Below are positions 1 through 43,034 of a stretch of 43,034 bases of DNA, one piece after another. Positions within the stretch are counted from its first letter, which is position 1, and the number at the start of each line of letters is the position of its first letter. The position numbers and the translations under genes were made by a program. Source of the stretch: an uncultured Pseudomonadales bacterium (lineage in GTDB: Bacteria; Pseudomonadota; Gammaproteobacteria; Pseudomonadales; Azotimanducaceae); assembly GCA_964445675.1 (NCBI GenBank), contig CAYUMA010000564.1:1-43034 (forward strand), given 5' to 3'. The notes below the pieces were generated by a model. It was given only the letters and a program-made list of their open reading frames with translations. It did no database searches and had not been told where the DNA came from.

Positions 1-1
1 C

Positions 2-3000
2 AATCCAGATCCCGCCGACGGCAGCCCGATGCTTCCCCCGGGCAAGTACGTGGTCGAAGTCATCGTGCCGCCGGGCTACGAACTGGTGAAGGAAGAAGAC
101 AGGAACATTCTGATGGGCGACGCCTACGTCGCGGCGGTGACGCAGCAGGTTCCGGGCGGCATCGGCAACATCTTCATCATGCCCGATCAAGCGGCGATCA
201 ACGCCTTCTACAACCCGAACAACGTGCTCCAGCCGTTGACGAACAACGGGGCGTCGCCGATGCGCGAAGGCGACACCGGCTCGGTCGAAGTGTTCTGGCC
301 CTGCGTCGGCGCCACGCGCATCGTTCCCGACTTCCCGAGCCTGTTTCCGGCCTCGGGGCAAGCGACTGCGTTTGCGGGCGCATCACGGCCCCTGTGCGAC
401 CGCAAGGCGGTCACGCTCAACGACCAGATGTCGGTGCTCGCGAAGTTCTACCTGTTCACCTCGACAGACATCGCCAGCCACTTCACCGGCCAGATCACCA
501 ACGACCTCGGGGCCGAGTTCGACCCGTTCTCGCCGCAGTTCGGCGAGAAGCTCGGCGTCCCCAATGTGCCGGTTGCGTTCAGGGATTTCACCGGCAAGGA
601 AATTTCCCGCATCTATGCCGACCAGTGGGGAAAATTCAACGGGATGAACTTCTCGGCCTGGACCGTCTGGCCGCCGAGCCCGAGCGGTTTCGTTCCGCAG
701 ATGATGATCACGTGCATGAACGACCCAGGTCCGATACCGGGTCCGAACGGCACCATGATCACCGATCCGATGTTCAACCCGGCCTACAGCAATTTCTGCT
801 ACGAGACGCCGTTCATGCCGGGCCAGACCGCGCACATGGACACACCGGTACTCCCCACCATGGGCTTCGCGGGGGGATACAACCTGCCTGATGCCGAGTA
901 CCCGGATACGACACCGGCGATCAAGACCGTGCATGGCCCGGCAAACGGTGGCCTCGGCGGACCGTTCGTGGCCGCCGCCGGTCAAACGCTGACCATCACG
1001 GCACTTGGCAATAAGCAGGTGCTCAACCACGCCTACTCCGGGCCGTCTGCTCTGTCTTCAGTTGCGTGTCCATCATGCAACCAGAAGTTCATCACGCGGA
1101 ACTACGGATTCGGTAGCGCAACAGGGACGGTCACCATCGGCGGAGTGCCCGCAACGGTCGTCGGACCCTGGGCAGATGGCTTGCTCACGGTCACCGTGCC
1201 CGGCGGCGTGCCGGCCTGCACGATCCAGCAACGCAACGTGCCAGGCACGGAGCTGTGCGGCCAACTGGAGATTACCCGGGGCAACGGCAAGCGGTCGATC
1301 GACGCGGTCACTGTGACGATTGGCGGCAAAGCGCCGACGTATATCAACGGCGAGAACGCGACCGGCAACGCGCTCCAACTCGCGATCGACAATGCCACGC
1401 CTGGCGACCTGATCATGGTCGGTCCGGGGGTTTACAAAGAAATGCTGTTGATGTGGAAGCCGGTCCGGCTGCAAGGCGTCGGCGCGGCCTCCGTGACGAT
1501 CAACGCGGATGCTCACCCGGCGGGCAAACTGGATCCATGGCGCAAGCAGGTCAATTGCCTCTTCGGCTTGACGCCGGATGGGCAGCCCGCCACCACCGTC
1601 TACCCCGGCTGCCACCGGGGGATGCTGGGTCGCGTGGACCGCATTCCGTTCGAAAGCATCATCGGTTGGGACGTCAGCGGCAACGGCAACCTGGCGCAGC
1701 TGCTGCAAGAGCCGACGCTGATGGGCGCTTACGAAGGTGCCGGCATTACGGTCCTTGGCCGCGGTGTGGGGTTCAATATCTTCAACCTGCCCACGCCTGC
1801 CGAACGGCTCGGTGTGGGATTCGAAGGCGGCTTCCCGGACGGATATCGCTACCTGACCGCGGGCACCGGCCTATTGGGGGCCTTGGACTGCACAGTGCTG
1901 CCTCCCCGTTTCGGCGTTGCCGGGTTCGACTATGCCACCAGCAACTTCCTGTGCAACCCATCGCGCATCGATGGCATCAGCATCACCAACAGCTCGCAAG
2001 GCGGCGGTGCCATCTACCTGCACGGCTGGAACCATAACATGGAGATCGCCAACAACCGGATCTTCGCCAACCACGGGACGTTTACGGGCGGCATTAATGT
2101 CGGTACCGGCGAACATCCTCCCGCGTACATCGTCGGTTCGGACAATCCGGACTTTCTGCCTCCTCCCGGCATGCCTGTAGCGGGCCTGGTGGACGGCGAA
2201 CAGGCCGGCTATGGGTTCAACCGCAACGTGCGCGTGCATCACAACTCGGTCACGAGCAACGCATCGATCGGCGACGCGTTGTATTCGGGCACGCCTTCGG
2301 CTGCGGGCGGCGTCACCTTCGCCGCCGGTGCGGACGGGTACTCCTTCACTGACAACTGGGTCGCTGGCAACCTGACCGCCGGCGACGGCGGTGGCGTTGT
2401 GCACGCGGGATTCAGCAACGACGGCAACATCTCGCGCAACCAGATCCTATTCAACCAGAGCGCGAGCGCAACGCTGCCGACCCACGGCGGCGGTCTTGCG
2501 ATCCTCGGCGCAGCCCTTGATCGCATTCTCGCCAATGGCCTGGAGTGCGGTACTGTGGACGACGCCGATTGCCCACCCGGGCTGACCGATGGCGTGGGCC
2601 GGCGCCTCGTGATCGACGCCAATCTCATCATGGGCAACAGCGCCGAGAGCGGCAGCGGTGGCGGCCTGCGCTTGCAGCGGGTCAATGGTGACGAGGTTGC
2701 CGCGTTCCCGACGACTCCGACCCGTTGGTACGAAGTCACCATCACCAACAACATCATCGCGAACAACGTCGCGGGCTGGGACGGCGGCGGCGTGTCGATG
2801 CAGGACGCGTTGAAGGTGAGGTTCTTCAACAACACGGTCGTGTCCAACGACACGACAGCATCGGCCGGTGTGCTCTTCAACACGCTCGGAGCCGGCTTCG
2901 CCAGCGTTCCAGGGCCGGGCGCAACGCCTGGGACTTGCCCACCGGACGCTCCGAGCTGTACCAATCCTCCGGTCTTGACCTCGACCAACCAGCCTGCAGG

Positions 3001-4477
3001 ATTGGTGACGATGGGCCACACGCCGAACCTGACTGCCTTGATGACGGCCCCGAATCCGCTTGCGAGCTGCCCCAATGCAGACTATGGCTATCTGAGCAAC
3101 GATTGCAGACAGGTCTCGCGTCCGCTGCTGCGGAACAACCTGTTCTGGCAGAACCGCGCGTTCCACATCGAGGTGGGAGCTTTGGGCGGGGGTCAGACGA
3201 ACCAGCAGGCAGTCGTCACCTTGGTACCCTCGTTGGATCAGACGACGGACACCGGCCAGTGCGTAGCGACCGGGACCGCTAACGGGGCGCCTGGGAGTGG
3301 TGGCCCGGTCACCTACTGGGACCTCGGCGTGCGTGGCGACACGAGTCCGACTCCGAACTCCGGCTCTGGTTTTGCGCTGAACCCGACAAACTCGATCATG
3401 ACCAGCATTGCCGGGTACGGCGGAACAGGCCTGTCAACGGGTGACCCGCTTGTGGTTAGCCAGTACTGCAACGGCTCGCGGCTGCCACCGGAAGGCGGCG
3501 GCCTGTTCGCCGGCTTCAACGCGCCGCCGGGACGCTCGGAATCAACGGGACTCTACCCCGTGTTCGCGCTGAATCAGGTCACGGCTGCCGCGACGGTCGA
3601 CGAAGGCAACAACTGGATCAATCTGAGTTACGGTCCGTTGGCGTTGGCCAATGCGGCCGCCGCTCCGGCACCCGGTACGATGCAGTTGGCGCTGGGTAAC
3701 CACGACATAAAGACCGGCTCGCCGGCGATCAGTAACGCCAGCGCGTTGGGTGCACCGAATCATGACTTCTTCGGTCGCGCACGCCCGCTGGGCGCTAATT
3801 TCGACATCGGTGCCGCAGAGTTCCTGGATGCCCCGCCTCCTGCGCCGGTGTTGCCGACGCTGGCTGTGCTCGACATCTTCAACCGCGCCAACGCGAATAA
3901 CCTCAACACTGGCGCGCCCGCTGGTGTGAACTGGAGCCAGATCACCCTGTTCGGTAGCTCGAGCCTGAGGGTGAACACCAGCCAGGCATTTGCTTCGTCG
4001 GGCGTGACCAATTTTGCGGTCTGGAATGGTCCGGGCAATGTCTTCGGTGCTAACCAGGGCGCGGCCTTCAGCTTCGCCGGCGCGCCGCTCAACGGGTCCG
4101 GAACGTGGCTGATCCTGAAGGCGAGTGGCGGTAGTCTCAGCCTGCCGGCGAACTACATCCGCGTGGCCTACGTGCTGCCCGGCGGCGGGCAGGTAACGGT
4201 TGCAACAACGACCAACAGCGGCGGTAGCTTCACGGCGCGCGGCACTTTGCCCGCGACCTTTGCCTCAGGCGACAGGCTGACGGCACGGGCTGACGCGACG
4301 GGCACGGTCTTTGTATGGAAGACGACCGCGGCGCTTGTGACGACCTACGTCGGCAGCGTGGCGATCCCGACGAGTGGAGGCGGTAGCTTCCCGCTTGCGA
4401 CGGGTGGCGGCCGGATCGGCATGCGGCTCCCGAATGGAGCGCGGGTCGACAACTTCGCCGGCGGCACGGTGCCGTAG
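2..4477 (+). CDS. Giant secreted/surface protein, 5'-partial: SdrD-B/CarboxypepD_reg-like piece, IPT/TIG-like domain, long right-handed parallel beta-helix (PbH1) repeat region, jelly-roll/LamG-like C-terminal domain
   Basis: The frame is open from base 2, with no stop before the first ATG at 29, so the gene continues off the left edge. PbH1-type repeats: NNRIFANHG, VHHNSVTSNAS, FTDNWVAGNLTAGDGGGV, ISRNQILFNQS, IDANLIMGNSAESGSGGGL, ITNNIIANNVAGWDGGGV, FFNNTVVSND. IPT/TIG-like stretch: TLTITALGNKQ...GTVTIGGVPATVVGPWADGLLTVTVPGGVP. N-terminal PGKYVVEVIVPPGYELV resembles SdrD-B/Cna-B-like folds. Confidence 0.8.
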   Translation, partial: NPDPADGSPMLPPGKYVVEVIVPPGYELVKEEDRNILMGDAYVAAVTQQVPGGIGNIFIMPDQAAINAFYNPNNVLQPLTNNGASPMREGDTGSVEVFWPCVGATRIVPDFPSLFPASGQATAFAGASRPLCDRKAVTLNDQMSVLAKFYLFTSTDIASHFTGQITNDLGAEFDPFSPQFGEKLGVPNVPVAFRDFTGKEISRIYADQWGKFNGMNFSAWTVWPPSPSGFVPQMMITCMNDPGPIPGPNGTMITDPMFNPAYSNFCYETPFMPGQTAHMDTPVLPTMGFAGGYNLPDAEYPDTTPAIKTVHGPANGGLGGPFVAAAGQTLTITALGNKQVLNHAYSGPSALSSVACPSCNQKFITRNYGFGSATGTVTIGGVPATVVGPWADGLLTVTVPGGVPACTIQQRNVPGTELCGQLEITRGNGKRSIDAVTVTIGGKAPTYINGENATGNALQLAIDNATPGDLIMVGPGVYKEMLLMWKPVRLQGVGAASVTINADAHPAGKLDPWRKQVNCLFGLTPDGQPATTVYPGCHRGMLGRVDRIPFESIIGWDVSGNGNLAQLLQEPTLMGAYEGAGITVLGRGVGFNIFNLPTPAERLGVGFEGGFPDGYRYLTAGTGLLGALDCTVLPPRFGVAGFDYATSNFLCNPSRIDGISITNSSQGGGAIYLHGWNHNMEIANNRIFANHGTFTGGINVGTGEHPPAYIVGSDNPDFLPPPGMPVAGLVDGEQAGYGFNRNVRVHHNSVTSNASIGDALYSGTPSAAGGVTFAAGADGYSFTDNWVAGNLTAGDGGGVVHAGFSNDGNISRNQILFNQSASATLPTHGGGLAILGAALDRILANGLECGTVDDADCPPGLTDGVGRRLVIDANLIMGNSAESGSGGGLRLQRVNGDEVAAFPTTPTRWYEVTITNNIIANNVAGWDGGGVSMQDALKVRFFNNTVVSNDTTASAGVLFNTLGAGFASVPGPGATPGTCPPDAPSCTNPPVLTSTNQPAGLVTMGHTPNLTALMTAPNPLASCPNADYGYLSNDCRQVSRPLLRNNLFWQNRAFHIEVGALGGGQTNQQAVVTLVPSLDQTTDTGQCVATGTANGAPGSGGPVTYWDLGVRGDTSPTPNSGSGFALNPTNSIMTSIAGYGGTGLSTGDPLVVSQYCNGSRLPPEGGGLFAGFNAPPGRSESTGLYPVFALNQVTAAATVDEGNNWINLSYGPLALANAAAAPAPGTMQLALGNHDIKTGSPAISNASALGAPNHDFFGRARPLGANFDIGAAEFLDAPPPAPVLPTLAVLDIFNRANANNLNTGAPAGVNWSQITLFGSSSLRVNTSQAFASSGVTNFAVWNGPGNVFGANQGAAFSFAGAPLNGSGTWLILKASGGSLSLPANYIRVAYVLPGGGQVTVATTTNSGGSFTARGTLPATFASGDRLTARADATGTVFVWKTTAALVTTYVGSVAIPTSGGGSFPLATGGGRIGMRLPNGARVDNFAGGTVP

Positions 4478-4492
4478 GTGAGGGAATCGAGG

Positions 4493-4523
4493 CCGGGGGC
4501 TGGTGTAAACTGCCAGCCCGCGG
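4493..4523 (+). terminator. GC-rich hairpin 16 nt after the giant gene's stop codon; possible terminator, no clear U-tract
   Basis: ccgggggctgg (4493-4503) pairs with ccagcccgcgg (4513-4523): 11 bp with one mismatch and a 9-nt loop. Confidence 0.3.
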
Positions 4524-4625
4524 CAAGCCGGCAACTCGGGTGGCTCAGTGTCGAATGACTTAGGACAGGAGCAGCTGTCGAGTCGAAACCCAGGGACCAA
4601 TCGTTCCGACTCAAATCGGCGGAGC

Positions 4626-5093
4626 ATGGGGGTACTGCTGGCCTTTGTGATCGTCGGCAGCCTCCTGGGACCCGCGATATCGCCCGCAGCGAACGCGCCA
4701 ACCGAAGCCCCGCAGAAGGATTCCCCGTATGTCGCCGGAATGCCCAACAGCGCGAGGAGCATTTATGCGCTTACCTGGGGGGTGGACCAACTCTCGGCGA
4801 AGCTTGCTCAGTCCGGCCAGCTGGTGCGCTTCAACTACCGGGTGGTGGATGCCGCGAAAGCCAAGGCGCTGAACGACAAGGCCTCGAGCCCCTACCTGCT
4901 GGACGAGAAAGCGCACGCGGTGCTGCAGGTGCCTGAGATGGAGAAGGTGGGGAAATTACGCCAGTCCGGCGCGCCCGAAAACGGCAAGACATATTGGATG
5001 GTGTTTTCGAACAAAGGCAACCTCGTCAAGGCCGGACACCGTGTTAGCGTCGTGATCGGACAGGTCCGCATCGACGGTCTGGTGGTGCAGTAA
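4626..5093 (+). CDS. Small secreted hypothetical protein
   Basis: ATG at 4626 is preceded by ggcggag. Signal-like N-terminus MGVLLAFVIVGSLLGPAISPAANA. The track ORF start at 4548 adds a polar, non-signal extension. No family recognised. Confidence 0.55.
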   Translation: MGVLLAFVIVGSLLGPAISPAANAPTEAPQKDSPYVAGMPNSARSIYALTWGVDQLSAKLAQSGQLVRFNYRVVDAAKAKALNDKASSPYLLDEKAHAVLQVPEMEKVGKLRQSGAPENGKTYWMVFSNKGNLVKAGHRVSVVIGQVRIDGLVVQ

Positions 5094-5123
5094 CGAGTCC
5101 ATCGCAATCGACAGGAGTCATTG

Positions 5124-5951
5124 ATGTTCCGAACAAGCGTATTCGCCTGCCTGGCGCTGGTGGTGTTACCAGCGCTCGCCGTTGCTGCCGACAACCCCGC
5201 GCCGCCGAAACCCTCCGCGGCTGAGATCGTAGACAGAAACATGGCGGCCCGCGGCGGCCTCGCCGCCTGGCGCGCGGTGAAGACCCTCTCATGGTCCGGA
5301 AAACTGGATGCCGGCGGCGGCAATCGGCCACAGATTCCGGGGATTCCCGGACAGCCGCAACTCGCGCAGGCGGCTTCCCAGCAACCGGCCGCACAGGTGC
5401 AGTTGCCCTTCGTGCTCGAGATGGAGCGGCCACGCAAGGCGCGCCTCGAGATCGAGTTCAAGGGAGAAACCGCAGTGCAGGTCTATGACGGCACCCAGGG
5501 CTGGAAGCTGCGGCCCTTCCTGAATCGACACGAGGTGGAGAACTACACGGCGGCTGAATTAGAGGTGGCCAGCGTGCAGGCGGACATTGACGGCGCGCTG
5601 GTCGATTACGCCGCCAAGGGTACGAAGATCGAGGTCGAGGGCACCGAGCCCGTGGACGGTCAGCCGGCGTACAAGCTCAAGCTCACGCTCGAGAACGGCC
5701 ACGTCATGCACGAGTGGGTGGATGCCAAGACGTTTCTCGAGGTGAAGATCGAGGGCACGCCGCGCAAGCTCGACGGCAAGCCTCATGCCGTAGCGATCTA
5801 CCTGAGCGACTACCGTACCGTGAACGGCCTGATGATTCCCCACTTGATCGAGACCCGCGTGGAGGGCGTCAGGCGGACCGAAAAAATCGAGATCGACAAG
5901 GTTCTGGTGAACCCGCCCCTCGAAGCGTCCCGCTTCACGCGGCCCATTTGA
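5124..5951 (+). CDS. LolA-like outer-membrane lipoprotein-sorting family protein (periplasmic)
   Basis: SD caggag lies 6 nt before ATG 5124. Signal peptide MFRTSVFACLALVVLPALAVA. Body matches the LolA_like pattern (AEIVDRNMAARGGLAAWRAVKTL...GETAVQVYDGTQGWKLRPF...ADIDGALVDYAAKGTKIEVEGTEPVDGQPAYKLKLTLENG...DYRTVNGLMIP). Confidence 0.7.
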   Translation: MFRTSVFACLALVVLPALAVAADNPAPPKPSAAEIVDRNMAARGGLAAWRAVKTLSWSGKLDAGGGNRPQIPGIPGQPQLAQAASQQPAAQVQLPFVLEMERPRKARLEIEFKGETAVQVYDGTQGWKLRPFLNRHEVENYTAAELEVASVQADIDGALVDYAAKGTKIEVEGTEPVDGQPAYKLKLTLENGHVMHEWVDAKTFLEVKIEGTPRKLDGKPHAVAIYLSDYRTVNGLMIPHLIETRVEGVRRTEKIEIDKVLVNPPLEASRFTRPI

Positions 5952-5970
5952 TCGAACGGAGCAACGCAGT

Positions 5971-6582
5971 ATGGCGAAACGACGCACGCTCACTTTTTTG
6001 ATCCTGATCAGCGGCCTCTTGCTGTTACGCGCAAGCGGCGCGCAGGCAGACGAGATGCCGTCGCATGCCGCCCACGAGGCTCCGAGGACCACGATTTCGA
6101 CCGTACAGTATGCGGTGCCCGCCCTGACCCTGATACGCGACGACGGTCGCAGCGTGTCTCTGGCCGAAGAAATGAACGACGGGCGGCCGGTACTGCTCAA
6201 CTTCATCTTCACCACCTGCGGCTCGGTGTGTCCGCTGATGAGCCAGATGTTCGCGCAGTTTCAGAGCAAGCTGGGGGCTCACGCCGACACGGTGCACCTG
6301 ATGTCGATCTCGATCGACCCGGAGCAGGACACCCCGGCGCGACTCACCGAGTATGCGCAGAAGTTCGGCGCCGGGTCGCAGTGGCAGCATTACACCGGCA
6401 GCGTCGAAGCCAGCCTCACAGCGCAGCGCGCCTTCAACGTCTACCGGGGCGACAAGATGAGTCACGCGCCGGTCACGTTGCTGCGCGCGGCGCCCGGTGA
6501 GCCGTGGCTGCGCATCGACGGTTTCGTGACACCGGATACCCTGGAGAGCGAATACCGCAAGCTGGTCGCAGCGAAGTCATAA
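5971..6582 (+). CDS. SCO1/SenC family thioredoxin-fold copper chaperone
   Basis: Signal/anchor MAKRRTLTFLILISGLLLL. Diagnostic motif LLNFIFTTCGSVCP (CxxxC) and downstream SIDPEQDTP. Confidence 0.8.
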   Translation: MAKRRTLTFLILISGLLLLRASGAQADEMPSHAAHEAPRTTISTVQYAVPALTLIRDDGRSVSLAEEMNDGRPVLLNFIFTTCGSVCPLMSQMFAQFQSKLGAHADTVHLMSISIDPEQDTPARLTEYAQKFGAGSQWQHYTGSVEASLTAQRAFNVYRGDKMSHAPVTLLRAAPGEPWLRIDGFVTPDTLESEYRKLVAAKS

Positions 6583-8195
6583 GCGCCTCACTTCCAGGTC
6601 GGCTGCGCGCGCTTGGGCTCAGCCTGATAGTCGCGTCATCTGCGGCGGTTGCCGCAACGCCAGCGGACGGCGAGCGGATCTATCGCGCCGGCGTCCTGCC
6701 ATCAGGCGCACCGCTTCGTGCAACGCGCGAAGGCAACCAACCCATCGACGGCGCAACGACCGCCTGCATCAACTGCCATCGCCGCAGCGGTCTCGGCATG
6801 AAGGAGGGTCGCAACAGCATTCCGCCGGTCGCCGGCATTTACCTCTTTCATCCCCGCGCGACCGCCGCCAACACCGTCGACCTGCCCTTCGTCGACGACA
6901 TGCGCCCCGATCGCGATCCCTACACCGATGCAACGCTCGCACGCGCCATTCGCGAGGGACTGGCCGCCGATGGCAAGCCGCTCAGTTACCTGATGCCACG
7001 TTACAACCTCGACGACGCCGCGATGGCGGAGCTGATCGCCTACCTCAAGGCGCTGTCGCCCGGCGCCGTTCCGGGGGTCACCGATTCGGTGCTGCACTTC
7101 GCAACGATCGTGACCCCGGATGCGGACCCGATCAAACGTCAGGGCGTGCTCGACGTGCTGACGAAATTCTTCGAGGACAAAAATCACTACGTCCGCGCGC
7201 AGGCCCCGCGGGTGCAGTCCACGCGCCGGATGATGTTCAAGGTGAATCGCCGTTGGGAGCTGCATGTATGGGAACTCACCGGCGCACCCGACACGTGGGA
7301 GTCGCAGCTGCGTGCGAAGTTGGCCGTCGAACCCGTGTTCGCAGTTATTTCCGGCGTCGGCGGAGCGACCTGGCTGCCGGTGCATCGTTTCTGCGAGGCT
7401 GCATCCCTGCCGTGCCTCTTTCCCAATGTCGATGTGCCGGTCGTCGCGGAAGAGGATTTTTATGATCTGTACCTGTCGAAGGGCGTGCTCCTCGAAGCGC
7501 AGCTGATTGCCCAATCGCTGAAGACGCAAGGCAGCAGCGCGCGGCGCGTCGTTCAGGTCTATCGTGCGGACGATGTCGGAAAGGCGGCCGCCGATGCATT
7601 GTCTGCAATGCTCGCGGATGCAGCCGTCACGACTGTTACCCGAGAGGTTGCGTCGCACCCAAAGGGGCTCGAACGGGCGCTGCGTGATGTCACGCGCGAC
7701 GATGTCGTGGTGCTGTGGCTGCGGGCGAGCGATATCGCGTCGCTTGGCGCACTGCCCGCCGGGGCGACCAACGTATACCTCTCCGGAGAGATGGGCGGCC
7801 TCGAGCGCGCACCGCTCCCTGCCGCGTGGCGTGATGTCACGCGCATCACGTACCCGGTCGATCTGCCGAGGCAGCGCCTCGTGGGTCTCGACCGCGCGCT
7901 CGGCTGGTTTCGTATCCGGCAAGTTCAGGTGGTGGACTTGAAGTCGCAAGCCGATACCTATCTTGTCTGTGGCATCGTTTCCAACGCGATCAACCACATG
8001 GTCGACACCTTCGTGCGCGACTACCTGATCGAACGCATCGAGGCGATGCTCGAGCACAGCATCGTCACGGGCTATTACCCAAGGCTCGCGCTGGCGCCGC
8101 ATCAACGGTTCGCGTCGAAGGGCGGTTACCTCGTGCGCTTCGCGGGACCCACCGGCAGCCAGGTGGTTGCCGAGAGTGACTGGATCGTTCCGTAG
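6504..8195 (+). CDS. Fusion of a monohaem c-type cytochrome module with a type-1 periplasmic solute-binding-like domain
   Basis: Single CXXCH (CINCH) about 70 aa into the protein, after signal-like LRALGLSLIVASSAAVAA. The remaining ~450 aa look like a Leu/Ile/Val-binding-type PBP. Start is uncertain: the only canonical in-frame start is GTG 6504, which overlaps the SCO1 gene by 79 nt. Confidence 0.6.
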   Translation: MAAHRRFRDTGYPGERIPQAGRSEVISASLPGRLRALGLSLIVASSAAVAATPADGERIYRAGVLPSGAPLRATREGNQPIDGATTACINCHRRSGLGMKEGRNSIPPVAGIYLFHPRATAANTVDLPFVDDMRPDRDPYTDATLARAIREGLAADGKPLSYLMPRYNLDDAAMAELIAYLKALSPGAVPGVTDSVLHFATIVTPDADPIKRQGVLDVLTKFFEDKNHYVRAQAPRVQSTRRMMFKVNRRWELHVWELTGAPDTWESQLRAKLAVEPVFAVISGVGGATWLPVHRFCEAASLPCLFPNVDVPVVAEEDFYDLYLSKGVLLEAQLIAQSLKTQGSSARRVVQVYRADDVGKAAADALSAMLADAAVTTVTREVASHPKGLERALRDVTRDDVVVLWLRASDIASLGALPAGATNVYLSGEMGGLERAPLPAAWRDVTRITYPVDLPRQRLVGLDRALGWFRIRQVQVVDLKSQADTYLVCGIVSNAINHMVDTFVRDYLIERIEAMLEHSIVTGYYPRLALAPHQRFASKGGYLVRFAGPTGSQVVAESDWIVP

Positions 8196-8238
8196 GCGTC
8201 TCGCGCGAGGATCTACGGTGAACTCCCACCTAGCGTGA

Positions 8239-8883
8239 ATGGTGCGCGAGGCGTCTATTGCAGCCATGGTTCGCCCGTTCACCTACGTTGTGGCCGGCAC
8301 GCTGGCGCTCGCGCTCGGCTCTTCCGTCGCGACCGCCGACATCTACTCGTTCGTGGACGCGCACGGCGTCACGCATTACAGCAATGTCCCAACCGATTCG
8401 CGTTACCAGTTCCTGCTGGCAACGCCGGCTGAGAAGACTCGAAGCGGCGATGCATATGACGCGGCGCTCCTCGCGAGGTCGGCACAATTCGATCCGATCA
8501 TCGAGCATGCCGCTGCAGCCGCGTCCGTTGCGGCCGATCTGTTGCGCGCCGTGATCGTCGTCGAGTCCGGCTTCAACGCGCGTGCTGTATCCAGGCGCGG
8601 CGCCGCGGGATTGATGCAGCTGATGCCGGCGACAGCGCAGGCATTTGGCGCGACGGACCGCTTCGATCCGACGCAGAACATCCACGCCGGTGCGCGCTAT
8701 CTCCAGTCTTTGATGAAGCGTTACGACAACGACATCCGACTGACGCTGGCGGCCTACAACGCCGGCGAAAATGCGGTCGACCGCTGTGGTCGCTGCATTC
8801 CGAACTATCGCGAGACGCAGGCGTACGTGCCGAAAGTATGGCGGGTCTACCAGACCCTCCTCGGCCAGCCCCAAGCCAGCTGA
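8239..8883 (+). CDS. Soluble lytic transglycosylase (SLT domain) with DUF4124-like N-terminus
   Basis: SLT motifs ESGFN, GLMQLMPATA and AYNAG. N-terminal DIYSFVDAHGVTHYSNVP is the DUF4124 pattern. An alternative start at ATG 8266 gives a cleaner signal peptide. Confidence 0.85.
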   Translation: MVREASIAAMVRPFTYVVAGTLALALGSSVATADIYSFVDAHGVTHYSNVPTDSRYQFLLATPAEKTRSGDAYDAALLARSAQFDPIIEHAAAAASVAADLLRAVIVVESGFNARAVSRRGAAGLMQLMPATAQAFGATDRFDPTQNIHAGARYLQSLMKRYDNDIRLTLAAYNAGENAVDRCGRCIPNYRETQAYVPKVWRVYQTLLGQPQAS

Positions 8884-8988
8884 TCAGCGGGTGTACAGCA
8901 ACACCCCACCGCTGCCTACAGCAACTGCAGGACTGTTTCCGTCAGCGAACGGCGATAGCCTGTCTACTGGCATCGGAGGGGCGCCGCT

Positions 8989-10623
8989 ATGACCGAAGAA
9001 GCGCCAAACGCAGCGCCGCGGACCAGCCCCGCTGTGGTTGGCACAGACCCCACATTTCGAAGCGCCTTGGCCCAGGCGGCAATCGTGCGGGCGAAACAGG
9101 AATGGGAATCCACGGTAGATACGCTCCCGCAGGTCGTGTGCGTGCTCGACGGCGATCACAATATCGTGCGCGCCAACCGCGCGGTGGAAATGTGGGGTCT
9201 CGGCAACGTACGCGAATTGCCCGGGCGGAATCTGCACTCGCTACTGCACCCGAGGTGTGATGAAGCGGGCTGCGAACTGTCACGCCACCTCGATGAATCA
9301 TGGGGCTCACTGGCCGCGGGCGGCGCCGCCGATTTCGAGTTGTGTGATACGCGGCTCGGGCGCGTGCTCAACGTCGCGTTGCGACCGATCACGGTTGGCG
9401 CGGCCGACGACACCCTTTCTCCCATCAATCTCGCCGTCATCGTGCTGTCCGATATGACGGCCGCGAAGCACGTCCAGGAGACGCTGCAGACGACGAACCA
9501 GGAGCTCGACACGCGCACGCGCGAACTGGATGCGTCGCGTGACCAACTGTCGATGTTGTCGTCGCAATTGATGACAACGCAGGAAGACGAACGCAAGCGT
9601 ATCGCGCAGGAACTGCACGACAGCATCGGCCAGTCGCTTAGCGCCATCAAATATTCGCTGGAAACCGCTCTGGCAATGACGCACGGCCGCGATGCGAGCG
9701 CGCCGCGGAATCTGCTAACGACCACGATCGGCCGCGTCCAGGAGACGGTCGCGTCGACGCGCGCCATCGCCATGAACCTACGCCCTTCGATACTCGATGA
9801 CGTGGGCGTCGTTTCGGCGGTGCGTTGGTTCTGCCAGGAATTCGGCGACATCTACGCCACGATTCGAGTACACATGGACCTCGCGTTGAGCGACGGCGCA
9901 GTGCCTGAGCATCTCGCGACGCCGATCTTCCGCACCGTTCAGGAGTCCCTCAACAACGTTGCGAAGCACGCGCAGGCTAAGAATGTATTCGTCTCGCTGC
10001 GTAGCGACGCGCTGCTCACGTTGGAGGTGCGTGACGACGGAGTTGGATTCGATCCGAAGGACGCGGGCATGGCACTACGCGATGGCCACGGCCTCAGCGG
10101 CATGCAGGACCGCGCCGCGACGACTGGTGGGACGTTCACACTGCAATCAAAGCGTCGAGGCGGGACCGTGATGCGCGTCTGCTGGCCGAACAGCGTGTCT
10201 GCGCCAGCGCCACGCAACGGCAAGCGGCTGGGGTTCACGCTGCTCGAACTGCTCGTCGTCATGGTGATCATCGGCATTCTCGCGGGCTTCGTCGGCCCGC
10301 GTTACTTCGCGCAAGTGGGCAAGTCGCAAGTGAAGGCCGCCATGGCGCAGGTCGATGCGTTCGACAAAGCGCTCGACCAATACCGCGTCGACATGGGGCG
10401 CTACCCGACGAGTGAGGAAGGTCTCGAAGGTCTGCAACAGGCGCCCGCCGGAGAGGCGGCGTGGGGCGGGCCGTATCTGAAGAAAGCGGTTCCAGCCGAT
10501 CCGTGGGGCCGCGTGTATGTCTATGTCTCTCCTGGCACGAATGGTGATGCCGACATCCTGTCGTACGGCAAGGACGGGCGCTCCGGCGGCACGGGCGAGA
10601 ACGCCGACATTACCAACCGGTGA
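8989..10623 (+). CDS. Cytoplasmic PAS / HisKA_3 / HATPase_c histidine kinase (NarL-partner type); its ORF continues in frame into a GspG pseudopilin
   Basis: SD ggaggg lies 8 nt before ATG 8989. H-box ERKRIAQELHDSIGQSL, N-box ESLNNVAKHA, G-boxes DDGVGF and GHGLSGM. The kinase domain ends near GGTVMRVCWP, but there is no stop codon until 10623. Confidence 0.8.
   Translation: MTEEAPNAAPRTSPAVVGTDPTFRSALAQAAIVRAKQEWESTVDTLPQVVCVLDGDHNIVRANRAVEMWGLGNVRELPGRNLHSLLHPRCDEAGCELSRHLDESWGSLAAGGAADFELCDTRLGRVLNVALRPITVGAADDTLSPINLAVIVLSDMTAAKHVQETLQTTNQELDTRTRELDASRDQLSMLSSQLMTTQEDERKRIAQELHDSIGQSLSAIKYSLETALAMTHGRDASAPRNLLTTTIGRVQETVASTRAIAMNLRPSILDDVGVVSAVRWFCQEFGDIYATIRVHMDLALSDGAVPEHLATPIFRTVQESLNNVAKHAQAKNVFVSLRSDALLTLEVRDDGVGFDPKDAGMALRDGHGLSGMQDRAATTGGTFTLQSKRRGGTVMRVCWPNSVSAPAPRNGKRLGFTLLELLVVMVIIGILAGFVGPRYFAQVGKSQVKAAMAQVDAFDKALDQYRVDMGRYPTSEEGLEGLQQAPAGEAAWGGPYLKKAVPADPWGRVYVYVSPGTNGDADILSYGKDGRSGGTGENADITNR
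10171..10623 (+). CDS. gspG: Type II secretion major pseudopilin GspG, either nested in or fused to the kinase ORF
   Basis: Prepilin signature KRLG|FTLLELLVVMVIIGILA, with Phe+1 at 10234 and Glu+5. GspG body: QVDAFDKALDQYRVDMGRYPTSEEGLEGL...GPYLKK...DPWGRVYVYVSPG...DILSYGKDGRSGG. Possible internal starts are GTG 10168 and ATG 10171 (GAGG at 10157-10160) or GTG 10195. Confidence 0.75.
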   Translation: MRVCWPNSVSAPAPRNGKRLGFTLLELLVVMVIIGILAGFVGPRYFAQVGKSQVKAAMAQVDAFDKALDQYRVDMGRYPTSEEGLEGLQQAPAGEAAWGGPYLKKAVPADPWGRVYVYVSPGTNGDADILSYGKDGRSGGTGENADITNR

Positions 10624-11804
10624 GCGCATTGCAGTATCGCATCAAGGCACACGACCCCTCGCGCGGCATCCTGGTCTACGGTGTTGAGGCGCTCGATGAG
10701 GCCGATGCGCGGCGGCAAGTAGATGGCGCAGGCCGGCAGGTCATCTCAGTTGCGCGTTCATGGAAGCACAGTTCGGGGACACGCATTGCGCTCGTCCCTT
10801 TCAGTCAGGAGCTCGTGGCGCTGCTCGATGCCGGACTCACGCTCGTCGAGGCGATCGATACGCTGACCGAAAAGGAAGCGGCGACCGGTGCACGGCGCGC
10901 ACTCGAACAGATCCGCGGGCGCCTGTTCGAAGGCCTTACGTTTTCGGCTGCGCTCGAGGAGCTGCCGCAGTGTTTTCCGTCGCTCTATATCGCGACTGTG
11001 CGCGCGAGCGAACGCACCGGTGCGATTCGGGAGGCGCTGTTGCGCTTCGTGGCTTATCAGCGGCAGATCGACCTGTTGCGCGACAAGCTCGTGAGCGCGT
11101 CGATCTATCCGCTCGTGCTGTGCGGCGCCGGGCTGCTCGTTACGTTGTTTCTGCTCGGCTACGTGGTGCCGCGCTTCAGCAGCATCTATGAGGATCTCGG
11201 TACTGAGTTGCCTTTTGCCTCGCGCGTCTTGATGGAATGGGGACAGGCATTGCAGAACCACGGCTTGATCGGGTTGGTGCTGTTGGTGCTCATCGGGCTG
11301 GGCGTCGTTCGCGTGGTCGCGCGGCCAGCCGTGCGTGCATCGATCGGCCGCCGGCTGGCGCGCCTGCCGATCATCGGGCGACAGATGCAGATCTATCAGC
11401 TCGCGCGCCTTTATCGAACCGTTGGCATGTTGCTGCGCGGAGGTATGCCCGCGGTCACGTCGTTCGAAATGTCGGCGGGTCTTCTGAGTGCGGCGTTGAG
11501 ACCGGCACTGTCTCGAGCGACCCAGGCGGTGCGGGAAGGACAGTCGTTGGCCAATTCGATGGAGCGCTATGAACTCACGACGCCGGTTGCTACACGCATG
11601 CTCAGGGTCGGCGAACGCAGCGGCAACATGGGCGAAATGATGGAGCGGATAGCCGCGTTCTACGATGAGGAACTCGCGCGTATGGTCGACGTGCTGAGCC
11701 GGGTCATCGAGCCCGTGCTCATGACGGTCGTCGGCATCGCGATCGGCGTGATCGTCGTGCTGATGTACTTCCCGATCTTCGAGCTCGCGGGCAGCATCCA
11801 TTGA
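10620..11804 (+). CDS. gspF: Type II secretion inner-membrane platform protein GspF
   Basis: GTGA start/stop overlap with the previous ORF. Two T2SSF repeats with three TM segments, ~394 aa as is typical, ending PIFELAGSI. Confidence 0.85.
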   Translation: MSALQYRIKAHDPSRGILVYGVEALDEADARRQVDGAGRQVISVARSWKHSSGTRIALVPFSQELVALLDAGLTLVEAIDTLTEKEAATGARRALEQIRGRLFEGLTFSAALEELPQCFPSLYIATVRASERTGAIREALLRFVAYQRQIDLLRDKLVSASIYPLVLCGAGLLVTLFLLGYVVPRFSSIYEDLGTELPFASRVLMEWGQALQNHGLIGLVLLVLIGLGVVRVVARPAVRASIGRRLARLPIIGRQMQIYQLARLYRTVGMLLRGGMPAVTSFEMSAGLLSAALRPALSRATQAVREGQSLANSMERYELTTPVATRMLRVGERSGNMGEMMERIAAFYDEELARMVDVLSRVIEPVLMTVVGIAIGVIVVLMYFPIFELAGSIH

Positions 11805-13576
11805 ACGCGGTGCCCAATAGCGGCGTGCCGACCATCGCACCGGCGTTCGTGCTCGATGACGAGACGCTCGCGGCTGCGGCGGTCGAAGCCGAGCGGTTGG
11901 GCAGGTCCGCCGTCGATCTTCTGCAGGAGCGCACCGGGCTCGACTCGGACGCAGTCGCAGCGGCGGTGGCCATGGCGTTTCACTACGACCGCATGACGGC
12001 GGCGGAGCTGATGCGTCTGGAGCCCGCGTTCGATCTACTGCCATCGGCGGATGCGCTGCGCCACGGCAGCGTATTGGTTCGTCGCGGCGGCAAATTGACC
12101 GCGGTCATCGCCGATCCGTTCGACGCGAGCTTGCGACCCTGGCTCGAGGCGCGCGTCGCGTGCGTACTCGAGTGGGCCGTAGCGTCGCGATCGGACATCG
12201 TCGCGTTCATCGGCATGCGCGAGCAATCGATGCGCGCGATCGACTCCGCGGTCGAGGGTGCGCAGACCGACCACGACGGTGGCAAGGCCGTCGACAATTT
12301 GTCGCTGTCTTCGATCAGCGAGGATTCGAGCCCGATCGTCAAACTCGTTCACTCGACGGTGTTCGATGCGCTGCGGGCTGGCGCAAGCGATGTGCACCTC
12401 GAGACGGTCAGCAACGGTCTCGTGATTCGCTACCGCATCGACGGCGTCCTGGCGCAGATCGCGACCGTCTCAGGGGTAGCTGTTTCGGAGCAGGTGCTGT
12501 CGCGGATCAAAGTGATGTCGGAACTCGATATTTCGGAGCGGCGCGTACCGCAGGATGGCCGCTTCAAAATCGCCGTCGACAATCGGCCGATCGACTTCCG
12601 GGTGTCGATCATGCCGAGCGTGTACGGCGAAGACGCGGTGTTGCGCGTGCTCGATAAGAGCGCGGTCGCCGATCAACTGCAGGCGCTGCAACTCGATTCG
12701 CTCGGCTTCGACAGCCGCACCGTGAGTCAGCTGCGGCGTTTGTCGTCGCTGCCGCACGGCATGCTGCTCGTCACCGGACCGACCGGTAGCGGTAAGACAA
12801 CGACGCTCTACGCGGCGTTGTCGGAGACCAACACGGGTAACGACAAGATCGTGACGATCGAAGATCCGGTCGAATATCAGCTGTCCGGCGTATTGCAGAT
12901 TCCGGTCAACGAAAAAAAGGGGCTGACCTTTGCGCGCGGGCTGCGCTCGATCCTGCGGCACGATCCGGACAAGATCATGGTGGGCGAGATTCGCGATCCC
13001 GAGACCGCACAGATCGCCATTCAGTCCGCGCTCACCGGACATCTGGTATTCACCACCGTGCACGCGAACAACGTCTTCGACGTGCTCGGTCGGTTCCTGC
13101 ACATGGGGGTCGACACCTACAGCTTCGTAGCGGCGCTCAACGGCATTCTCGCGCAGCGCCTTTTGCGTCTCGTGTGCACCCATTGTGCCGAGGTCCCCGT
13201 TCCGCTGAGAACTTCCGGCTCACTAACGCCTGTTCGCTGGCTCGCAGCGGACAGCGACATTGCATTCATTCACGGCGCGCATTCCGTCGGTGTCCCAGCG
13301 TCGCCGACCGAAGCGACAGAAGACTCCGTGATCCGCGCGGGAGCCGGTTGCGGCCACTGCCGAGGCACCGGTTACCGCGGCCGGGTCGCCGTCGGGGAGT
13401 TGCTGGTGCTCAATGACGAGTTGCGTGAGGCCATCGTGCAGCGCGTCCCCGTCCGCCAACTGAAGGAGATGGCGCATCGCGCTGGCGTGCGCCTGCTGCG
13501 AACTGCGGCGCTCGAGCTGGCGCGCGACGGCCGCACAACCATCGAAGAGGTGAATCGTGTTACCACGATGGCGTGA
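11801..13576 (+). CDS. gspE: Type II secretion / type IV pilus-family assembly ATPase GspE
   Basis: TTGA overlap with gspF. Walker A GPTGSGKTT, Asp box IVTIEDPVEY, Walker B/His box IMVGEIRD...TGHLVFTTVHANN, tetracysteine CTHC...CGHCRGTGYRGR. Confidence 0.9.
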   Translation: MNAVPNSGVPTIAPAFVLDDETLAAAAVEAERLGRSAVDLLQERTGLDSDAVAAAVAMAFHYDRMTAAELMRLEPAFDLLPSADALRHGSVLVRRGGKLTAVIADPFDASLRPWLEARVACVLEWAVASRSDIVAFIGMREQSMRAIDSAVEGAQTDHDGGKAVDNLSLSSISEDSSPIVKLVHSTVFDALRAGASDVHLETVSNGLVIRYRIDGVLAQIATVSGVAVSEQVLSRIKVMSELDISERRVPQDGRFKIAVDNRPIDFRVSIMPSVYGEDAVLRVLDKSAVADQLQALQLDSLGFDSRTVSQLRRLSSLPHGMLLVTGPTGSGKTTTLYAALSETNTGNDKIVTIEDPVEYQLSGVLQIPVNEKKGLTFARGLRSILRHDPDKIMVGEIRDPETAQIAIQSALTGHLVFTTVHANNVFDVLGRFLHMGVDTYSFVAALNGILAQRLLRLVCTHCAEVPVPLRTSGSLTPVRWLAADSDIAFIHGAHSVGVPASPTEATEDSVIRAGAGCGHCRGTGYRGRVAVGELLVLNDELREAIVQRVPVRQLKEMAHRAGVRLLRTAALELARDGRTTIEEVNRVTTMA

Positions 13577-14375
13577 TGAGATTGCGATCCGGTTCGCTCC
13601 GGGCGAGCTCGTGCTCACACGCATCGGTCGCGGTATTCGCCCGCGCTGCACCGCAGACACGCGCGGCACGGTTAAGGAGTTCTTGCTGGCAGACTGGCGT
13701 CCGGCGCTCGCGGTTCTTGACGGCTGCTTGAGCGATCCTGCGTGGCAGGGCGCCAATGTCCGCATCGTGCTGTCTAATCACTGGGCGCGCTACGCGATCG
13801 TACCCTGGGCGAGCGATATCAAGAGCGAGGACGAGCGGCTCGCCCACGCGCGCATCTGTCTCGAGAAGGTTTACGGTCACATCGACCATCAATGGATCGT
13901 TAGCATCAGCGACGCACCACCCGGCCGGGCGCGAGTCGCGTCCGCAATTCAGCGTGATCTCCTCGATGGTTTGCGCGCGACGGTCCACGCCCACAATTCG
14001 CGTCTCGCGTCGGTACAACCGCAGCTCATCGTCTCTTACAACGGGTGGCTGCCGCGCCTGGCGGATGTGACCGGATGGTTCGTGAATATCGACGAGGGTT
14101 CGCTCGCCGCAGCGCGTCTGGATGCGGGCGGCTGGGACCGCGTTTATTCGGCGCGAATCGGCACCAATTGGTCGCTCGAACTGGATCGTTTGCGGACCTT
14201 CGGTCGGCTCGCCGCTAAAGACTCCGTCGAATCTCGCGTTTTCGTCGCCGCGCCCGACTGGCTGCGCGACCTTGCGAGCGATGGGGACGATGATGGCATC
14301 GAGTGGCTGCACGACGACGCCCCCGGCGCGTCCGCCGCTGCAGAACTCGCGCTCCTAAGGAGGCTATACGCATGA
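13557..14375 (+). CDS. Cytoplasmic PilM / GspL-N-like assembly protein (no TM segment)
   Basis: Assigned from its position immediately after gspE (GTG start with SD gaagagg, 20-nt overlap), its size and its lack of hydrophobic segments. Sequence similarity to PilM/GspL is only weakly recognisable by eye. Confidence 0.45.
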   Translation: MLPRWRDEIAIRFAPGELVLTRIGRGIRPRCTADTRGTVKEFLLADWRPALAVLDGCLSDPAWQGANVRIVLSNHWARYAIVPWASDIKSEDERLAHARICLEKVYGHIDHQWIVSISDAPPGRARVASAIQRDLLDGLRATVHAHNSRLASVQPQLIVSYNGWLPRLADVTGWFVNIDEGSLAAARLDAGGWDRVYSARIGTNWSLELDRLRTFGRLAAKDSVESRVFVAAPDWLRDLASDGDDDGIEWLHDDAPGASAAAELALLRRLYA

Positions 14376-14899
14376 AGCGCCGCGCGATTGAACTCGACTT
14401 CGCACACGGCCAGCCGTGGCTCACCTTCGGTGGAACGGCACTGCTCCTCGCGGGCCTGACAGTCGCGATCCTCGTGTTCGCGGATTACCGCGGTGTCGCT
14501 GAGCGAAACGAGGGACTCGAACTGCGACTCGCGGCGCTGCGCGATGGTGCACAGCAGACGAAGCCCGACAAGGCGGCGCTGCGCGTGCAGCAGGATGCCG
14601 ACGTTGCGTTTCACGACCTCACGATGCCGTGGTCGGTACTGCTGCGGGAACTGGAACTCGCAAGCGCGGACAGCAAGGGCAGCGTGGCGGTACTTGCGGT
14701 CGAGCCCGATCGGCAGAAGGGTCAAGTGCAGATTCTGGCGGAGGCGCGCACGCTGCCGATCGCTCTCGCGTACGTCAAACGTCTGCAACAAAGCCAGGCG
14801 CTGCGCTATCCGATGCTCGAAAGCCATGAATTGCAGGTCAAGGATCCGGAACGGCCGGTGCGCTTTCAGATCAAGGCCGACTGGAGCTCGACCCAATGA
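14372..14899 (+). CDS. Bitopic PilN / GspL-periplasmic-like assembly protein
   Basis: ATGA overlap with the previous gene. One TM segment (LTFGGTALLLAGLTVAILVF), then a coiled coil and an alpha/beta domain. The track ORF start at 14303 is an Arg-rich extension and was rejected. Confidence 0.5.
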   Translation: MKRRAIELDFAHGQPWLTFGGTALLLAGLTVAILVFADYRGVAERNEGLELRLAALRDGAQQTKPDKAALRVQQDADVAFHDLTMPWSVLLRELELASADSKGSVAVLAVEPDRQKGQVQILAEARTLPIALAYVKRLQQSQALRYPMLESHELQVKDPERPVRFQIKADWSSTQ

Positions 14900-15582
14900 A
14901 AACACTGCCAGAGACCCAATCCGTGAAGGCGTTTTCCGCGCTGAGTCAAGTGGCCAAGCCGGTCGTTGAGCAGCCGCGGAGCGCGACGCGCGCGGTCTCG
15001 CAGCTACCGACCGCAACACAGCATCTTTCGAACTTGGCGCGGCTCGTCTCAACTCGAGTAGCACCGTACATCGCCTACCAGGTGCAACGCGGCGGCCGCG
15101 CGGGCGTGATGGGTATCGCGCTGATCATCTTCAGCCTGGTCTGCTTCGTGAGCGCCAATTCGCCTCTGCGGAATCAGTTGGCGGACTTGCAGACGGAGAT
15201 TTCGACCGCGCACGCATCGCAGGTTGTCGCCGACACTGTTGTGCGAGAGGTCCCGTCAAAGACGCTGATATCGAATCTGCCGTCGCGTGCCGAGCTACCC
15301 GCGGTCACCGAGCAGATCGTTGCGCGGGCCGATGCGGCCGGCCTCGCACTCGAGCAGGGCAGCTACGAGGTGAAGGTCGTGGGCTCGGGCGAGATCGCGC
15401 GTGCGAGCCTGACGTTCCCCGTGCACGGCGGCTATCCGAACATTCGCCGCTTCATCGACGAAACGCTGGCAGTAATTCCAGGAGCGGCGCTGGATGGCCT
15501 GCAGCTACAGCGCAAGGAAATCGGGGCAGCGGAAATCGACGCTGAAATCCGTTTCGCGGTCTATCTGAGAAATGCAGCGTGA
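14896..15582 (+). CDS. Bitopic PilO / GspM-like assembly protein
   Basis: ATGA overlap. Single TM (VMGIALIIFSLVCFVSA) followed by a coiled coil (LRNQLADLQTEI) and a C-terminal ferredoxin-like-looking domain. Confidence 0.5.
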   Translation: MKTLPETQSVKAFSALSQVAKPVVEQPRSATRAVSQLPTATQHLSNLARLVSTRVAPYIAYQVQRGGRAGVMGIALIIFSLVCFVSANSPLRNQLADLQTEISTAHASQVVADTVVREVPSKTLISNLPSRAELPAVTEQIVARADAAGLALEQGSYEVKVVGSGEIARASLTFPVHGGYPNIRRFIDETLAVIPGAALDGLQLQRKEIGAAEIDAEIRFAVYLRNAA

Positions 15583-16052
15583 GACGCGTCGCCGGTTTCA
15601 CGCTTATCGAGCTCGTGATCACGGTCGCGATCGTGGGGCTCATCGCGACCGCCGCAATGCCCTTCGCGGAGCTCACCGTACGTCGCAGCAAGGAACAGGA
15701 GCTGCACGTCGCATTGCGTGAGATTCGCGCGGCGATCGACCGATACAAGGATGCCGCCGATCATGGGCGCATCGAGCGGGAAGCCGATGCGACGGGTTAT
15801 CCGCCGGCGCTCGATGCGTTGTTCGCGGGTGTCGAGGACATCACGAGTCCAGACAAGAAGCTGTTGTTTTTTGCGCGTCGAGTACCGCGCGATCCGTTCT
15901 TCCCCGACGGATCGGTGCCACCGATCGCAACGTGGGGTCTTAGAAGTTACGCGAGTCCGCCCGAGAGTCCGCAGGCCGGCGACGATGTTTACGATGTCTA
16001 TTCGATGGCCGCAGGAACTGCACTGAATGGCAGCCTTTATCGTGATTGGTGA
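15579..16052 (+). CDS. GspG-family pseudopilin
   Basis: GTGA overlap. Leader MRRVAG|FTLIELVITVAIVGLIA with Glu+5. PulG-like helix RRSKEQELHVALREIRAAIDRYK. Confidence 0.8.
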   Translation: MRRVAGFTLIELVITVAIVGLIATAAMPFAELTVRRSKEQELHVALREIRAAIDRYKDAADHGRIEREADATGYPPALDALFAGVEDITSPDKKLLFFARRVPRDPFFPDGSVPPIATWGLRSYASPPESPQAGDDVYDVYSMAAGTALNGSLYRDW

Positions 16053-16437
16053 CGCGGCACGGCGCTCCCGGCCAGCCGGGTTCACATTGATCGAGTTGCT
16101 GGTCGTGTTGTCGATCATCGCGACGCTGCTGATGATCGCGGTGCCGCGGTACTTCCACAGCGAAGAGCGCTCCAAAGAAGCCGTATTGCAACAGGACCTG
16201 GCGGTCATGCGCGACGCCATCGACAAGCACTACGCAGATCTTGCGCGATACCCGGAGGCGCTCGCGGATCTGGTCGAACGTCGCTACTTGCGCAACATCC
16301 CGATCGATCCCCAGACCAAGTCGAGGGACACCTGGGTGTTGGTCCAGAGCGACAATGCGGAAGCCCCGGGCATACTCGACGTGCACAGCGGCTCTACCGA
16401 CAAGGCCAATGACGGGACGGAATTTGCCAGCTGGTAG
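16027..16437 (+). CDS. GspG-family pseudopilin
   Basis: Leader ...RRSRPAG|FTLIELLVVLSIIATLL with Glu+5. PulG-like EERSKEAVLQQDLAVMRDAIDKHYADLARYP. Start is either ATG 16027 or GTG 16042. Confidence 0.8.
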   Translation: MAAFIVIGDAARRSRPAGFTLIELLVVLSIIATLLMIAVPRYFHSEERSKEAVLQQDLAVMRDAIDKHYADLARYPEALADLVERRYLRNIPIDPQTKSRDTWVLVQSDNAEAPGILDVHSGSTDKANDGTEFASW

Positions 16438-16447
16438 GCTTGCCGCC

Positions 16448-17011
16448 GTGCGTTGCCGGAACTACCTGCAGCGGCGTCCGCGCGGCTTCACCTTTCTCGG
16501 AATTCTGATTGCCATCGCAATCCTCGGGGTAGCACTTTCCGCGGCCGGGTCCCTCTGGACAACGGTCGCGCAAAGGGACCGCGAGGCCGAGCTTCTCTTC
16601 GTGGGCGAGGCATATCGAAGTGCGATTGCGAGTTACTTCCGAGCCGGTGGGCGGCTGCCGCTGGAGTTGCAGGACCTCGTCGACGATCGCCGAATGCCGG
16701 CCCCGCGCCGTCATCTGCGTCGCCTTTACAACGATCCGATCACGGGGCGATTCGACTGGGAACTCATCCTGGCGCCTGACGGTGGAATCATCGGGCTGCA
16801 CAGCGCGTCGCAGAAGACCCCGATCAAGCGCGCGAACTTCCCCGTGAACGAAGCGGAGTTCACCGACGCGCAGTGCTACTGCGACTGGACATTCCTGTTC
16901 AGCATGTCGCGGCAGCGTCGACCCTCGAGCAACGGACACGTGACCGACGCGCCGCCGCTCGGCACATCGCTCGAGAATGGCAGCGCAACAGCTCCGTCGG
17001 ATGGACTCTGA
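16448..17011 (+). CDS. Atypical minor pseudopilin lacking Glu+5
   Basis: GTG 16448 gives the leader VRCRNYLQRRPRG|FTFLGILIAIAILGVALSA, where position +5 is Gly. The track ORF start at 16241 overlaps the previous gene in another frame and was rejected. Confidence 0.6.
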   Translation: MRCRNYLQRRPRGFTFLGILIAIAILGVALSAAGSLWTTVAQRDREAELLFVGEAYRSAIASYFRAGGRLPLELQDLVDDRRMPAPRRHLRRLYNDPITGRFDWELILAPDGGIIGLHSASQKTPIKRANFPVNEAEFTDAQCYCDWTFLFSMSRQRRPSSNGHVTDAPPLGTSLENGSATAPSDGL

Positions 17012-17152
17012 AATAGCCCGACCTCTCAGTAGGTTCCCGCACAAACCTTACAAAGAACTTGGAGTCAATCAGGTGTTACCCGGGATATATTGGCCTCAAT
17101 GTAGTCAAGCATTGAACCGGGGCAGGGATCACCCCTATGAGGGGTCACTCTG

Positions 17153-17860
17153 TTGAACGCGATGCAGTCAGACGTTCGGCTTCGATTGGTTCTGGTGGAC
17201 GATCACGCCATCCTACGCGAGGGATTACGCGCACTGCTGGGGCTCGAGATGGATCTCGAGGTGGTTGGCGAGGCCGACAATAGCGACGATGGCTTCGACA
17301 TCGTGAAGCAGATGCAGCCTGACGTGGTCGTTACGGATCTCGGCTTACCGCGGCGCAGCGGCATCCAGTTGATCACGCGGGTGCGTGATGCCGCACCCAA
17401 CGTGCGCGTACTGGTGCTGACGGTACATAACAGCGAGGCGCACATCAGGGCCGCGCTGTCGTCGGGCGCAAGTGGCTACGTACTCAAGGAATCGAGCCGT
17501 GCGGATCTCCTGGACGCGATCCGGACGGTCGCGCGCGGACAGCGCTATCTGTGCCCACCCGTCTCCGCGAAGGTGGTGTCGGGATTCCTCGGCGACAGCG
17601 AATTCCGCGCGGCGGTACCCCTGCAAGGTCTGACGAACCGCGAACGAGAGGTCCTCGCGCTGGTCGCACTTGGTAAGTCGAACAAGCGCATCGCGTCGCA
17701 GCTTATGCTCAGCGTGAAGACGATCGAAAAGCATCGCTCAAACTTCATGCGCAAGCTCAAGCTCCACAACACGGCGGCCGTGACGATGTTCGCCATCTGC
17801 AACGAACTCGTGTCGACCGGTGAGGCGCCGGTAGTTGAGCACCCGGTAACGGGCCGGTAA
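17153..17860 (+). CDS. NarL/FixJ-family response regulator (REC + LuxR-type HTH)
   Basis: RLVLVDDHAILREGL...DVVVTDLGLP (acceptor Asp). C-terminal LTNREREVLALVALGKSNKRIASQLMLSVKTIEKHRSNFMRKL. TTG 17153 has GAGGGG 8 nt upstream; ATG 17162 is an alternative start. Confidence 0.9.
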   Translation: MNAMQSDVRLRLVLVDDHAILREGLRALLGLEMDLEVVGEADNSDDGFDIVKQMQPDVVVTDLGLPRRSGIQLITRVRDAAPNVRVLVLTVHNSEAHIRAALSSGASGYVLKESSRADLLDAIRTVARGQRYLCPPVSAKVVSGFLGDSEFRAAVPLQGLTNREREVLALVALGKSNKRIASQLMLSVKTIEKHRSNFMRKLKLHNTAAVTMFAICNELVSTGEAPVVEHPVTGR

Positions 17861-18316
17861 CGACCAAATCGGGCGAGGATCTACGGCGCGTCGGCATTTC
17901 ACGTGCTAGCTGGCGGGCGCTTTCCCCCTTCGATTCGTGCTCGACTTCGCGTTCTTACGATCCCCATTCGCACTTCACACGGAGCCGACAGCGTCGACGC
18001 AACCCGTGACTACGGTGAGTGCATGTCACGCGCCTACCGAGAAGGCGAACCACCGCAGCACCGCTCACGCAGTCATACGCTTTCATGTCGCAACCTGCGC
18101 ATTGTTGACACTTTCGACGATGGCCAAATCGGGCGCGCGTGTCGCAACTTCACGGCGTCCGTCGCGACCCGATTCCAGCGCCCCTTACCGAAACCGTCAT
18201 GCAGCGGGTAGTCGCCAACAAACGCGTTCGCGATCTCGCGTGCTCCAGTAGACGCCGAGCACTCCCATACCCGTTTGGTTCGCAGTGTCGTCGTCGCACC
18301 GCCGCCGACACGTGTG

Positions 18317-19948
18317 TCAAGCAGGCCCGCCCTGGGACGGTCGTGGCACGCCCGCCTCGGCGTGCGCGAGATGACGCCGCACCGCGTCGACGAGTTGCGG
18401 CAATGCTTCGGCGGCGTCTCCCTTACTCGCGTCGAGCCAATGCGAGGTGTTCAGGAAGTACCCCAGGGCATCCGGCAACGGTGCTTTGTCAATCCGCAAC
18501 GAAATGACCGGGTGGCGCTTCGACATCGCGCGTTCGACCTCTCGCAGCACATGGGGCGATGTCGCTGCGTTGCGCGACAGGATGAGCACCATGACCTTCG
18601 CGACATCCATGGCGTGCACGATGGCATCTGGGTAGAGATCGCCAGGTGTCACATCGCGCGCCGCGACCCAGCACTTCATACCCTCGCGTTCCAGCGCCGC
18701 ACAAACGGCATCGGCAACGGCGATGTCTTCTGAGGCGACGCTGAGAAACACGTCCCGGCCTGCGGCGGGAATTTGGCCTGCACCGGGCCGTGTTGTGGAC
18801 GAGCCTTTCGCTTCGGCGGCCGCTGTACTCCTCCGACGCGTGCCGAGCACGTTGTACGCACTGATGGGGCGCTTGAAGCCGCGCAACTGAAGTTCCCCGA
18901 CCGGAGCGGATTCGAAGTGGCTCTCCACCACCATGAGCAGCCGGCGCGAGACCAGGATCTGGCCGTGCCGCGCCTCCCCGCACAGTCGCGCGGCGAGATT
19001 TGTCACCGCGCCGATCGCGGCGTAGTCCCAACGCCCTTCGAAGCCGATCTCGCCGATCGTCGCAAAACCGTTCGCAATCCCGATCCCGAGGCCGAGATCG
19101 TAGTCGCGCTTGTCCCAGCGCGTTGCCTTGAGCTGCTCGACCCTGTCGCGGATTTCGAGCGCCATGTCGACCGCGCTGCGCTCAGGCTGCTCCACCGGCA
19201 CGGGGTCATTGAAGAAGATCATCATCCCGTCCCCGGTGAAGCGCTCGAGCGTTCCCTTGTGCTGCACAATCAGCTGTCCCACCTCTTTGTGGAACTCGCT
19301 GAGCACCATCATCATTTCCTCGGGTTCCTCCGACTCCGCGAAAGCGGTGAAGCCACGCAGGTCGAGGAAGGCAACGCTGACGTCGCCGCGGTGCGGGCGC
19401 AGCGGATCGTCGGTGGCGCCGCTGACGATCAGCTCCGCGAGCTGCGGCGAAAAGAAGCGTTTCAGCCGCGAGAGGTGCTCGATCGCCGTGACCTGCTCCG
19501 CCACCCTCGCCTCCAGCGTCCGGTTCCAATCGCTGAGCTGCGTCGCCTGCTGTCCGACGAGCCGGTGCAGCTCGCCAATTCGCAGCAACGAGCGCACTCG
19601 CGCCAAAAGCTCCTGGCGATTGATCGGCCTCGTCAAAAAATCGTCCGCACCTGCCTCGATGCCCTTCACGCGCTCCTCGGCCGGATCGAGGGCCGTAATC
19701 ATGACAACCGGAAGCAGCGTCGTGGTCGGGTCCGCGCGAATTCGACGGCACACCTCGTAGCCATCGAGGTCCGGCATCATCACGTCGAGCAGCACGGCAT
19801 CCGGTGCGAATTCTCCGATCGCCGCTAGACCTTCGCGGCCCGAGTGAGCAATCCGCACGTCGTAACCGTGCAGCGCGAGAACGTCGCCCAACAGTTTTCC
19901 GTTAGCGGGTTGGTCGTCTACGACTAAGAGGCGGCCGCGCGTGGTCAT
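18317..19948 (-). CDS. Three-domain signalling protein: receiver (REC), class III adenylate/guanylate-type cyclase, and C-terminal TIR domain
   Basis: REC: LLVVDDQ...LLDVMMPDLDG...ADDFLTRP. Cyclase: VAFLDLRGFT, RFTGDGMMIFF, YAAIGAVTNLAARL. TIR: DVFLSVASEDIAVADAVCAALEREGMKCWVAARDVTPGDLYPDAIVHAMDVAKVMVLILSRNAATSPHVLREVERA. ATGA overlap with the upstream CheY gene. Confidence 0.8.
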   Translation of the reverse strand: MTTRGRLLVVDDQPANGKLLGDVLALHGYDVRIAHSGREGLAAIGEFAPDAVLLDVMMPDLDGYEVCRRIRADPTTTLLPVVMITALDPAEERVKGIEAGADDFLTRPINRQELLARVRSLLRIGELHRLVGQQATQLSDWNRTLEARVAEQVTAIEHLSRLKRFFSPQLAELIVSGATDDPLRPHRGDVSVAFLDLRGFTAFAESEEPEEMMMVLSEFHKEVGQLIVQHKGTLERFTGDGMMIFFNDPVPVEQPERSAVDMALEIRDRVEQLKATRWDKRDYDLGLGIGIANGFATIGEIGFEGRWDYAAIGAVTNLAARLCGEARHGQILVSRRLLMVVESHFESAPVGELQLRGFKRPISAYNVLGTRRRSTAAAEAKGSSTTRPGAGQIPAAGRDVFLSVASEDIAVADAVCAALEREGMKCWVAARDVTPGDLYPDAIVHAMDVAKVMVLILSRNAATSPHVLREVERAMSKRHPVISLRIDKAPLPDALGYFLNTSHWLDASKGDAAEALPQLVDAVRRHLAHAEAGVPRPSQGGPA

Positions 19949-20331
19949 CCGGGTTTTCCTCGCAACGCGAGTCCCTCACCAACGAGTTCGGCAAGTCTGA
20001 GTACGCGGATCGGCTTGGTCTCATAGCCGTCGAAACCCGCCGCGAGAATCTGATTCCGCTCCTCGGGGAGAGCCGACGCGGTTAGCGCGATCACAGGGAC
20101 GTCGTGCGTCGCCGGGTCTGCGCGCAGGCAACGCAGTGCCGCGACGCCATCCATGCCGGGTAGTTGGATGTCCATCAGCACCAGATCGGGTCTGCGTTCC
20201 TTGGCCATCGCGAGACCCTGTTCGGCGGTACCCGCTTCGACGACTTCGAAGCCGCGAAAGCGCAGAACGTCCCGCACGAGCTTGCGGTTGATCTCAACGT
20301 CCTCGATCACCAGGATCAGCTCACCCGCCAT
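19945..20331 (-). CDS. Single-domain CheY-like response regulator
   Basis: Start at ATG 20331 (MAGELILVIEDVEINRKL...DLVLMDIQLPGMDG...FDGYETKPI). The track ORF start at 20559 lies inside the kinase gene and was rejected. Confidence 0.85.
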   Translation of the reverse strand: MAGELILVIEDVEINRKLVRDVLRFRGFEVVEAGTAEQGLAMAKERRPDLVLMDIQLPGMDGVAALRCLRADPATHDVPVIALTASALPEERNQILAAGFDGYETKPIRVLRLAELVGEGLALRGKPG

Positions 20332-23326
20332 GAGGCCCTCCGGCGCCGGCATCCGTGGCGCGCAGGTCGTGTGTGGTTTCACGCTCCCACTGCTGCCGCC
20401 GCTCGATCGCCGCGCGCACGAGCTTGACGAACTCCTCGCGGTCGAAACCCGATTTGCGGCCAAGATGCGCGATGCGGCCTTGCAGGCGGCGTTTCTCCGC
20501 GATGGAGAGTGACCGCATTGTAAGGACCACGATCGGAATGTGCGCAGTCGACGGATCATCCTTCAGTAGCTTCGAAGTCTCAAAGCCGTCCATTCGCGGC
20601 AGAATGAGGTCGAGAACGATCAGATCCGGGACATGTGCGCGTGCCATTTCGATGCCTTCCTCGCCGGAAAGGGCCTCCAACACGTGGAACCCGTGCGGTT
20701 GGAGTGTGGCGCGGATCAGCTCGATTGATTGTGGATCGTCGTCGATGGCAAGTACCGTCTTGGCAGCGTTATGGGGTTTTGCCGCATAGACCCGGCGGAT
20801 CGTCTCGACGAGATGGACTGGGTCGTAGGGCTTGATCAAATAGTCATCGGCGCCGAGCGCGAGGCCCTTGCCGCGTTCCTCGACGATCGAAACGATCACG
20901 ACCGGGATGTCTGCAATCTGCGGATCGCTGCGCAGCGCAGTCAGGAATTCCCAGCCGTTCAGTTCCGGCAACAGGATATCGAGAACAATCGCACGCGGAC
21001 GCAGGCGTCTCGCGAGGTTGAGACCCGTCCTGCCGTCATTGGCAATCTGAACCGCGATCCCACTGTCGCGCAGGTGAATCGACAGGAGGTTGGCGGAAGC
21101 AACATCGTCTTCGACCACTAGCACGAATTCACCGGAAGGCGAAGTCGAGGTCCTTCGCTCGCGCAACGGATTTGGCGGGCCGACGTTGGAAGCCGACAGT
21201 GCGGCGTGCGCAATGTCGCGTAGCGGCAGCGAGAACGTGAACGTGCTGCCCTCGCCGAGCTCGCTCTCGACCCACAGCCGGCCGCCGTGCAGCTCCACGA
21301 TCCGACGCGCCAGCGTGAGGCCGAGCCCGGTGCCTTCCACTTTGCGGGTGTACTCCGTTTCGGCCTGGCGGAATGCGTCGAAGATCCGCTCCTGGTCGCT
21401 TTCAGCGATACCAATGCCGGTGTCGATCACGTCGAACTCGATCATGTCGCCGGCAAGTCGGGCCTGTACCGTCACCGAGCCGCCCTCATCGGTGAACTTC
21501 ACGGCGTTCGTCAGCAGGTTGAGCATCACCTGTTTGAACTTACGCTCATCGGCGACGACCGACTGCGGACACCCGGTCGAGTCGAAGCGGAGCTTCACGC
21601 CGCGACGCTGCGCGCGCTCCTTGACGAGCGTGAACGCGTTGCCGAGCGCTGCGGGCAGATCGAACATGCTCGGCGAGAGCTCCATCTGACCCGCCTCTAT
21701 CTTCGACAGATCGAGGATGTCATTGATCAAATTTAGCAGGTGACGACCCGCCCCCAGGATGTCGTTGAGGTACTCGTCCTGTTTGTCATTGAGCTCCCCG
21801 AACATGCGCTCGATCAGCACCTCCGAGAACCCGATCACGGCGTTCAGCGGGGTGCGCAGCTCGTGCGACATGTTCGCGAGGAACTCGGATTTGTGTCGGT
21901 TGGCGGCCTCGATCTCGCGTCCCTTCTGCTCGAGCTCCCGAAACAACTGCGCGTTTTCTATGGCGCTGGCCGCATGCGCAGCGAAGGTCTGCAGCACACG
22001 CAGCGTCGCGACGCCAATTGTGCGCCGCGAAGAGCGGTTGTCGCAGCCAAGCACGCCGATTGCGTTGCCGCGCACGCGCAGAGGCAGCAGCACGGACACG
22101 CTATCGGGCGCGGGCATGTCCGGGTTCGCCTGATCCTCCAAACCCAGCGGGTGGGGCTCATCGCGCCCCTCGACGTATAGCAGCGCGACGCCTTCGCGAC
22201 TGACGCGCGCAAGTGCGCTCTCCCCTGCGAAAGGCAGCACGGTATCTTGCAGCATGTCGAACTCGGTATCCGGAACCCCGGCAGTCGCGAGCGTCAGCAG
22301 ATGTTCGCCGTCTGCGTCGAGCGCCCAAACGCAGAGACGATCAATGCCGACCAGCTCGCGCGCGCCGTCTAGAACCCGCGTCAGGGCGTCGCGGAGTGAC
22401 AGCGGCTCCAGCATCGACGCGGAGAGCTGATACAGCTGCTCCAGCTCCGCCGTCCGCTTGCCGATCCGCCCTTCGAGCGTCTGGTTGAGATCGCGAAGGT
22501 CCCGCATCGCCGATTCCTTCTGCGCGATGTTGCTCTCCAGCGAGCGAGCCATCTCGTTGAAGGTCGACGCGAGCTGGCCGATCTCGTCCCGCGTCTCGAC
22601 CGGGATCGTCTGATCCAGATGACCGTCCGCGATGGCCCGCGCGCGGGCGGTCAGCTGGTTGATCGGACGGGTGATGTGCTGGGAGACGAAATACACCGAC
22701 AGCAGCGACAACAGAACGAAGCCGGCCGCAAGCCCGGTCCAGAGCCGTATCAGAGCCGTTGTGCCACGCTGCACGGAGGCGAGCGACAGTCCGACCCGCA
22801 CGAAGCCGGTGTTGCGGCTCATGCTGCCCGACTCGCGCTCCGGACCGAGGCCAAGCACCGCCTCGTCGGGCGTACCGAGCGACGTCGTCAGGATGGGCGC
22901 AAAGAACTCGAGATACCGACGGCTGGGCTCCGCCTGCGACGCCGATGGACCCTTCTCCCGCAACATCCCCTCGCGCAGCACGTCTGACAGCGGTGCAGCG
23001 TCACGGGTGAGCCCCGACGCGGCCAGCGCACCGCCGTCGGGGCCGTAAATGAAGACGTAGGCAACGTCCGCGTCGCCGCCGACGGCTTGAACTGCAGGCC
23101 GCAGCGACTCGGCGTCCTCGGCAATCACTCCAAGCTCGCTGGCCGCCGCCAGGGTGCTGGCTATGTCGAGGCCGCGCTTCTGGAACTGGTCCTGCGAGAG
23201 ACTGCGCTGGAGCTGGATGCTCGCGAGCCCGACGAGCGCGAATACGGCCACCAGGGTCGGCACCAGCGACCAGAAGATCCGCGCGCGGAGCGTCGAGCGG
23301 TCGACAAGCCGGCCCCAGATGGTCAC
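20321..23326 (-). CDS. Hybrid sensor histidine kinase: 2 TM with a periplasmic loop, HAMP, GAF, HisKA, HATPase_c and two receiver domains
   Basis: TM1 IFWSLVPTLVAVFALVGLASI and TM2 LWTGLAAGFVLLSLLSVYFV. HAMP: PINQLTARARAIADGHLDQ. H-box FLANMSHELRTPLN. DTGIGI and GTGLGL boxes. REC1 VLVVEDD...VLDILLPELNG; REC2 VLAIDDD...VLDLILPRMDG. GTGA overlap with the OMP gene. Confidence 0.9.
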   Translation of the reverse strand: MTIWGRLVDRSTLRARIFWSLVPTLVAVFALVGLASIQLQRSLSQDQFQKRGLDIASTLAAASELGVIAEDAESLRPAVQAVGGDADVAYVFIYGPDGGALAASGLTRDAAPLSDVLREGMLREKGPSASQAEPSRRYLEFFAPILTTSLGTPDEAVLGLGPERESGSMSRNTGFVRVGLSLASVQRGTTALIRLWTGLAAGFVLLSLLSVYFVSQHITRPINQLTARARAIADGHLDQTIPVETRDEIGQLASTFNEMARSLESNIAQKESAMRDLRDLNQTLEGRIGKRTAELEQLYQLSASMLEPLSLRDALTRVLDGARELVGIDRLCVWALDADGEHLLTLATAGVPDTEFDMLQDTVLPFAGESALARVSREGVALLYVEGRDEPHPLGLEDQANPDMPAPDSVSVLLPLRVRGNAIGVLGCDNRSSRRTIGVATLRVLQTFAAHAASAIENAQLFRELEQKGREIEAANRHKSEFLANMSHELRTPLNAVIGFSEVLIERMFGELNDKQDEYLNDILGAGRHLLNLINDILDLSKIEAGQMELSPSMFDLPAALGNAFTLVKERAQRRGVKLRFDSTGCPQSVVADERKFKQVMLNLLTNAVKFTDEGGSVTVQARLAGDMIEFDVIDTGIGIAESDQERIFDAFRQAETEYTRKVEGTGLGLTLARRIVELHGGRLWVESELGEGSTFTFSLPLRDIAHAALSASNVGPPNPLRERRTSTSPSGEFVLVVEDDVASANLLSIHLRDSGIAVQIANDGRTGLNLARRLRPRAIVLDILLPELNGWEFLTALRSDPQIADIPVVIVSIVEERGKGLALGADDYLIKPYDPVHLVETIRRVYAAKPHNAAKTVLAIDDDPQSIELIRATLQPHGFHVLEALSGEEGIEMARAHVPDLIVLDLILPRMDGFETSKLLKDDPSTAHIPIVVLTMRSLSIAEKRRLQGRIAHLGRKSGFDREEFVKLVRAAIERRQQWERETTHDLRATDAGAGGPHGG

Positions 23327-24603
23327 CGCGGCGCTCCAAACGTGTATTCAAAGCCGAACGCCCAGACTGAATCGGCGCGCAGACCATTATCGCGGTTGAG
23401 CGGCACAATGAAGTTGGTGAGCACCACGACCGAGCGGTAGGCCTCGAATTTGACGCCGAACGCGGCATCCAAAATGGAAGTGCTTTCCGACGATTCCGAT
23501 GGCTCCCAGCGACCCACGATCTGCGCGACGGTGGTCACGCGCGGGGTCACGCGCACATCGAACCCGGCTTGATATTGCACGTCGTCAGCCCCACCGCTCA
23601 CGAACTGATAGCCTGCGTTCAGATACGTCGTCACCCTCCCAAATGCCTTGTCCGCGACCAGCATACCCATCCAGCCCCAGTTGCCGGTGCCGAGGAGATT
23701 GTTCTCGTCTCCGGTCGGCGCTTCGAGGTGTGCGACGAATGCGAGCGCGGGCTTCCAACCGTCGTCGTTCCCGACGTGGTATTTCGCACGCACGCGGAGA
23801 TCACCGATTCCGCTGGCGCTGCCCTTCACGGATGAATCCGGCACGTCTTCATCTCCCGTCGCGGGATCGGCAAAGTTGTGCACATCTGTGCTCGGCGGAT
23901 TCGTTGCGTTGCGCTCGATGCTGGCGTGAGCATGTGCCTGCAGATCGTTCCTGAGCAACGGAATCGCAATCCCTACATCGAGGTCTTGCGTGATCCCAAA
24001 ATTCCCGTACACCGCGTAGACGTGCTGCGTGAGCTCAACGTCCATGTCGACGCGCACACGATCCGTTTCGACGTCGAAGAGGTAGGGGGGGGCGAGGTTC
24101 GGATTCGGTCCGAGGATGCCGTCGCCATTCACGTCATCATGAGTGAAAAACAGCGTCAGATTGTGGAGATTCTCACCGTTGAAGTACTTGTAATCGACAC
24201 GAGCGTACGTAAACCCCACGCTGAGTCGGTGCTCTCCGATGGTCTCGGCGCGTTCCGCGAGAATCGGACCGAGGCTATCAGTGGTGCGCACGGGAACCCC
24301 GGTCTCGAAATCGAACGTGAAGCTCGCCGCCGTCGAGTTGAGCGCCAAAAATCCGAGCTTGCTCGAAAGACTACTGCCGAGTTGATTCAGCTCCTCCAGC
24401 GATGAAGAGTTGAAGTGAGGCGCGTGACTGGTGCCATTGAATGTCGTCGTGTCGAGCATGATTCCATCGCCGCCGTACAGGCTCGTGACCAACGTCGATA
24501 GATCGTCCGCCCGTGCCCCCGCAGGCGCCAACGCCGCCAGCAAAACAGCGGCTTGGGCACATGCGACTAGGCGCGATGTGTACAGCGATCGGTGGCGACT
24601 CAT
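23323..24603 (-). CDS. Outer-membrane beta-barrel protein (putative channel)
   Basis: Signal peptide ...AVLLAALAPAGARA|DD. Alternating amphipathic strands and an aromatic-rich C-terminal strand VWAFGFEYTF. SD gaggag upstream of ATG 24603. Confidence 0.65.
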   Translation of the reverse strand: MSRHRSLYTSRLVACAQAAVLLAALAPAGARADDLSTLVTSLYGGDGIMLDTTTFNGTSHAPHFNSSSLEELNQLGSSLSSKLGFLALNSTAASFTFDFETGVPVRTTDSLGPILAERAETIGEHRLSVGFTYARVDYKYFNGENLHNLTLFFTHDDVNGDGILGPNPNLAPPYLFDVETDRVRVDMDVELTQHVYAVYGNFGITQDLDVGIAIPLLRNDLQAHAHASIERNATNPPSTDVHNFADPATGDEDVPDSSVKGSASGIGDLRVRAKYHVGNDDGWKPALAFVAHLEAPTGDENNLLGTGNWGWMGMLVADKAFGRVTTYLNAGYQFVSGGADDVQYQAGFDVRVTPRVTTVAQIVGRWEPSESSESTSILDAAFGVKFEAYRSVVVLTNFIVPLNRDNGLRADSVWAFGFEYTFGAPR

Positions 24604-24625
24604 GATAGAACTCGACTCCTCATTT

Positions 24626-25585
24626 TTATTGAATCAGCTCACTCGCGCTGATCAATATGCTCTGTGGAATCTCGACACCAAGCTTGCGGGCAGCTTTAAG
24701 GTTAACGGTGAGGGAGACGCGCCGCGCCGTTGTTGGCGGAACCTCCGCGGGGCTTTTGCCGTCGAGGATGATGCGCGCGAGCTCGCCCGCCTGGCGCCCG
24801 ATGTCCTCGCTGCTCGCGAACGTGAGTGCGAGCAGCGCGCCCATCTCGGCCTGCCGCTCCGAAACTCCGAGAATCGGGATGCCGCCCCGATGCGACGCCA
24901 GAAACACATACTTCGTGACCGGCGGCGCGAGCAGGGTTTCATCGGGCAGATACCAGAAGGCATCGATGCCCTCGCGTTGGAGCGCGTCGAAGGCCTGGAT
25001 CGCCTCCCCAACCGTTCGTGCGTCACGCGCGATCAAGTCAATGCCTAACGGCCCGGCAAGTTCTCGCGCTTCGCGCATCAAATAGCCAGTTTTCGATTCA
25101 TTGAAGACGACTCCAATCCGTCGCACCGCAGGACCCAGTTGGCGCAGAAGCCGCAGGTTGTCGGCGACCGGCACGTTCATGCTCGCACCCGTGACCCCGG
25201 TTACCCCCGTCCCGATCATACTGGCCGGATTCAACACCATCGCATAGACGACGGGAACGTCGCTGGGCTGATCAAGCGCCGCCTGCAATGCCCAGACGCC
25301 GATCGCGAACACGAGATCCGGCTTCTCGCCCGCGGCAGTGAGGAACTCCCGCCCACGCTGGACGCTGCCGTCCATCTGACGGACCACGATTTCGTGTTCC
25401 GAGTCCAGGCCGTCCTTGAAGCCGAGCAGTGCTTCTTCATAAGCCTGAACCGGCGCGCTCATCAGAACTGTCACCTGGCGTCCGCCGGCCCCAACGGCAG
25501 CGCCGAGCCAGACAAGGCCGACTGAGAGCACGATGGCAGACGATAGACGCACTGCTATCCCTGTGTCCTTTTTTCGTTGGGTCAT
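24626..25585 (-). CDS. Periplasmic ABC_sub_bind-type substrate-binding protein with no transporter partners nearby; probable sensor accessory
   Basis: Start at ATG 25585 (MTQRKKDTGIAVRLSSAIVLSVGLVWLGAA). Pattern VTVLMSAPVQAYEEALLGFKDGL...PDLVFAIGVWALQAA...VPVVYAMV...TGVTGASMNVP...RIGVVFNE...IDAFWYLPDE...IPILG is typical of the PF04392-like family. Confidence 0.7.
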   Translation of the reverse strand: MTQRKKDTGIAVRLSSAIVLSVGLVWLGAAVGAGGRQVTVLMSAPVQAYEEALLGFKDGLDSEHEIVVRQMDGSVQRGREFLTAAGEKPDLVFAIGVWALQAALDQPSDVPVVYAMVLNPASMIGTGVTGVTGASMNVPVADNLRLLRQLGPAVRRIGVVFNESKTGYLMREARELAGPLGIDLIARDARTVGEAIQAFDALQREGIDAFWYLPDETLLAPPVTKYVFLASHRGGIPILGVSERQAEMGALLALTFASSEDIGRQAGELARIILDGKSPAEVPPTTARRVSLTVNLKAARKLGVEIPQSILISASELIQ

Positions 25586-25845
25586 CCTACCCCGCGCGCG
25601 GCCTTTGCCGTAGTCCCGACTCGTAGTCGCGATGCGCGACCGCGTTGCGGCTTGCGCCGGTACCAAGGCGTCCGGCGATTGGCAAGAATCGGCGGAGGAG
25701 AAAGCGAGAACACCGGCTGCTCCTTTATTTCACCAGCCCCCGCACAAGATCGTCGGCATAGATGGTGGACGTGCCGACCACGCTCGCCGGAGCGCCCCCT
25801 TTGTCAAATTGGTTGAAAAACCTCATTCGCCCTGACGCCCTGGCG

Positions 25846-26334
25846 TCAAAACCCGAAATCATCTTGCTCAGTTCCATCGGGAATCGAAGCCTGAGTTGCC
25901 GACATCCGATCCACGTGCTGGTCGTCGTCCAGACGTACGAGTAGCGGTTCGTCGCGGTGTCTTACCTCAACGTACTTCCAGGCGCACGAGAGCGTTTCTT
26001 CGATGACATCGACTGGCGCACCCGTCGTGCAAGCGACTGCGTGCCAAGTCGGATAGCTGGCGGCAAAGATATCGAGGCCCTGGTTGCCAATGAGGCTGAA
26101 CTTGACCGGGACGGCGCTGCCGGCCTTGGCGCGATTGATCACCGGCAGATTGTCAACCGGTTGGAAGAAGCCGCTGAACTGGAACACCACCGTGTAGCTG
26201 ACGCTCGCGGAGTTCTCGTTGCCGGCTTTGTCCGTCACTGTGCAGCTGCGAAGAACATCCAGGACGAACGCATCGTCGGATTGTGTGAAGGGCTGCAGCT
26301 CGACCGCGTCGCCAACGAGTACGGCGCCATCGCA
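25846..26334 (-). pseudogene. 5'-truncated fragment of a PxKF-domain (Ig-like surface protein) gene
   Basis: CTVTDKAGNENSASVSYTVVFQFSGFFQPVDNLPVINRAKAGSAVPVKFSLIGNQGLDIFAASYP...APVDVIEET carries the PxKF signature (PVKF). There is no plausible N-terminus or signal peptide, and the upstream part of the track ORF is antisense to the IstB remnant. Confidence 0.55.
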
Positions 26335-26634
26335 CAAGCTTCGGCCGATGCATCGGCGACTTTCAGCGACTTTCTCGAGCGCGTGTTGAGAGTCGAATGC
26401 GATGCGCGTCATGAGCGGTCGCGGCAGACGCTGCTCAAGTTCGCGACACTGCCGGCGATCAAGACGTTGGAAGGCTATGACTTCAACTTCGCCAGTGTCG
26501 CGCCCAAAACCCAGATCCAGGAACTGGCGAGTCTGTCGTTTTTGATTCGGTCTGGGCCTGGGCGCGGATGCAACAAAGAGTCGCATTCAGCGATTCGCGA
26601 TACGCCTACTGAAAGCGGCTTGAGATCACGCTAA
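26329..26634 (+). mobile_element. istB: Remnant of an IS21-family istB helper-ATPase gene: N-terminal segment only, Walker region degenerate or missing
   Basis: SATFSDFLERVLRVECDARHERSRQTLLKFATLPAIKTLEGYDFNFASVAPKTQIQELASLSFL matches the conserved IstB N-terminal region. The expected GPxGxGKTHLA is replaced by SGPGRGCNKESHS. No istA and no inverted repeats were seen. Confidence 0.55.
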
Positions 26635-27773
26635 GGCGCCTCGAGGTATGCCGCGACGGCGGTGTGTACAAACGCACGGATCTCACCGGCAGATTTCGCT
26701 TCCCCGGCTTCGAGCGCACCCGCAAATTCGAAGAGCGGCAAAAAGAGTTGCCGTTGGTCCGGCTGGCCCCGCAATACGATGGTGCCGTCTGCGATGTAGG
26801 TGGCCCATTCGGCGCGTACGGCTTCCCACAGCGGTGCGGTGCGTGTCCAGTAATGGTCGGCCGGCGTCCAATCGAAGTCGATGATGGACTCGTAACGGTT
26901 CAGACCGAACTCGCGCACCAGCACAGGCGCGTTGGGCACGGCGTTGCCCGCCTCATCGAGTTCAACCTTCAGGTTGAGCTCTTCCTGAATCCAACCCGTC
27001 GGCGTGATCGTGTGCCGGTTCGATCCCGACAACACGTGATAGTCGCTGCGCACACTGAACTCGCGACGCGGTAACGGACGCCACTCCTCGCCGCTCACCC
27101 ACGTGGAGTAGTTGCCGAAGTGTTGCCACCGACCCACGCCGGAATAACGCGGCGAATCGTCCACTTGCCATACACTTTGCACCCATGCCCCCGTGCGATC
27201 GACGCCGGGCAAGGCGACGATCTGCCAGCGATTTCGGCCTCGATACACGACGCGCTCGAGTGCTTCGTACGTCCAGTTCTGACGCCAGTGTTTGGTCACG
27301 AGCGGGCCGCGTAGCGTTCCGGCCTTATCGATCGCGTTCATCACGAGGATGTGTTGCAACGAGATTGCGCGACCGGTGTCGGCGATCACGTACACCTTCT
27401 CGGTGCCCCAACTTTGAAACGGCCGGTCGGGTTTGAACGCGTCCCGGAACCCGGCCACCTCGATGAAATCGAACGTGGCTCGGTATTCGCCGGCCATCGC
27501 GAGGATCGCACGACGGTCCCGCTCGAAAGCGGAAAGAGCGGGTTCCGACAGGTGGTGCCACTCCGCGCGCGGCGTTGTCGCCAACGTAACGACCTGGCCT
27601 TTCGTCGTGCCGCCACGCGGCCGCATTGCGTTGTCGTCTGCGAACGGCCAGGCAAACGTGTACTGCCGCGTCGCCGCTGCCAACGGCGCGGCCCGCTCCG
27701 CGTCCGCCGCATGGACGCCGGGCGTCAGCAGGACGAGGAGCGCGCACACGCGGAACTTTGCCAGCCCGCTCAT
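26631..27773 (-). CDS. Secreted hypothetical protein (~380 aa), Trp/Arg-rich
   Basis: ATG 27773 gives the signal peptide MSGLAKFRVCALLVLLTPGVHA|AD. The track ORF start at 28073 adds 100 non-signal residues and was rejected. No family assigned with confidence. Confidence 0.55.
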   Translation of the reverse strand: MSGLAKFRVCALLVLLTPGVHAADAERAAPLAAATRQYTFAWPFADDNAMRPRGGTTKGQVVTLATTPRAEWHHLSEPALSAFERDRRAILAMAGEYRATFDFIEVAGFRDAFKPDRPFQSWGTEKVYVIADTGRAISLQHILVMNAIDKAGTLRGPLVTKHWRQNWTYEALERVVYRGRNRWQIVALPGVDRTGAWVQSVWQVDDSPRYSGVGRWQHFGNYSTWVSGEEWRPLPRREFSVRSDYHVLSGSNRHTITPTGWIQEELNLKVELDEAGNAVPNAPVLVREFGLNRYESIIDFDWTPADHYWTRTAPLWEAVRAEWATYIADGTIVLRGQPDQRQLFLPLFEFAGALEAGEAKSAGEIRAFVHTAVAAYLEAP

Positions 27774-28069
27774 CGTGGCACTCGTGCCAAATCCTCGCGG
27801 AGGCGTATTGCGGCAGCGAAGTAGTGAGCGGCACTCGGTCGCGGTGAATCCATCCGACAGAATACCCCTGGCCCAAGGCCCGAGTCCGAGATCCATGAAA
27901 TTCAATACGAAGGACAGCAGCTCGACGCGACGGCGCCCATGCGGTGGGTCAACGCGAGTACCGGTCCGGTTTGTATGTACACCAGCAGCCAACGTGTAGC
28001 ATCTCTTCAAGATCCAGGCGTCGAGGCTCCTGCGCCTGTCCCGGTGAGCGCGGACACAGCCGCGGGCGT

Positions 28070-28726
28070 TCATTTCGTAAAGCGGGCATTTTCCATGAGC
28101 ACTTTGTACTCGTAACCGGCCCCGAGATTCACATTGGTTTTCAGCAGGCCCACCGCCGTGACGATGTCACCGACCGCGGCCTCCTCCTGGGTCGTGGCGA
28201 CGATGGCGTCGTCGGGAGATTGGCCCGTGCCATCGGACAAGGTCACCCAGTTCATGCCTAGAATATGGGGATTGACCTTGATCACCTTGGCCCGCAGCGC
28301 GACAGTTTTGCCTGCCAATGTCGCCGAAGTCTCGAAGATCTTCTCCACCGTTGTACCGTCGGCGGCACGCGCTGTTTCGAGATCAATGCCCTGATGGATG
28401 GCGTCCGGAGGCAGGTCCTTGCCGACAACATGGATACGCGAGACGAAGCGTATGGATTCAAATGTCTTGTTCAGTGCCTTGCTCGTGAAGGCCTGCATGA
28501 CATCGCCGCCGGCGTACTCGACTTGATCGCCGACTACGGCCGTCAGGGGTTGGGTGGCGAGCCAGTGTTGCTCGCCGGCCTCCTCGATTTGCAGATAGGT
28601 GTAGCTGCCGGCGCGCTCTGCAGAGATCACGGTGCCGGAATGGACGGCATCGTCGTCGGCATGTCCGGCAGCCGCGTACAACAGGACCGCAATGACGGCG
28701 GTTGCGATTGATCTGGGCTTGTTCAT
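28070..28726 (-). CDS. Secreted protein with two similar beta-rich (OB-like) halves
   Basis: ATGA overlap with the upstream gene. Signal peptide MNKPRSIATAVIAVLLYAAAGHA. Half 1: GTVISAERAGSYTYLQIEEAGEQHWLAT...AVVGDQVEY. Half 2: GKTVALRAKVIKVNPHILGMNWVTLSDGTGQ...IVAT...AAVGDIVTA. Confidence 0.6.
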   Translation of the reverse strand: MNKPRSIATAVIAVLLYAAAGHADDDAVHSGTVISAERAGSYTYLQIEEAGEQHWLATQPLTAVVGDQVEYAGGDVMQAFTSKALNKTFESIRFVSRIHVVGKDLPPDAIHQGIDLETARAADGTTVEKIFETSATLAGKTVALRAKVIKVNPHILGMNWVTLSDGTGQSPDDAIVATTQEEAAVGDIVTAVGLLKTNVNLGAGYEYKVLMENARFTK

Positions 28727-31599
28727 TTTTTCTCCAAGCGTTCTCGAAAAACTGAGAGATTGTCCCGGGCAACCTGATTCCCGGGGTCTAGGCTCACGGC
28801 CACCGTGGCCTCCCGCACGGCATCCTGCATCCTGCCGCGTTGCGCATAAAGCACCGCGAGGTTGTTCCGCAGACCGGCAGAATCGTGACCTAGGGCGAGT
28901 GCATTTTGTAGATTGGTATGAGCGCTTTGCGCATTGCCGGTCTGGAGATAGAGGGTACCCAGGTGTGAGTAGGCCTCGCCGAGATCCGGTCTGAGCGCCG
29001 CGGCTCGCTCAAAGGACGCGATAGCGCCGGTCAAGTCACCGGTCTGCATGCGCAGCAGGGCGAGGACAAAAGGGGCCTGATCGTCGGCCGGATTGAGCTC
29101 GGCGGCGCGCGCCAGCGCACCCTTGGCATTGGCAATCGATCGATGGGCAGCCAAGGTCCGCCCCCAGTCCTTCAACACCTCCGCCGCTCGAGCCGCTTCG
29201 CCTGCGCCGACGCGGGTGGCCGGAAACGATTCGGCGGACTTGCTTTTCTGCAAGGCCTGGATGTTCTCGCGCTGCGCGGTCGGAGAATAGAGCGAGCGGG
29301 GCGCGCGGTACTCCAGCAGCGGCAGGTTGTCCGTGTTTAGTGCCCCCGTCCGGGCGTAGTCGCGTGCCTCGTCGGCGTTCAGCATAAAGGAACTGAACAG
29401 GGAAGCGGCATCCGGGTAGCCGATCCGAGCTAGGCTGGCCGCTACGCGCGAATCCTTTGCGAACAGGCCATCCAAGGCCAGCGGATCGATCTCGATCGGT
29501 TCGGTGCTGCCGAGGAAGATGACGTCCGGAAACCCGGGATCAGCCCATAGGGTGACATACGGAAAGACGGACCTGAAGGTCCGCACCACCAGCCTAAAGG
29601 TCTCGACATCGACGCCGTACAGATGCATCCACTGCGCCATCAGTCCACCCGGTTTCAGGCTGCTGCGGGCATGCATGAAGGCCTCGCGCGTGAACAGTCG
29701 CGACGACCCGGACTGCCAGGGGTTCGAGGGCTCCGAGATAATGACATCGTACTGGTATCGGGCGGCGGCGAGATAGGAGCGACCATCGTCAACGATAAGG
29801 TTGAAGCGGCTGTCATCCATAATGTGAAAATTTTCGGCATCGAAGAACCGGCTGGCCTCCTGCATGGCTGGTTCGATTTCGACGCAGTCGATACGCTCCA
29901 CCGGATGGCGGGCGACCGCACCGGCGGTGATCCCGCTCGCGTAGCCGATGACCAGCACGTCCCGCGCCTGCGGTTCGACCAAGAAGGGCAGATGCCCGAT
30001 GATGACCTGGGTGGTCATGTCCCGGTAGTTGCCCGCGTCGGTCTTGCCGTCCACCACCAAGCGCACGTGCAAGCCCTCGCGGATCACCGAGACCGTCGCC
30101 ATCGGCCCCTCCCGGTAATAGAGTTGCTCGATCCGGGCAAGCCGTTGCTCGATGGGCATTTGTTGGTACTGGACCGCGTACGCATAAGGGCCGCTGGTCA
30201 TCTTCAGCCGGTCCCAGGGCGGCTGCCATACCAGCAACAGCAGCATGCAGGCTGTCGCCAATGCTGGCGCCGGGACATGTTTCCCCTCGCGCCGCCGTAC
30301 CAGGACATACAGCGACAGTCCCAGCCCGCAAACAAGGTTGAGATACACGGTGAGCAGCAGAGTCTGCTGTATTCCCAACCGCGGCAGCAGGACGAACCCG
30401 GCCAGGAGCGCACCGAGGATGGCGCCGATGGTGTTGCCCGCGTAAAGCAGGCCAATTCTCCGGCCGCTGCTGCCGAACTGCTCGACCACCAGCGCACTGG
30501 CCACCGGGAAGGAAGCGCCCATGAACAGCGTGGCCGGCACCATGACCACAAAGCAAAGCAGGAAATTGGCAAGCAGGAACAGGGAGTAGTTCTTGCCGAC
30601 CGCTCCGAAGAGTGCGACGAAGGCGTCGGGCAGCAATCCGAACGTGGCCGCAGTCCCGAGTGCCAGCAGGCCGATCAACACCTGGCACCAGGCGAGCAGG
30701 CTCAGACCGGGCTCTTGACGTGCGGCATAGCGGCCGACCAGCGCGCTGCCAAGTGTAATGCCGATCAGGAAGGTCGCCAGCATGGCGGTGCGGGCATAGG
30801 TCGACGAACCGATCACCAGGGTCAACACTCGCGTCCAGGCCACCTCGTAGATCAGCGCCGCCATGCCGGAGAAAAACAACATCACAACGGCCAACACAGC
30901 TCGGGCGGACCATCGGGAAGCGTCGACCGCCTGTGGCGAAGCAGGTGCGGGCGGTGCCGGGGGTGCCACGGCCAGGCGCATACGCGGCATGCGGTAGGCG
31001 AAGATGAAGATCGCGATATTGACCAGTCCCGCCGCCAGCAGAAGCGCCTGTATACCCATCAGCTGCAGCAACAGCAGACCCGCCGCGAGAGTGCCAAGCA
31101 CTGCGCCGAGGGTATTGATGAAATACAGTCGCGCGATGGACCGGGCAGTGTTGCCGCCACCCTCATCCGCGCGCAGAAATACCTTGGACAGCACCGGCAG
31201 GGTCCCGCCCATCAGCAGCGTCGGCGGCAGCACCAGCAGCGCGGACAGCGCGAGGCGTTGCAGCACCGCCGCCCAGAAACCGGGCGCCGCATCGTCGTTG
31301 ATCAGCAGATACATCTGCTGGATGGTGGCGAAGGTCAGCGGGGTGGCCATCGCCAGCAGGCCGATGCCCAATTCGAGCTTGCCATACAAGCGCAGCGGCT
31401 CGGCCGTGTGGTCCGCCTTTCTGCCGAGCACCGCGGCGCCGATCGCCAACCCGCCCATGAAAACGGCCAGCACGGAGCTCACCGCCAGGATCGTGGAGCC
31501 GAAGAACAGGGTCAACAGGCGCGTCCACACCACCTGGTAGACGAGGGCGGTTGCCCCCGAGAGCAGGATCAGGAACTGGAGCTTGCGGTGCTGCGTCAC
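28723..31599 (-). CDS. Fused polytopic (MFS-like, ~14 TM) / spermidine-synthase-like / TPR protein
   Basis: GTG start. Two blocks of ~7 TM helices (aa 1-210 and ~245-470). Class I methyltransferase / spermidine-synthase-like core: DVLVIGYASGITAGAV...RIDCVEIEPAM...YDVIISEPSNPWQSG...LKPGGLMAQW. C-terminal TPR repeats: AEVLKDWGRTL...NPADDQAPFVLALLRMQTGDLTGAIASFERAAALRPDLGEAYSHLGTLYLQTGNAQSA... Confidence 0.8.
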   Translation of the reverse strand: MTQHRKLQFLILLSGATALVYQVVWTRLLTLFFGSTILAVSSVLAVFMGGLAIGAAVLGRKADHTAEPLRLYGKLELGIGLLAMATPLTFATIQQMYLLINDDAAPGFWAAVLQRLALSALLVLPPTLLMGGTLPVLSKVFLRADEGGGNTARSIARLYFINTLGAVLGTLAAGLLLLQLMGIQALLLAAGLVNIAIFIFAYRMPRMRLAVAPPAPPAPASPQAVDASRWSARAVLAVVMLFFSGMAALIYEVAWTRVLTLVIGSSTYARTAMLATFLIGITLGSALVGRYAARQEPGLSLLAWCQVLIGLLALGTAATFGLLPDAFVALFGAVGKNYSLFLLANFLLCFVVMVPATLFMGASFPVASALVVEQFGSSGRRIGLLYAGNTIGAILGALLAGFVLLPRLGIQQTLLLTVYLNLVCGLGLSLYVLVRRREGKHVPAPALATACMLLLLVWQPPWDRLKMTSGPYAYAVQYQQMPIEQRLARIEQLYYREGPMATVSVIREGLHVRLVVDGKTDAGNYRDMTTQVIIGHLPFLVEPQARDVLVIGYASGITAGAVARHPVERIDCVEIEPAMQEASRFFDAENFHIMDDSRFNLIVDDGRSYLAAARYQYDVIISEPSNPWQSGSSRLFTREAFMHARSSLKPGGLMAQWMHLYGVDVETFRLVVRTFRSVFPYVTLWADPGFPDVIFLGSTEPIEIDPLALDGLFAKDSRVAASLARIGYPDAASLFSSFMLNADEARDYARTGALNTDNLPLLEYRAPRSLYSPTAQRENIQALQKSKSAESFPATRVGAGEAARAAEVLKDWGRTLAAHRSIANAKGALARAAELNPADDQAPFVLALLRMQTGDLTGAIASFERAAALRPDLGEAYSHLGTLYLQTGNAQSAHTNLQNALALGHDSAGLRNNLAVLYAQRGRMQDAVREATVAVSLDPGNQVARDNLSVFRERLEKK

Positions 31600-31687
31600 G
31601 TGCAGGCCCGGTTGCCGCCAGTGCCGCGGTCAGGCACCGACGGGCATACGAATCCCCACGACCTGCTGACCATTGAGGTGTCCCTGG

Positions 31688-33397
31688 TCACGGTGTCAGC
31701 GCTGCGTGGTCCTTGCCGTGGCAGCTCAAATAGCACTGGCCGGTGAAAATCCCGGTGTCCTGGTAATACAGCCGGCCCATGCTGTCGGGCTGCACGATGT
31801 TCAGGTCGAAGTTGATGAGATGGGCATTGTTGACTGCGTTGCCTTGGCTGGCGCCGATGCCGTGTGGATCGTGACAGGCGGAGCAAGGCGTGTTGCTGGT
31901 CACGATGTGCCGGTAGTGCTCCTTGAAGCTCTGATCGGCGAGGATGCCGGCGCGGCTGTGGCAGCCATAACAGAGTTCGTAGGTGTCCGGCCTTTCCGTG
32001 GTGTTGTCCGCGGTCAGGTAGTTCTTTGCCAGCAGATAGGGGTTGTTCGAGCCATGCGGTCCCCGGGGTCCGAAGGGGTCGTCGTTGCTGTGGCAGTCGG
32101 TGCAGGAAATCCGGCTGGATGTGGTATAGGGCGGCAGTAGGCTCGGCACATTCGGATTGACGCCGACCGCCGTCACCGGATGGAACGAGGGGTTAGCCGG
32201 ATCGAATTCCAGACGGGTATTCAACTGCGGGAGCTGACGCGTAATGGGCAGGCTGTTGCTGACGTTGTTGTCGGCGTGGCACTTGAAGCAAATCTCGTAC
32301 TCGTTCTGGGCATACCCGACCGCCAGGCCCGCCGCATCGATCCCGCTGACCCCCTGGGTGGCACCGGACACGAACGGTGCGCCGCGTGAGGGCGCGGCGT
32401 TGGTCTGGTGCGGGTTATGGCAATCGGCGCATTCGACGTGCTTCGGCGCACCGCCGTTGGCGAAGTCTTCAGCGGCGTCATGCACGCCTGTGTAATTCTG
32501 CACGAAGTGACCGTAGAGCTTGGTCACTTCGTCGCCAATGTTCTTGGTCGCCACGTTGCCGGTATGACAGACCAGGCAGTTGTCTTCTTCGGTGGCGTAG
32601 TTCATTAGCTGCGAATGACCGCCCGCCGCGTGCGAGACGTGGCAGCTGCTGCAGCCGTTCTCCGCCACCGTGTCGTAGGGTAAGCCGGGCCAGGGGTCGG
32701 CGCCGCTACCGTTCCACTGCTGGCTCGAGAGCGCATGCCCGCTCAGCAGCCAGCCGTCGTTGACATGGCAGCTGGTGCACAGGGCGGAGTATTGATTGGA
32801 CATCACCAGAAACTTGCCATAGAGGTCATCGTGCGGGTCATGGCAGGCTGTGCACTGCAGCTCCCGGTTCCTGTCCAGTCTCACCTGCGGCGGCAGATTG
32901 CTCGGGTCGGCCAGCTCCGGGTTGCCCGCGGCGAGGGTGCTGTCGTAGGCGAACGATACCGGGTGATCGTCCGACAGGTCGGAGCCGAGCCGGGTGCGAC
33001 CTTCCGGGATAAAGCGCATGCCACCCGCGAAGGGCACCTCCGCGGGGCGAGTCAGCAACGCGCCCAAAGCGACGGTGCCGTCATGACAGCTCAGGCACAG
33101 CTTGGAGGCGCCCGTCGGCTGCCCTACCGTTGCCTGCAGCGTGGAACTCTGGTACGGGGTGTAGTTGGTCGTCGTATCTTGTCGGTTCCACAGGAAGGGG
33201 ACGTCCCGCCGCGCACTATGGGGCACGTGGCAGAACACGCAGACCTCCCCTTCGGTGGTCGATTTCACCGGTCCAGGTCCAGAGATTGACAGGTTGTGTC
33301 GAGTGTCCAGGATGCTGGCCAGGGGCAGGGTGTCTGGAATGCCCGCGATGATCAGCCCGAGCATGCTCGCACCGAGTAGCCGTGGCGTGATGCTCAT
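31688..33397 (-). CDS. Multihaem c-type cytochrome with 12 haem-binding sites (11 CXXCH + 1 CX3CH), doubled-CXXCH/OmcS-like N-terminal module
   Basis: Motifs in order: CVFCH, CLSCH, CTACH, CTSCH, CSSCH, CLVCH, CADCH, CFKCH, CTDCH, CYGCH, CSACH, CYLSCH. Hydrophobic N-terminus LLGASMLGLIIAGI. ATGA overlap with the upstream NHL gene. Confidence 0.9.
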   Translation of the reverse strand: MSITPRLLGASMLGLIIAGIPDTLPLASILDTRHNLSISGPGPVKSTTEGEVCVFCHVPHSARRDVPFLWNRQDTTTNYTPYQSSTLQATVGQPTGASKLCLSCHDGTVALGALLTRPAEVPFAGGMRFIPEGRTRLGSDLSDDHPVSFAYDSTLAAGNPELADPSNLPPQVRLDRNRELQCTACHDPHDDLYGKFLVMSNQYSALCTSCHVNDGWLLSGHALSSQQWNGSGADPWPGLPYDTVAENGCSSCHVSHAAGGHSQLMNYATEEDNCLVCHTGNVATKNIGDEVTKLYGHFVQNYTGVHDAAEDFANGGAPKHVECADCHNPHQTNAAPSRGAPFVSGATQGVSGIDAAGLAVGYAQNEYEICFKCHADNNVSNSLPITRQLPQLNTRLEFDPANPSFHPVTAVGVNPNVPSLLPPYTTSSRISCTDCHSNDDPFGPRGPHGSNNPYLLAKNYLTADNTTERPDTYELCYGCHSRAGILADQSFKEHYRHIVTSNTPCSACHDPHGIGASQGNAVNNAHLINFDLNIVQPDSMGRLYYQDTGIFTGQCYLSCHGKDHAALTP

Positions 33398-34452
33398 GGG
33401 AGCTTCGCATCCGTCACATACTGGAAGACCTGGACCCTCTGGTTGTAGGTGTCCGAAACATAGATACGATCGTGGCTGTCAATGAATATGCCCGACGGCA
33501 GCCAGAACTCGCCGGGCGCCTGCCCGGACTTGCCAAAGGCCATCAACAGCCGCCCGTCCCGATCGAACACCTGGACGTTGTCAAACAAAGCATCGACGAC
33601 ATAGATATTCCCATCGCTGTCTACGGCTACGCCCTTCGGCCGGGCAAACTGGCCGAGGCTGTCGCCCGGCGCCCCGAACGCACGCAGGTATCCGCCCTCT
33701 GCGCTCAGGATCTGGATCCGGAAGTTGAGCGAATCGGTTACGAGCATCTGGCCGTCTGGCGTCACCACGATATGGGTCGGAGAGTGAAAGCTGCCAGCCT
33801 CGGTTCCTTCCGTGCCGATGACGCCCTTGAACTCGTGGTCGGGCAGCCCGTAGCGCAGGATGCCGGGATTGACGGCATCCACGACCAACAGTTCATCGGT
33901 CAGTGGATTGATCGTCACGCCCGTGGGTCGGCGCATACCGGCGCTGCGGATTGCCCCGACCTGCTCTGCACCGCCCTCGGTGAAGACCCAGACCACCGCC
34001 TGTGCCGAATCGGTCACGTAGACCCGGGCCCTGCGGTTATCGACCGCGATGCCCACGGGTGACACCAGCACAGGCTCGCGCTGTGGGAACAAACGATACT
34101 TATGCGCCCGCGGGTCGTACACGTGGATCTTCTTCAGAAAATTGTCCACGACATAGAGTCGACCCGCCGCGTCCACGGCGAGGCCGTGAGGGTTGACGAT
34201 AGGCGTTGGCCGTTTGCCCGACAGGATGCGCAGCAAGTTGCCGAGGGCGCCGTCCCTGATGCCCATATCGGCTGGCTGCGCAACGGTGTTGACAAAACTG
34301 ATCCGGGGGACCTCGGGGGGGGCGGGCCAAAGAATGACAGCGTTGGGTGGGCGCTCTGTCGCGGGCCGGTTCGCGCAGCCGGCGTTGAATCCGACCAGAC
34401 CCGCACCCAACACGGCGAACAGACAACCGTGCATCAGGCGTCCGTGACTCAT
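33394..34452 (-). CDS. NHL-repeat beta-propeller lipoprotein (paralog 1)
   Basis: ATG at 34452 shares one base with the barrel gene's stop (TGATG). Lipobox LVGFNAGC. NHL repeats, e.g. PHGLAVDAAGRLYVVDNFLKKIHVYD, PTHIVVTPDGQMLVTDSLNFRIQIL, PKGVAVDSDGNIYVVDALFDNVQVFD, PSGIFIDSHDRIYVSDTYNQRVQVF. Confidence 0.85.
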   Translation of the reverse strand: MSHGRLMHGCLFAVLGAGLVGFNAGCANRPATERPPNAVILWPAPPEVPRISFVNTVAQPADMGIRDGALGNLLRILSGKRPTPIVNPHGLAVDAAGRLYVVDNFLKKIHVYDPRAHKYRLFPQREPVLVSPVGIAVDNRRARVYVTDSAQAVVWVFTEGGAEQVGAIRSAGMRRPTGVTINPLTDELLVVDAVNPGILRYGLPDHEFKGVIGTEGTEAGSFHSPTHIVVTPDGQMLVTDSLNFRIQILSAEGGYLRAFGAPGDSLGQFARPKGVAVDSDGNIYVVDALFDNVQVFDRDGRLLMAFGKSGQAPGEFWLPSGIFIDSHDRIYVSDTYNQRVQVFQYVTDAKLP

Positions 34453-36497
34453 CAGAACAAATCCCTTTGCAGGCTCAGGAAAACGGAATGGAGATTGCGG
34501 GTCTGGTCGATATTCTGATCTTCCTGGCGGAGAAACCGGTATGTGGCATCGGCTCGCCAGACCCCATAGGACCACTCCCACGAAACGGAGGCCCCCTTGT
34601 CGACGGTGTCGACCGAAGTACCTTCGACCACATTGTATAGACCCGCGAGCTGCAACGTGCTGCGACCCCACAACTGCCATTGAAGATCGGTCCCGAAACC
34701 GTAAAAGGTCTCGTCGCTGTTGATGTCTTTGAAGGTCGTATCGCCATAGTAGGCCGAGGCGCTGAGGAAGGCCCTGCTCGACGGCTGGAATCGCAACGTC
34801 TCCTCGACGCGCCAGCGTTTCAACGAAACGCCAGCGGTTTGATCCGAATCTTCGAATAACGCCCGGGTGGTGCTCCAGTTCCACTGCAGGTCCGTGTCGA
34901 CGATATGTGTGGCCTCCTGGTTCAAGACATCCGGGGGCGTGCCGCCGCGGAATTCCTGGTCAGACTGAGTATAGAGATAAGCAAGACGCCAGGCGCCCCA
35001 CAGGTGAAATCCGCCGCCGTAACTCTGTGACGTGACGGCGTCGTCGAAGGCGGGAACACTCAGGAAGATGTAATCGACCAGAACTGTGTCGCCATCGGCG
35101 ATCGCCCCCAGCGGTATGCGGCTTATCCTGACCGAGGTCTCGATCAGCTCCAGCGTGTAGTCCAGGCCCACGCGGTACACACGGCTGCCATCGGCATTGG
35201 TGACCACAACACTGGCCAGGTCGACATTTTCGTTGTTTAGCAGCGTGATGCCCCCTGTGGTTAACACATGGATCTCATCGAATACCGGCACGACGACGCC
35301 ACCGAGGGCTCGATTAGTCACCCGATAGTCCTGCCCCATATTGGCGAAGATCATTCCGCCCGGAATGCTGCGCTGGTAATTGAAGTTGAGGGCCCCGCCA
35401 AGGCTATCTTCACCTTGGGAATCGGTGCTGCCGCTGATACCCGCGGTGGTCACCAGGTTTTCGTACAAGGAATGCGACATGCCGACGCCGGCGAGGGTGC
35501 GATCGATGCTCTGCGGGTCGTATTCATTCTGGCTGTTTTGCAGGCTGAATTTGTCCTGCGTGTACTGCAGGTTGTAGTTGGTGCTGAAATTGCTGCGATG
35601 CCGCCAGTTCAGATTCTCGGCCAGGGTGAGCCCGGAGTTACGCGTCTCGGTCACGGTGAGGCCGGCACTGGAGGTATTGATCTGCGACTCACGGTACGTA
35701 AGCAGTGAAGCGAGCGACACTTGGTTGTCCGGCTTGAACCAGGCGTTGTTCACCAAGCTGGCGAACAGGTTCTCGGTGTCGGTGGTTGCACCCAGGCTCG
35801 CGTAGTCCTGGGTCACGTGCGAGGCGTAGAGTCGGGTGTCATTCGTGGCGCGTTGATGTCGCATGTTCAGGCGAAACTCGTCGCGCTCTTGGTCCGAATC
35901 GTAAAAGCCGGTCTGTTGCGAGTTGCCGTGGGCGTAGGACAGGAGCGTAGGCAGCACCGGATACTCGAGCGTCACGCTCGCGCCGTAGGCATCGGTTTCG
36001 AAGTCCGAGCTTGGGGCCAGGCTGCTGGTCAGGTTCGAGTTCTGGCGTCGCGCGTAAAGATCCAGGGTGTAGGGCTTGAGCTCCAGCAGGGTTGCATCGA
36101 GACTGTAGCCCAGGTAGAACCTGTCGCCGCGCAGTTCGCTGCCGCGGTCGGGTTGGTCGCGCGTTTGCTGCCACTCCGGCGACAAGCGCAGGATGTAGGA
36201 CGCCACTTCGGGGTGGTAAAGCCAGCCTTCCGTTTCCGTGTCGAAGCGCTGGCGCAACTCCTCCAAATCGTACGCATCGTCAATGAAGGGTCCGGTCCGC
36301 TCTTCCGATTCAAGACGATAGGACAAATCGAGGCCCAGTTTCGGTCGGTCGATCGCTGATTGCTGGCCCATGTATTCGGCTTCGGCCGGTAGAGCAAGCA
36401 ACGCCACGCCAAACAGCAACAGGGAAAGCCTGGCGAACGACGACTGGCGTCGGTGCCACAGGTCAACGGTTGTCACAAGGCACTGCTTCATCACCAT
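34452..36497 (-). CDS. Large (681 aa) outer-membrane beta-barrel protein; candidate porin of a porin-cytochrome conduit
   Basis: Signal peptide ...LSLLLFGVALLALPAEA|EY. Dozens of alternating aromatic/hydrophilic strand-like segments. C-terminal OMP signature ...VFLSLQRDLF. The start (ATG 36497 or 36491) overlaps the stop of the upstream cytochrome gene. Confidence 0.7.
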   Translation of the reverse strand: MVMKQCLVTTVDLWHRRQSSFARLSLLLFGVALLALPAEAEYMGQQSAIDRPKLGLDLSYRLESEERTGPFIDDAYDLEELRQRFDTETEGWLYHPEVASYILRLSPEWQQTRDQPDRGSELRGDRFYLGYSLDATLLELKPYTLDLYARRQNSNLTSSLAPSSDFETDAYGASVTLEYPVLPTLLSYAHGNSQQTGFYDSDQERDEFRLNMRHQRATNDTRLYASHVTQDYASLGATTDTENLFASLVNNAWFKPDNQVSLASLLTYRESQINTSSAGLTVTETRNSGLTLAENLNWRHRSNFSTNYNLQYTQDKFSLQNSQNEYDPQSIDRTLAGVGMSHSLYENLVTTAGISGSTDSQGEDSLGGALNFNYQRSIPGGMIFANMGQDYRVTNRALGGVVVPVFDEIHVLTTGGITLLNNENVDLASVVVTNADGSRVYRVGLDYTLELIETSVRISRIPLGAIADGDTVLVDYIFLSVPAFDDAVTSQSYGGGFHLWGAWRLAYLYTQSDQEFRGGTPPDVLNQEATHIVDTDLQWNWSTTRALFEDSDQTAGVSLKRWRVEETLRFQPSSRAFLSASAYYGDTTFKDINSDETFYGFGTDLQWQLWGRSTLQLAGLYNVVEGTSVDTVDKGASVSWEWSYGVWRADATYRFLRQEDQNIDQTRNLHSVFLSLQRDLF

Positions 36498-37159
36498 GCA
36501 TCGGGATAGTTCGCCGTCAGCAGGCGCCTGTCCTTAGCCACGTGGACAGCGTGACAGGGGACGCAGTCCGTGCGGTCCTGGTGTTCCGGTAGTTTGCTGA
36601 GCGTGTCTTGCGCATGGCAGTCAGCGCACAGCGCGTCGGTCGGCATGGCCAGCATGTAGCGTTCGGGGCCAGCGTGCGCATTGTGGCACTGGGTGCAATT
36701 TCCCGTACTCACCGGGCCATGCACCCATAGGCCGGCCGCAACGGCATCGTCCGGTGAGGTGCCTTCATGGCACCCCGAACACAGTTCGCCCATGGGCGCG
36801 AGCTGCGCGCCCGACATACTGGCCACCTGCGTCCGGGCATCCTGCGCATCCAGCGTGCCGCCGGATCCCCCGAAGCCGCCGTTGGACGAGGTCTCGTGGC
36901 ACGCATCACATGCGTTCGCCGCATACGGCCCATGAGCGAAATTGGTCGAAACGACCACCAGGCCTCGCCTCTTGGCGGCGATGTCGATCACGGCCTCGGC
37001 GGGTGTCTGTTCCACTGACGTCGCACCCGGAAGCGCCACGCCAGTGAAGAAGAAAGTCAGGACCTTGTGGCGGGCGGCAGGACTGCTGCAACCGGCGATG
37101 CCGATCAGGACCAGGCCGCCGGCCAGCGACAACAGCAATGTCCTACGTGTGTTGCGCAT
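36491..37159 (-). CDS. Pentahaem c-type cytochrome lipoprotein
   Basis: Lipobox LVLIGIAGC|SS. Five CXXCH: CDACH, CSGCH, CTQCH, CADCH, CVPCH. Confidence 0.85.
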   Translation of the reverse strand: MRNTRRTLLLSLAGGLVLIGIAGCSSPAARHKVLTFFFTGVALPGATSVEQTPAEAVIDIAAKRRGLVVVSTNFAHGPYAANACDACHETSSNGGFGGSGGTLDAQDARTQVASMSGAQLAPMGELCSGCHEGTSPDDAVAAGLWVHGPVSTGNCTQCHNAHAGPERYMLAMPTDALCADCHAQDTLSKLPEHQDRTDCVPCHAVHVAKDRRLLTANYPDAW

Positions 37160-37198
37160 GTCGGATGGCCGCCCTTCGCTTGACTACCACGTTCCTGC

Positions 37199-38329
37199 CT
37201 ATTTCCGGTCTTCGGCGCCCGCGGCGTCCGGCGCCGTGAACGCGGGCATTCGCTCGGTCGCCGGCAGGGGCGCCCCGATCCACTCGCCGAAGCCGTAGAC
37301 ATTCACCTTCTTGGACCCCAGGAGGTTGCCGACATAGACCAGGTAGTCGATTTTGAAATCCCTGTCGACGAACTGGCTGAAGTAGCCCACGTTGGTGTAG
37401 TCGATGTGCACTGCGCTGGGCAGGTACATGCTGCCGGTGTGGGGGCCGTAGCCGCCGAAAAACAGCAGCAGGTCAGTCGATTCGGGATCAAAGATCTGGA
37501 CGTTCTCGAAGGCCGCATCCACGCCATAGACATAGCCAGACCGGTCCACGGCGATGCCCTTGGGGCGGGCGAAGCCGCCCAGAGTGTCGCCCTGGTAGCC
37601 AAAGTGCTTGACGTAGTTGCCCTGGGAGTCGAGTTTCTGGATGCGGAAATTAAAGGAGTCGGTGACGTACACATTGCCCACGCTGTCGACTTTGACGTGC
37701 GTGGGCCGGTTGAAATGGCCCGCTTCGGCGCCGGCGCTGCCGATGGTCCGAATGGTCTCGCCGCTGACTCGATCCAACACCACTACCGCCGATTTGGCGA
37801 AGTCGGCCACATACACGCGGTCCTGGTACACCGCCACATCCATTGGCCGCTCGAGCTGCCCGGCCGCGCCGTAAGCCCTCACGAATTGGTTGGCACTGTC
37901 GAACAGCAGAATCTGCTTGCGTCCCGCATCCGCTATGTATTTCAGGTCATCCTCCGTCACGCAGATGCCCATGGGGTCGTCAAGGGCCCCCTCGCGGTCG
38001 TCCTGGATGAAATCCAGCCGCTTGCCGGCCAGGTCGACGATCAGGATTTTTTTGAAGGTGCGATCGAGAACGTAGATCCTGCCGTTGGTCGAGGCGATGG
38101 CTTGCGGCCGGGCGATCTGTTTCAGCGACCGGCCCTGGCCGATCAGCCAGTCCTTCAAGCCGGAGAAGGGCTTGCCGCCGATGTCCTCCTCGGTGCTGAT
38201 GGCTTGCAGGAACTGCAGTTTCGGGGATACCGGCAGAGCCGGGAAAAACGCGGGCGCCGTTCGCTCCGGGGTGCCGGCGCAGCCGGCCAACGCCGCGACG
38301 GCGCAGGCAACCAACAAGACTCTGTTCAT
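37199..38329 (-). CDS. NHL-repeat beta-propeller lipoprotein (paralog 2)
   Basis: ATGA overlap with the upstream cytochrome gene. Lipobox AVAALAGC|AG. NHL repeats PTHVKVDSVGNVYVTDSFNFRIQKL and PKGIAVDRSGYVYGVDAAFENVQIFD are clearly paralogous to 33394-34452. Confidence 0.85.
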   Translation of the reverse strand: MNRVLLVACAVAALAGCAGTPERTAPAFFPALPVSPKLQFLQAISTEEDIGGKPFSGLKDWLIGQGRSLKQIARPQAIASTNGRIYVLDRTFKKILIVDLAGKRLDFIQDDREGALDDPMGICVTEDDLKYIADAGRKQILLFDSANQFVRAYGAAGQLERPMDVAVYQDRVYVADFAKSAVVVLDRVSGETIRTIGSAGAEAGHFNRPTHVKVDSVGNVYVTDSFNFRIQKLDSQGNYVKHFGYQGDTLGGFARPKGIAVDRSGYVYGVDAAFENVQIFDPESTDLLLFFGGYGPHTGSMYLPSAVHIDYTNVGYFSQFVDRDFKIDYLVYVGNLLGSKKVNVYGFGEWIGAPLPATERMPAFTAPDAAGAEDRK

Positions 38330-39423
38330 GGTCCGGGTCCTTCCAAGGCTTCGTCGTTCGCGGCGAGCCGCGCGTTCGGCCGATCGCCCTGCTGCGCTTG
38401 CTTTGCCTTCTCCGGATCCGTCTTGCAGGCGAGCCGCAACTCCTCGGCCGTGGCATCACTGCCTTGGCGCGGCGTGGTGCGCAGGGTGACGGGCTCGGGC
38501 TGGCAGCGATCGTATTTGACGGGACTGTGGCAGCTGCCGGCGCAGCTGCCGCCGTTCTCGGTCTTTGCGAATTGGAGCGGCAGTGTCCGGTTGCCGAACC
38601 GGAATCCCTCGACGACCAGACGTTCCTGGGCGGATCCGTGCGCGGCGTGACAGGTGCCGCAGGTGCGACCCTTTTCACGGTTGACGTGCCGAAAATGCAG
38701 ATTGAGGTTGCCGTTGCGAAAACGCGTGTCGCTCAGGGTCCGTGGCTCGGCGAATGCCGTGCTGACATGACAGCTGAAGCACAGCCTGTAGGCGTAGGCA
38801 TCGTAGCGGGCGTATAAACTATCCGGGTAGGCCTCGCTCAACAGTCGCGGGCTGTCAGACGCATGCGGCAGATGACACTCGGTGCACTCACCCCTGGCGA
38901 AGGGCGGATGGAGCCGGGCCTGTTCGCTCTCGAACACCCGCTTGGTCGCCGGAAGGGGGTGGCCCTGGGGGTCGCTCACGGCGCTGTCGTGACAGGTGAA
39001 GCACTGTTCGGGTGCGTCTTGCTTCAACAGGCCGGCGAATGCCGACTGGTGCGGGTCATGGCAAGCGGTGCACTGGCCTTCGGCCACCGGACCGTGCACC
39101 ACTTTGCCCTGGAACGCGTCCTCGTCATGGCAGTCTATGCACAATTCGGCAGACTTCTTCGGCGTTGGCTGGAAGGCGTGCCGGTTCACCTCGGTGGGCT
39201 TGTGGCAATCGGTGCAGCGGGTGCCGGTCTTGGCGGGCTTGTGCACATAGGCCTGGGTGCCAAACTCCTGATGGCATGATTCCATACAGGAGGCTTCGGT
39301 ATCGATAGGTTCGAGCGGCGGTGCGGCGGCGGCATCGAGCCACATCAGCGAAAACGACAGCGCGGCGGCCATCCGTATGACTCGGGCGCGGGGCACGGGG
39401 TGGGCGTGGTGTCGATCAATCAT
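38326..39423 (-). CDS. Multihaem c-type cytochrome with 9 sites (7 CXXCH + 2 CX3CH), c7/c3-like repeats and a disordered C-terminal tail
   Basis: Start at ATG 39423 (MIDRHH...RVIRMAAALSFSLMWLDAAAA signal). Motifs: CMESCH, CTDCH, CIDCH, CTACH, CFTCH, CTECH, CFSCH, CGTCH, CAGSCH. Confidence 0.85.
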   Translation of the reverse strand: MIDRHHAHPVPRARVIRMAAALSFSLMWLDAAAAPPLEPIDTEASCMESCHQEFGTQAYVHKPAKTGTRCTDCHKPTEVNRHAFQPTPKKSAELCIDCHDEDAFQGKVVHGPVAEGQCTACHDPHQSAFAGLLKQDAPEQCFTCHDSAVSDPQGHPLPATKRVFESEQARLHPPFARGECTECHLPHASDSPRLLSEAYPDSLYARYDAYAYRLCFSCHVSTAFAEPRTLSDTRFRNGNLNLHFRHVNREKGRTCGTCHAAHGSAQERLVVEGFRFGNRTLPLQFAKTENGGSCAGSCHSPVKYDRCQPEPVTLRTTPRQGSDATAEELRLACKTDPEKAKQAQQGDRPNARLAANDEALEGPGP

Positions 39424-39685
39424 GCGCGGTGTACTTCCCTGTCCCGCATCGCACTGCACGTTCTGGGTGTTGCGGATTGCCCCGACCTTGCGGATCGGTG
39501 ATCCGGGGTACAGGATCCCCCAACCCGGCGCCGGGTTCAGTTAAATCGGTCCCAGTTTGAACAACAGGGGTCTGCGGTACGAGCGCGGGAGACTGGGGTC
39601 GGACCACCCGGGCCAGCGGCGCCCCCGACGGCGGCAGTCCCGCGAGCTACGCGATGATCCTGTCGATACCGACCCCGTAACAAGA

Positions 39686-39708
39686 GGAGGGGGTGAATCG
39701 CCCCCTCC
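39686..39708 (-). terminator. Intrinsic-terminator/attenuator-like hairpin just downstream of the tetrahaem cytochrome gene
   Basis: ggaggggg (39686-39693) pairs with ccccctcc (39701-39708), 7-nt loop. On the transcribed (-) strand it is followed by TCTTGTT. It lies 28 nt after the stop at 39736. Confidence 0.45.
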
Positions 39709-39735
39709 ACTCCTTCTCCCGCACGCGCGGAGCGC

Positions 39736-40503
39736 CTACTTGATATGGCAGGTCAGGCACATGCCGGAGGGGACACCGCCCTGCGCTGTAGTCTGTGCTT
39801 GCCTCAGCATGTGTGAAAGTGGCGCGATGTTGGTACTGTGAACATCATGGCAGGTCGAACACTGAACCTTGTTGCTGTCCAGCGTGGAGGCCACGGTCCG
39901 GCCGCCGATCCAGGTGGCGACGGACGGGTCGTTGAACTGCGTGCCAATCTCGCCGGCCGGGAATTGGATGGAAATGGGGTGGGTGCCGCGCAGGTCGAGG
40001 TTGGCGCCGTTCAAAAACCCGGGGACCTTGTAATCGGACTCGTAACCCGCCGCTGAATCGTCGAACCAGATCGTACCGCCGGCATACTTGTCGAACGTGT
40101 CGATGGCCACCGTGCCGTCGTGACAGCCCAGGCACAGCTTGGAGGTGCCGTCCGGCTGGGCCGACTGCACGCCGGTCAGGGTCGAACTGTGGGCATTGTC
40201 GTACATCGTGTAGGTGGCGCTGCTCAGGGCGTGGTTCCATAGCAGCCCGAACGCGTAGCGCTGCGTGGCCCTCAAATGATCGTGTGGCACATGGCAGGTG
40301 CGGCAGATTTCGTTGCGTGCATTCCACGCTTCACTGGTGGCAACTCCGGGCCCTGAATTGCCTTCCCGGCCCTTGATGCTATCGGTGAAGTCATGGGAGC
40401 TGCCGACGATGCCGGCCCCGGCGATCCCACTCAACCCCATCCCGAGGGCCAGTACCAGCACCCTTCCCAAGCCGCGCAGTCTATGTTGCATGTGCATATT
40501 CAT
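39736..40503 (-). CDS. Tetrahaem c-type cytochrome (256 aa precursor), doubled-CXXCH/OmcS-like module
   Basis: ATG 40503 is preceded by GGGGGA. Signal peptide MNMHMQHRLRGLGRVLVLALGMGLSGIAGAG. CRTCH, CLGCH, CSTCH, CLTCH. SSHDF...CRTCHVPH...SKLCLGCHDGTVAI parallels the N-terminus of the 12-site cytochrome. The track ORF start at 40770 was rejected. Confidence 0.85.
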   Translation of the reverse strand: MNMHMQHRLRGLGRVLVLALGMGLSGIAGAGIVGSSHDFTDSIKGREGNSGPGVATSEAWNARNEICRTCHVPHDHLRATQRYAFGLLWNHALSSATYTMYDNAHSSTLTGVQSAQPDGTSKLCLGCHDGTVAIDTFDKYAGGTIWFDDSAAGYESDYKVPGFLNGANLDLRGTHPISIQFPAGEIGTQFNDPSVATWIGGRTVASTLDSNKVQCSTCHDVHSTNIAPLSHMLRQAQTTAQGGVPSGMCLTCHIK

Positions 40504-41127
40504 TTCCCCCGGTTGCTTCTTTGACTTTCTCACGGATACTTGATACCGATTGTTCGTCGACCGCGCTATTCGGTTGACACCTGACCGTGATTGGGGGGCG
40601 GACCCGATGGGGCAAACCCGCACTCGGTACAGGGATACCCTTATTGCAAGGCTGAGGCCCCGTACCCGGGGCCAAGTCTCATTCTTGCTGGAAAATTTGC
40701 GGCGGGATGCGGTTGTTGGTGGCGTTGATGTTGTTTGTTCCTTGAAGTGTTCGTCCAGCTCGCTTCTCAAGTCGGCGATCGGAGGCCGTTCGAATTCGTT
40801 GATTACCGCACGCTGTTAAGTTTTTCTGGCCGGATCAGCGACATGAGCTTCAACAGCGCGCTTCGCCGAATGCGTGCGGGATGACTTTCGTGCGCCGACG
40901 TTATTCGCCAGACAAGCGTTCGGCACGGGCGAGAGCGCAACCAGTTTCGCCAGCCGTTCGTCGCCGGGCTCGGCAGCTGCTCCAGGTCATTCGACTCGGC
41001 ATCACGCAACAAAAGGCCGCGCGCGGCACTCGCGCGAGTCAGAGGATTTCATGTAGTTCCAAACCGCTTCGGCCATTTGCGGACGCCGTGCGGAATTTCT
41101 CCGGGGCGTCGACGGTGGTCCGCTGTG

Positions 41128-42414
41128 CTACAAGGCGAACATTTCGCTGGTGATGGATTTGTACCAGCCGGCCGCGTGCTCCGCCTCCTTCAGGCGGATA
41201 CGCTTGATCGCCGCGGGGTCGCTGGTGCCATTAGCCACCGCCACAATCCTGCCGTTGGTCAACTGGTACGCGCCCGCTTCCGAAACGGCGTACTTGGGGC
41301 TCACGAGGCTGTAGATAGCCGTGTTGTATGTCGCCGGCGGCAGCGTACCGCCGTTGAAACTAGCGGCGACCGCAGCCGCGCAGGTTTTCCCCTCGACGTT
41401 CGCGGCAAATCCGGTCTTGGGCAAGTCGCCGGCCACGCACGCGTCGCCAATGACATAGATGCGTTTCTGACGCGTGGATTCAAATGTGCGCTGATCCACC
41501 GGGCACCAGCCATCGCTATCGGTAAGACCGGCAACGCCTGCAATTTCGGCAGCATGTTGCGGGGGAATCAGATTGACCACCGCGCCTGGATGGGCGTCGC
41601 CATTTTTCGTGTAGAGGATGCGGCCGGCGACATCCACTCGTGAAACCTCGCCGGCGACGCCACCGATGCGCTCGATCATGCCCGGGTACAGATCGGCCCA
41701 CGCCTTGCGGAACAACTCGAGCTTCGGCTCATCGTCGTTCGCATCGAGCAGCAGCACTTTGGATTTTGGTTTACTGAAGGAGAGGTAGTAAGCGATGAGG
41801 CTGGCTCTTTCCAGCGCGGCGGGCGGCGCGCGAAACGGCTTGCGCGGTACGGCGATGACGACGACGCCGCCATCGGCCATGTCCTGCAGTTGCTTTCGCA
41901 GAATTTCCGTCTGTTTACCCCCCATCCAGGCATGTGGAATCGTGGCGCTGGCCGCTTCCGAGTGGCCCTCGATGCGATCCCACAGAAACTGGATGCCGGT
42001 CGCAAACACCAAACGGTCATAGGGTAGCGTGCCCCCACTCTGCAACTGCACGGTGGACGAGGCGATATCCAAGGCCGTGACCCGATCGTGGACGACCGTA
42101 CAGCCGGTATGTCGCTTGAGCGACTCATAGTCATACGTGATGAACTGCATGTCGTTGAGACCGGCAAGCACCGTATTGCTGAACGGGCAGGTGACGAATT
42201 GGGTCTTGGGTTCAACCAGAGTGATCGCCAGCCGCGGGGCGTAGCGGTACAGATAGTTGCAACAGACGGCCCCCGCAAATCCGCCGCCGACTACGACCAC
42301 CCGACCCGTCGCGCTTCCGTAAAGCGGCGCGATCGATCCGAGGGTCGCCGCTACCGCGGTGACGCCTGTTGCGGCCAGCCGCCGCGCGAATTCACGCCGA
42401 GTGAGTTGCTTCAC
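41128..42414 (-). CDS. fccB: Flavocytochrome c sulfide dehydrogenase flavoprotein subunit (FCSD/FccB-like), Tat-exported
   Basis: Twin-arginine signal VKQLTRREFARRLAATGV. FAD fold VVVVGGGFAGA. FCSD-like body. GTG 42414 has GGAGG 4 nt upstream and is preferred over the track start at 42432. Confidence 0.75.
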   Translation of the reverse strand: MKQLTRREFARRLAATGVTAVAATLGSIAPLYGSATGRVVVVGGGFAGAVCCNYLYRYAPRLAITLVEPKTQFVTCPFSNTVLAGLNDMQFITYDYESLKRHTGCTVVHDRVTALDIASSTVQLQSGGTLPYDRLVFATGIQFLWDRIEGHSEAASATIPHAWMGGKQTEILRKQLQDMADGGVVVIAVPRKPFRAPPAALERASLIAYYLSFSKPKSKVLLLDANDDEPKLELFRKAWADLYPGMIERIGGVAGEVSRVDVAGRILYTKNGDAHPGAVVNLIPPQHAAEIAGVAGLTDSDGWCPVDQRTFESTRQKRIYVIGDACVAGDLPKTGFAANVEGKTCAAAVAASFNGGTLPPATYNTAIYSLVSPKYAVSEAGAYQLTNGRIVAVANGTSDPAAIKRIRLKEAEHAAGWYKSITSEMFAL

Positions 42415-42441
42415 GGCACCTCCACCTCGCACGGCCGTTCG

Positions 42442-42789
42442 CTATAGCGGCGCAGAAAAATACGACGCTAGCAGTTGAATGTCTTCGTCGGTGAACGCCT
42501 GCGATATGCGTCCCATGATGGTTTGTTGTTCCTCACCTGAGCGAAAGTCCTTCATGCTCTGCTCGATGTCGACGCGGTCGAGTCCACGAATCTTCGGGAT
42601 GCTGAGCGACCCCTTGCCGTCCGCGCCGTGGCACACGGTGCAGTTGTGCGCCAGGCTGGCGGCGCGTCCAACGCCCTCATCGGCGTGGCACAGCGACCCG
42701 AAGGCGAGGCCGCCACAGGACGCAACGATTGCCAGGACATTGCCAAATTTTCGGTCGCGCATCGGCACCGCCTTGTCATGGGTGGTCAC
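42442..42789 (-). CDS. fccA: Small monohaem cytochrome c (FccA/c553-like partner of the flavoprotein)
   Basis: Single CXXCH in NCTVCHGADGKG, with a downstream Met (TIMGR) as likely axial ligand. The likely true start is the internal Met at 42762 (MRDRKFGNVLAIVASCGGLAFGSLCHA signal). Confidence 0.65.
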   Translation of the reverse strand: MTTHDKAVPMRDRKFGNVLAIVASCGGLAFGSLCHADEGVGRAASLAHNCTVCHGADGKGSLSIPKIRGLDRVDIEQSMKDFRSGEEQQTIMGRISQAFTDEDIQLLASYFSAPL

Positions 42790-43034
42790 CGACGTATTTT
42801 TACGCGCTTCGGTCGGGCGTTCAGAGTCAGCAGAAGGCGTAGGCGGCCTGCGTGGAACACCCCATATGGATATAGGTAGGACTACTCATACAGCGTACCC
42901 GTGTGTTGACCTGTTGCAGTATCAGGCCCGGAGAAGTGCGCACTGCCTTCGGCAAACAATCCGCCGGCAAACACCGGTATCGCATCCCAAAAGCGCGCAT
43001 CAGGACGGCGATGTCGGCCTTTTCAGTACGAGCA

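What the first reader, a model, noticed from the sequence alone, without database searches (positions are those of the whole stretch)
8989..10623. Histidine kinase ORF reads straight into the GspG pseudopilin with no stop codon
Seen: the PAS/HisKA_3/HATPase_c kinase is complete by ...GGTVMRVCWP (~nt 10185). The frame then stays open through SVSAPAPRNGKRLG|FTLLELLVV..., a textbook prepilin cleavage site with Phe+1 at 10234, and a full-length GspG, to the stop at 10621-10623. That stop in turn overlaps the gspF start.

Three readings are possible:
- A nested gene: gspG initiated internally at GTG 10168 / ATG 10171 (GAGG at 10157-10160) or GTG 10195.
- A real kinase::prepilin fusion, in which the prepilin peptidase would liberate the pseudopilin from a 415-aa 'leader'.
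- Loss of a stop codon by mutation or assembly error.

The first two would both be unusual regulation, coupling the synthesis or stoichiometry of the sensor and the major pseudopilin.
Basis: seen in the sequence. Interest (0 to 1): 0.65.

Follow-up and report, generated by a model that had tools for sequence, protein, structure and literature searches.

The report
Histidine kinase fused to GspG pseudopilin
A soluble sensor kinase and the main pseudopilin of a secretion/pilus-like machine are encoded as one uninterrupted protein. This arrangement is conserved across a whole clade of uncultured Steroidobacteraceae-like bacteria, so the pseudopilin is probably cut out of a 415-residue kinase "leader", which has not been described before.

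Summary
ORF 8989-10623 (+), 544 aa, reads PAS/HisKA_3/HATPase_c, then a 15-residue linker, then G415|F416 and a full GspG, with no stop codon.

It is not an error:
- Contigs assembled from two separate public runs reproduce the junction exactly.
- About 30 protein clusters (55-71% identical in the kinase part) have the same fused architecture in the same gene cluster.
- In a kinase tree the fused sequences form one clade. Its sister (L185) and deeper relatives (L001, L004-L006) have separate genes, and there gspG has its own ATG and a good Shine-Dalgarno.
- The fusion removed that start region.

The linker is about 12% conserved and 5-15 residues long, yet it is always in frame and free of stop codons.

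An internal start is possible in this window (ATG 10171 behind GAGG), but it is not conserved. One fused relative (L187) has no ATG/GTG/TTG within 46 codons upstream of Phe+1.

Best reading: a real kinase::prepilin precursor. The pilin helix is its only membrane segment, and prepilin peptidase would release mature GspG and a soluble kinase. The kinase's likely partner is the NarL-type regulator at the end of the cluster.

Cleavage is inferred, not shown. Nested initiation remains a live rival for this window. No paper describing this was found.

The parts
8975..8979 (+). Shine-Dalgarno (GGAGG) of the fused ORF, 9 nt before ATG 8989
   Evidence: Anti-SD duplex -10.0 kcal/mol. An equivalent SD plus ATG ('MA[DE]...') is present in most fused relatives, at -6.4 to -9.3.
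8989..10623 (+). Single 544-aa ORF: sensor histidine kinase fused in frame to prepilin-type GspG
   Evidence: the same architecture in about 30 clusters
9115..9294 (+). PAS sensor domain (Pfam match aa 43-102; the folded region extends to about aa 135)
   Evidence: Pfam PAS_4 exactly at its cut-off (23.1 bits). AF2 pLDDT about 85 over aa 40-135.
9589..9792 (+). HisKA_3 dimerisation/phospho-acceptor domain (aa 201-268), with H210 in the invariant ELHD motif
   Evidence: Pfam 53.6 bits; H210 is invariant in 34 sequences
9919..10188 (+). HATPase_c catalytic domain (aa 311-400); its last beta-strand is aa 392-400 (GTVMRVCWP)
   Evidence: Pfam 43.2 bits; AF2 strand E392-400; N-box and G-box residues invariant
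10157..10173 (+). Candidate internal initiation site: GAGG 10157-10160, GTG 10168, ATG 10171. It lies inside the last strand of the kinase and would give a 21-22-aa leader.
   Evidence: SD duplex -7.8 kcal/mol. It is not conserved: most fused relatives score -2 to -5, and L187 has no start codon here.
10189..10233 (+). Linker, or remnant leader (aa 401-415, NSVSAPAPRNGKRLG). Net charge +3, predicted disordered.
   Evidence: AF2 pLDDT below 50 for aa 404-417. Mean identity 12% and lengths of 5, 6, 13, 14 or 15 residues among homologues, always in frame and with no stop.
10231..10236 (+). Predicted prepilin peptidase cleavage site, Gly415|Phe416
   Evidence: Gly at -1 in 33 of 34 sequences (Ala in P0017); F+1 and E+5 invariant; N_methyl and TIGR02532 motif hits
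10234..10620 (+). Mature GspG major pseudopilin (aa 416-544). Its N-terminal helix is the only membrane-spanning segment of the whole protein.
   Evidence: TIGR01710 160 bits against a cut-off of 88.85. T2SSG 130.7 bits. The only hydropathy peak is at aa 411-441. 74-87% identical among fused homologues.
8239..8883 (+). DUF4124-SLT lytic transglycosylase, the syntenic first gene of the cluster
10620..11804 (+). GspF/PilC-type platform protein; its GTG start overlaps the TGA stop of the fused ORF
   Evidence: TIGR02120 258.7 bits, below the equivalog cut-off of 424
11801..13576 (+). GspE/PilB-type assembly ATPase
13557..15582 (+). Three conserved proteins without a family match (13557-14375; a second ending at 14899; 14896-15582, weakly PilO-like). 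Presumed assembly-platform parts.
   Evidence: syntenic genes of 271, 175 and 231 aa in L081 and L084
15579..17011 (+). Three further prepilin-type genes: 15579-16052 (MRRVAG|FTLIE); 16027-16437 (...RPAG|FTLIE); about 16440-17011 (...RPRG|FTFLG, no E+5)
17153..17860 (+). REC + GerE (NarL/LuxR-type) response regulator, the expected partner class for a HisKA_3 kinase; last gene of the cluster
   Evidence: the same position in L081, L084 and L186

Best explanation
The ORF is a real, evolutionarily fixed translational fusion.

1. Ribosomes start at ATG 8989, behind a strong SD, and make a 544-aa precursor: a soluble PAS-HisKA_3-HATPase_c kinase (aa 1-400), a disordered basic linker (401-415) and a complete prepilin-type GspG (416-544).
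2. The pilin's hydrophobic N-terminal helix is the only membrane segment. Inserted N-in/C-out, as prepilins are, it would hold the kinase on the cytoplasmic face and put the GspG globular domain in the periplasm (inferred).
3. A prepilin peptidase, which is not encoded in the window, would cut G415|F416 at the cytoplasmic face. This would give mature GspG for the adjacent GspE/GspF machine and release a free 415-aa kinase (inferred, not shown).
4. The kinase would signal to the NarL-type regulator at the end of the cluster (inferred from domain class and synteny).

The consequence would be obligatory coupling. No kinase can be made without a pseudopilin, and in at least some lineages no pseudopilin without a kinase. 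Whether the kinase is tethered or free would then depend on prepilin processing.

In this particular window, some extra GspG may also be made from ATG 10171.
For: Shown:
- The frame is open, and contigs from two separate runs reproduce the junction exactly.
- The same fusion occurs in about 30 clusters (kinase part 55-71% identical, GspG part 74-87%) within the same gene cluster: SLT, HK::GspG, GspF, GspE, three unknowns, pseudopilins, response regulator.
- In a neighbour-joining tree of the kinase region all fused sequences form one clade, and the unfused P0036/P0037 (L185) is its sister. This indicates a single fusion with no reversion seen.
- In unfused relatives gspG has ATG (GTG in L005) with SD duplexes of -5.7 to -10.3 kcal/mol and a 12-16-aa leader. 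The kinase stop overlaps or abuts that start.
- In fused loci that start region is gone. They are a net 26 nt shorter than L185 between the WP codons and Phe+1, which is the shift needed to merge the frames.
- Candidate internal starts in fused loci are GTG codons inside the last kinase strand, mostly with weak SD (-2 to -5).
- L187 (P0002, seen on 4 contigs) has GTC CTG at that site and no ATG/GTG/TTG for 46 codons upstream of Phe+1.
- The linker is essentially unconstrained in sequence (12% identity; 5-15 residues) but never out of frame and never interrupted.
- G-1, F+1 and E+5 are kept, so the pseudopilin is under selection to be processed and assembled.
- Both halves look functional: H-box, N-box and G-boxes are invariant, and GspG scores 160 bits against TIGR01710.
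- The pilin helix is the only hydrophobic segment. The linker is predicted to be disordered, which suggests it would be accessible.

From established knowledge: prepilins insert N-in, and prepilin peptidase cuts at the cytoplasmic face after Gly-1. Prepilin peptidases are GxGD aspartyl membrane proteases (PMC4985597, PMC2947513).
Against: - No experiment or proteomic data show cleavage of a precursor with a 415-residue folded leader. From my own knowledge, known leaders are about 5-30 aa.
- In the short-linker subclade only 4 residues separate the last kinase strand from Gly-1, which may hinder access by the peptidase.
- 18 of 19 fused loci keep a GTG or ATG at one of two adjacent codons in the T-V-V-R-V strand. 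About 0.76 per locus is expected from codon usage, giving P of about 0.04 without correction for relatedness. This would give leaders of 11-12 or 21-22 aa.
- In this window that site has a decent SD.
- A major pseudopilin is normally needed in far larger amounts than a kinase, so 1:1 synthesis looks costly.
- No prepilin peptidase or secretin gene lies in the window.
- All fused sequences come from metagenomes or MAGs; there is no cultured strain.
Confidence: 0.6

Rival explanations
1. Nested gene. Most GspG is made by internal initiation at the GTG/ATG inside the last kinase strand (10168/10171 here), with a leader of ordinary length (21 aa here, 11-12 aa in the short-linker subclade). The kinase::GspG read-through product is a tolerated or secondary species, for example a membrane- or machine-tethered kinase.
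For: - The window has GAGG 10157-10160 and ATG 10171, with an SD duplex of -7.8 kcal/mol.
- 18 of 19 fused loci have a start-capable codon at one of the two positions. When the second codon is GTT or GTA, the first is GTG or ATG.
- The resulting leader lengths in the short-linker forms (11-12 aa) are close to the 12-16 aa of unfused relatives.
- Some genes in this window have no SD upstream of their listed starts (gspF, SLT), so a weak SD is not disqualifying.
- This model solves the stoichiometry problem.
Against: - L187 lacks any ATG/GTG/TTG within 46 codons of Phe+1.
- The SD is not conserved, and where present it comes from the R-G-G codons.
- The excess of start-capable codons is weak statistically and uncorrected for phylogeny.
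- The ancestral strong SD+ATG was lost rather than kept.
- With no upstream stop codon, termination-reinitiation coupling is not available.
- Even under this model every kinase molecule still carries GspG, so the fusion protein exists.
Confidence: 0.27
2. Uncleaved fusion. The pseudopilin module serves only as a C-terminal membrane anchor, or as a docking or sensing module that places the kinase at the GspE/F platform. Pseudopilus subunits come from another gspG elsewhere in the genome.
For: - The pilin helix is the kinase's only membrane segment.
- Pilin-kinase contacts within the membrane are a known signalling principle: PilA-PilS, cited in PMC6058289, and PilA-PleC, PMC7196804.
- The short linker may disfavour cleavage.
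Against: - G-1, F+1 and E+5, which matter for cleavage, methylation and assembly, are invariant or nearly so.
- The whole GspG domain is more conserved (80%) than the kinase (64%).
- It scores as a full GspG equivalog.
- It occupies the position of the stand-alone gspG in unfused relatives, and it is the only GspG-class gene in the cluster.
Confidence: 0.08
3. Artefact or decaying locus: a sequencing or assembly error, or a recent stop-codon loss in a pseudogene.
For: Some related long-read contigs (L186 with P0039, plus P0031 and P0034; also L170) do carry frameshifts in this gene.
Against: - The junction is identical in contigs from two runs.
- The fusion is intact in about 30 clusters from NCBI, JGI, ENA and Logan assemblies.
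- Both domains are under clear purifying selection.
Confidence: 0.02

Closest known systems
Canonical GspG / type IV prepilins with a class III signal peptide (PulG, XcpT, PilA)
   Same: Gly-1/Phe+1/Glu+5 motif, a hydrophobic N-terminal helix and the T2SSG globular domain. It scores above the TIGR01710 cut-off and sits next to GspF and GspE.
   Different: The 'leader' is a 415-residue folded, apparently functional histidine kinase. Known systems have about 5-30 residues (my own knowledge), and unfused relatives have 12-16. The ancestral initiator Met and SD are absent.
PilS-PilR control of pilA (P. aeruginosa), and PilA-PleC (Caulobacter)
   Same: A histidine kinase is functionally coupled to the inner-membrane pool of the major (pseudo)pilin through the pilin's N-terminal segment, and a response regulator controls pilus genes (PMC6058289 citing Kilmury & Burrows 2016; PMC7196804).
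   Different: There the kinase and pilin are separate proteins that interact within the membrane. PilS is a six-TM HisKA kinase with an NtrC-type partner. Here a soluble HisKA_3 kinase is covalently joined to the pseudopilin and paired with a NarL-type regulator.
Regulated intramembrane proteolysis (RIP) by GxGD aspartyl proteases (presenilin/Notch, SPP)
   Same: A single-pass, N-in membrane protein carries a cytoplasmic signalling domain that would be released by a GxGD-type membrane aspartyl protease. Prepilin peptidases belong to that mechanistic class (PMC4985597, PMC2947513).
   Different: Cleavage here would be at the membrane-cytoplasm boundary and is presumably constitutive. The released domain is a kinase, not a transcription factor. 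Nothing has been shown experimentally.
In-frame nested genes made by internal initiation (CheA-L/CheA-S, IF2 alpha/beta) - recalled from my own knowledge
   Same: One ORF could yield a long and a short product sharing a C-terminus. The window has a plausible SD+ATG at 10157-10173.
   Different: Those cases have conserved internal start sites. Here the site is not conserved (absent in L187), and the two products would be functionally unrelated proteins.
The unfused orthologous cluster in sister and deeper lineages (L185, L001, L004-L006)
   Same: Same neighbourhood: a kinase directly upstream of gspG, with gspF following in L185.
   Different: There the kinase ends with its own stop, which overlaps or abuts a gspG start with a strong SD. 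The two genes are in different frames.

Membership tests
GspG major pseudopilin (TIGR01710 / PF08334) | Profile score above the curated cut-off | tested here: met
   TIGR01710 160 bits against 88.85; PF08334 130.7 bits against 21
GspG major pseudopilin (TIGR01710 / PF08334) | Prepilin motif: Gly-1, Phe+1, Glu+5 and a hydrophobic helix of about 20 residues | tested here: met
   KRLG|FTLLELLVVMVIIGILAGF. F+1 and E+5 are invariant; G-1 is present in 33 of 34. Hydropathy peak at aa 411-441.
GspG major pseudopilin (TIGR01710 / PF08334) | Short basic leader beginning at the protein's own initiator Met | tested here: not met
   415 residues precede Gly-1|Phe+1. There is no conserved internal start. 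The feature is met in unfused relatives.
GspG major pseudopilin (TIGR01710 / PF08334) | Cleavage and N-methylation by a prepilin peptidase | not testable with these tools
   No peptidase gene in the window; this needs biochemistry
Type II secretion system (complete Gsp machine) | Secretin GspD, GspC/L/M and peptidase GspO alongside GspE/F/G and minor pseudopilins | tested here: inconclusive
   GspE, GspF, GspG and three prepilin-type genes are present. No secretin or peptidase lies in the 43 kb, and GspE and GspF score below their equivalog cut-offs. The missing genes could be elsewhere in the genome, so the system is best called a T2SS/type IV filament-like machine.
HisKA_3-type sensor histidine kinase (NarX/DesK/LiaS class) | HisKA_3 and HATPase_c domains above their cut-offs, with a conserved phospho-acceptor His and N/G boxes | tested here: met
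   53.6 and 43.2 bits. H210 (ELHD), N322/N323, D349-G353 and G366/G368 are invariant.
HisKA_3-type sensor histidine kinase (NarX/DesK/LiaS class) | Cognate NarL/LuxR-type response regulator encoded nearby | tested here: met
   REC+GerE at 17153-17860, syntenic in L081, L084 and L186. The pairing itself is inferred.
HisKA_3-type sensor histidine kinase (NarX/DesK/LiaS class) | Autophosphorylation and phosphotransfer | not testable with these tools
   Needs a biochemical assay
In-frame nested gene with internal initiation | Start codon conserved at the internal site across relatives | tested here: not met
   18 of 19 loci have GTG or ATG at one of two codons, not clearly above the codon-usage expectation. 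L187 has none within 46 codons.
In-frame nested gene with internal initiation | Ribosome-binding site upstream of the internal start | tested here: inconclusive
   -7.8 kcal/mol in the window, and -6.4 to -9.5 at some site in L084, L161 and L170. Elsewhere -1.7 to -5.0, against -5.7 to -10.3 for unfused gspG starts.
Membrane-tethered signalling protein released by proteolysis (RIP-like) | Single N-in transmembrane tether carrying a cytoplasmic effector domain next to a protease site | tested here: met
   Predicted only: one hydrophobic segment, a disordered linker and a G|F site directly N-terminal to it
Membrane-tethered signalling protein released by proteolysis (RIP-like) | Demonstrated cleavage that changes signalling output | not testable with these tools
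   Needs an experiment

The most novel reading that the evidence does not exclude
Prepilin peptidase acts here as a signalling protease. The histidine kinase is made tethered to the membrane by the pseudopilin helix and is released, or switched, only when the pseudopilin is processed. Kinase output to the NarL-type regulator would then report pseudopilin synthesis and processing, giving a covalent, stoichiometric version of the PilA-PilS feedback and a bacterial counterpart of GxGD-protease-dependent signalling.
Probability: 0.3. Interest if true: 0.85.

Novelty: new variant of a known kind. Interest (0 to 1): 0.72.

Why it matters
Prepilin peptidases are thought of as enzymes that trim very short leaders. 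A conserved natural substrate whose leader is a complete, functional 415-residue kinase would widen what these GxGD proteases are known to process. It would also be the first covalent link between a two-component sensor and the major subunit of a type IV filament machine.

It gives a direct handle on an open question: how cells match pseudopilin or pilin supply to machine activity. The model makes a simple, testable prediction, two products from one ORF that depend on the peptidase.

Practically, NCBI names the 513-548-aa homologues P0004 and P0016 simply 'GspG', which hides the kinase half. Domain-architecture-aware annotation would flag them.

Tried and rejected
- The exact 544-aa protein is not on record in the contig index, so the source genome could not be identified.
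- The genome-contig scan keyed on the pilin N-terminus and mostly returned ordinary betaproteobacterial GspG. Only L001-L006 and L008 were useful, as unfused outgroups.
- The metagenome DNA pattern returned 100 loci, about 80% of them ordinary gspG with a chance TGGCC upstream. It also could not capture unfused relatives with longer spacing, so 'no out-of-frame hits' holds only within a 16-46-nt spacing.
- A conserved internal start was tested by codon counts. The excess of GTG/ATG (18 of 19 against 0.76 expected per locus) is not convincing without phylogenetic correction.
- The AF2 monomer model is of only moderate quality (pLDDT 66.6, pTM 0.34). The GspG globular part is poorly modelled, so it was used only for domain boundaries, and no fold search was run.
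- The representative search found no second, independent kinase::GspG family among the top 150. P0221 looks similar but carries signs of frameshift errors and its own MRRWRG leader, so it was not counted.
- Literature searches for a kinase-pseudopilin fusion, long prepilin leaders and Steroidobacteraceae T2SS found nothing relevant.
- A metatranscriptome run (X7) covers only 10262-10406, from a related organism, and says nothing about the junction.
Full report
OBSERVATION

The window holds one ORF, 8989-10623 (+), of 544 aa. Pfam finds PAS_4 (aa 43-102), HisKA_3 (201-268), HATPase_c (311-400), the prepilin N_methyl motif (412-435) and T2SSG (439-543) in that single frame. The GspG part alone scores 160 bits against NCBIfam TIGR01710, whose cut-off is 88.85.

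P400 ends at 10188. Gly415|Phe416 is at 10231-10236. The TGA at 10621-10623 overlaps the gspF GTG at 10620. GAGG is at 10157-10160, GTG at 10168, ATG at 10171 and GTG at 10195, all in frame.

A contig assembled from public run X1 covers 9862-10900 with no difference or gap. A contig from a run of another study (X2) covers 10149-10299 identically. The missing stop codon is therefore real in this organism.

CONSERVATION

A search of 5.8 billion proteins found about 30 clusters with the same fused architecture, named 'GspG' where a source gives a name at all. Several come from MAGs labelled Steroidobacteraceae. In their alignment:
- the kinase part is 55-71% identical to the window;
- the GspG part is 74-87% identical;
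- the linker between the last kinase strand (...GTVVRVGWP) and Gly-1 is only 12% identical on average;
- the linker is 5, 6, 13, 14 or 15 residues long, yet never contains a stop and is always in frame.

Phe+1 and Glu+5 are invariant, and Gly-1 is present in 33 of 34 sequences (Ala in one). The kinase H-box His210, N-box and G-boxes are also invariant.

The gene neighbourhood is the same in long contigs: a giant beta-helix/adhesin-like protein, small ORFs, SCO1, a cytochrome-c-like protein, an SLT transglycosylase, HK::GspG, GspF, GspE, three unknown proteins, pseudopilin-type genes (three in the window; two N_methyl genes plus a third small gene in L081 and L084) and a REC-GerE (NarL-type) response regulator. 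P0004 is carried by at least three separately assembled contigs (NCBI, JGI, ENA; possibly the same sample), and P0002 by four contigs.

In the library clustered at 50% identity, the whole fused clade collapses to one representative. No second kinase::GspG family appears among the best 150 hits. The fusion is therefore rare and lineage-specific.

ORIGIN

A neighbour-joining tree of the kinase region puts all fused sequences in one clade. Its sister is the unfused P0036/P0037. In that sister (L185) the kinase ends ...VDWPLPAPGAA-TAA. gspG starts at an ATG that overlaps the stop by one base (TAATG), behind AGGAG, and has the leader MCIFRRRQGSRTASAG|FTLLE.

Deeper relatives have the same logic:
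- In L001 and L004 the kinase's TGA falls inside codons 3-5 of gspG, in another frame.
- gspG has ATG (GTG in L005) with SD duplex energies of -5.7 to -10.3 kcal/mol and leaders of 12-16 aa in L001, L002, L004, L005, L006 and L185.

The ancestral state is thus two translationally coupled genes. The distance from the WP codons to Phe+1 is 71 nt in L185 and 45 nt in long-linker fused forms. That is a net loss of 26 nt, which is 2 mod 3 and exactly what is needed to merge the frames. The alignment places the gap over the SD-stop-ATG stretch, although the placement is uncertain at this divergence. A further 30-nt loss gives the short-linker subclade (...GWPLRQAG|F).

NESTED GENE OR TRUE FUSION

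Whatever else happens, a ribosome that starts at ATG 8989 has no stop before 10621. That start has SD GGAGG with a duplex of -10.0 kcal/mol, and an equivalent SD plus ATG is present in most fused relatives. Every kinase molecule is therefore made with GspG attached. The only open question is whether GspG is also made separately.

I read 19 distinct fused DNA loci.
- The only recurrent in-frame start-capable codons upstream of Gly-1 are at two adjacent Val codons in the last kinase strand. In the window these are GTG 10168 and ATG 10171.
- 18 of 19 loci have GTG or ATG at one of them. GTG makes up 51% of Val codons in these genes, so 0.76 per locus is expected by chance. The excess is weak (P about 0.04) even before allowing for relatedness.
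- SD duplexes there are mostly -1.7 to -5.0 kcal/mol. Where they are stronger (window -7.8, L170 -9.5), the SD-like bases are the R-G-G codons of the kinase.
- L187 (P0002) has GTC CTG at that site. Its nearest upstream in-frame start-capable codons are a TTG 47 codons and an ATG 55 codons before Phe+1.

In at least that lineage, GspG with a normal leader cannot be made by internal initiation. The simplest account of the whole clade is that the pseudopilin is made as part of the precursor. For this window, ATG 10171 remains a plausible supplementary start.

TOPOLOGY AND MECHANISM

The only hydrophobic segment in the 544 residues is the pilin helix, aa 411-441. The kinase has no transmembrane segment of its own.

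AF2 gave a moderate model (pLDDT 66.6). It places the last catalytic-domain strand at aa 392-400, an unstructured low-confidence stretch at 404-417 and the long pilin helix from 418.

Prepilins insert with the leader in the cytoplasm and are cut after Gly-1 at the cytoplasmic face by a GxGD-type aspartyl peptidase (established knowledge; PMC4985597, PMC2947513). A cytoplasmic domain N-terminal to the site is therefore compatible with the known topology. The predicted sequence of events is:
1. synthesis of the precursor;
2. membrane insertion through the pilin helix, which tethers the kinase;
3. cleavage at G415|F416, giving mature GspG for the GspE/GspF machine and a free kinase;
4. signalling to the NarL-type regulator at 17153-17860.

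Steps 2 to 4 are inferred.

Arguments against:
- No leader of this size is known.
- The 4-residue spacing in the short-linker subclade is tight.
- Equimolar kinase and major pseudopilin looks wasteful.
- No peptidase or secretin gene lies in the window.

COMPARISON WITH KNOWN SYSTEMS

The C-terminal half meets the sequence definition of GspG but fails one defining feature of prepilins, a short leader starting at the protein's own Met. The N-terminal half is a regular HisKA_3 kinase with a NarL-type partner nearby.

Functionally the nearest precedents are PilS sensing PilA within the membrane (PMC6058289, citing Kilmury & Burrows 2016) and PilA acting on PleC (PMC7196804). There the proteins are separate; here they are covalently joined.

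If cleavage releases the kinase, the logic resembles regulated proteolysis by GxGD proteases.

GspE and GspF score below their equivalog cut-offs and no secretin is nearby. The machine is therefore better called T2SS/type IV filament-like than a proven T2SS.

Full-text searches found no paper describing a kinase-pseudopilin fusion.

VERDICT

A conserved, single-origin kinase::GspG fusion is well supported.
- Liberation of GspG by prepilin peptidase is the most likely mechanism: about 0.6.
- Nested initiation as the main source of GspG is the main rival: about 0.27, and more plausible in this window than in some relatives.

This is a new variant of known parts with a clear, cheap experimental test. 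Interest 0.72.

Noticed in passing
window 18317-19948 (-): A 543-aa protein combining a response-regulator receiver, an adenylate/guanylate cyclase domain and a C-terminal TIR domain. It sits next to a stand-alone REC protein (19945-20559) and a 1001-aa hybrid kinase (sCache-HAMP-GAF-HisKA-HATPase-REC x2, 20321-23326). The REC-cyclase-TIR combination is unusual.
   Followed up: no
window 29-4477 (+); L081 1-5008; L084 1-4593: A giant beta-helix/adhesin-like protein (1482 aa here; 3497 and 2939 aa in relatives) lies upstream of the cluster in all three loci, together with small ORFs, SCO1/SenC and, in the window and L081, a cytochrome-c-like protein. It is a candidate cargo or partner of the machine.
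   Followed up: partly
window 8239-17860: The GspE/F/G cluster has no secretin (GspD) or prepilin peptidase gene. Three conserved proteins in it (13557-15582) match no family apart from a weak PilO hit.
   Followed up: partly
window 16440-17011 (+): The third prepilin-type gene has G|FTFLGIL, that is, no Glu+5. The ORF lister merges it into a longer 256-aa ORF starting at 16241.
   Followed up: no
window 31688-40770 (-), 41128-42432 (-): A block of multihaem cytochromes (paired CXXCH, MtrC/MtrF-like domains) alternates with NHL beta-propeller proteins. A NapC/NirT-like cytochrome and a flavocytochrome-c sulfide dehydrogenase flavoprotein are also there.
   Followed up: no
window 28723-31599 (-): A 958-aa protein with MFS-like, spermidine-synthase-like and TPR regions in one ORF.
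   Followed up: no
L001 about 10180-10245; L004 about 10240-10299; L185 5213-5230: In unfused relatives the kinase stop overlaps the first codons of gspG: by 14 and 11 nt in another frame in L001 and L004, and as TAATG in L185. Tight translational coupling therefore preceded the fusion.
   Followed up: yes
L186 10001-11634; proteins P0031, P0034, P0039; L170: Versions of the fused gene in some contigs ('contig_NNNN' records; assembly platform not checked) are broken by frameshifts inside the kinase or the GspG part. These are probably assembly errors rather than biology.
   Followed up: partly
protein P0221 (390 aa): A more distant HisKA_3 kinase (49% identity) also reads in frame into GspG. 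It does so through a 40-residue linker that still contains a canonical MRRWRG|F leader. Both ends of the protein look frameshifted, so this is either an independent in-frame arrangement or an error.
   Followed up: partly
L002 and L003: In these more distant relatives the kinase lies about 2 kb upstream of gspG. In L002 the sequence directly upstream of gspG reads SLT-like (by eye; not checked in L003). Gene order around gspG has therefore changed within the wider family.
   Followed up: no

Follow-up and report, generated by a model that had tools for sequence, protein, structure and literature searches.

Bacterial TIR domains have been studied experimentally mainly in anti-phage defence and in virulence factors. 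Most of the bacterial TIRs that have been tested so far are NADases (PMC11374754). In the Pycsar and Pucsar anti-phage systems, which combine a class III-fold cyclase with a TIR, effectors of the TIR type have a cNMP-binding domain (CNBD) joined to the TIR, and oligomerisation activates the TIR (bioRxiv 10.64898/2026.08.12.744502). In PleD-type response regulators, a receiver (REC) domain controls a nucleotidyl cyclase that needs to dimerise for activity. Finally, there are receptor-type TIRs, as in animal Toll-like receptors (TLRs), Hydra TRR-2, and bacterial TIR-TM-TolB_N-like-TPR proteins.

The locus that we describe here has something in common with each of these. It lies on a contig from an uncultured Pseudomonadales bacterium (CAYUMA010000564.1), and we refer to the whole stretch of 43,034 nt as the window. 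On the minus strand, an uninterrupted reading frame (18317..19948) encodes a protein of 543 amino acids and ends in a TGA stop codon. The product contains a REC domain (aa 8-119), a class III cyclase (aa 188-367), and a TIR domain (aa 400-519). All three exceed their curated cut-offs in Pfam: Response_reg (PF00072) at 95 bits (cut-off 30.2; E = 4e-27), Guanylate_cyc (PF00211) at 70.5 bits (cut-off 21.9; E = 1.8e-19), and TIR_2 (PF13676) at 71.5 bits (cut-off 28; E = 1.1e-19). A sequence-only reading of this DNA had described such a three-domain polypeptide and had named these three models as a check, and the description holds. As in Pycsar or Pucsar, a class III-fold cyclase and a TIR occur together, either in one polypeptide (the window) or side by side (L004, an independent metagenome contig). 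Unlike those systems, this one has no CNBD, a physiological cyclase with its own kinase, no defence context, and a TIR from a receptor-type clade.

A search for the same architecture, which had also been proposed, covered 5.8 billion protein clusters, and among the 8000 candidates that were scored we did not find a second REC-cyclase-TIR protein. The window's protein stands alone in this collection. All of the other relatives among the matches listed (119/119) end after the cyclase (62-87% identity). Because a fused homologue would outscore these 119 TIR-less relatives, there is none among the 8000 scored candidates. We also searched the literature for fusions of a TIR with a REC or a cyclase and found none. 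When we sought more cyclase-TIR neighbours in GTDB genomes and JGI metagenomes, we found receptor-type TIRs only, none of them with a cyclase or REC nearby. The link between cyclase and TIR is seen on just two contigs, one of which is only 1 kb, and the actual fusion is seen on one. The REC-cyclase-TIR protein is real and is a near-singleton.

We propose that this protein arose by a recent stop-loss fusion in a sensory operon and that its TIR may act as a proximity-dependent second output module. We assign this reading a probability of about 0.4.

The fusion gene is the last of five genes on the minus strand. The first encodes a periplasmic substrate-binding protein (24626..25666, start approximate; ABC_sub_bind, PF04392, 97.4 bits) and the second an outer-membrane beta-barrel-like protein (23323..24603; Phenol_MetA_deg, PF13557, 38.1 bits). 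These are followed by a hybrid histidine kinase (20321..23326), with sCache_4-like, HAMP, GAF, HisKA, HATPase_c, and two REC domains according to Pfam, which detected no HPt domain in it. Next is a single-domain receiver of 128 aa (19945..20331; Pfam REC), whose stop codon overlaps with the fusion gene's start codon (ATGA). The hybrid kinase, two genes upstream in the same operon, is the cognate kinase. This arrangement is kept in L001, which carries the substrate-binding gene, a 424-aa barrel gene, and a 992-aa kinase orthologue at matching positions. The cassette is kept without the TIR in L001, L002, L003, and L005, and the DNA homology of the window to L001 and L005 starts at 20331-20336.

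Elsewhere in the window are genes for type II secretion (T2SS) and pilins, a NarL-type regulator, cytochromes, and a sulfide dehydrogenase. The contig also has a second stop-less in-frame junction, from a histidine kinase into a GspG pilin (8989-10623). No defence or signal-receptor family was matched by the operon genes or by 20 further large open reading frames of the window. The setting is a conserved kinase cassette with no defence genes among the reading frames scanned, so the suggested context of two-component signalling rather than phage defence is supported. A search of 17000-26500 with Rfam found no RNA, and a scan of 17800-18900 for terminators and promoters found nothing exceeding chance.

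The receiver domain (19592..19927, minus strand) has the canonical residues D11, D12, D55, and T85, and D55 is the acceptor Asp that had been picked out in LLDVMMPD. (Residues were assigned by alignment to E. coli CheY.) The conserved Lys is replaced by Arg107, which may alter phospho-signalling; Arg is found at this site in 2 of 118 family members, namely this protein and one relative. The best match in NCBIfam is to the PleD-family REC (160.8 bits). The resemblance to PleD-type regulators extends to the arrangement, with a REC joined to a nucleotidyl cyclase that, in our protein too, is expected to work as a dimer. Here a class III domain takes the place of GGDEF, there is one REC instead of two, and a TIR has been added. 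Between REC and cyclase is a helical transducer (aa 120-187; 19388..19591, minus strand), which the AlphaFold2 model represents as a single long helix (111-162) and a further helix (168-176). The columns R161-P168 (RLKRFFSP) are invariant in the family, and this segment resembles the cyclase transducer element.

The cyclase domain (18848..19387, minus strand) has both of the metal-binding Asp residues (D196 and D240) and the Asn/Arg pair (N317 and R321) that had been read from the sequence, and all four are family-invariant. Its closest match in the PDB is CyaB from P. aeruginosa (3r5g; class IIIb; 104.6 bits), and we aligned the two residue by residue. The Lys of adenylate cyclases is replaced by Arg236 (DKFVGD in CyaB and ERFTGD here), as the sequence-only reading had it. 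That reading had also taken the Asp of RWDYAAIG to be the second specificity residue. This is incorrect: Asp308 is an adjacent, family-conserved Asp, and the real site is Ala310, which is 7 residues before Asn317 and corresponds to the Thr in MDYTIIG of CyaB. Of 118 family members, 114 have Arg at the first site; at the second, 89 have Gly and 29 have Ala. The canonical purine pairs (Lys with Asp or Thr for ATP; Glu with Cys, Gly, or Ser for GTP) are absent. Because Arg236 and Ala310 fit no canonical set (nor does Arg with Gly), the base of the product cannot be called, as had been stated. Arg97 of BcPycC has been described as restricting the pocket to pyrimidines, and Arg236 is a candidate equivalent of that residue. 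Compared to other proteins that combine REC and a class III cyclase, ours shares a phospho-acceptor pocket with D11, D12, D55, and T85, the helical transducer, the metal Asp pair, the Asn/Arg pair, and the five-gene cassette. It differs by its C-terminal TIR, which is present in no other family member, by the pair of Arg with Ala or Gly, and by Arg107 at the site of the REC Lys.

A very different explanation is that the locus is a Pycsar- or Pucsar-like anti-phage system, in which infection would trigger cNMP synthesis and then an abortive response by a TIR NADase, here fused and placed under two-component control. We consider this very improbable. The order of genes on L004 (cyclase, then TIR) does resemble the order in Pycsar and Pucsar operons, and the PycC models from PADLOC match the cyclase domain at 63 bits. 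However, those matches are no better than the generic Pfam match. Also, 7r65, which we take to be the solved Pycsar cyclase (PycC), scores 24.9 bits, as against 104.6 bits for the physiological CyaB. Clades of immune cyclases have been characterised as evolving fast, but this family changes slowly (identities of 62-87% over many metagenomes; dN/dS of 0.105), and the cyclase is part of a conserved sensory cassette that includes a kinase. Neither the protein nor the scanned reading frames of the window contain a cNMP-binding domain, so the cyclase product has no evident route to the TIR. There are no nearby defence genes, and the only links to plasmids or phages are weak TIR matches, one on each. 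Because there is no CNBD and no defence-island context, and because the similarity to Pycsar cyclases is weak, this does not appear to be a Pycsar/Pucsar or a Thoeris system.

We also considered and rejected membership in CBASS-type systems along with Pycsar/Pucsar. Thoeris was rejected because the TIR scores 18.9 bits against ThsB_TIR, which is below the cut-off of 21.2 bits, and the PADLOC match to ThsB has E = 0.0074. We found no ThsA-type effector (SIR2, Macro, SLOG, or TM) in the window. The sequence-only reading had brought up Thoeris, CBASS, and Pycsar as the settings in which such TIRs are best known, but the TIR at hand comes from a receptor-like TIR-TM-TolB_N-like-TPR family.

The TIR domain (18392..18751, minus strand) had been placed at about aa 398-525, close to the Pfam boundaries of 400-519. 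It also matches PF01582 at 30 bits. The AlphaFold2 model of aa 395-543 has a pLDDT of 89.9 and adopts the TIR fold. Nearly all of the top PDB matches from Foldseek are TIR domains, and the best of them are the TIRs of Hydra TRR-2, MAL, RUN1, SARM1, SPARTA, and AbTir (TM-scores of 0.65-0.75). After the domain, a C-terminal helix and tail (aa 520-543 and the stop codon; 18317..18391, minus strand) can be aligned to clade members, and the TM helix of the parent family is absent.

Is this TIR likely to be an enzyme? Glu470 (codon at 18539-18541), in the motif SPHVLREVERA, is part of the helix predicted as alpha-C (domain residues 71-82) and follows His466 by 4 residues, which is the register of the WxxxE motif. 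This placement is based on the motif register and on a profile alignment that ends at Ser464, rather than on a residue-level structural superposition. By this register, the Glu is at the catalytic position of NADase TIRs, as had been claimed, and 99% of the clade has it. In place of the WxxxE Trp there is His466, and His occupies this site in 100% of the clade. Ser403, Asp432, and Arg469 are kept and are conserved in the clade. TIRs of TLRs retain the alpha-C Glu too, so the presence of Glu470 is not proof of catalysis. The NADase activity of AbTir requires the Glu and the Ser of beta-A, but not H141, which we map to V404 here via the FISH motif; TcpC does not need the WxxxE Trp, a residue that has been linked to the production of cADPR isomers (PMC11374754). 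Compared to the NADase TIRs (SARM1, AbTir, TcpC, BtpA, and ThsB), the likeness is in the fold, the Glu at the catalytic position, and the beta-A Ser, while the differences are the His for Trp and the weak sequence similarity (E-values of 8e-3 to 7e-2). The TM-scores of the model against chains of SARM1, AbTir, and BtpA are 0.52-0.67.

By sequence, the nearest solved relatives are TRR-2 (1e-11) and TLR1 (2e-6), as compared to BtpA (8e-3) and SARM1 (7e-2). Judged by these E-values, animal receptor TIRs are nearer to the TIR of this clade than bacterial NADase TIRs are. The clade consists of TIR-TM-TolB_N-like-TPR proteins of about 680 aa. The window's TIR is 50-79% identical to members of the clade, and none of the 255 clade proteins that we examined has a cyclase or REC. 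In the receptor proteins, the TIR is the sole cytoplasmic domain. The window's TIR apparently derives from this cytoplasmic N-terminal head: its protein ends 24 residues past the TIR, and the TM helix and the periplasmic TolB_N-like/TPR module are missing, as they are from L004. With the receptor-type proteins (animal TLRs, Hydra TRR-2, and the bacterial family), it shares the fold, the RDxxPG BB-loop, and the alpha-C Glu; it differs in that the TM helix and the sensor half have been removed, which leaves a soluble domain that is tethered to an enzyme. The periplasmic half of one clade member aligns weakly, and well under the curated cut-offs, to the cyclase-annotated TIGR04510 and to the wHTH-headed CadC and HilA. 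This hints that the TIR might occupy an output position. A protein search with the TolB_N-like module for alternative cytoplasmic heads returned only short fragments (up to 240 aa).

These relationships raise another possibility, which is that the TIR is a non-catalytic adaptor. It would dock on the TIRs of activated TLR-like receptors and would recruit or regulate the cyclase, and cNMP synthesis would integrate the phosphorelay and the receptors. Identity between the fused TIR and the receptor TIRs is 50-68%, and 49 of the 54 positions that are conserved in the clade are retained, among them the RDVxPG BB-loop (RDVTPG in the window). The receptor proteins have no cytoplasmic domain besides the TIR, and there are several receptor paralogues per genome or contig in the contigs that we examined (L008 and L010; L009 and L015; two in L006). 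The nearest solved relatives are scaffold-type receptor TIRs, the WxxxE Trp is missing, and a flexible tether would suit a recruitment domain. But the invariant and highly charged alpha-C motif H-x-x-R-E-x-E-R, together with Ser403 and Asp432, looks like an active site or a ligand-binding site. Also, the preponderance of NADases among tested bacterial TIRs counts against an adaptor, and the 43-kb window has no receptor paralogue. Overall, we consider the adaptor unlikely, but it is a rival to be taken seriously.

Our preferred reading, a stop-loss fusion, is based on the junction. DNA homology to all of the TIR-less relatives stops at 18842-18849, which is the end of the cyclase domain. The linker (aa 368-399; 18752..18847, minus strand; LGTRRRSTAAAEAKGSSTTRPGAGQIPAAGRD) is a former intergenic spacer that has lost the ancestral stop codon. 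On L004, the 3' end of the cyclase gene is followed by one in-frame TAG and then by a separate TIR reading frame, in the same frame. Since the two genes are still separate on L004, we interpret the window as a stop-loss fusion. The TIRs of L004 and the window are 79% identical as proteins and have derived residues in common (Y404V, I428V, P430A/S, and I447M), and the two spacers differ by 51 nt of indels. Between the window and L004, dN/dS comes to 0.12 in the TIR (bootstrap interval 0.07-0.21) and to 0.105 in the cyclase, with dS of 0.6-0.8. Purifying selection on the TIR matches that on the cyclase in strength. The linker has a GC3 of 0.625, which is under that of every coding segment (0.73-0.90), and all three frames are stop-free; the chance of a stop-free junction frame is P of about 0.59. 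Because the sister contig is unfused and the junction has no coding signature, the covalent link may be young and nearly neutral. Selection acts on the TIR and on its place beside the cyclase.

Alternatively, the fusion might be a consensus error or a very recent neutral read-through, with the TIR working as a separate small protein, as in L004. We think that this is rather unlikely. It would fit with the single instance of the fusion, with the low GC3 and open frames of a linker that could be stop-free by chance, and with the separate but same-frame genes on L004. The junction between the kinase and GspG (described above) is also stop-less, and two stop-less junctions in 43 kb would be unusual and could reflect a consensus problem. 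However, the spacer differs from L004's by frame-preserving indels and not by a single base. Typical assembly errors give frameshifts rather than clean sense codons. Because the junction has no stop codon, the ribosome must read on into the TIR. Also, the TIR is functional by its dN/dS and still adjoins the cyclase. Because the TIR is selected and kept beside the cyclase, a functional link between the two would stand even if the fusion is neutral.

How might the phosphorelay affect the TIR? About 30 residues of the linker (373-398) are predicted to be disordered, with a pLDDT of 27-44 and no secondary structure. This is from a full-length model of the monomer for which only homologues of REC and cyclase were aligned; the TIR part of that model carries no information, and we modelled the TIR separately. 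(Two mixed alignments of REC-cyclase and TIR proteins were misaligned by MAFFT and were discarded.) The disordered linker makes allostery from REC to TIR unlikely and induced proximity plausible: with a flexible linker, phosphorylation could reach the TIR only via a change in oligomeric state. The sequence-only reading had proposed that a covalently linked TIR is gated by the phosphorelay. That is not supported as stated, and only the form of it that works through induced proximity is plausible.

From the domain anatomy, which we observe directly, we infer each of the functional steps of the stop-loss fusion reading. The cassette is widespread and normally ends in a response-regulator nucleotide cyclase of about 371 aa. 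In one sub-lineage, a soluble TIR module, cut from a receptor head, would have been placed directly downstream of the cyclase gene. The stop codon between the two would then have been lost in the window's genome, giving REC-cyclase-TIR. In the cell, the kinase would phosphorylate Asp55 of the REC, and the long helix and the transducer segment would turn on the cyclase dimer, which would make a cyclic mononucleotide. The dimer's two TIRs, on their disordered linkers of about 30 residues, would form a second, proximity-dependent module. The TIR would most likely be an NAD+ hydrolase that does not cyclise the product, given that it retains Glu470, Ser403, and Asp432 but has His in place of the Trp that is linked to cADPR isomers. 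If so, one sensory input would shift the levels of both cNMP and NAD+/ADPR, and the role would be in signalling or metabolic control, not in phage defence.

The before and after states, with L004 unfused and the window fused, give a clean Rosetta-stone argument that cyclase and TIR work together. A domain that is known best from immunity is now in an ordinary sensory pathway, in a putative role, and purifying selection maintains it at the output end of an environmental-sensing operon that is itself conserved. If the fusion protein or the receptor-like family signals physiologically, this would offer a tractable model for the induced-proximity gating of TIR signalling. A broader idea, which we put forward tentatively and which we consider unlikely as it stands, is that TIRs in these bacteria serve ordinary non-immune signalling, as TLR-like receptors that are wired via REC-cyclase-TIR (or its L004 precursor) to two-component-controlled cNMP synthesis. 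On this non-immune reading, the receptors would signal by TIR assembly or by TIR-made NAD+ products. If true, this would be a bacterial counterpart of signalling from receptor TIR to adaptor TIR, joined with cNMP signalling. And if the fusion protein or the receptor-like family has a physiological signalling role, through either NAD+ cleavage or the assembly of TIRs with each other, then the function of bacterial TIRs would extend past immunity.

The reading frame at 18317-19948 (-) of the window is uninterrupted and encodes 543 amino acids. A sequence-only reading had proposed that it joins a receiver, a class III cyclase, and a TIR domain, and Pfam identifies all three, well over the curated cut-offs: Response_reg (residues 8-119, 95 bits), Guanylate_cyc (residues 188-367, 70.5 bits), and TIR_2 (residues 400-519, 71.5 bits). 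An AlphaFold2 model of residues 395-543 (pLDDT 89.9, 85 homologues) agrees that the C-terminus is a TIR: its best Foldseek matches in the PDB are almost all TIR domains, including Hydra TRR-2, MAL, RUN1, SARM1, SPARTA TIR-APAZ, AbTir, and BtpA.

In the receiver, D11, D12, and T85 are present, as is the acceptor D55. Its conserved lysine (K109 of CheY) is replaced by Arg107 (codon at 19628-19630) both in the fusion protein and in P0002, the relative closest to it, so phospho-signalling is perhaps altered; the remaining 116 REC-cyclase family members that we examined have lysine there. A long helix (residues 111-162) is followed by an RLKRFFSP segment, invariant across the family. The cyclase retains D196, D240, N317, and R321, and its closest solved relative is CyaB from P. 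aeruginosa (3r5g, 104.6 bits). In the alignment to CyaB, Arg236 is at the lysine position (ERFTGD versus DKFVGD) and Ala310 is at the second specificity position (WDYAAIG versus MDYTIIG). The aspartate of RWDYAAIG had been taken as the specificity residue, but this was out of register by two residues, as Asp308 is an adjacent conserved aspartate. The earlier statement that the product cannot be called still holds given Arg236 and Ala310. Across 118 family members, the first position is arginine in 114, and the second is glycine (89) or alanine (29). Since this pair is family-wide (window 18848-19387, P0002-P0120) and the catalytic core is otherwise intact, the nucleotide product is not predictable. 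In BcPycC, an Arg97, which may correspond to Arg236, is reported to restrict the pocket to pyrimidines (bioRxiv 10.64898/2026.08.12.744502).

Five genes run in the same direction here, and the fusion gene comes last. Ahead of it, Pfam identifies genes for a substrate-binding protein of the PF04392 family (24626-25666), a protein resembling an outer-membrane barrel (23323-24603), a hybrid kinase (20321-23326) that combines HAMP, GAF, HisKA, HATPase_c, and two REC domains, and a single REC (19945-20331), all on the (-) strand. No HPt domain was detectable in the hybrid kinase. The gene order is identical in a relative (L001/L002, 73% identity) whose last gene ends after the cyclase (373 amino acids). 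The cassette (window 19945-25666 (-); L001 4334-11122) is partly conserved on the shorter contigs L003 and L005, and its surroundings differ between these loci.

We searched 5.8 billion protein clusters. All 119 of the other listed matches have REC and cyclase only (62-87% identity, mostly 364-400 amino acids); among the matches listed, a TIR occurs in the window's own protein and in no other. Any fused homologue would rank above all 119 of these relatives, so the 8000 candidates scored contain no second REC-cyclase-TIR protein. DNA homology to L001, L003, and L005 breaks off at 18842-18849, where the cyclase domain ends, and the genes downstream of the cyclase vary between these loci and the window. 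Two relatives have internal repeats: P0003 (520 amino acids) duplicates the N-terminal half of the cyclase and P0024 (433 amino acids) the C-terminal half of the REC. These may have arisen by tandem duplication, or as chimeras in the assembly of short contigs. The literature that we searched does not mention a REC-TIR or cyclase-TIR fusion, and the databases that we searched contain no further REC-cyclase-TIR instance, in line with the sequence-only reading, to which no characterised example of this architecture was known. The REC-cyclase half and the TIR half are both of known kinds.

The closest relative of the TIR part is P0121, which is encoded on a 1067-bp metagenome contig (L004). This contig has the 3' end of a cyclase gene (87.6% identical to the window's), one in-frame TAG, a spacer of 24-110 nt, and a TIR ORF that is in the same frame as the cyclase and shares 79% identity with the TIR of the window. 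Both TIRs carry the derived residues Y404V, I428V, P430A/S, and I447M, which are absent from the rest of the clade. By eye, the coding flanks of the DNA alignment are roughly 85% identical, and the spacer has diverged, with indels totalling 51 nt, a length divisible by three. The unfused state in L004 and this divergence argue that the window's gene arose by loss of the stop codon between neighbouring genes. We infer that this is a Rosetta-stone event whose pre- and post-fusion states are both preserved. The cyclase-TIR link is supported by these two contigs.

The missing stop codon may instead be a consensus error. The same contig has a second stop-less in-frame junction, from a histidine kinase to a GspG pseudopilin (8989-10623), and two such junctions within 43 kb is unusual; but the spacers of the window and L004 differ by frame-preserving indels, not by a single base, and in general experience, assembly errors usually break frames and seldom fuse them. 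This second junction of a signalling gene with its downstream neighbour lies in one uninterrupted 544-amino-acid ORF on the (+) strand. It comprises HisKA_3/HATPase_c (residues ~201-400), a prepilin motif (GKRLG|FTLLELLVV, residues 412-435), and a T2SSG domain (439-543), and a GTG near 10193 is a possible independent start for the pilin.

Returning to stop codon loss, dN/dS between the window and L004 (Nei-Gojobori, dS 0.6-0.8) comes to 0.12 in the TIR (bootstrap interval 0.07-0.21) and to 0.105 in the cyclase, so purifying selection on the TIR has been as strong as on the cyclase since these lineages split. The junction itself looks young from its composition: its GC3 is 0.625, versus 0.73-0.90 in the domains, and it is stop-free in all three frames (59% of shuffled linkers lack a stop). 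So the TIR and its place beside the cyclase are under selection. The covalent link shows no sign of it: the junction carries no coding signature, and the fusion step may have been neutral.

Using HMMER, we found 248 matches to the TIR at E <= 1e-30 among 1.84 billion representative proteins. Full-length members of this clade are mostly 660-750 amino acids, with the TIR at residues ~15-170. In GTDB genomes, the layout is an N-terminal TIR, a linker, one TM helix, a TolB_N-like segment (VAVLPFxDMSEKKDQEYFSDG...), and TPR repeats. The hosts are MAGs labelled Gammaproteobacteria or Steroidobacteraceae, some of which have two or more paralogues in the same genome or contig. Receptor-like proteins of ~680 amino acids are encoded at L007 5926-8001, at L009-L013, and at L006 8001-8738 and 10097-12118, and paralogues are sometimes several per genome or side by side. 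We did not find a description of this family in the literature searched. None of the 255 clade proteins that we collected contains a cyclase or REC, nor is either found within 5-6 kb of the clade's TIR genes at 19 genomic loci. The periplasmic half of one member, P0247, has weak NCBIfam matches, well below the curated cut-offs, to the equivalent regions of TIGR04510 (annotated as peptide-modification-system cyclase; E = 6.5e-12), HilA/EilA (E = 5.3e-10), and CadC (E = 1.8e-7). The N-terminal heads of these families are cyclase or wHTH domains, so these matches hint that the clade's TIR takes the place of the output domain of related receptors. The proteins from the window and L004 retain the TIR head alone; both stop ~24 residues past the domain, before the TM helix. 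Among the top matches were also P0241 (876 amino acids), P0243, P0244, and P0302 (1773 amino acids), whose 4-7 tandem TIR domains each share about 30% identity with that of the window.

Our leading reading, with a probability of about 0.4, is that the TIR would be a non-cyclising NAD+ hydrolase. The glutamate that had been noticed at the place of the catalytic residue of NADase TIRs is Glu470, which is in the predicted alpha-C helix, four residues past His466; 99% of the clade has it. The clade likewise conserves Ser403, Asp432, Arg469, Glu472, and Arg473. Most bacterial TIR NADases need the glutamate of the WxxxE motif, and in AbTir, S140 is required and H141 is dispensable (PMC11374754); by motif register, which is our own mapping, these correspond to Ser403 and V404. 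TIRs that produce cADPR isomers strongly conserve the tryptophan of WxxxE; its conservation is weaker among TIRs that do not cyclise or are non-catalytic, and TcpC can dispense with it (PMC11374754). Across our entire clade this tryptophan is replaced by histidine, which would also fit a purely homotypic adaptor. So would the comparison of the clade profile to solved structures, as animal receptor TIRs of the scaffold type (Hydra TRR-2, E = 1e-11; oyster TIR-STING, 3e-11; TLR1, 2e-6) outrank the NADase TIRs of bacteria and SARM1 by a wide margin (BtpA, 8e-3; PdTIR, 1e-2; SARM1, 7e-2). Both readings fit these data; we rank the adaptor second, as a less probable but serious rival.

On five counts, the sequences argue that the REC-cyclase-TIR protein is not a defence system. 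First, the TIR effectors of Pycsar/Pucsar are CNBD-TIR proteins that are activated by the cyclase product (bioRxiv 10.64898/2026.08.12.744502), whereas neither the fusion protein nor the window ORFs scanned have a cNMP-binding domain. Second, PADLOC matches to PycC (up to 63 bits) do not improve on the generic cyclase match from Pfam, and 7r65, by our reading a Pycsar cyclase, reaches 24.9 bits, versus 104.6 for CyaB. Third, the REC-cyclase family evolves slowly (62-87% identity, dN/dS 0.105), unlike immune cyclase clades, which are described as fast-evolving (bioRxiv 10.64898/2026.08.12.744502). Fourth, the score for ThsB_TIR, from Thoeris, is under its cut-off. Fifth, the genes around it code for T2SS and pilin proteins, a NarL-type regulator, DUF6607, a spermidine-synthase/TPR protein, multihaem cytochromes, NHL-repeat proteins, and flavocytochrome c sulfide dehydrogenase. 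The TIR has one weak relative on plasmids and one on phages.

The cytochromes (MtrC/MtrF-like, with paired CXXCH), NHL-repeat proteins, and sulfide dehydrogenase are clustered on the (-) strand (31688-33397, 36491-37159, 38326-39459, 39736-40770, and 41128-42432), which points to a host capable of extracellular electron transfer or sulfur metabolism. Three large window ORFs have no Pfam match at E <= 1e-5: 29-4477 (+), 1482 amino acids; 6504-8195 (+), 563 amino acids; and 34452-36497 (-), 681 amino acids.

We propose that the cassette's kinase would phosphorylate Asp55, and that the helix and transducer segment would then turn on the cyclase dimer, which would make a cNMP whose base is not callable. 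Class III cyclases are obligate dimers, and the dimer would keep two TIRs near each other on flexible tethers. A phosphorylation-driven change in oligomeric state could raise the local concentration of TIRs, which is a known trigger of TIR activity. Direct allosteric gating of the TIR by the receiver, as had been suggested, is unlikely because the linker (residues 373-398) is predicted to be disordered (pLDDT 27-44).

L004 and the window are a before-and-after pair that gives a neat record of a fusion. A TIR maintained by selection is a surprising final element of a physiological sensory operon. The TIR receptors and the TIR-tagged cyclase may serve non-immune signalling in these bacteria, the most novel of our readings, which we judge less likely than not.

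Follow-up and report, generated by a model that had tools for sequence, protein, structure and literature searches.

An OscB-like fused MFS/SpeE-like protein encoded in an OmcE-type multihaem cytochrome cluster of an uncultured Pseudomonadales bacterium

The 958-aa gene and its cluster

The window, that is, the whole stretch of 43,034 nucleotides from an uncultured Pseudomonadales bacterium that was analysed, carries on its minus strand a large fused membrane protein gene set among genes for multihaem cytochromes and beta-propeller lipoproteins:

28070..28726 (-): p218, a secreted 218-aa protein, ATGA-coupled to the 958-aa gene (overlap, synteny)
28723..31599 (-): whole gene of the fused MFS / SpeE-like / TPR protein, 958 aa (NF037959 family, AlphaFold model)
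31688..33397 (-): 12-haem cytochrome of 569 aa, N-terminal residues 9-211 matching the OmcE filament subunit (structure-sequence matches)
33394..34452 (-): NHL beta-propeller lipoprotein, about 352 aa; true start probably MSHGRL..., NAGC lipobox
34452..36497 (-): 681-aa protein, probably the cluster's large beta-barrel of the outer membrane (signal peptide, published cluster description)
36491..37159 (-): 5-haem lipoprotein cytochrome, 222 aa
37199..38329 (-): NHL beta-propeller lipoprotein, 376 aa
38326..39459 (-): multihaem cytochrome, 377 aa, with seven CXXCH and two CX3-4CH sites

The open reading frame of the 958-aa protein lies on the minus strand at 28723..31599, where an earlier note on this DNA had placed it, and begins with a GTG start codon. 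The spacing to its neighbours is also as described there: 88 nt separate it from the upstream cytochrome gene (31688..33397), a gap in which no terminator-like site was found, and a 4-nt overlap, ATGA, joins it to the next gene, whose ATG is preceded by a GGAG at a distance of 8 nt. The product of this coupled gene, p218, gives a weak hint of an OB/TOBE domain. The 12 haem sites attributed to the upstream cytochrome comprise 11 CXXCH motifs and one CX3CH.

The minimal OmcE-type gene set consists of an OmcE homologue, two multihaem cytochromes, two beta-propeller lipoproteins and a large beta-barrel (bioRxiv 10.1101/2025.10.22.684050). The window holds this published set, the barrel being a predicted member, and in this it resembles the OmcE-type nanowire clusters (G. 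sulfurreducens OmcE; D. soudanensis OmcE, PDB 9YUQ). What had been called a cytochrome operon is indeed a cytochrome cluster, and more exactly one of the OmcE type. The 681-aa protein (34452..36497) had no Pfam match; it carries a signal peptide and ends in ...RDLF, with a terminal Phe, and is probably the predicted outer-membrane barrel. The OmcE-like cytochrome matches the structures 7tfs (3e-28) and 9yuq, the latter being D. soudanensis OmcE (2.6e-25), with four of four CXXCH motifs aligned. Unlike OmcE, which is a tetrahaem protein of roughly 230 aa, the homologue in the window has 569 aa and 12 haem sites, equivalent to an OmcE module plus eight further sites, and its assembly into an extracellular filament is putative, by likeness to OmcE. 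The 958-aa gene and p218 are extra to the minimal cluster, and the minimal omcE clusters of Desulfuromonadia have been described without an MFS/SpeE-like gene (bioRxiv 10.1101/2025.10.22.684050).

Membrane domain, SpeE-like pocket and TPR array

The AlphaFold model of the 958-aa protein (pLDDT 93.2, pTM 0.90) places an MFS domain first, followed by a thirteenth transmembrane helix (TM13), a complete SpeE fold, and four TPRs with a capping helix. These parts and the two altered SpeE motifs map to the gene as follows:

30985..31599 (-): MFS repeat 1, aa 1-205, TM1-6 (AlphaFold helices, internal repeat, Foldseek)
30292..30906 (-): MFS repeat 2, aa 232-436, TM7-12 (Pfam, AlphaFold helices, internal repeat, Foldseek)
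30214..30276 (-): TM13, aa 442-462, VPAPALATACMLLLLVWQPPW, hydrophobic in 76/76 homologues
29500..30153 (-): SpeE-fold domain, aa 483-700, N-terminal beta-sheet plus Rossmann fold (Foldseek, phmmer)
29926..29949 (-): motif I variant IGYASGIT, aa 551-558, canonical GGGDGG (alignment to SpeE)
29716..29748 (-): motif DVIISEPSNPW, aa 618-628, canonical DVIIvDssDP (alignment to SpeE)
29200..29499 (-): helical linker domain, aa 701-800, with a conserved LNTD..PLLEY.APRSLY motif (conservation, AlphaFold)
28729..29196 (-): TPR array, aa 802-957 (Pfam TPR models, AlphaFold)

The protein belongs to the widespread NCBIfam family NF037959, 'fused MFS/spermidine synthase', matching its model in three stretches with 144.9 bits against a cut-off of 40 and showing, by AlphaFold and Foldseek, the family architecture of an MFS-fold domain fused N-terminally to a SpeE fold. 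The MFS plus SpeE-like layout is common to the members, and C-terminal TPRs too are found in most of the best-matching homologues. Relative to the family at large, the 958-aa protein falls in a sub-clade (at least 53% identity) distinguished by its own gate-loop residues and its cytochrome-cluster setting, with no structural difference.

The membrane part does not consist of two 7-TM blocks, as the earlier note had it; the AlphaFold helices form two homologous 6-TM blocks and a thirteenth hydrophobic helix (aa 442-462). The internal repeat, aa 9-195 against 239-422, gives a local score of 295, compared with 46.6 +/- 8.1 for shuffles, and Pfam MFS_1 matches aa 330-447, extending beyond aa 436 (38.7 bits, cut-off 33.4). 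The best 50 Foldseek matches of the transmembrane domain are all MFS transporters, led by the SLC18/DHA-type amine/H+ antiporters VPAT, NorA and VMAT2, and the domain, with 12 TM helices in two homologous 6-helix bundles of MFS fold, is a member of that superfamily. It shares with the DHA/SLC18-like antiporters (VPAT 9D7X, NorA, VMAT2) the 6+6 repeat and a conserved mid-membrane Glu in both TM3 and TM7 (Foldseek probability 1.00, TMq 0.5-0.6), and differs from them in sequence (about 15% identity) and in the addition of a thirteenth helix and a large, predicted periplasmic extension. The one hint, and a weak one, that the domain may transport a substrate is a set of near-invariant polar and charged residues within the TM helices (E76, E252, R257, N162, and N389).

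The positive-inside rule is obeyed in 76/76 homologues, with a mean of 19.5 Lys and Arg residues in predicted cytoplasmic loops and 2.6 in periplasmic ones, so that both termini of the 12-helix MFS domain are predicted, on fairly strong grounds, to lie inside. TM13 follows a cytoplasmic loop, RRREGKH, and contains a Trp (W462) that is invariant among homologues. The topology check that had been called for, based on the positive-inside rule and TM13, gives a fairly strong prediction that this helix carries the SpeE-like and TPR parts across the membrane into the periplasm, in agreement with the earlier guess of a periplasmic TPR array. In the model aa 802-957 form nine helices, that is, four TPRs and a capping helix, consistent with the 'about 4-5' repeats counted before, and several Pfam TPR models match. 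A Desulfuromonadales clade of the family (about 845 aa) retains the MFS and SpeE-like domains and has no TPR Pfam match.

The central domain shares the whole two-domain fold of SpeE (PDB 6O65, 2O06, 1INL), with a TMt of 0.70-0.75 to spermidine synthases by Foldseek, a Pfam Spermine_synth match at 3e-19, and a phmmer match to AtSPDS1 at 9e-17. Both motifs singled out in the earlier note, the altered glycine-rich IGYASGIT and the acidic DVIISEPSNPW, align with their SpeE counterparts. In SpeE the Asp of GGGDGG binds the aminopropyl amine of dcSAM, as established by structural work. The alignment of catalytic residues that the note had proposed reveals a non-canonical pocket in which the residues specific for dcSAM and putrescine are replaced and those that bind the adenosyl moiety are kept. 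Retained are the Gln (Q531), the ribose-binding Glu (E574), the adenine-binding Asp (D605), and the first and last Gly of motif I (G552 and G556); the last four are invariant in 76/76 homologues, as D618 and W628 are across phyla. Where SpeE has GGGDGG, the 958-aa protein has GYASGI, with S555 in place of the dcSAM-recognizing Asp (Ser in 73/76 homologues). The catalytic Asp is conservatively replaced by E623, the second Asp of D-S-S-D-P by N626, and the Tyr of Y-(Q/H)-E by T530, each at least 90% conserved in the family. The motif S-E-P-S-N-P-W is likewise conserved at 90% or more in the family, as S622-P627 is across phyla, and Q629, S632, S633, and R634 of the gate loop are invariant specifically in the clade.

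These features bear on the JGI annotation 'spermidine synthase', by which the protein would be a genuine membrane-bound polyamine aminopropyltransferase acting in the cytoplasm. The SpeE fold, the sequence similarity and the source annotations speak for it, but scores fall far under the equivalog cut-offs (TIGR00417, 84.6 vs 249.55; PRK00811, 83.9 vs 260; PRK03612, 127 vs 472), Ser, Thr and Asn stand in for the dcSAM-recognizing Asp, the Tyr and the second Asp, and the domain, unlike SpeE, is attached to 13 TM helices, with a predicted location in the periplasm, all of which makes such an enzyme extremely improbable. What the SpeE-like domain may catalyse, and on what substrate, can be suggested only weakly from this pocket.

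A rather unlikely reading makes the protein an inert scaffold or chaperone, its MFS-like part serving as an anchor only and its SpeE-like and TPR parts binding p218, the cytochrome and the propellers to organize assembly at the inner membrane. The TPR array, as a module for docking proteins, and the translational coupling to a secreted partner favour this, and altered SpeE catalytic residues at a predicted periplasmic site with no known SAM supply would suit a non-enzymatic role. Against it, it is the nucleotide site and acceptor motif (G552, G556, E574, D605, S-E-P-S-N-P-W) whose residues stay invariant in many phyla, charged residues are conserved within the TM helices, and the Desulfuromonadales clade keeps the MFS and SpeE-like domains even where no TPR model matches. 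It is also distinctly unlikely that the protein exports a cationic amine (polyamine), with a periplasmic domain that binds or processes polyamines, and supplies the envelope or filament matrix with no protein modification involved. Among the nearest structural neighbours of the TM domain there are indeed amine/H+ antiporters, the vesicular polyamine transporter being one of them, the central domain is of SpeE ancestry, and its conserved acidic and aromatic pocket (E574, D605, D618, E623, W628, W657, Y661) is reminiscent of polyamine sites; yet Foldseek E-values are about 1e-6 to 1e-5 for amine carriers and sugar/anion MFS proteins alike, a nucleoside is the ligand suggested by the retained glycine motif and the residues for ribose and adenine, and the TPR array and p218 are left unexplained.

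Synteny, co-occurrence and the Geobacter parallel

The 12-haem cytochrome, the 958-aa protein and p218 are encoded by adjacent genes in six of the seven clade genomes examined (the window, L001, L081, L084, L086, and L088). Wherever the clade sits in the cluster p218 adjoins the 958-aa homologue, in either gene order; in L081 it lies upstream, in a cluster enlarged by additional genes. No other protein of the cluster is as well conserved as the 958-aa protein and the cytochrome, whose divergence runs in parallel: the pairwise identities (cytochrome/958-aa protein) are 83/80, 74/72, 70/66, 69/61, and 63/54%. One clade member (60% identity) and a Zixibacteria homologue (45%) stand alone. Across the 80 most similar loci, taken from species-representative genomes, 72 lack any multihaem ORF up to 10 kb away, and no conserved neighbour of the family was found; the core function of the family therefore cannot be cytochrome-specific. 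Further family members adjoin cytochromes at L018, L031, L048, L064, and L065. The tie to cytochrome genes expected from the earlier note thus holds within the orthologous clade and fails as a general rule, and the 958-aa gene and p218 constitute a clade-specific add-on to the OmcE-type cluster.

A second instance is found in Geobacter (L090), where an NF037959 member is flanked by omcT and the OmcS-like cytochrome gene that follows in the osc operon. This GSU2502-type protein, probably OscB of this omcS-companion operon, scores 157.9 bits against NF037959 and has the same 6+6+1 TM and SpeE-like layout. Its gene has a filament-forming cytochrome gene as direct neighbour and shares 4 nt with the cytochrome gene that comes next. 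In L090 as in the window, where the distance downstream from the OmcE-like gene is 88 nt, an NF037959 gene stands directly beside a filament-type multihaem cytochrome gene; a homologous NHL propeller is also common to the two loci. The Geobacter protein is longer (1017 aa), no alignment was obtained between its C-terminal region and the TPR array, its motif reads DVITADPIHPW in place of DVIISEPSNPW, and its partner cytochrome is of the OmcS rather than the OmcE type; no p218 homologue was found at the Geobacter osc locus. Orthology of the 958-aa protein to OscB/GSU2502 was considered and rejected: identity is 35% over 818 aa (E 5e-123), the same as for generic family members (33-41%), and the Geobacter protein, being no closer than these, is therefore a paralogue in an analogous position. 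The 958-aa protein is accordingly described here as an OscB-like member of NF037959. GSU2502 itself is annotated as 'spermidine synthase' (PMC10599522), and the osc protein roles cited elsewhere (OscD, OscE-G, OscH) do not include the GSU2502-type gene (PMC13194489).

The distribution of the family might suggest that the gene is a passenger with a general envelope function, its cluster position reflecting inherited synteny or block co-transfer; the 72 of 80 loci without a nearby multihaem ORF, the lack of conserved neighbours, and the solitary Zixibacteria (45%) and clade (60%) homologues would all fit. This we think fairly improbable, as the cytochrome/958-aa/p218 trio is kept in 6/7 clade loci despite the rearrangement in L081, spacing to the flanking genes is tight, with overlap on one side, the protein and the cytochrome diverge in step, the Geobacter omcS locus has, independently, a distant paralogue of its own, and the five other loci add further cases of adjacency.

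A possible role in filament-cytochrome maturation

The most likely role for the protein would be that of a periplasm-facing, MFS-coupled transferase or adaptor in filament-cytochrome maturation. A fuller version, tentative and put at somewhat less than even confidence, is that an OscB-like fused protein has been recruited together with p218 into an OmcE-type filament/porin cluster and acts on the cytochrome or its export. The lineage would have brought the gene, with its coupled periplasmic p218, into this multihaem-cytochrome cluster, and the MFS domain would move a small cationic compound, either a SAM- or dcSAM-like donor or a polyamine, across the inner membrane. The periplasmic SpeE-like pocket, with its retained adenosyl-binding residues and its own S-E-P-S-N-P-W acceptor motif, might then use this compound to modify its partner, or to bind it and pass it on, ahead of transit through the beta-barrel. 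That partner would be the adjacent 12-haem OmcE-like cytochrome or a component of its export route, and docking would take place on the TPR array and p218. Several points count against this version: neither SAM nor dcSAM is known to occur in the periplasm, and to our knowledge there is no known periplasm-facing enzyme of the class I methyltransferase fold; 72 of the 80 family loci are remote from multihaem cytochromes, as is the solitary clade homogue at 60% identity; and the Desulfuromonadia minimal clusters are described without such a gene.

In its strongest and quite improbable form, the protein would be a self-supplying periplasmic transferase, in which the MFS domain exports SAM or dcSAM to its own SpeE-fold domain, which in turn methylates or aminopropylates an exported protein; this substrate may be the OmcE-like filament cytochrome here and OmcS in Geobacter. 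If true, such a transferase would, as far as general knowledge goes, be the first case of SAM-type chemistry in the bacterial periplasm, and would represent a previously unseen modification step in the biogenesis of cytochrome nanowires.

The fused gene and its family

The gene under study (the target) follows a multihaem cytochrome gene in the window, in this arrangement:

25846-26586 (-), PxKF-domain protein, after the DUF6607 gene
26631-28073 (-), DUF6607 protein, its start overlapping the end of the p218 gene by 4 nt
28070-28726 (-), p218, a secreted 218-aa protein with two OB-like halves
28723-31599 (-), the target, 958 aa, GTG start
31688-33397 (-), 'long OmcE' cytochrome, 569 aa, 12 haem sites
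39708-39686, strong terminator-like hairpin between the cluster and the next gene upstream
39736-40770 (-), NapC/NirT-like tetrahaem protein, upstream of the cluster
41128-42432 (-), flavocytochrome c sulfide dehydrogenase flavoprotein homologue, further upstream

The identity and architecture of the target are secure. Pfam places Spermine_synth at aa 532-682 (3e-19) and MFS_1 at aa 330-447 (38.7 bits, cut-off 33.4), numerous TPR models match, and the NCBIfam model NF037959, 'fused MFS/spermidine synthase', scores 144.9 bits (cut-off 40). The target is a new member of this already known, uncharacterised family. An earlier note had read two motifs from the DNA, and both are found: nt 29926-29949 encode IGYASGIT and nt 29716-29748 DVIISEPSNPW. 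Its description of the gene borders holds as well: 88 nt separate the end of the cytochrome gene from the target start, the 12 cytochrome sites comprise 11 CXXCH and one CX3CH, and the 4-nt overlap with the next gene is an ATGA at the start of p218, with GGAG 8 nt 5' of it. No terminator-like site was found in the 88-nt gap.

Among candidates tested for homology to the target, 2445 proteins match at E<=1e-10, and species-representative genomes from many phyla contain at least 594 stretches that encode a relative. The orthologous clade extends down to 53% identity, the next match lying at 45%. The co-occurrence with cytochrome genes envisaged in the earlier note is found in this clade, where the genes are adjacent in six genomes, but not in the whole family. 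Among the 80 genome loci with the greatest similarity, 72 lack any ORF with at least three CXXCH up to 10 kb away. The 80 family loci were also compared for a neighbour in common, which yielded shadow ORFs and scattered response regulators and nothing else. The family in general is thus not linked to cytochromes. Individual members do lie near such genes. One from Anaeromyxobacter adjoins a multihaem gene, and one from an Acidobacteriota MAG has nearby homologues of the two smaller cytochromes of the window and of its NHL proteins. The start of a Gemmatimonadota MAG homologue, at 10013 of its locus, is overlapped by a fusion ORF (7983-10019, +) in which 11 haem sites precede a His-rich C-terminal multi-TM region resembling cytochrome b. 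Two loci, L065 and L089, from the Desulfuromonadales and Geoalkalibacter halelectricus, carry a family clade of about 845 aa that lacks a TPR Pfam match and is adjacent to a convergent cytochrome gene (product about 2,600 aa, 31 CXXCH in L065). In L089 a second family paralogue, which adjoins an FG-GAP/ASPIC protein, lies at a distance of about 8 kb. The multihaem ORF beside a Trichloromonas homologue was compared with the PDB for likeness to OmcS or OmcE, without a match.

Fold, topology and the SpeE-like pocket

An AlphaFold2 model of the target, with 76 homologues as input, has a pLDDT of 93.2 and a pTM of 0.90. The two 7-TM blocks proposed in the earlier note are replaced in the model by six helices per block (6+6), followed by a 13th hydrophobic helix (TM13, aa 442-462); residues 9-195 are homologous to 239-422, with a local score of 295 against 46.6 +/- 8.1 for shuffles. 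The nine C-terminal helices form four TPRs and a capping helix. The central domain spans the complete two-domain SpeE fold, with Foldseek TM-scores of 0.70-0.75 to spermidine synthases from plants, human, bacteria and archaea.

Modelled by itself, the membrane domain reaches a pLDDT of 92.8, and its top 50 Foldseek matches are all MFS transporters. The best of these belong to the SLC18/DHA type of amine/H+ antiporter (VPAT, NorA, VMAT2). Such a ranking would fit a rival explanation in which the target is a polyamine exporter, but sugar and anion carriers score about as well, so that the top rank of PDB entry 9D7X does not single out polyamines. This entry was considered as a possible solved fusion protein and is human VPAT/SLC18B1. 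A second rival, that the target is an inert scaffold, would require of the MFS part only that it anchor the protein; the polar and charged residues conserved within its helices (E76, E252, R257, N162 and N389) suggest an active carrier instead.

With helix boundaries taken from the structural model, loops assigned to the cytoplasm average 19.5 K+R and those assigned to the periplasm 2.6, the cytoplasmic side being the richer in 76/76 homologues. The loop ahead of TM13, RRREGKH, is basic; TM13 equals the other helices in hydrophobicity in all 76 sequences and is free of charged residues in 74. An N-in, C-in MFS domain with one further helix would put the SpeE-like domain and the TPR array on the periplasmic side, a location that the modelled topology makes quite probable. 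If confirmed, a periplasm-facing domain that has a conserved adenosyl-binding site and sits behind a transporter domain of the same protein would be biochemically unusual, and this would hold for a family spread over many phyla.

The pocket was compared with that of A. thaliana SPDS1 and across a family alignment. The first and last glycines of motif I (G552 and G556), E574, D605 and D618 are invariant and retained, and Q531 is near-invariant. In canonical enzymes the E574 position binds ribose and the D605 position adenine. Elsewhere S555 replaces the Asp of GGGDGG, T530 stands where SpeE has Tyr, E623 replaces the catalytic Asp and N626 the second Asp. The altered positions are those that give spermidine synthase its specificity for dcSAM and diamine, as established by structural work on SpeE. 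The replacements are at least 90% conserved across phyla, in a motif S-E-P-S-N-P-W, and the residue pattern is that of a pocket conserved with a different specificity rather than one in decay. The change from Asp to a non-acidic residue may let SAM replace dcSAM, as an analogy with putrescine N-methyltransferase suggests. In the loop that covers the acceptor site of SpeE the clade has its own invariant residues, Q629, S632, S633 and R634, at positions that are hydrophobic but variable in other family members. That the target is a true spermidine synthase agrees with its fold, but it lacks defining SpeE features, and this reading is therefore the least likely; in the NCBIfam scan the target also falls far under the equivalog cut-offs of true spermidine synthases.

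An OmcE-type cluster and its conservation

Over its N-terminal 211 residues (aa 9-211) the 12-haem cytochrome can be aligned from end to end with PDB entries 7TFS and 9YUQ, and all four CXXCH are aligned, as are the histidines of TxH(N/D)LS and DDHPV. The first is a 232-aa 'Cytochrome c' entry, which we take to be the G. sulfurreducens OmcE filament, and the second is the D. soudanensis OmcE bundle (PDB identity confirmed). This 'long OmcE', whose conservation in five further metagenomic loci is 63-83%, joins the OmcE-like tetrahaem module to eight more haem sites; the accessible text of a recent OmcE preprint does not describe it (bioRxiv 10.1101/2025.10.22.684050). According to the same text, omcE clusters occur in five phyla, Pseudomonadota and Nitrospirota among them, and minimally comprise a pair of multihaem cytochromes, a pair of beta-propeller lipoproteins, a large beta-barrel and OmcE itself. 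All these components have counterparts in the window. Besides the OmcE-like cytochrome there are a 377-aa and a 222-aa cytochrome and two NHL lipoproteins (376 and about 352 aa), both with a lipobox; the putative beta-barrel is a 681-aa protein that carries a signal peptide and ends in Phe. The target and p218 are additional to the minimal cluster. For p218, no family assignment was obtained beyond a weak TOBE_2 hint (E 0.063). None of the RNA runs contains the window, which was seen only in freshwater sediment metagenome DNA. Elsewhere in the window are two further multidomain ORFs:

8989-10623 (+), 544 aa, PAS, HisKA_3 and HATPase, then an N-terminal-methylation motif and GspG pseudopilin (type II secretion), either an odd fusion or two genes merged by sequencing or assembly error
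18317-19948 (-), 543 aa, response-regulator receiver, class III adenylate/guanylate cyclase and TIR

Besides the window, five genomes have cytochrome, target and p218 side by side.

Loci sharing the cytochrome-target-p218 adjacency, with amino acid identity of the target
L001, MAG labelled Rubrivivax, 66%
L081, MAG labelled Nitrospirae, 60%
L084, 80%
L086, 72%
L088, 53%

Wherever the clade occupies the cluster p218 adjoins the target, mostly downstream; in L081 it is upstream, and extra genes are inserted in the cluster. The DUF6607 and PxKF genes were considered as parts of the system and set aside, as they are not conserved in other loci (L084, for example, goes on to sucAB). A further rival holds that the target is a passenger gene. 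Against this can be set that cytochrome and target, which are conserved better than any other protein of the cluster, run in parallel in their identity to the window (cytochrome/target 83/80, 74/72, 70/66, 69/61 and 63/54%). On its side is a lone clade member (60% identity; L087, 10001-12928, +), which has no multihaem cluster within 10 kb and is unexplained if the role of the clade is strictly cluster-bound. Its neighbours are toxin-antitoxin, beta-lactamase-like and Rce1-like genes. The association of the target's clade with filament-type cytochrome clusters is well supported.

The Geobacter parallel and a possible role in filament biogenesis

The published parallel to this position is the omcS-companion (osc) operon of Geobacter. 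GSU2502, beside omcT and omcS, is annotated 'spermidine synthase' (PMC10599522) and lies within the osc operon (PMC13194489), for which the latter study quotes roles of OscH (folding), OscEFG (secretion) and OscD (morphology), GSU2502 not being among them. The equivalent gene in a Geobacter omcS locus is:

12833-15886 (+) of L090, NF037959 member (157.9 bits), 1017 aa, between omcT and the next OmcS-like cytochrome gene, overlapping the latter by 4 nt

Over 818 aa its product shares 35% identity with the target (E 5e-123), and it has the same plan of 6+6+1 TM helices and SpeE-like domain, but its C-terminal 200 aa did not align with the TPR array and its acceptor motif reads DVITADPIHPW. An NHL propeller upstream of omcS is homologous to those of the window (9e-22). 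The association with filament cytochromes recurs independently in Geobacter and is not a property of the whole family. Two other systems were compared and set aside: the 'conserved inner membrane protein' of PCC3/PCC4 in iron oxidisers is a 5-TM cytochrome-b-like protein of another family (He 2017, PMC5566968), and the Uet cluster of Gallionella and Tenderia has NHL and cytochrome genes in common, with no SpeE-like gene mentioned (PMC10734462).

Over an inert scaffold, an exporter, a passenger or a synthase, we favour a periplasm-facing transferase or adaptor. The MFS domain would supply the SpeE-like pocket with a cationic small molecule, which may be a polyamine or a donor resembling SAM or dcSAM, and the TPR array and p218 may dock the exported cytochrome or its export machinery.

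New here are the 6+6+1 topology with its predicted periplasmic SpeE-fold domain, the pattern of retained and replaced pocket residues, the OmcE-type setting with a 12-haem 'long OmcE' and a p218 partner, and the direct homology of the target to the Geobacter gene. Maturation, export and polymerisation of cytochrome nanowires are an open question according to the discussion of the OmcE preprint (bioRxiv 10.1101/2025.10.22.684050). A member of one uncharacterised membrane-protein family stands beside a filament-type cytochrome gene in two otherwise different clusters, OmcS-type in Geobacter and OmcE-type here and in MAGs labelled Nitrospirae and Rubrivivax, and the family is therefore a concrete candidate biogenesis factor.
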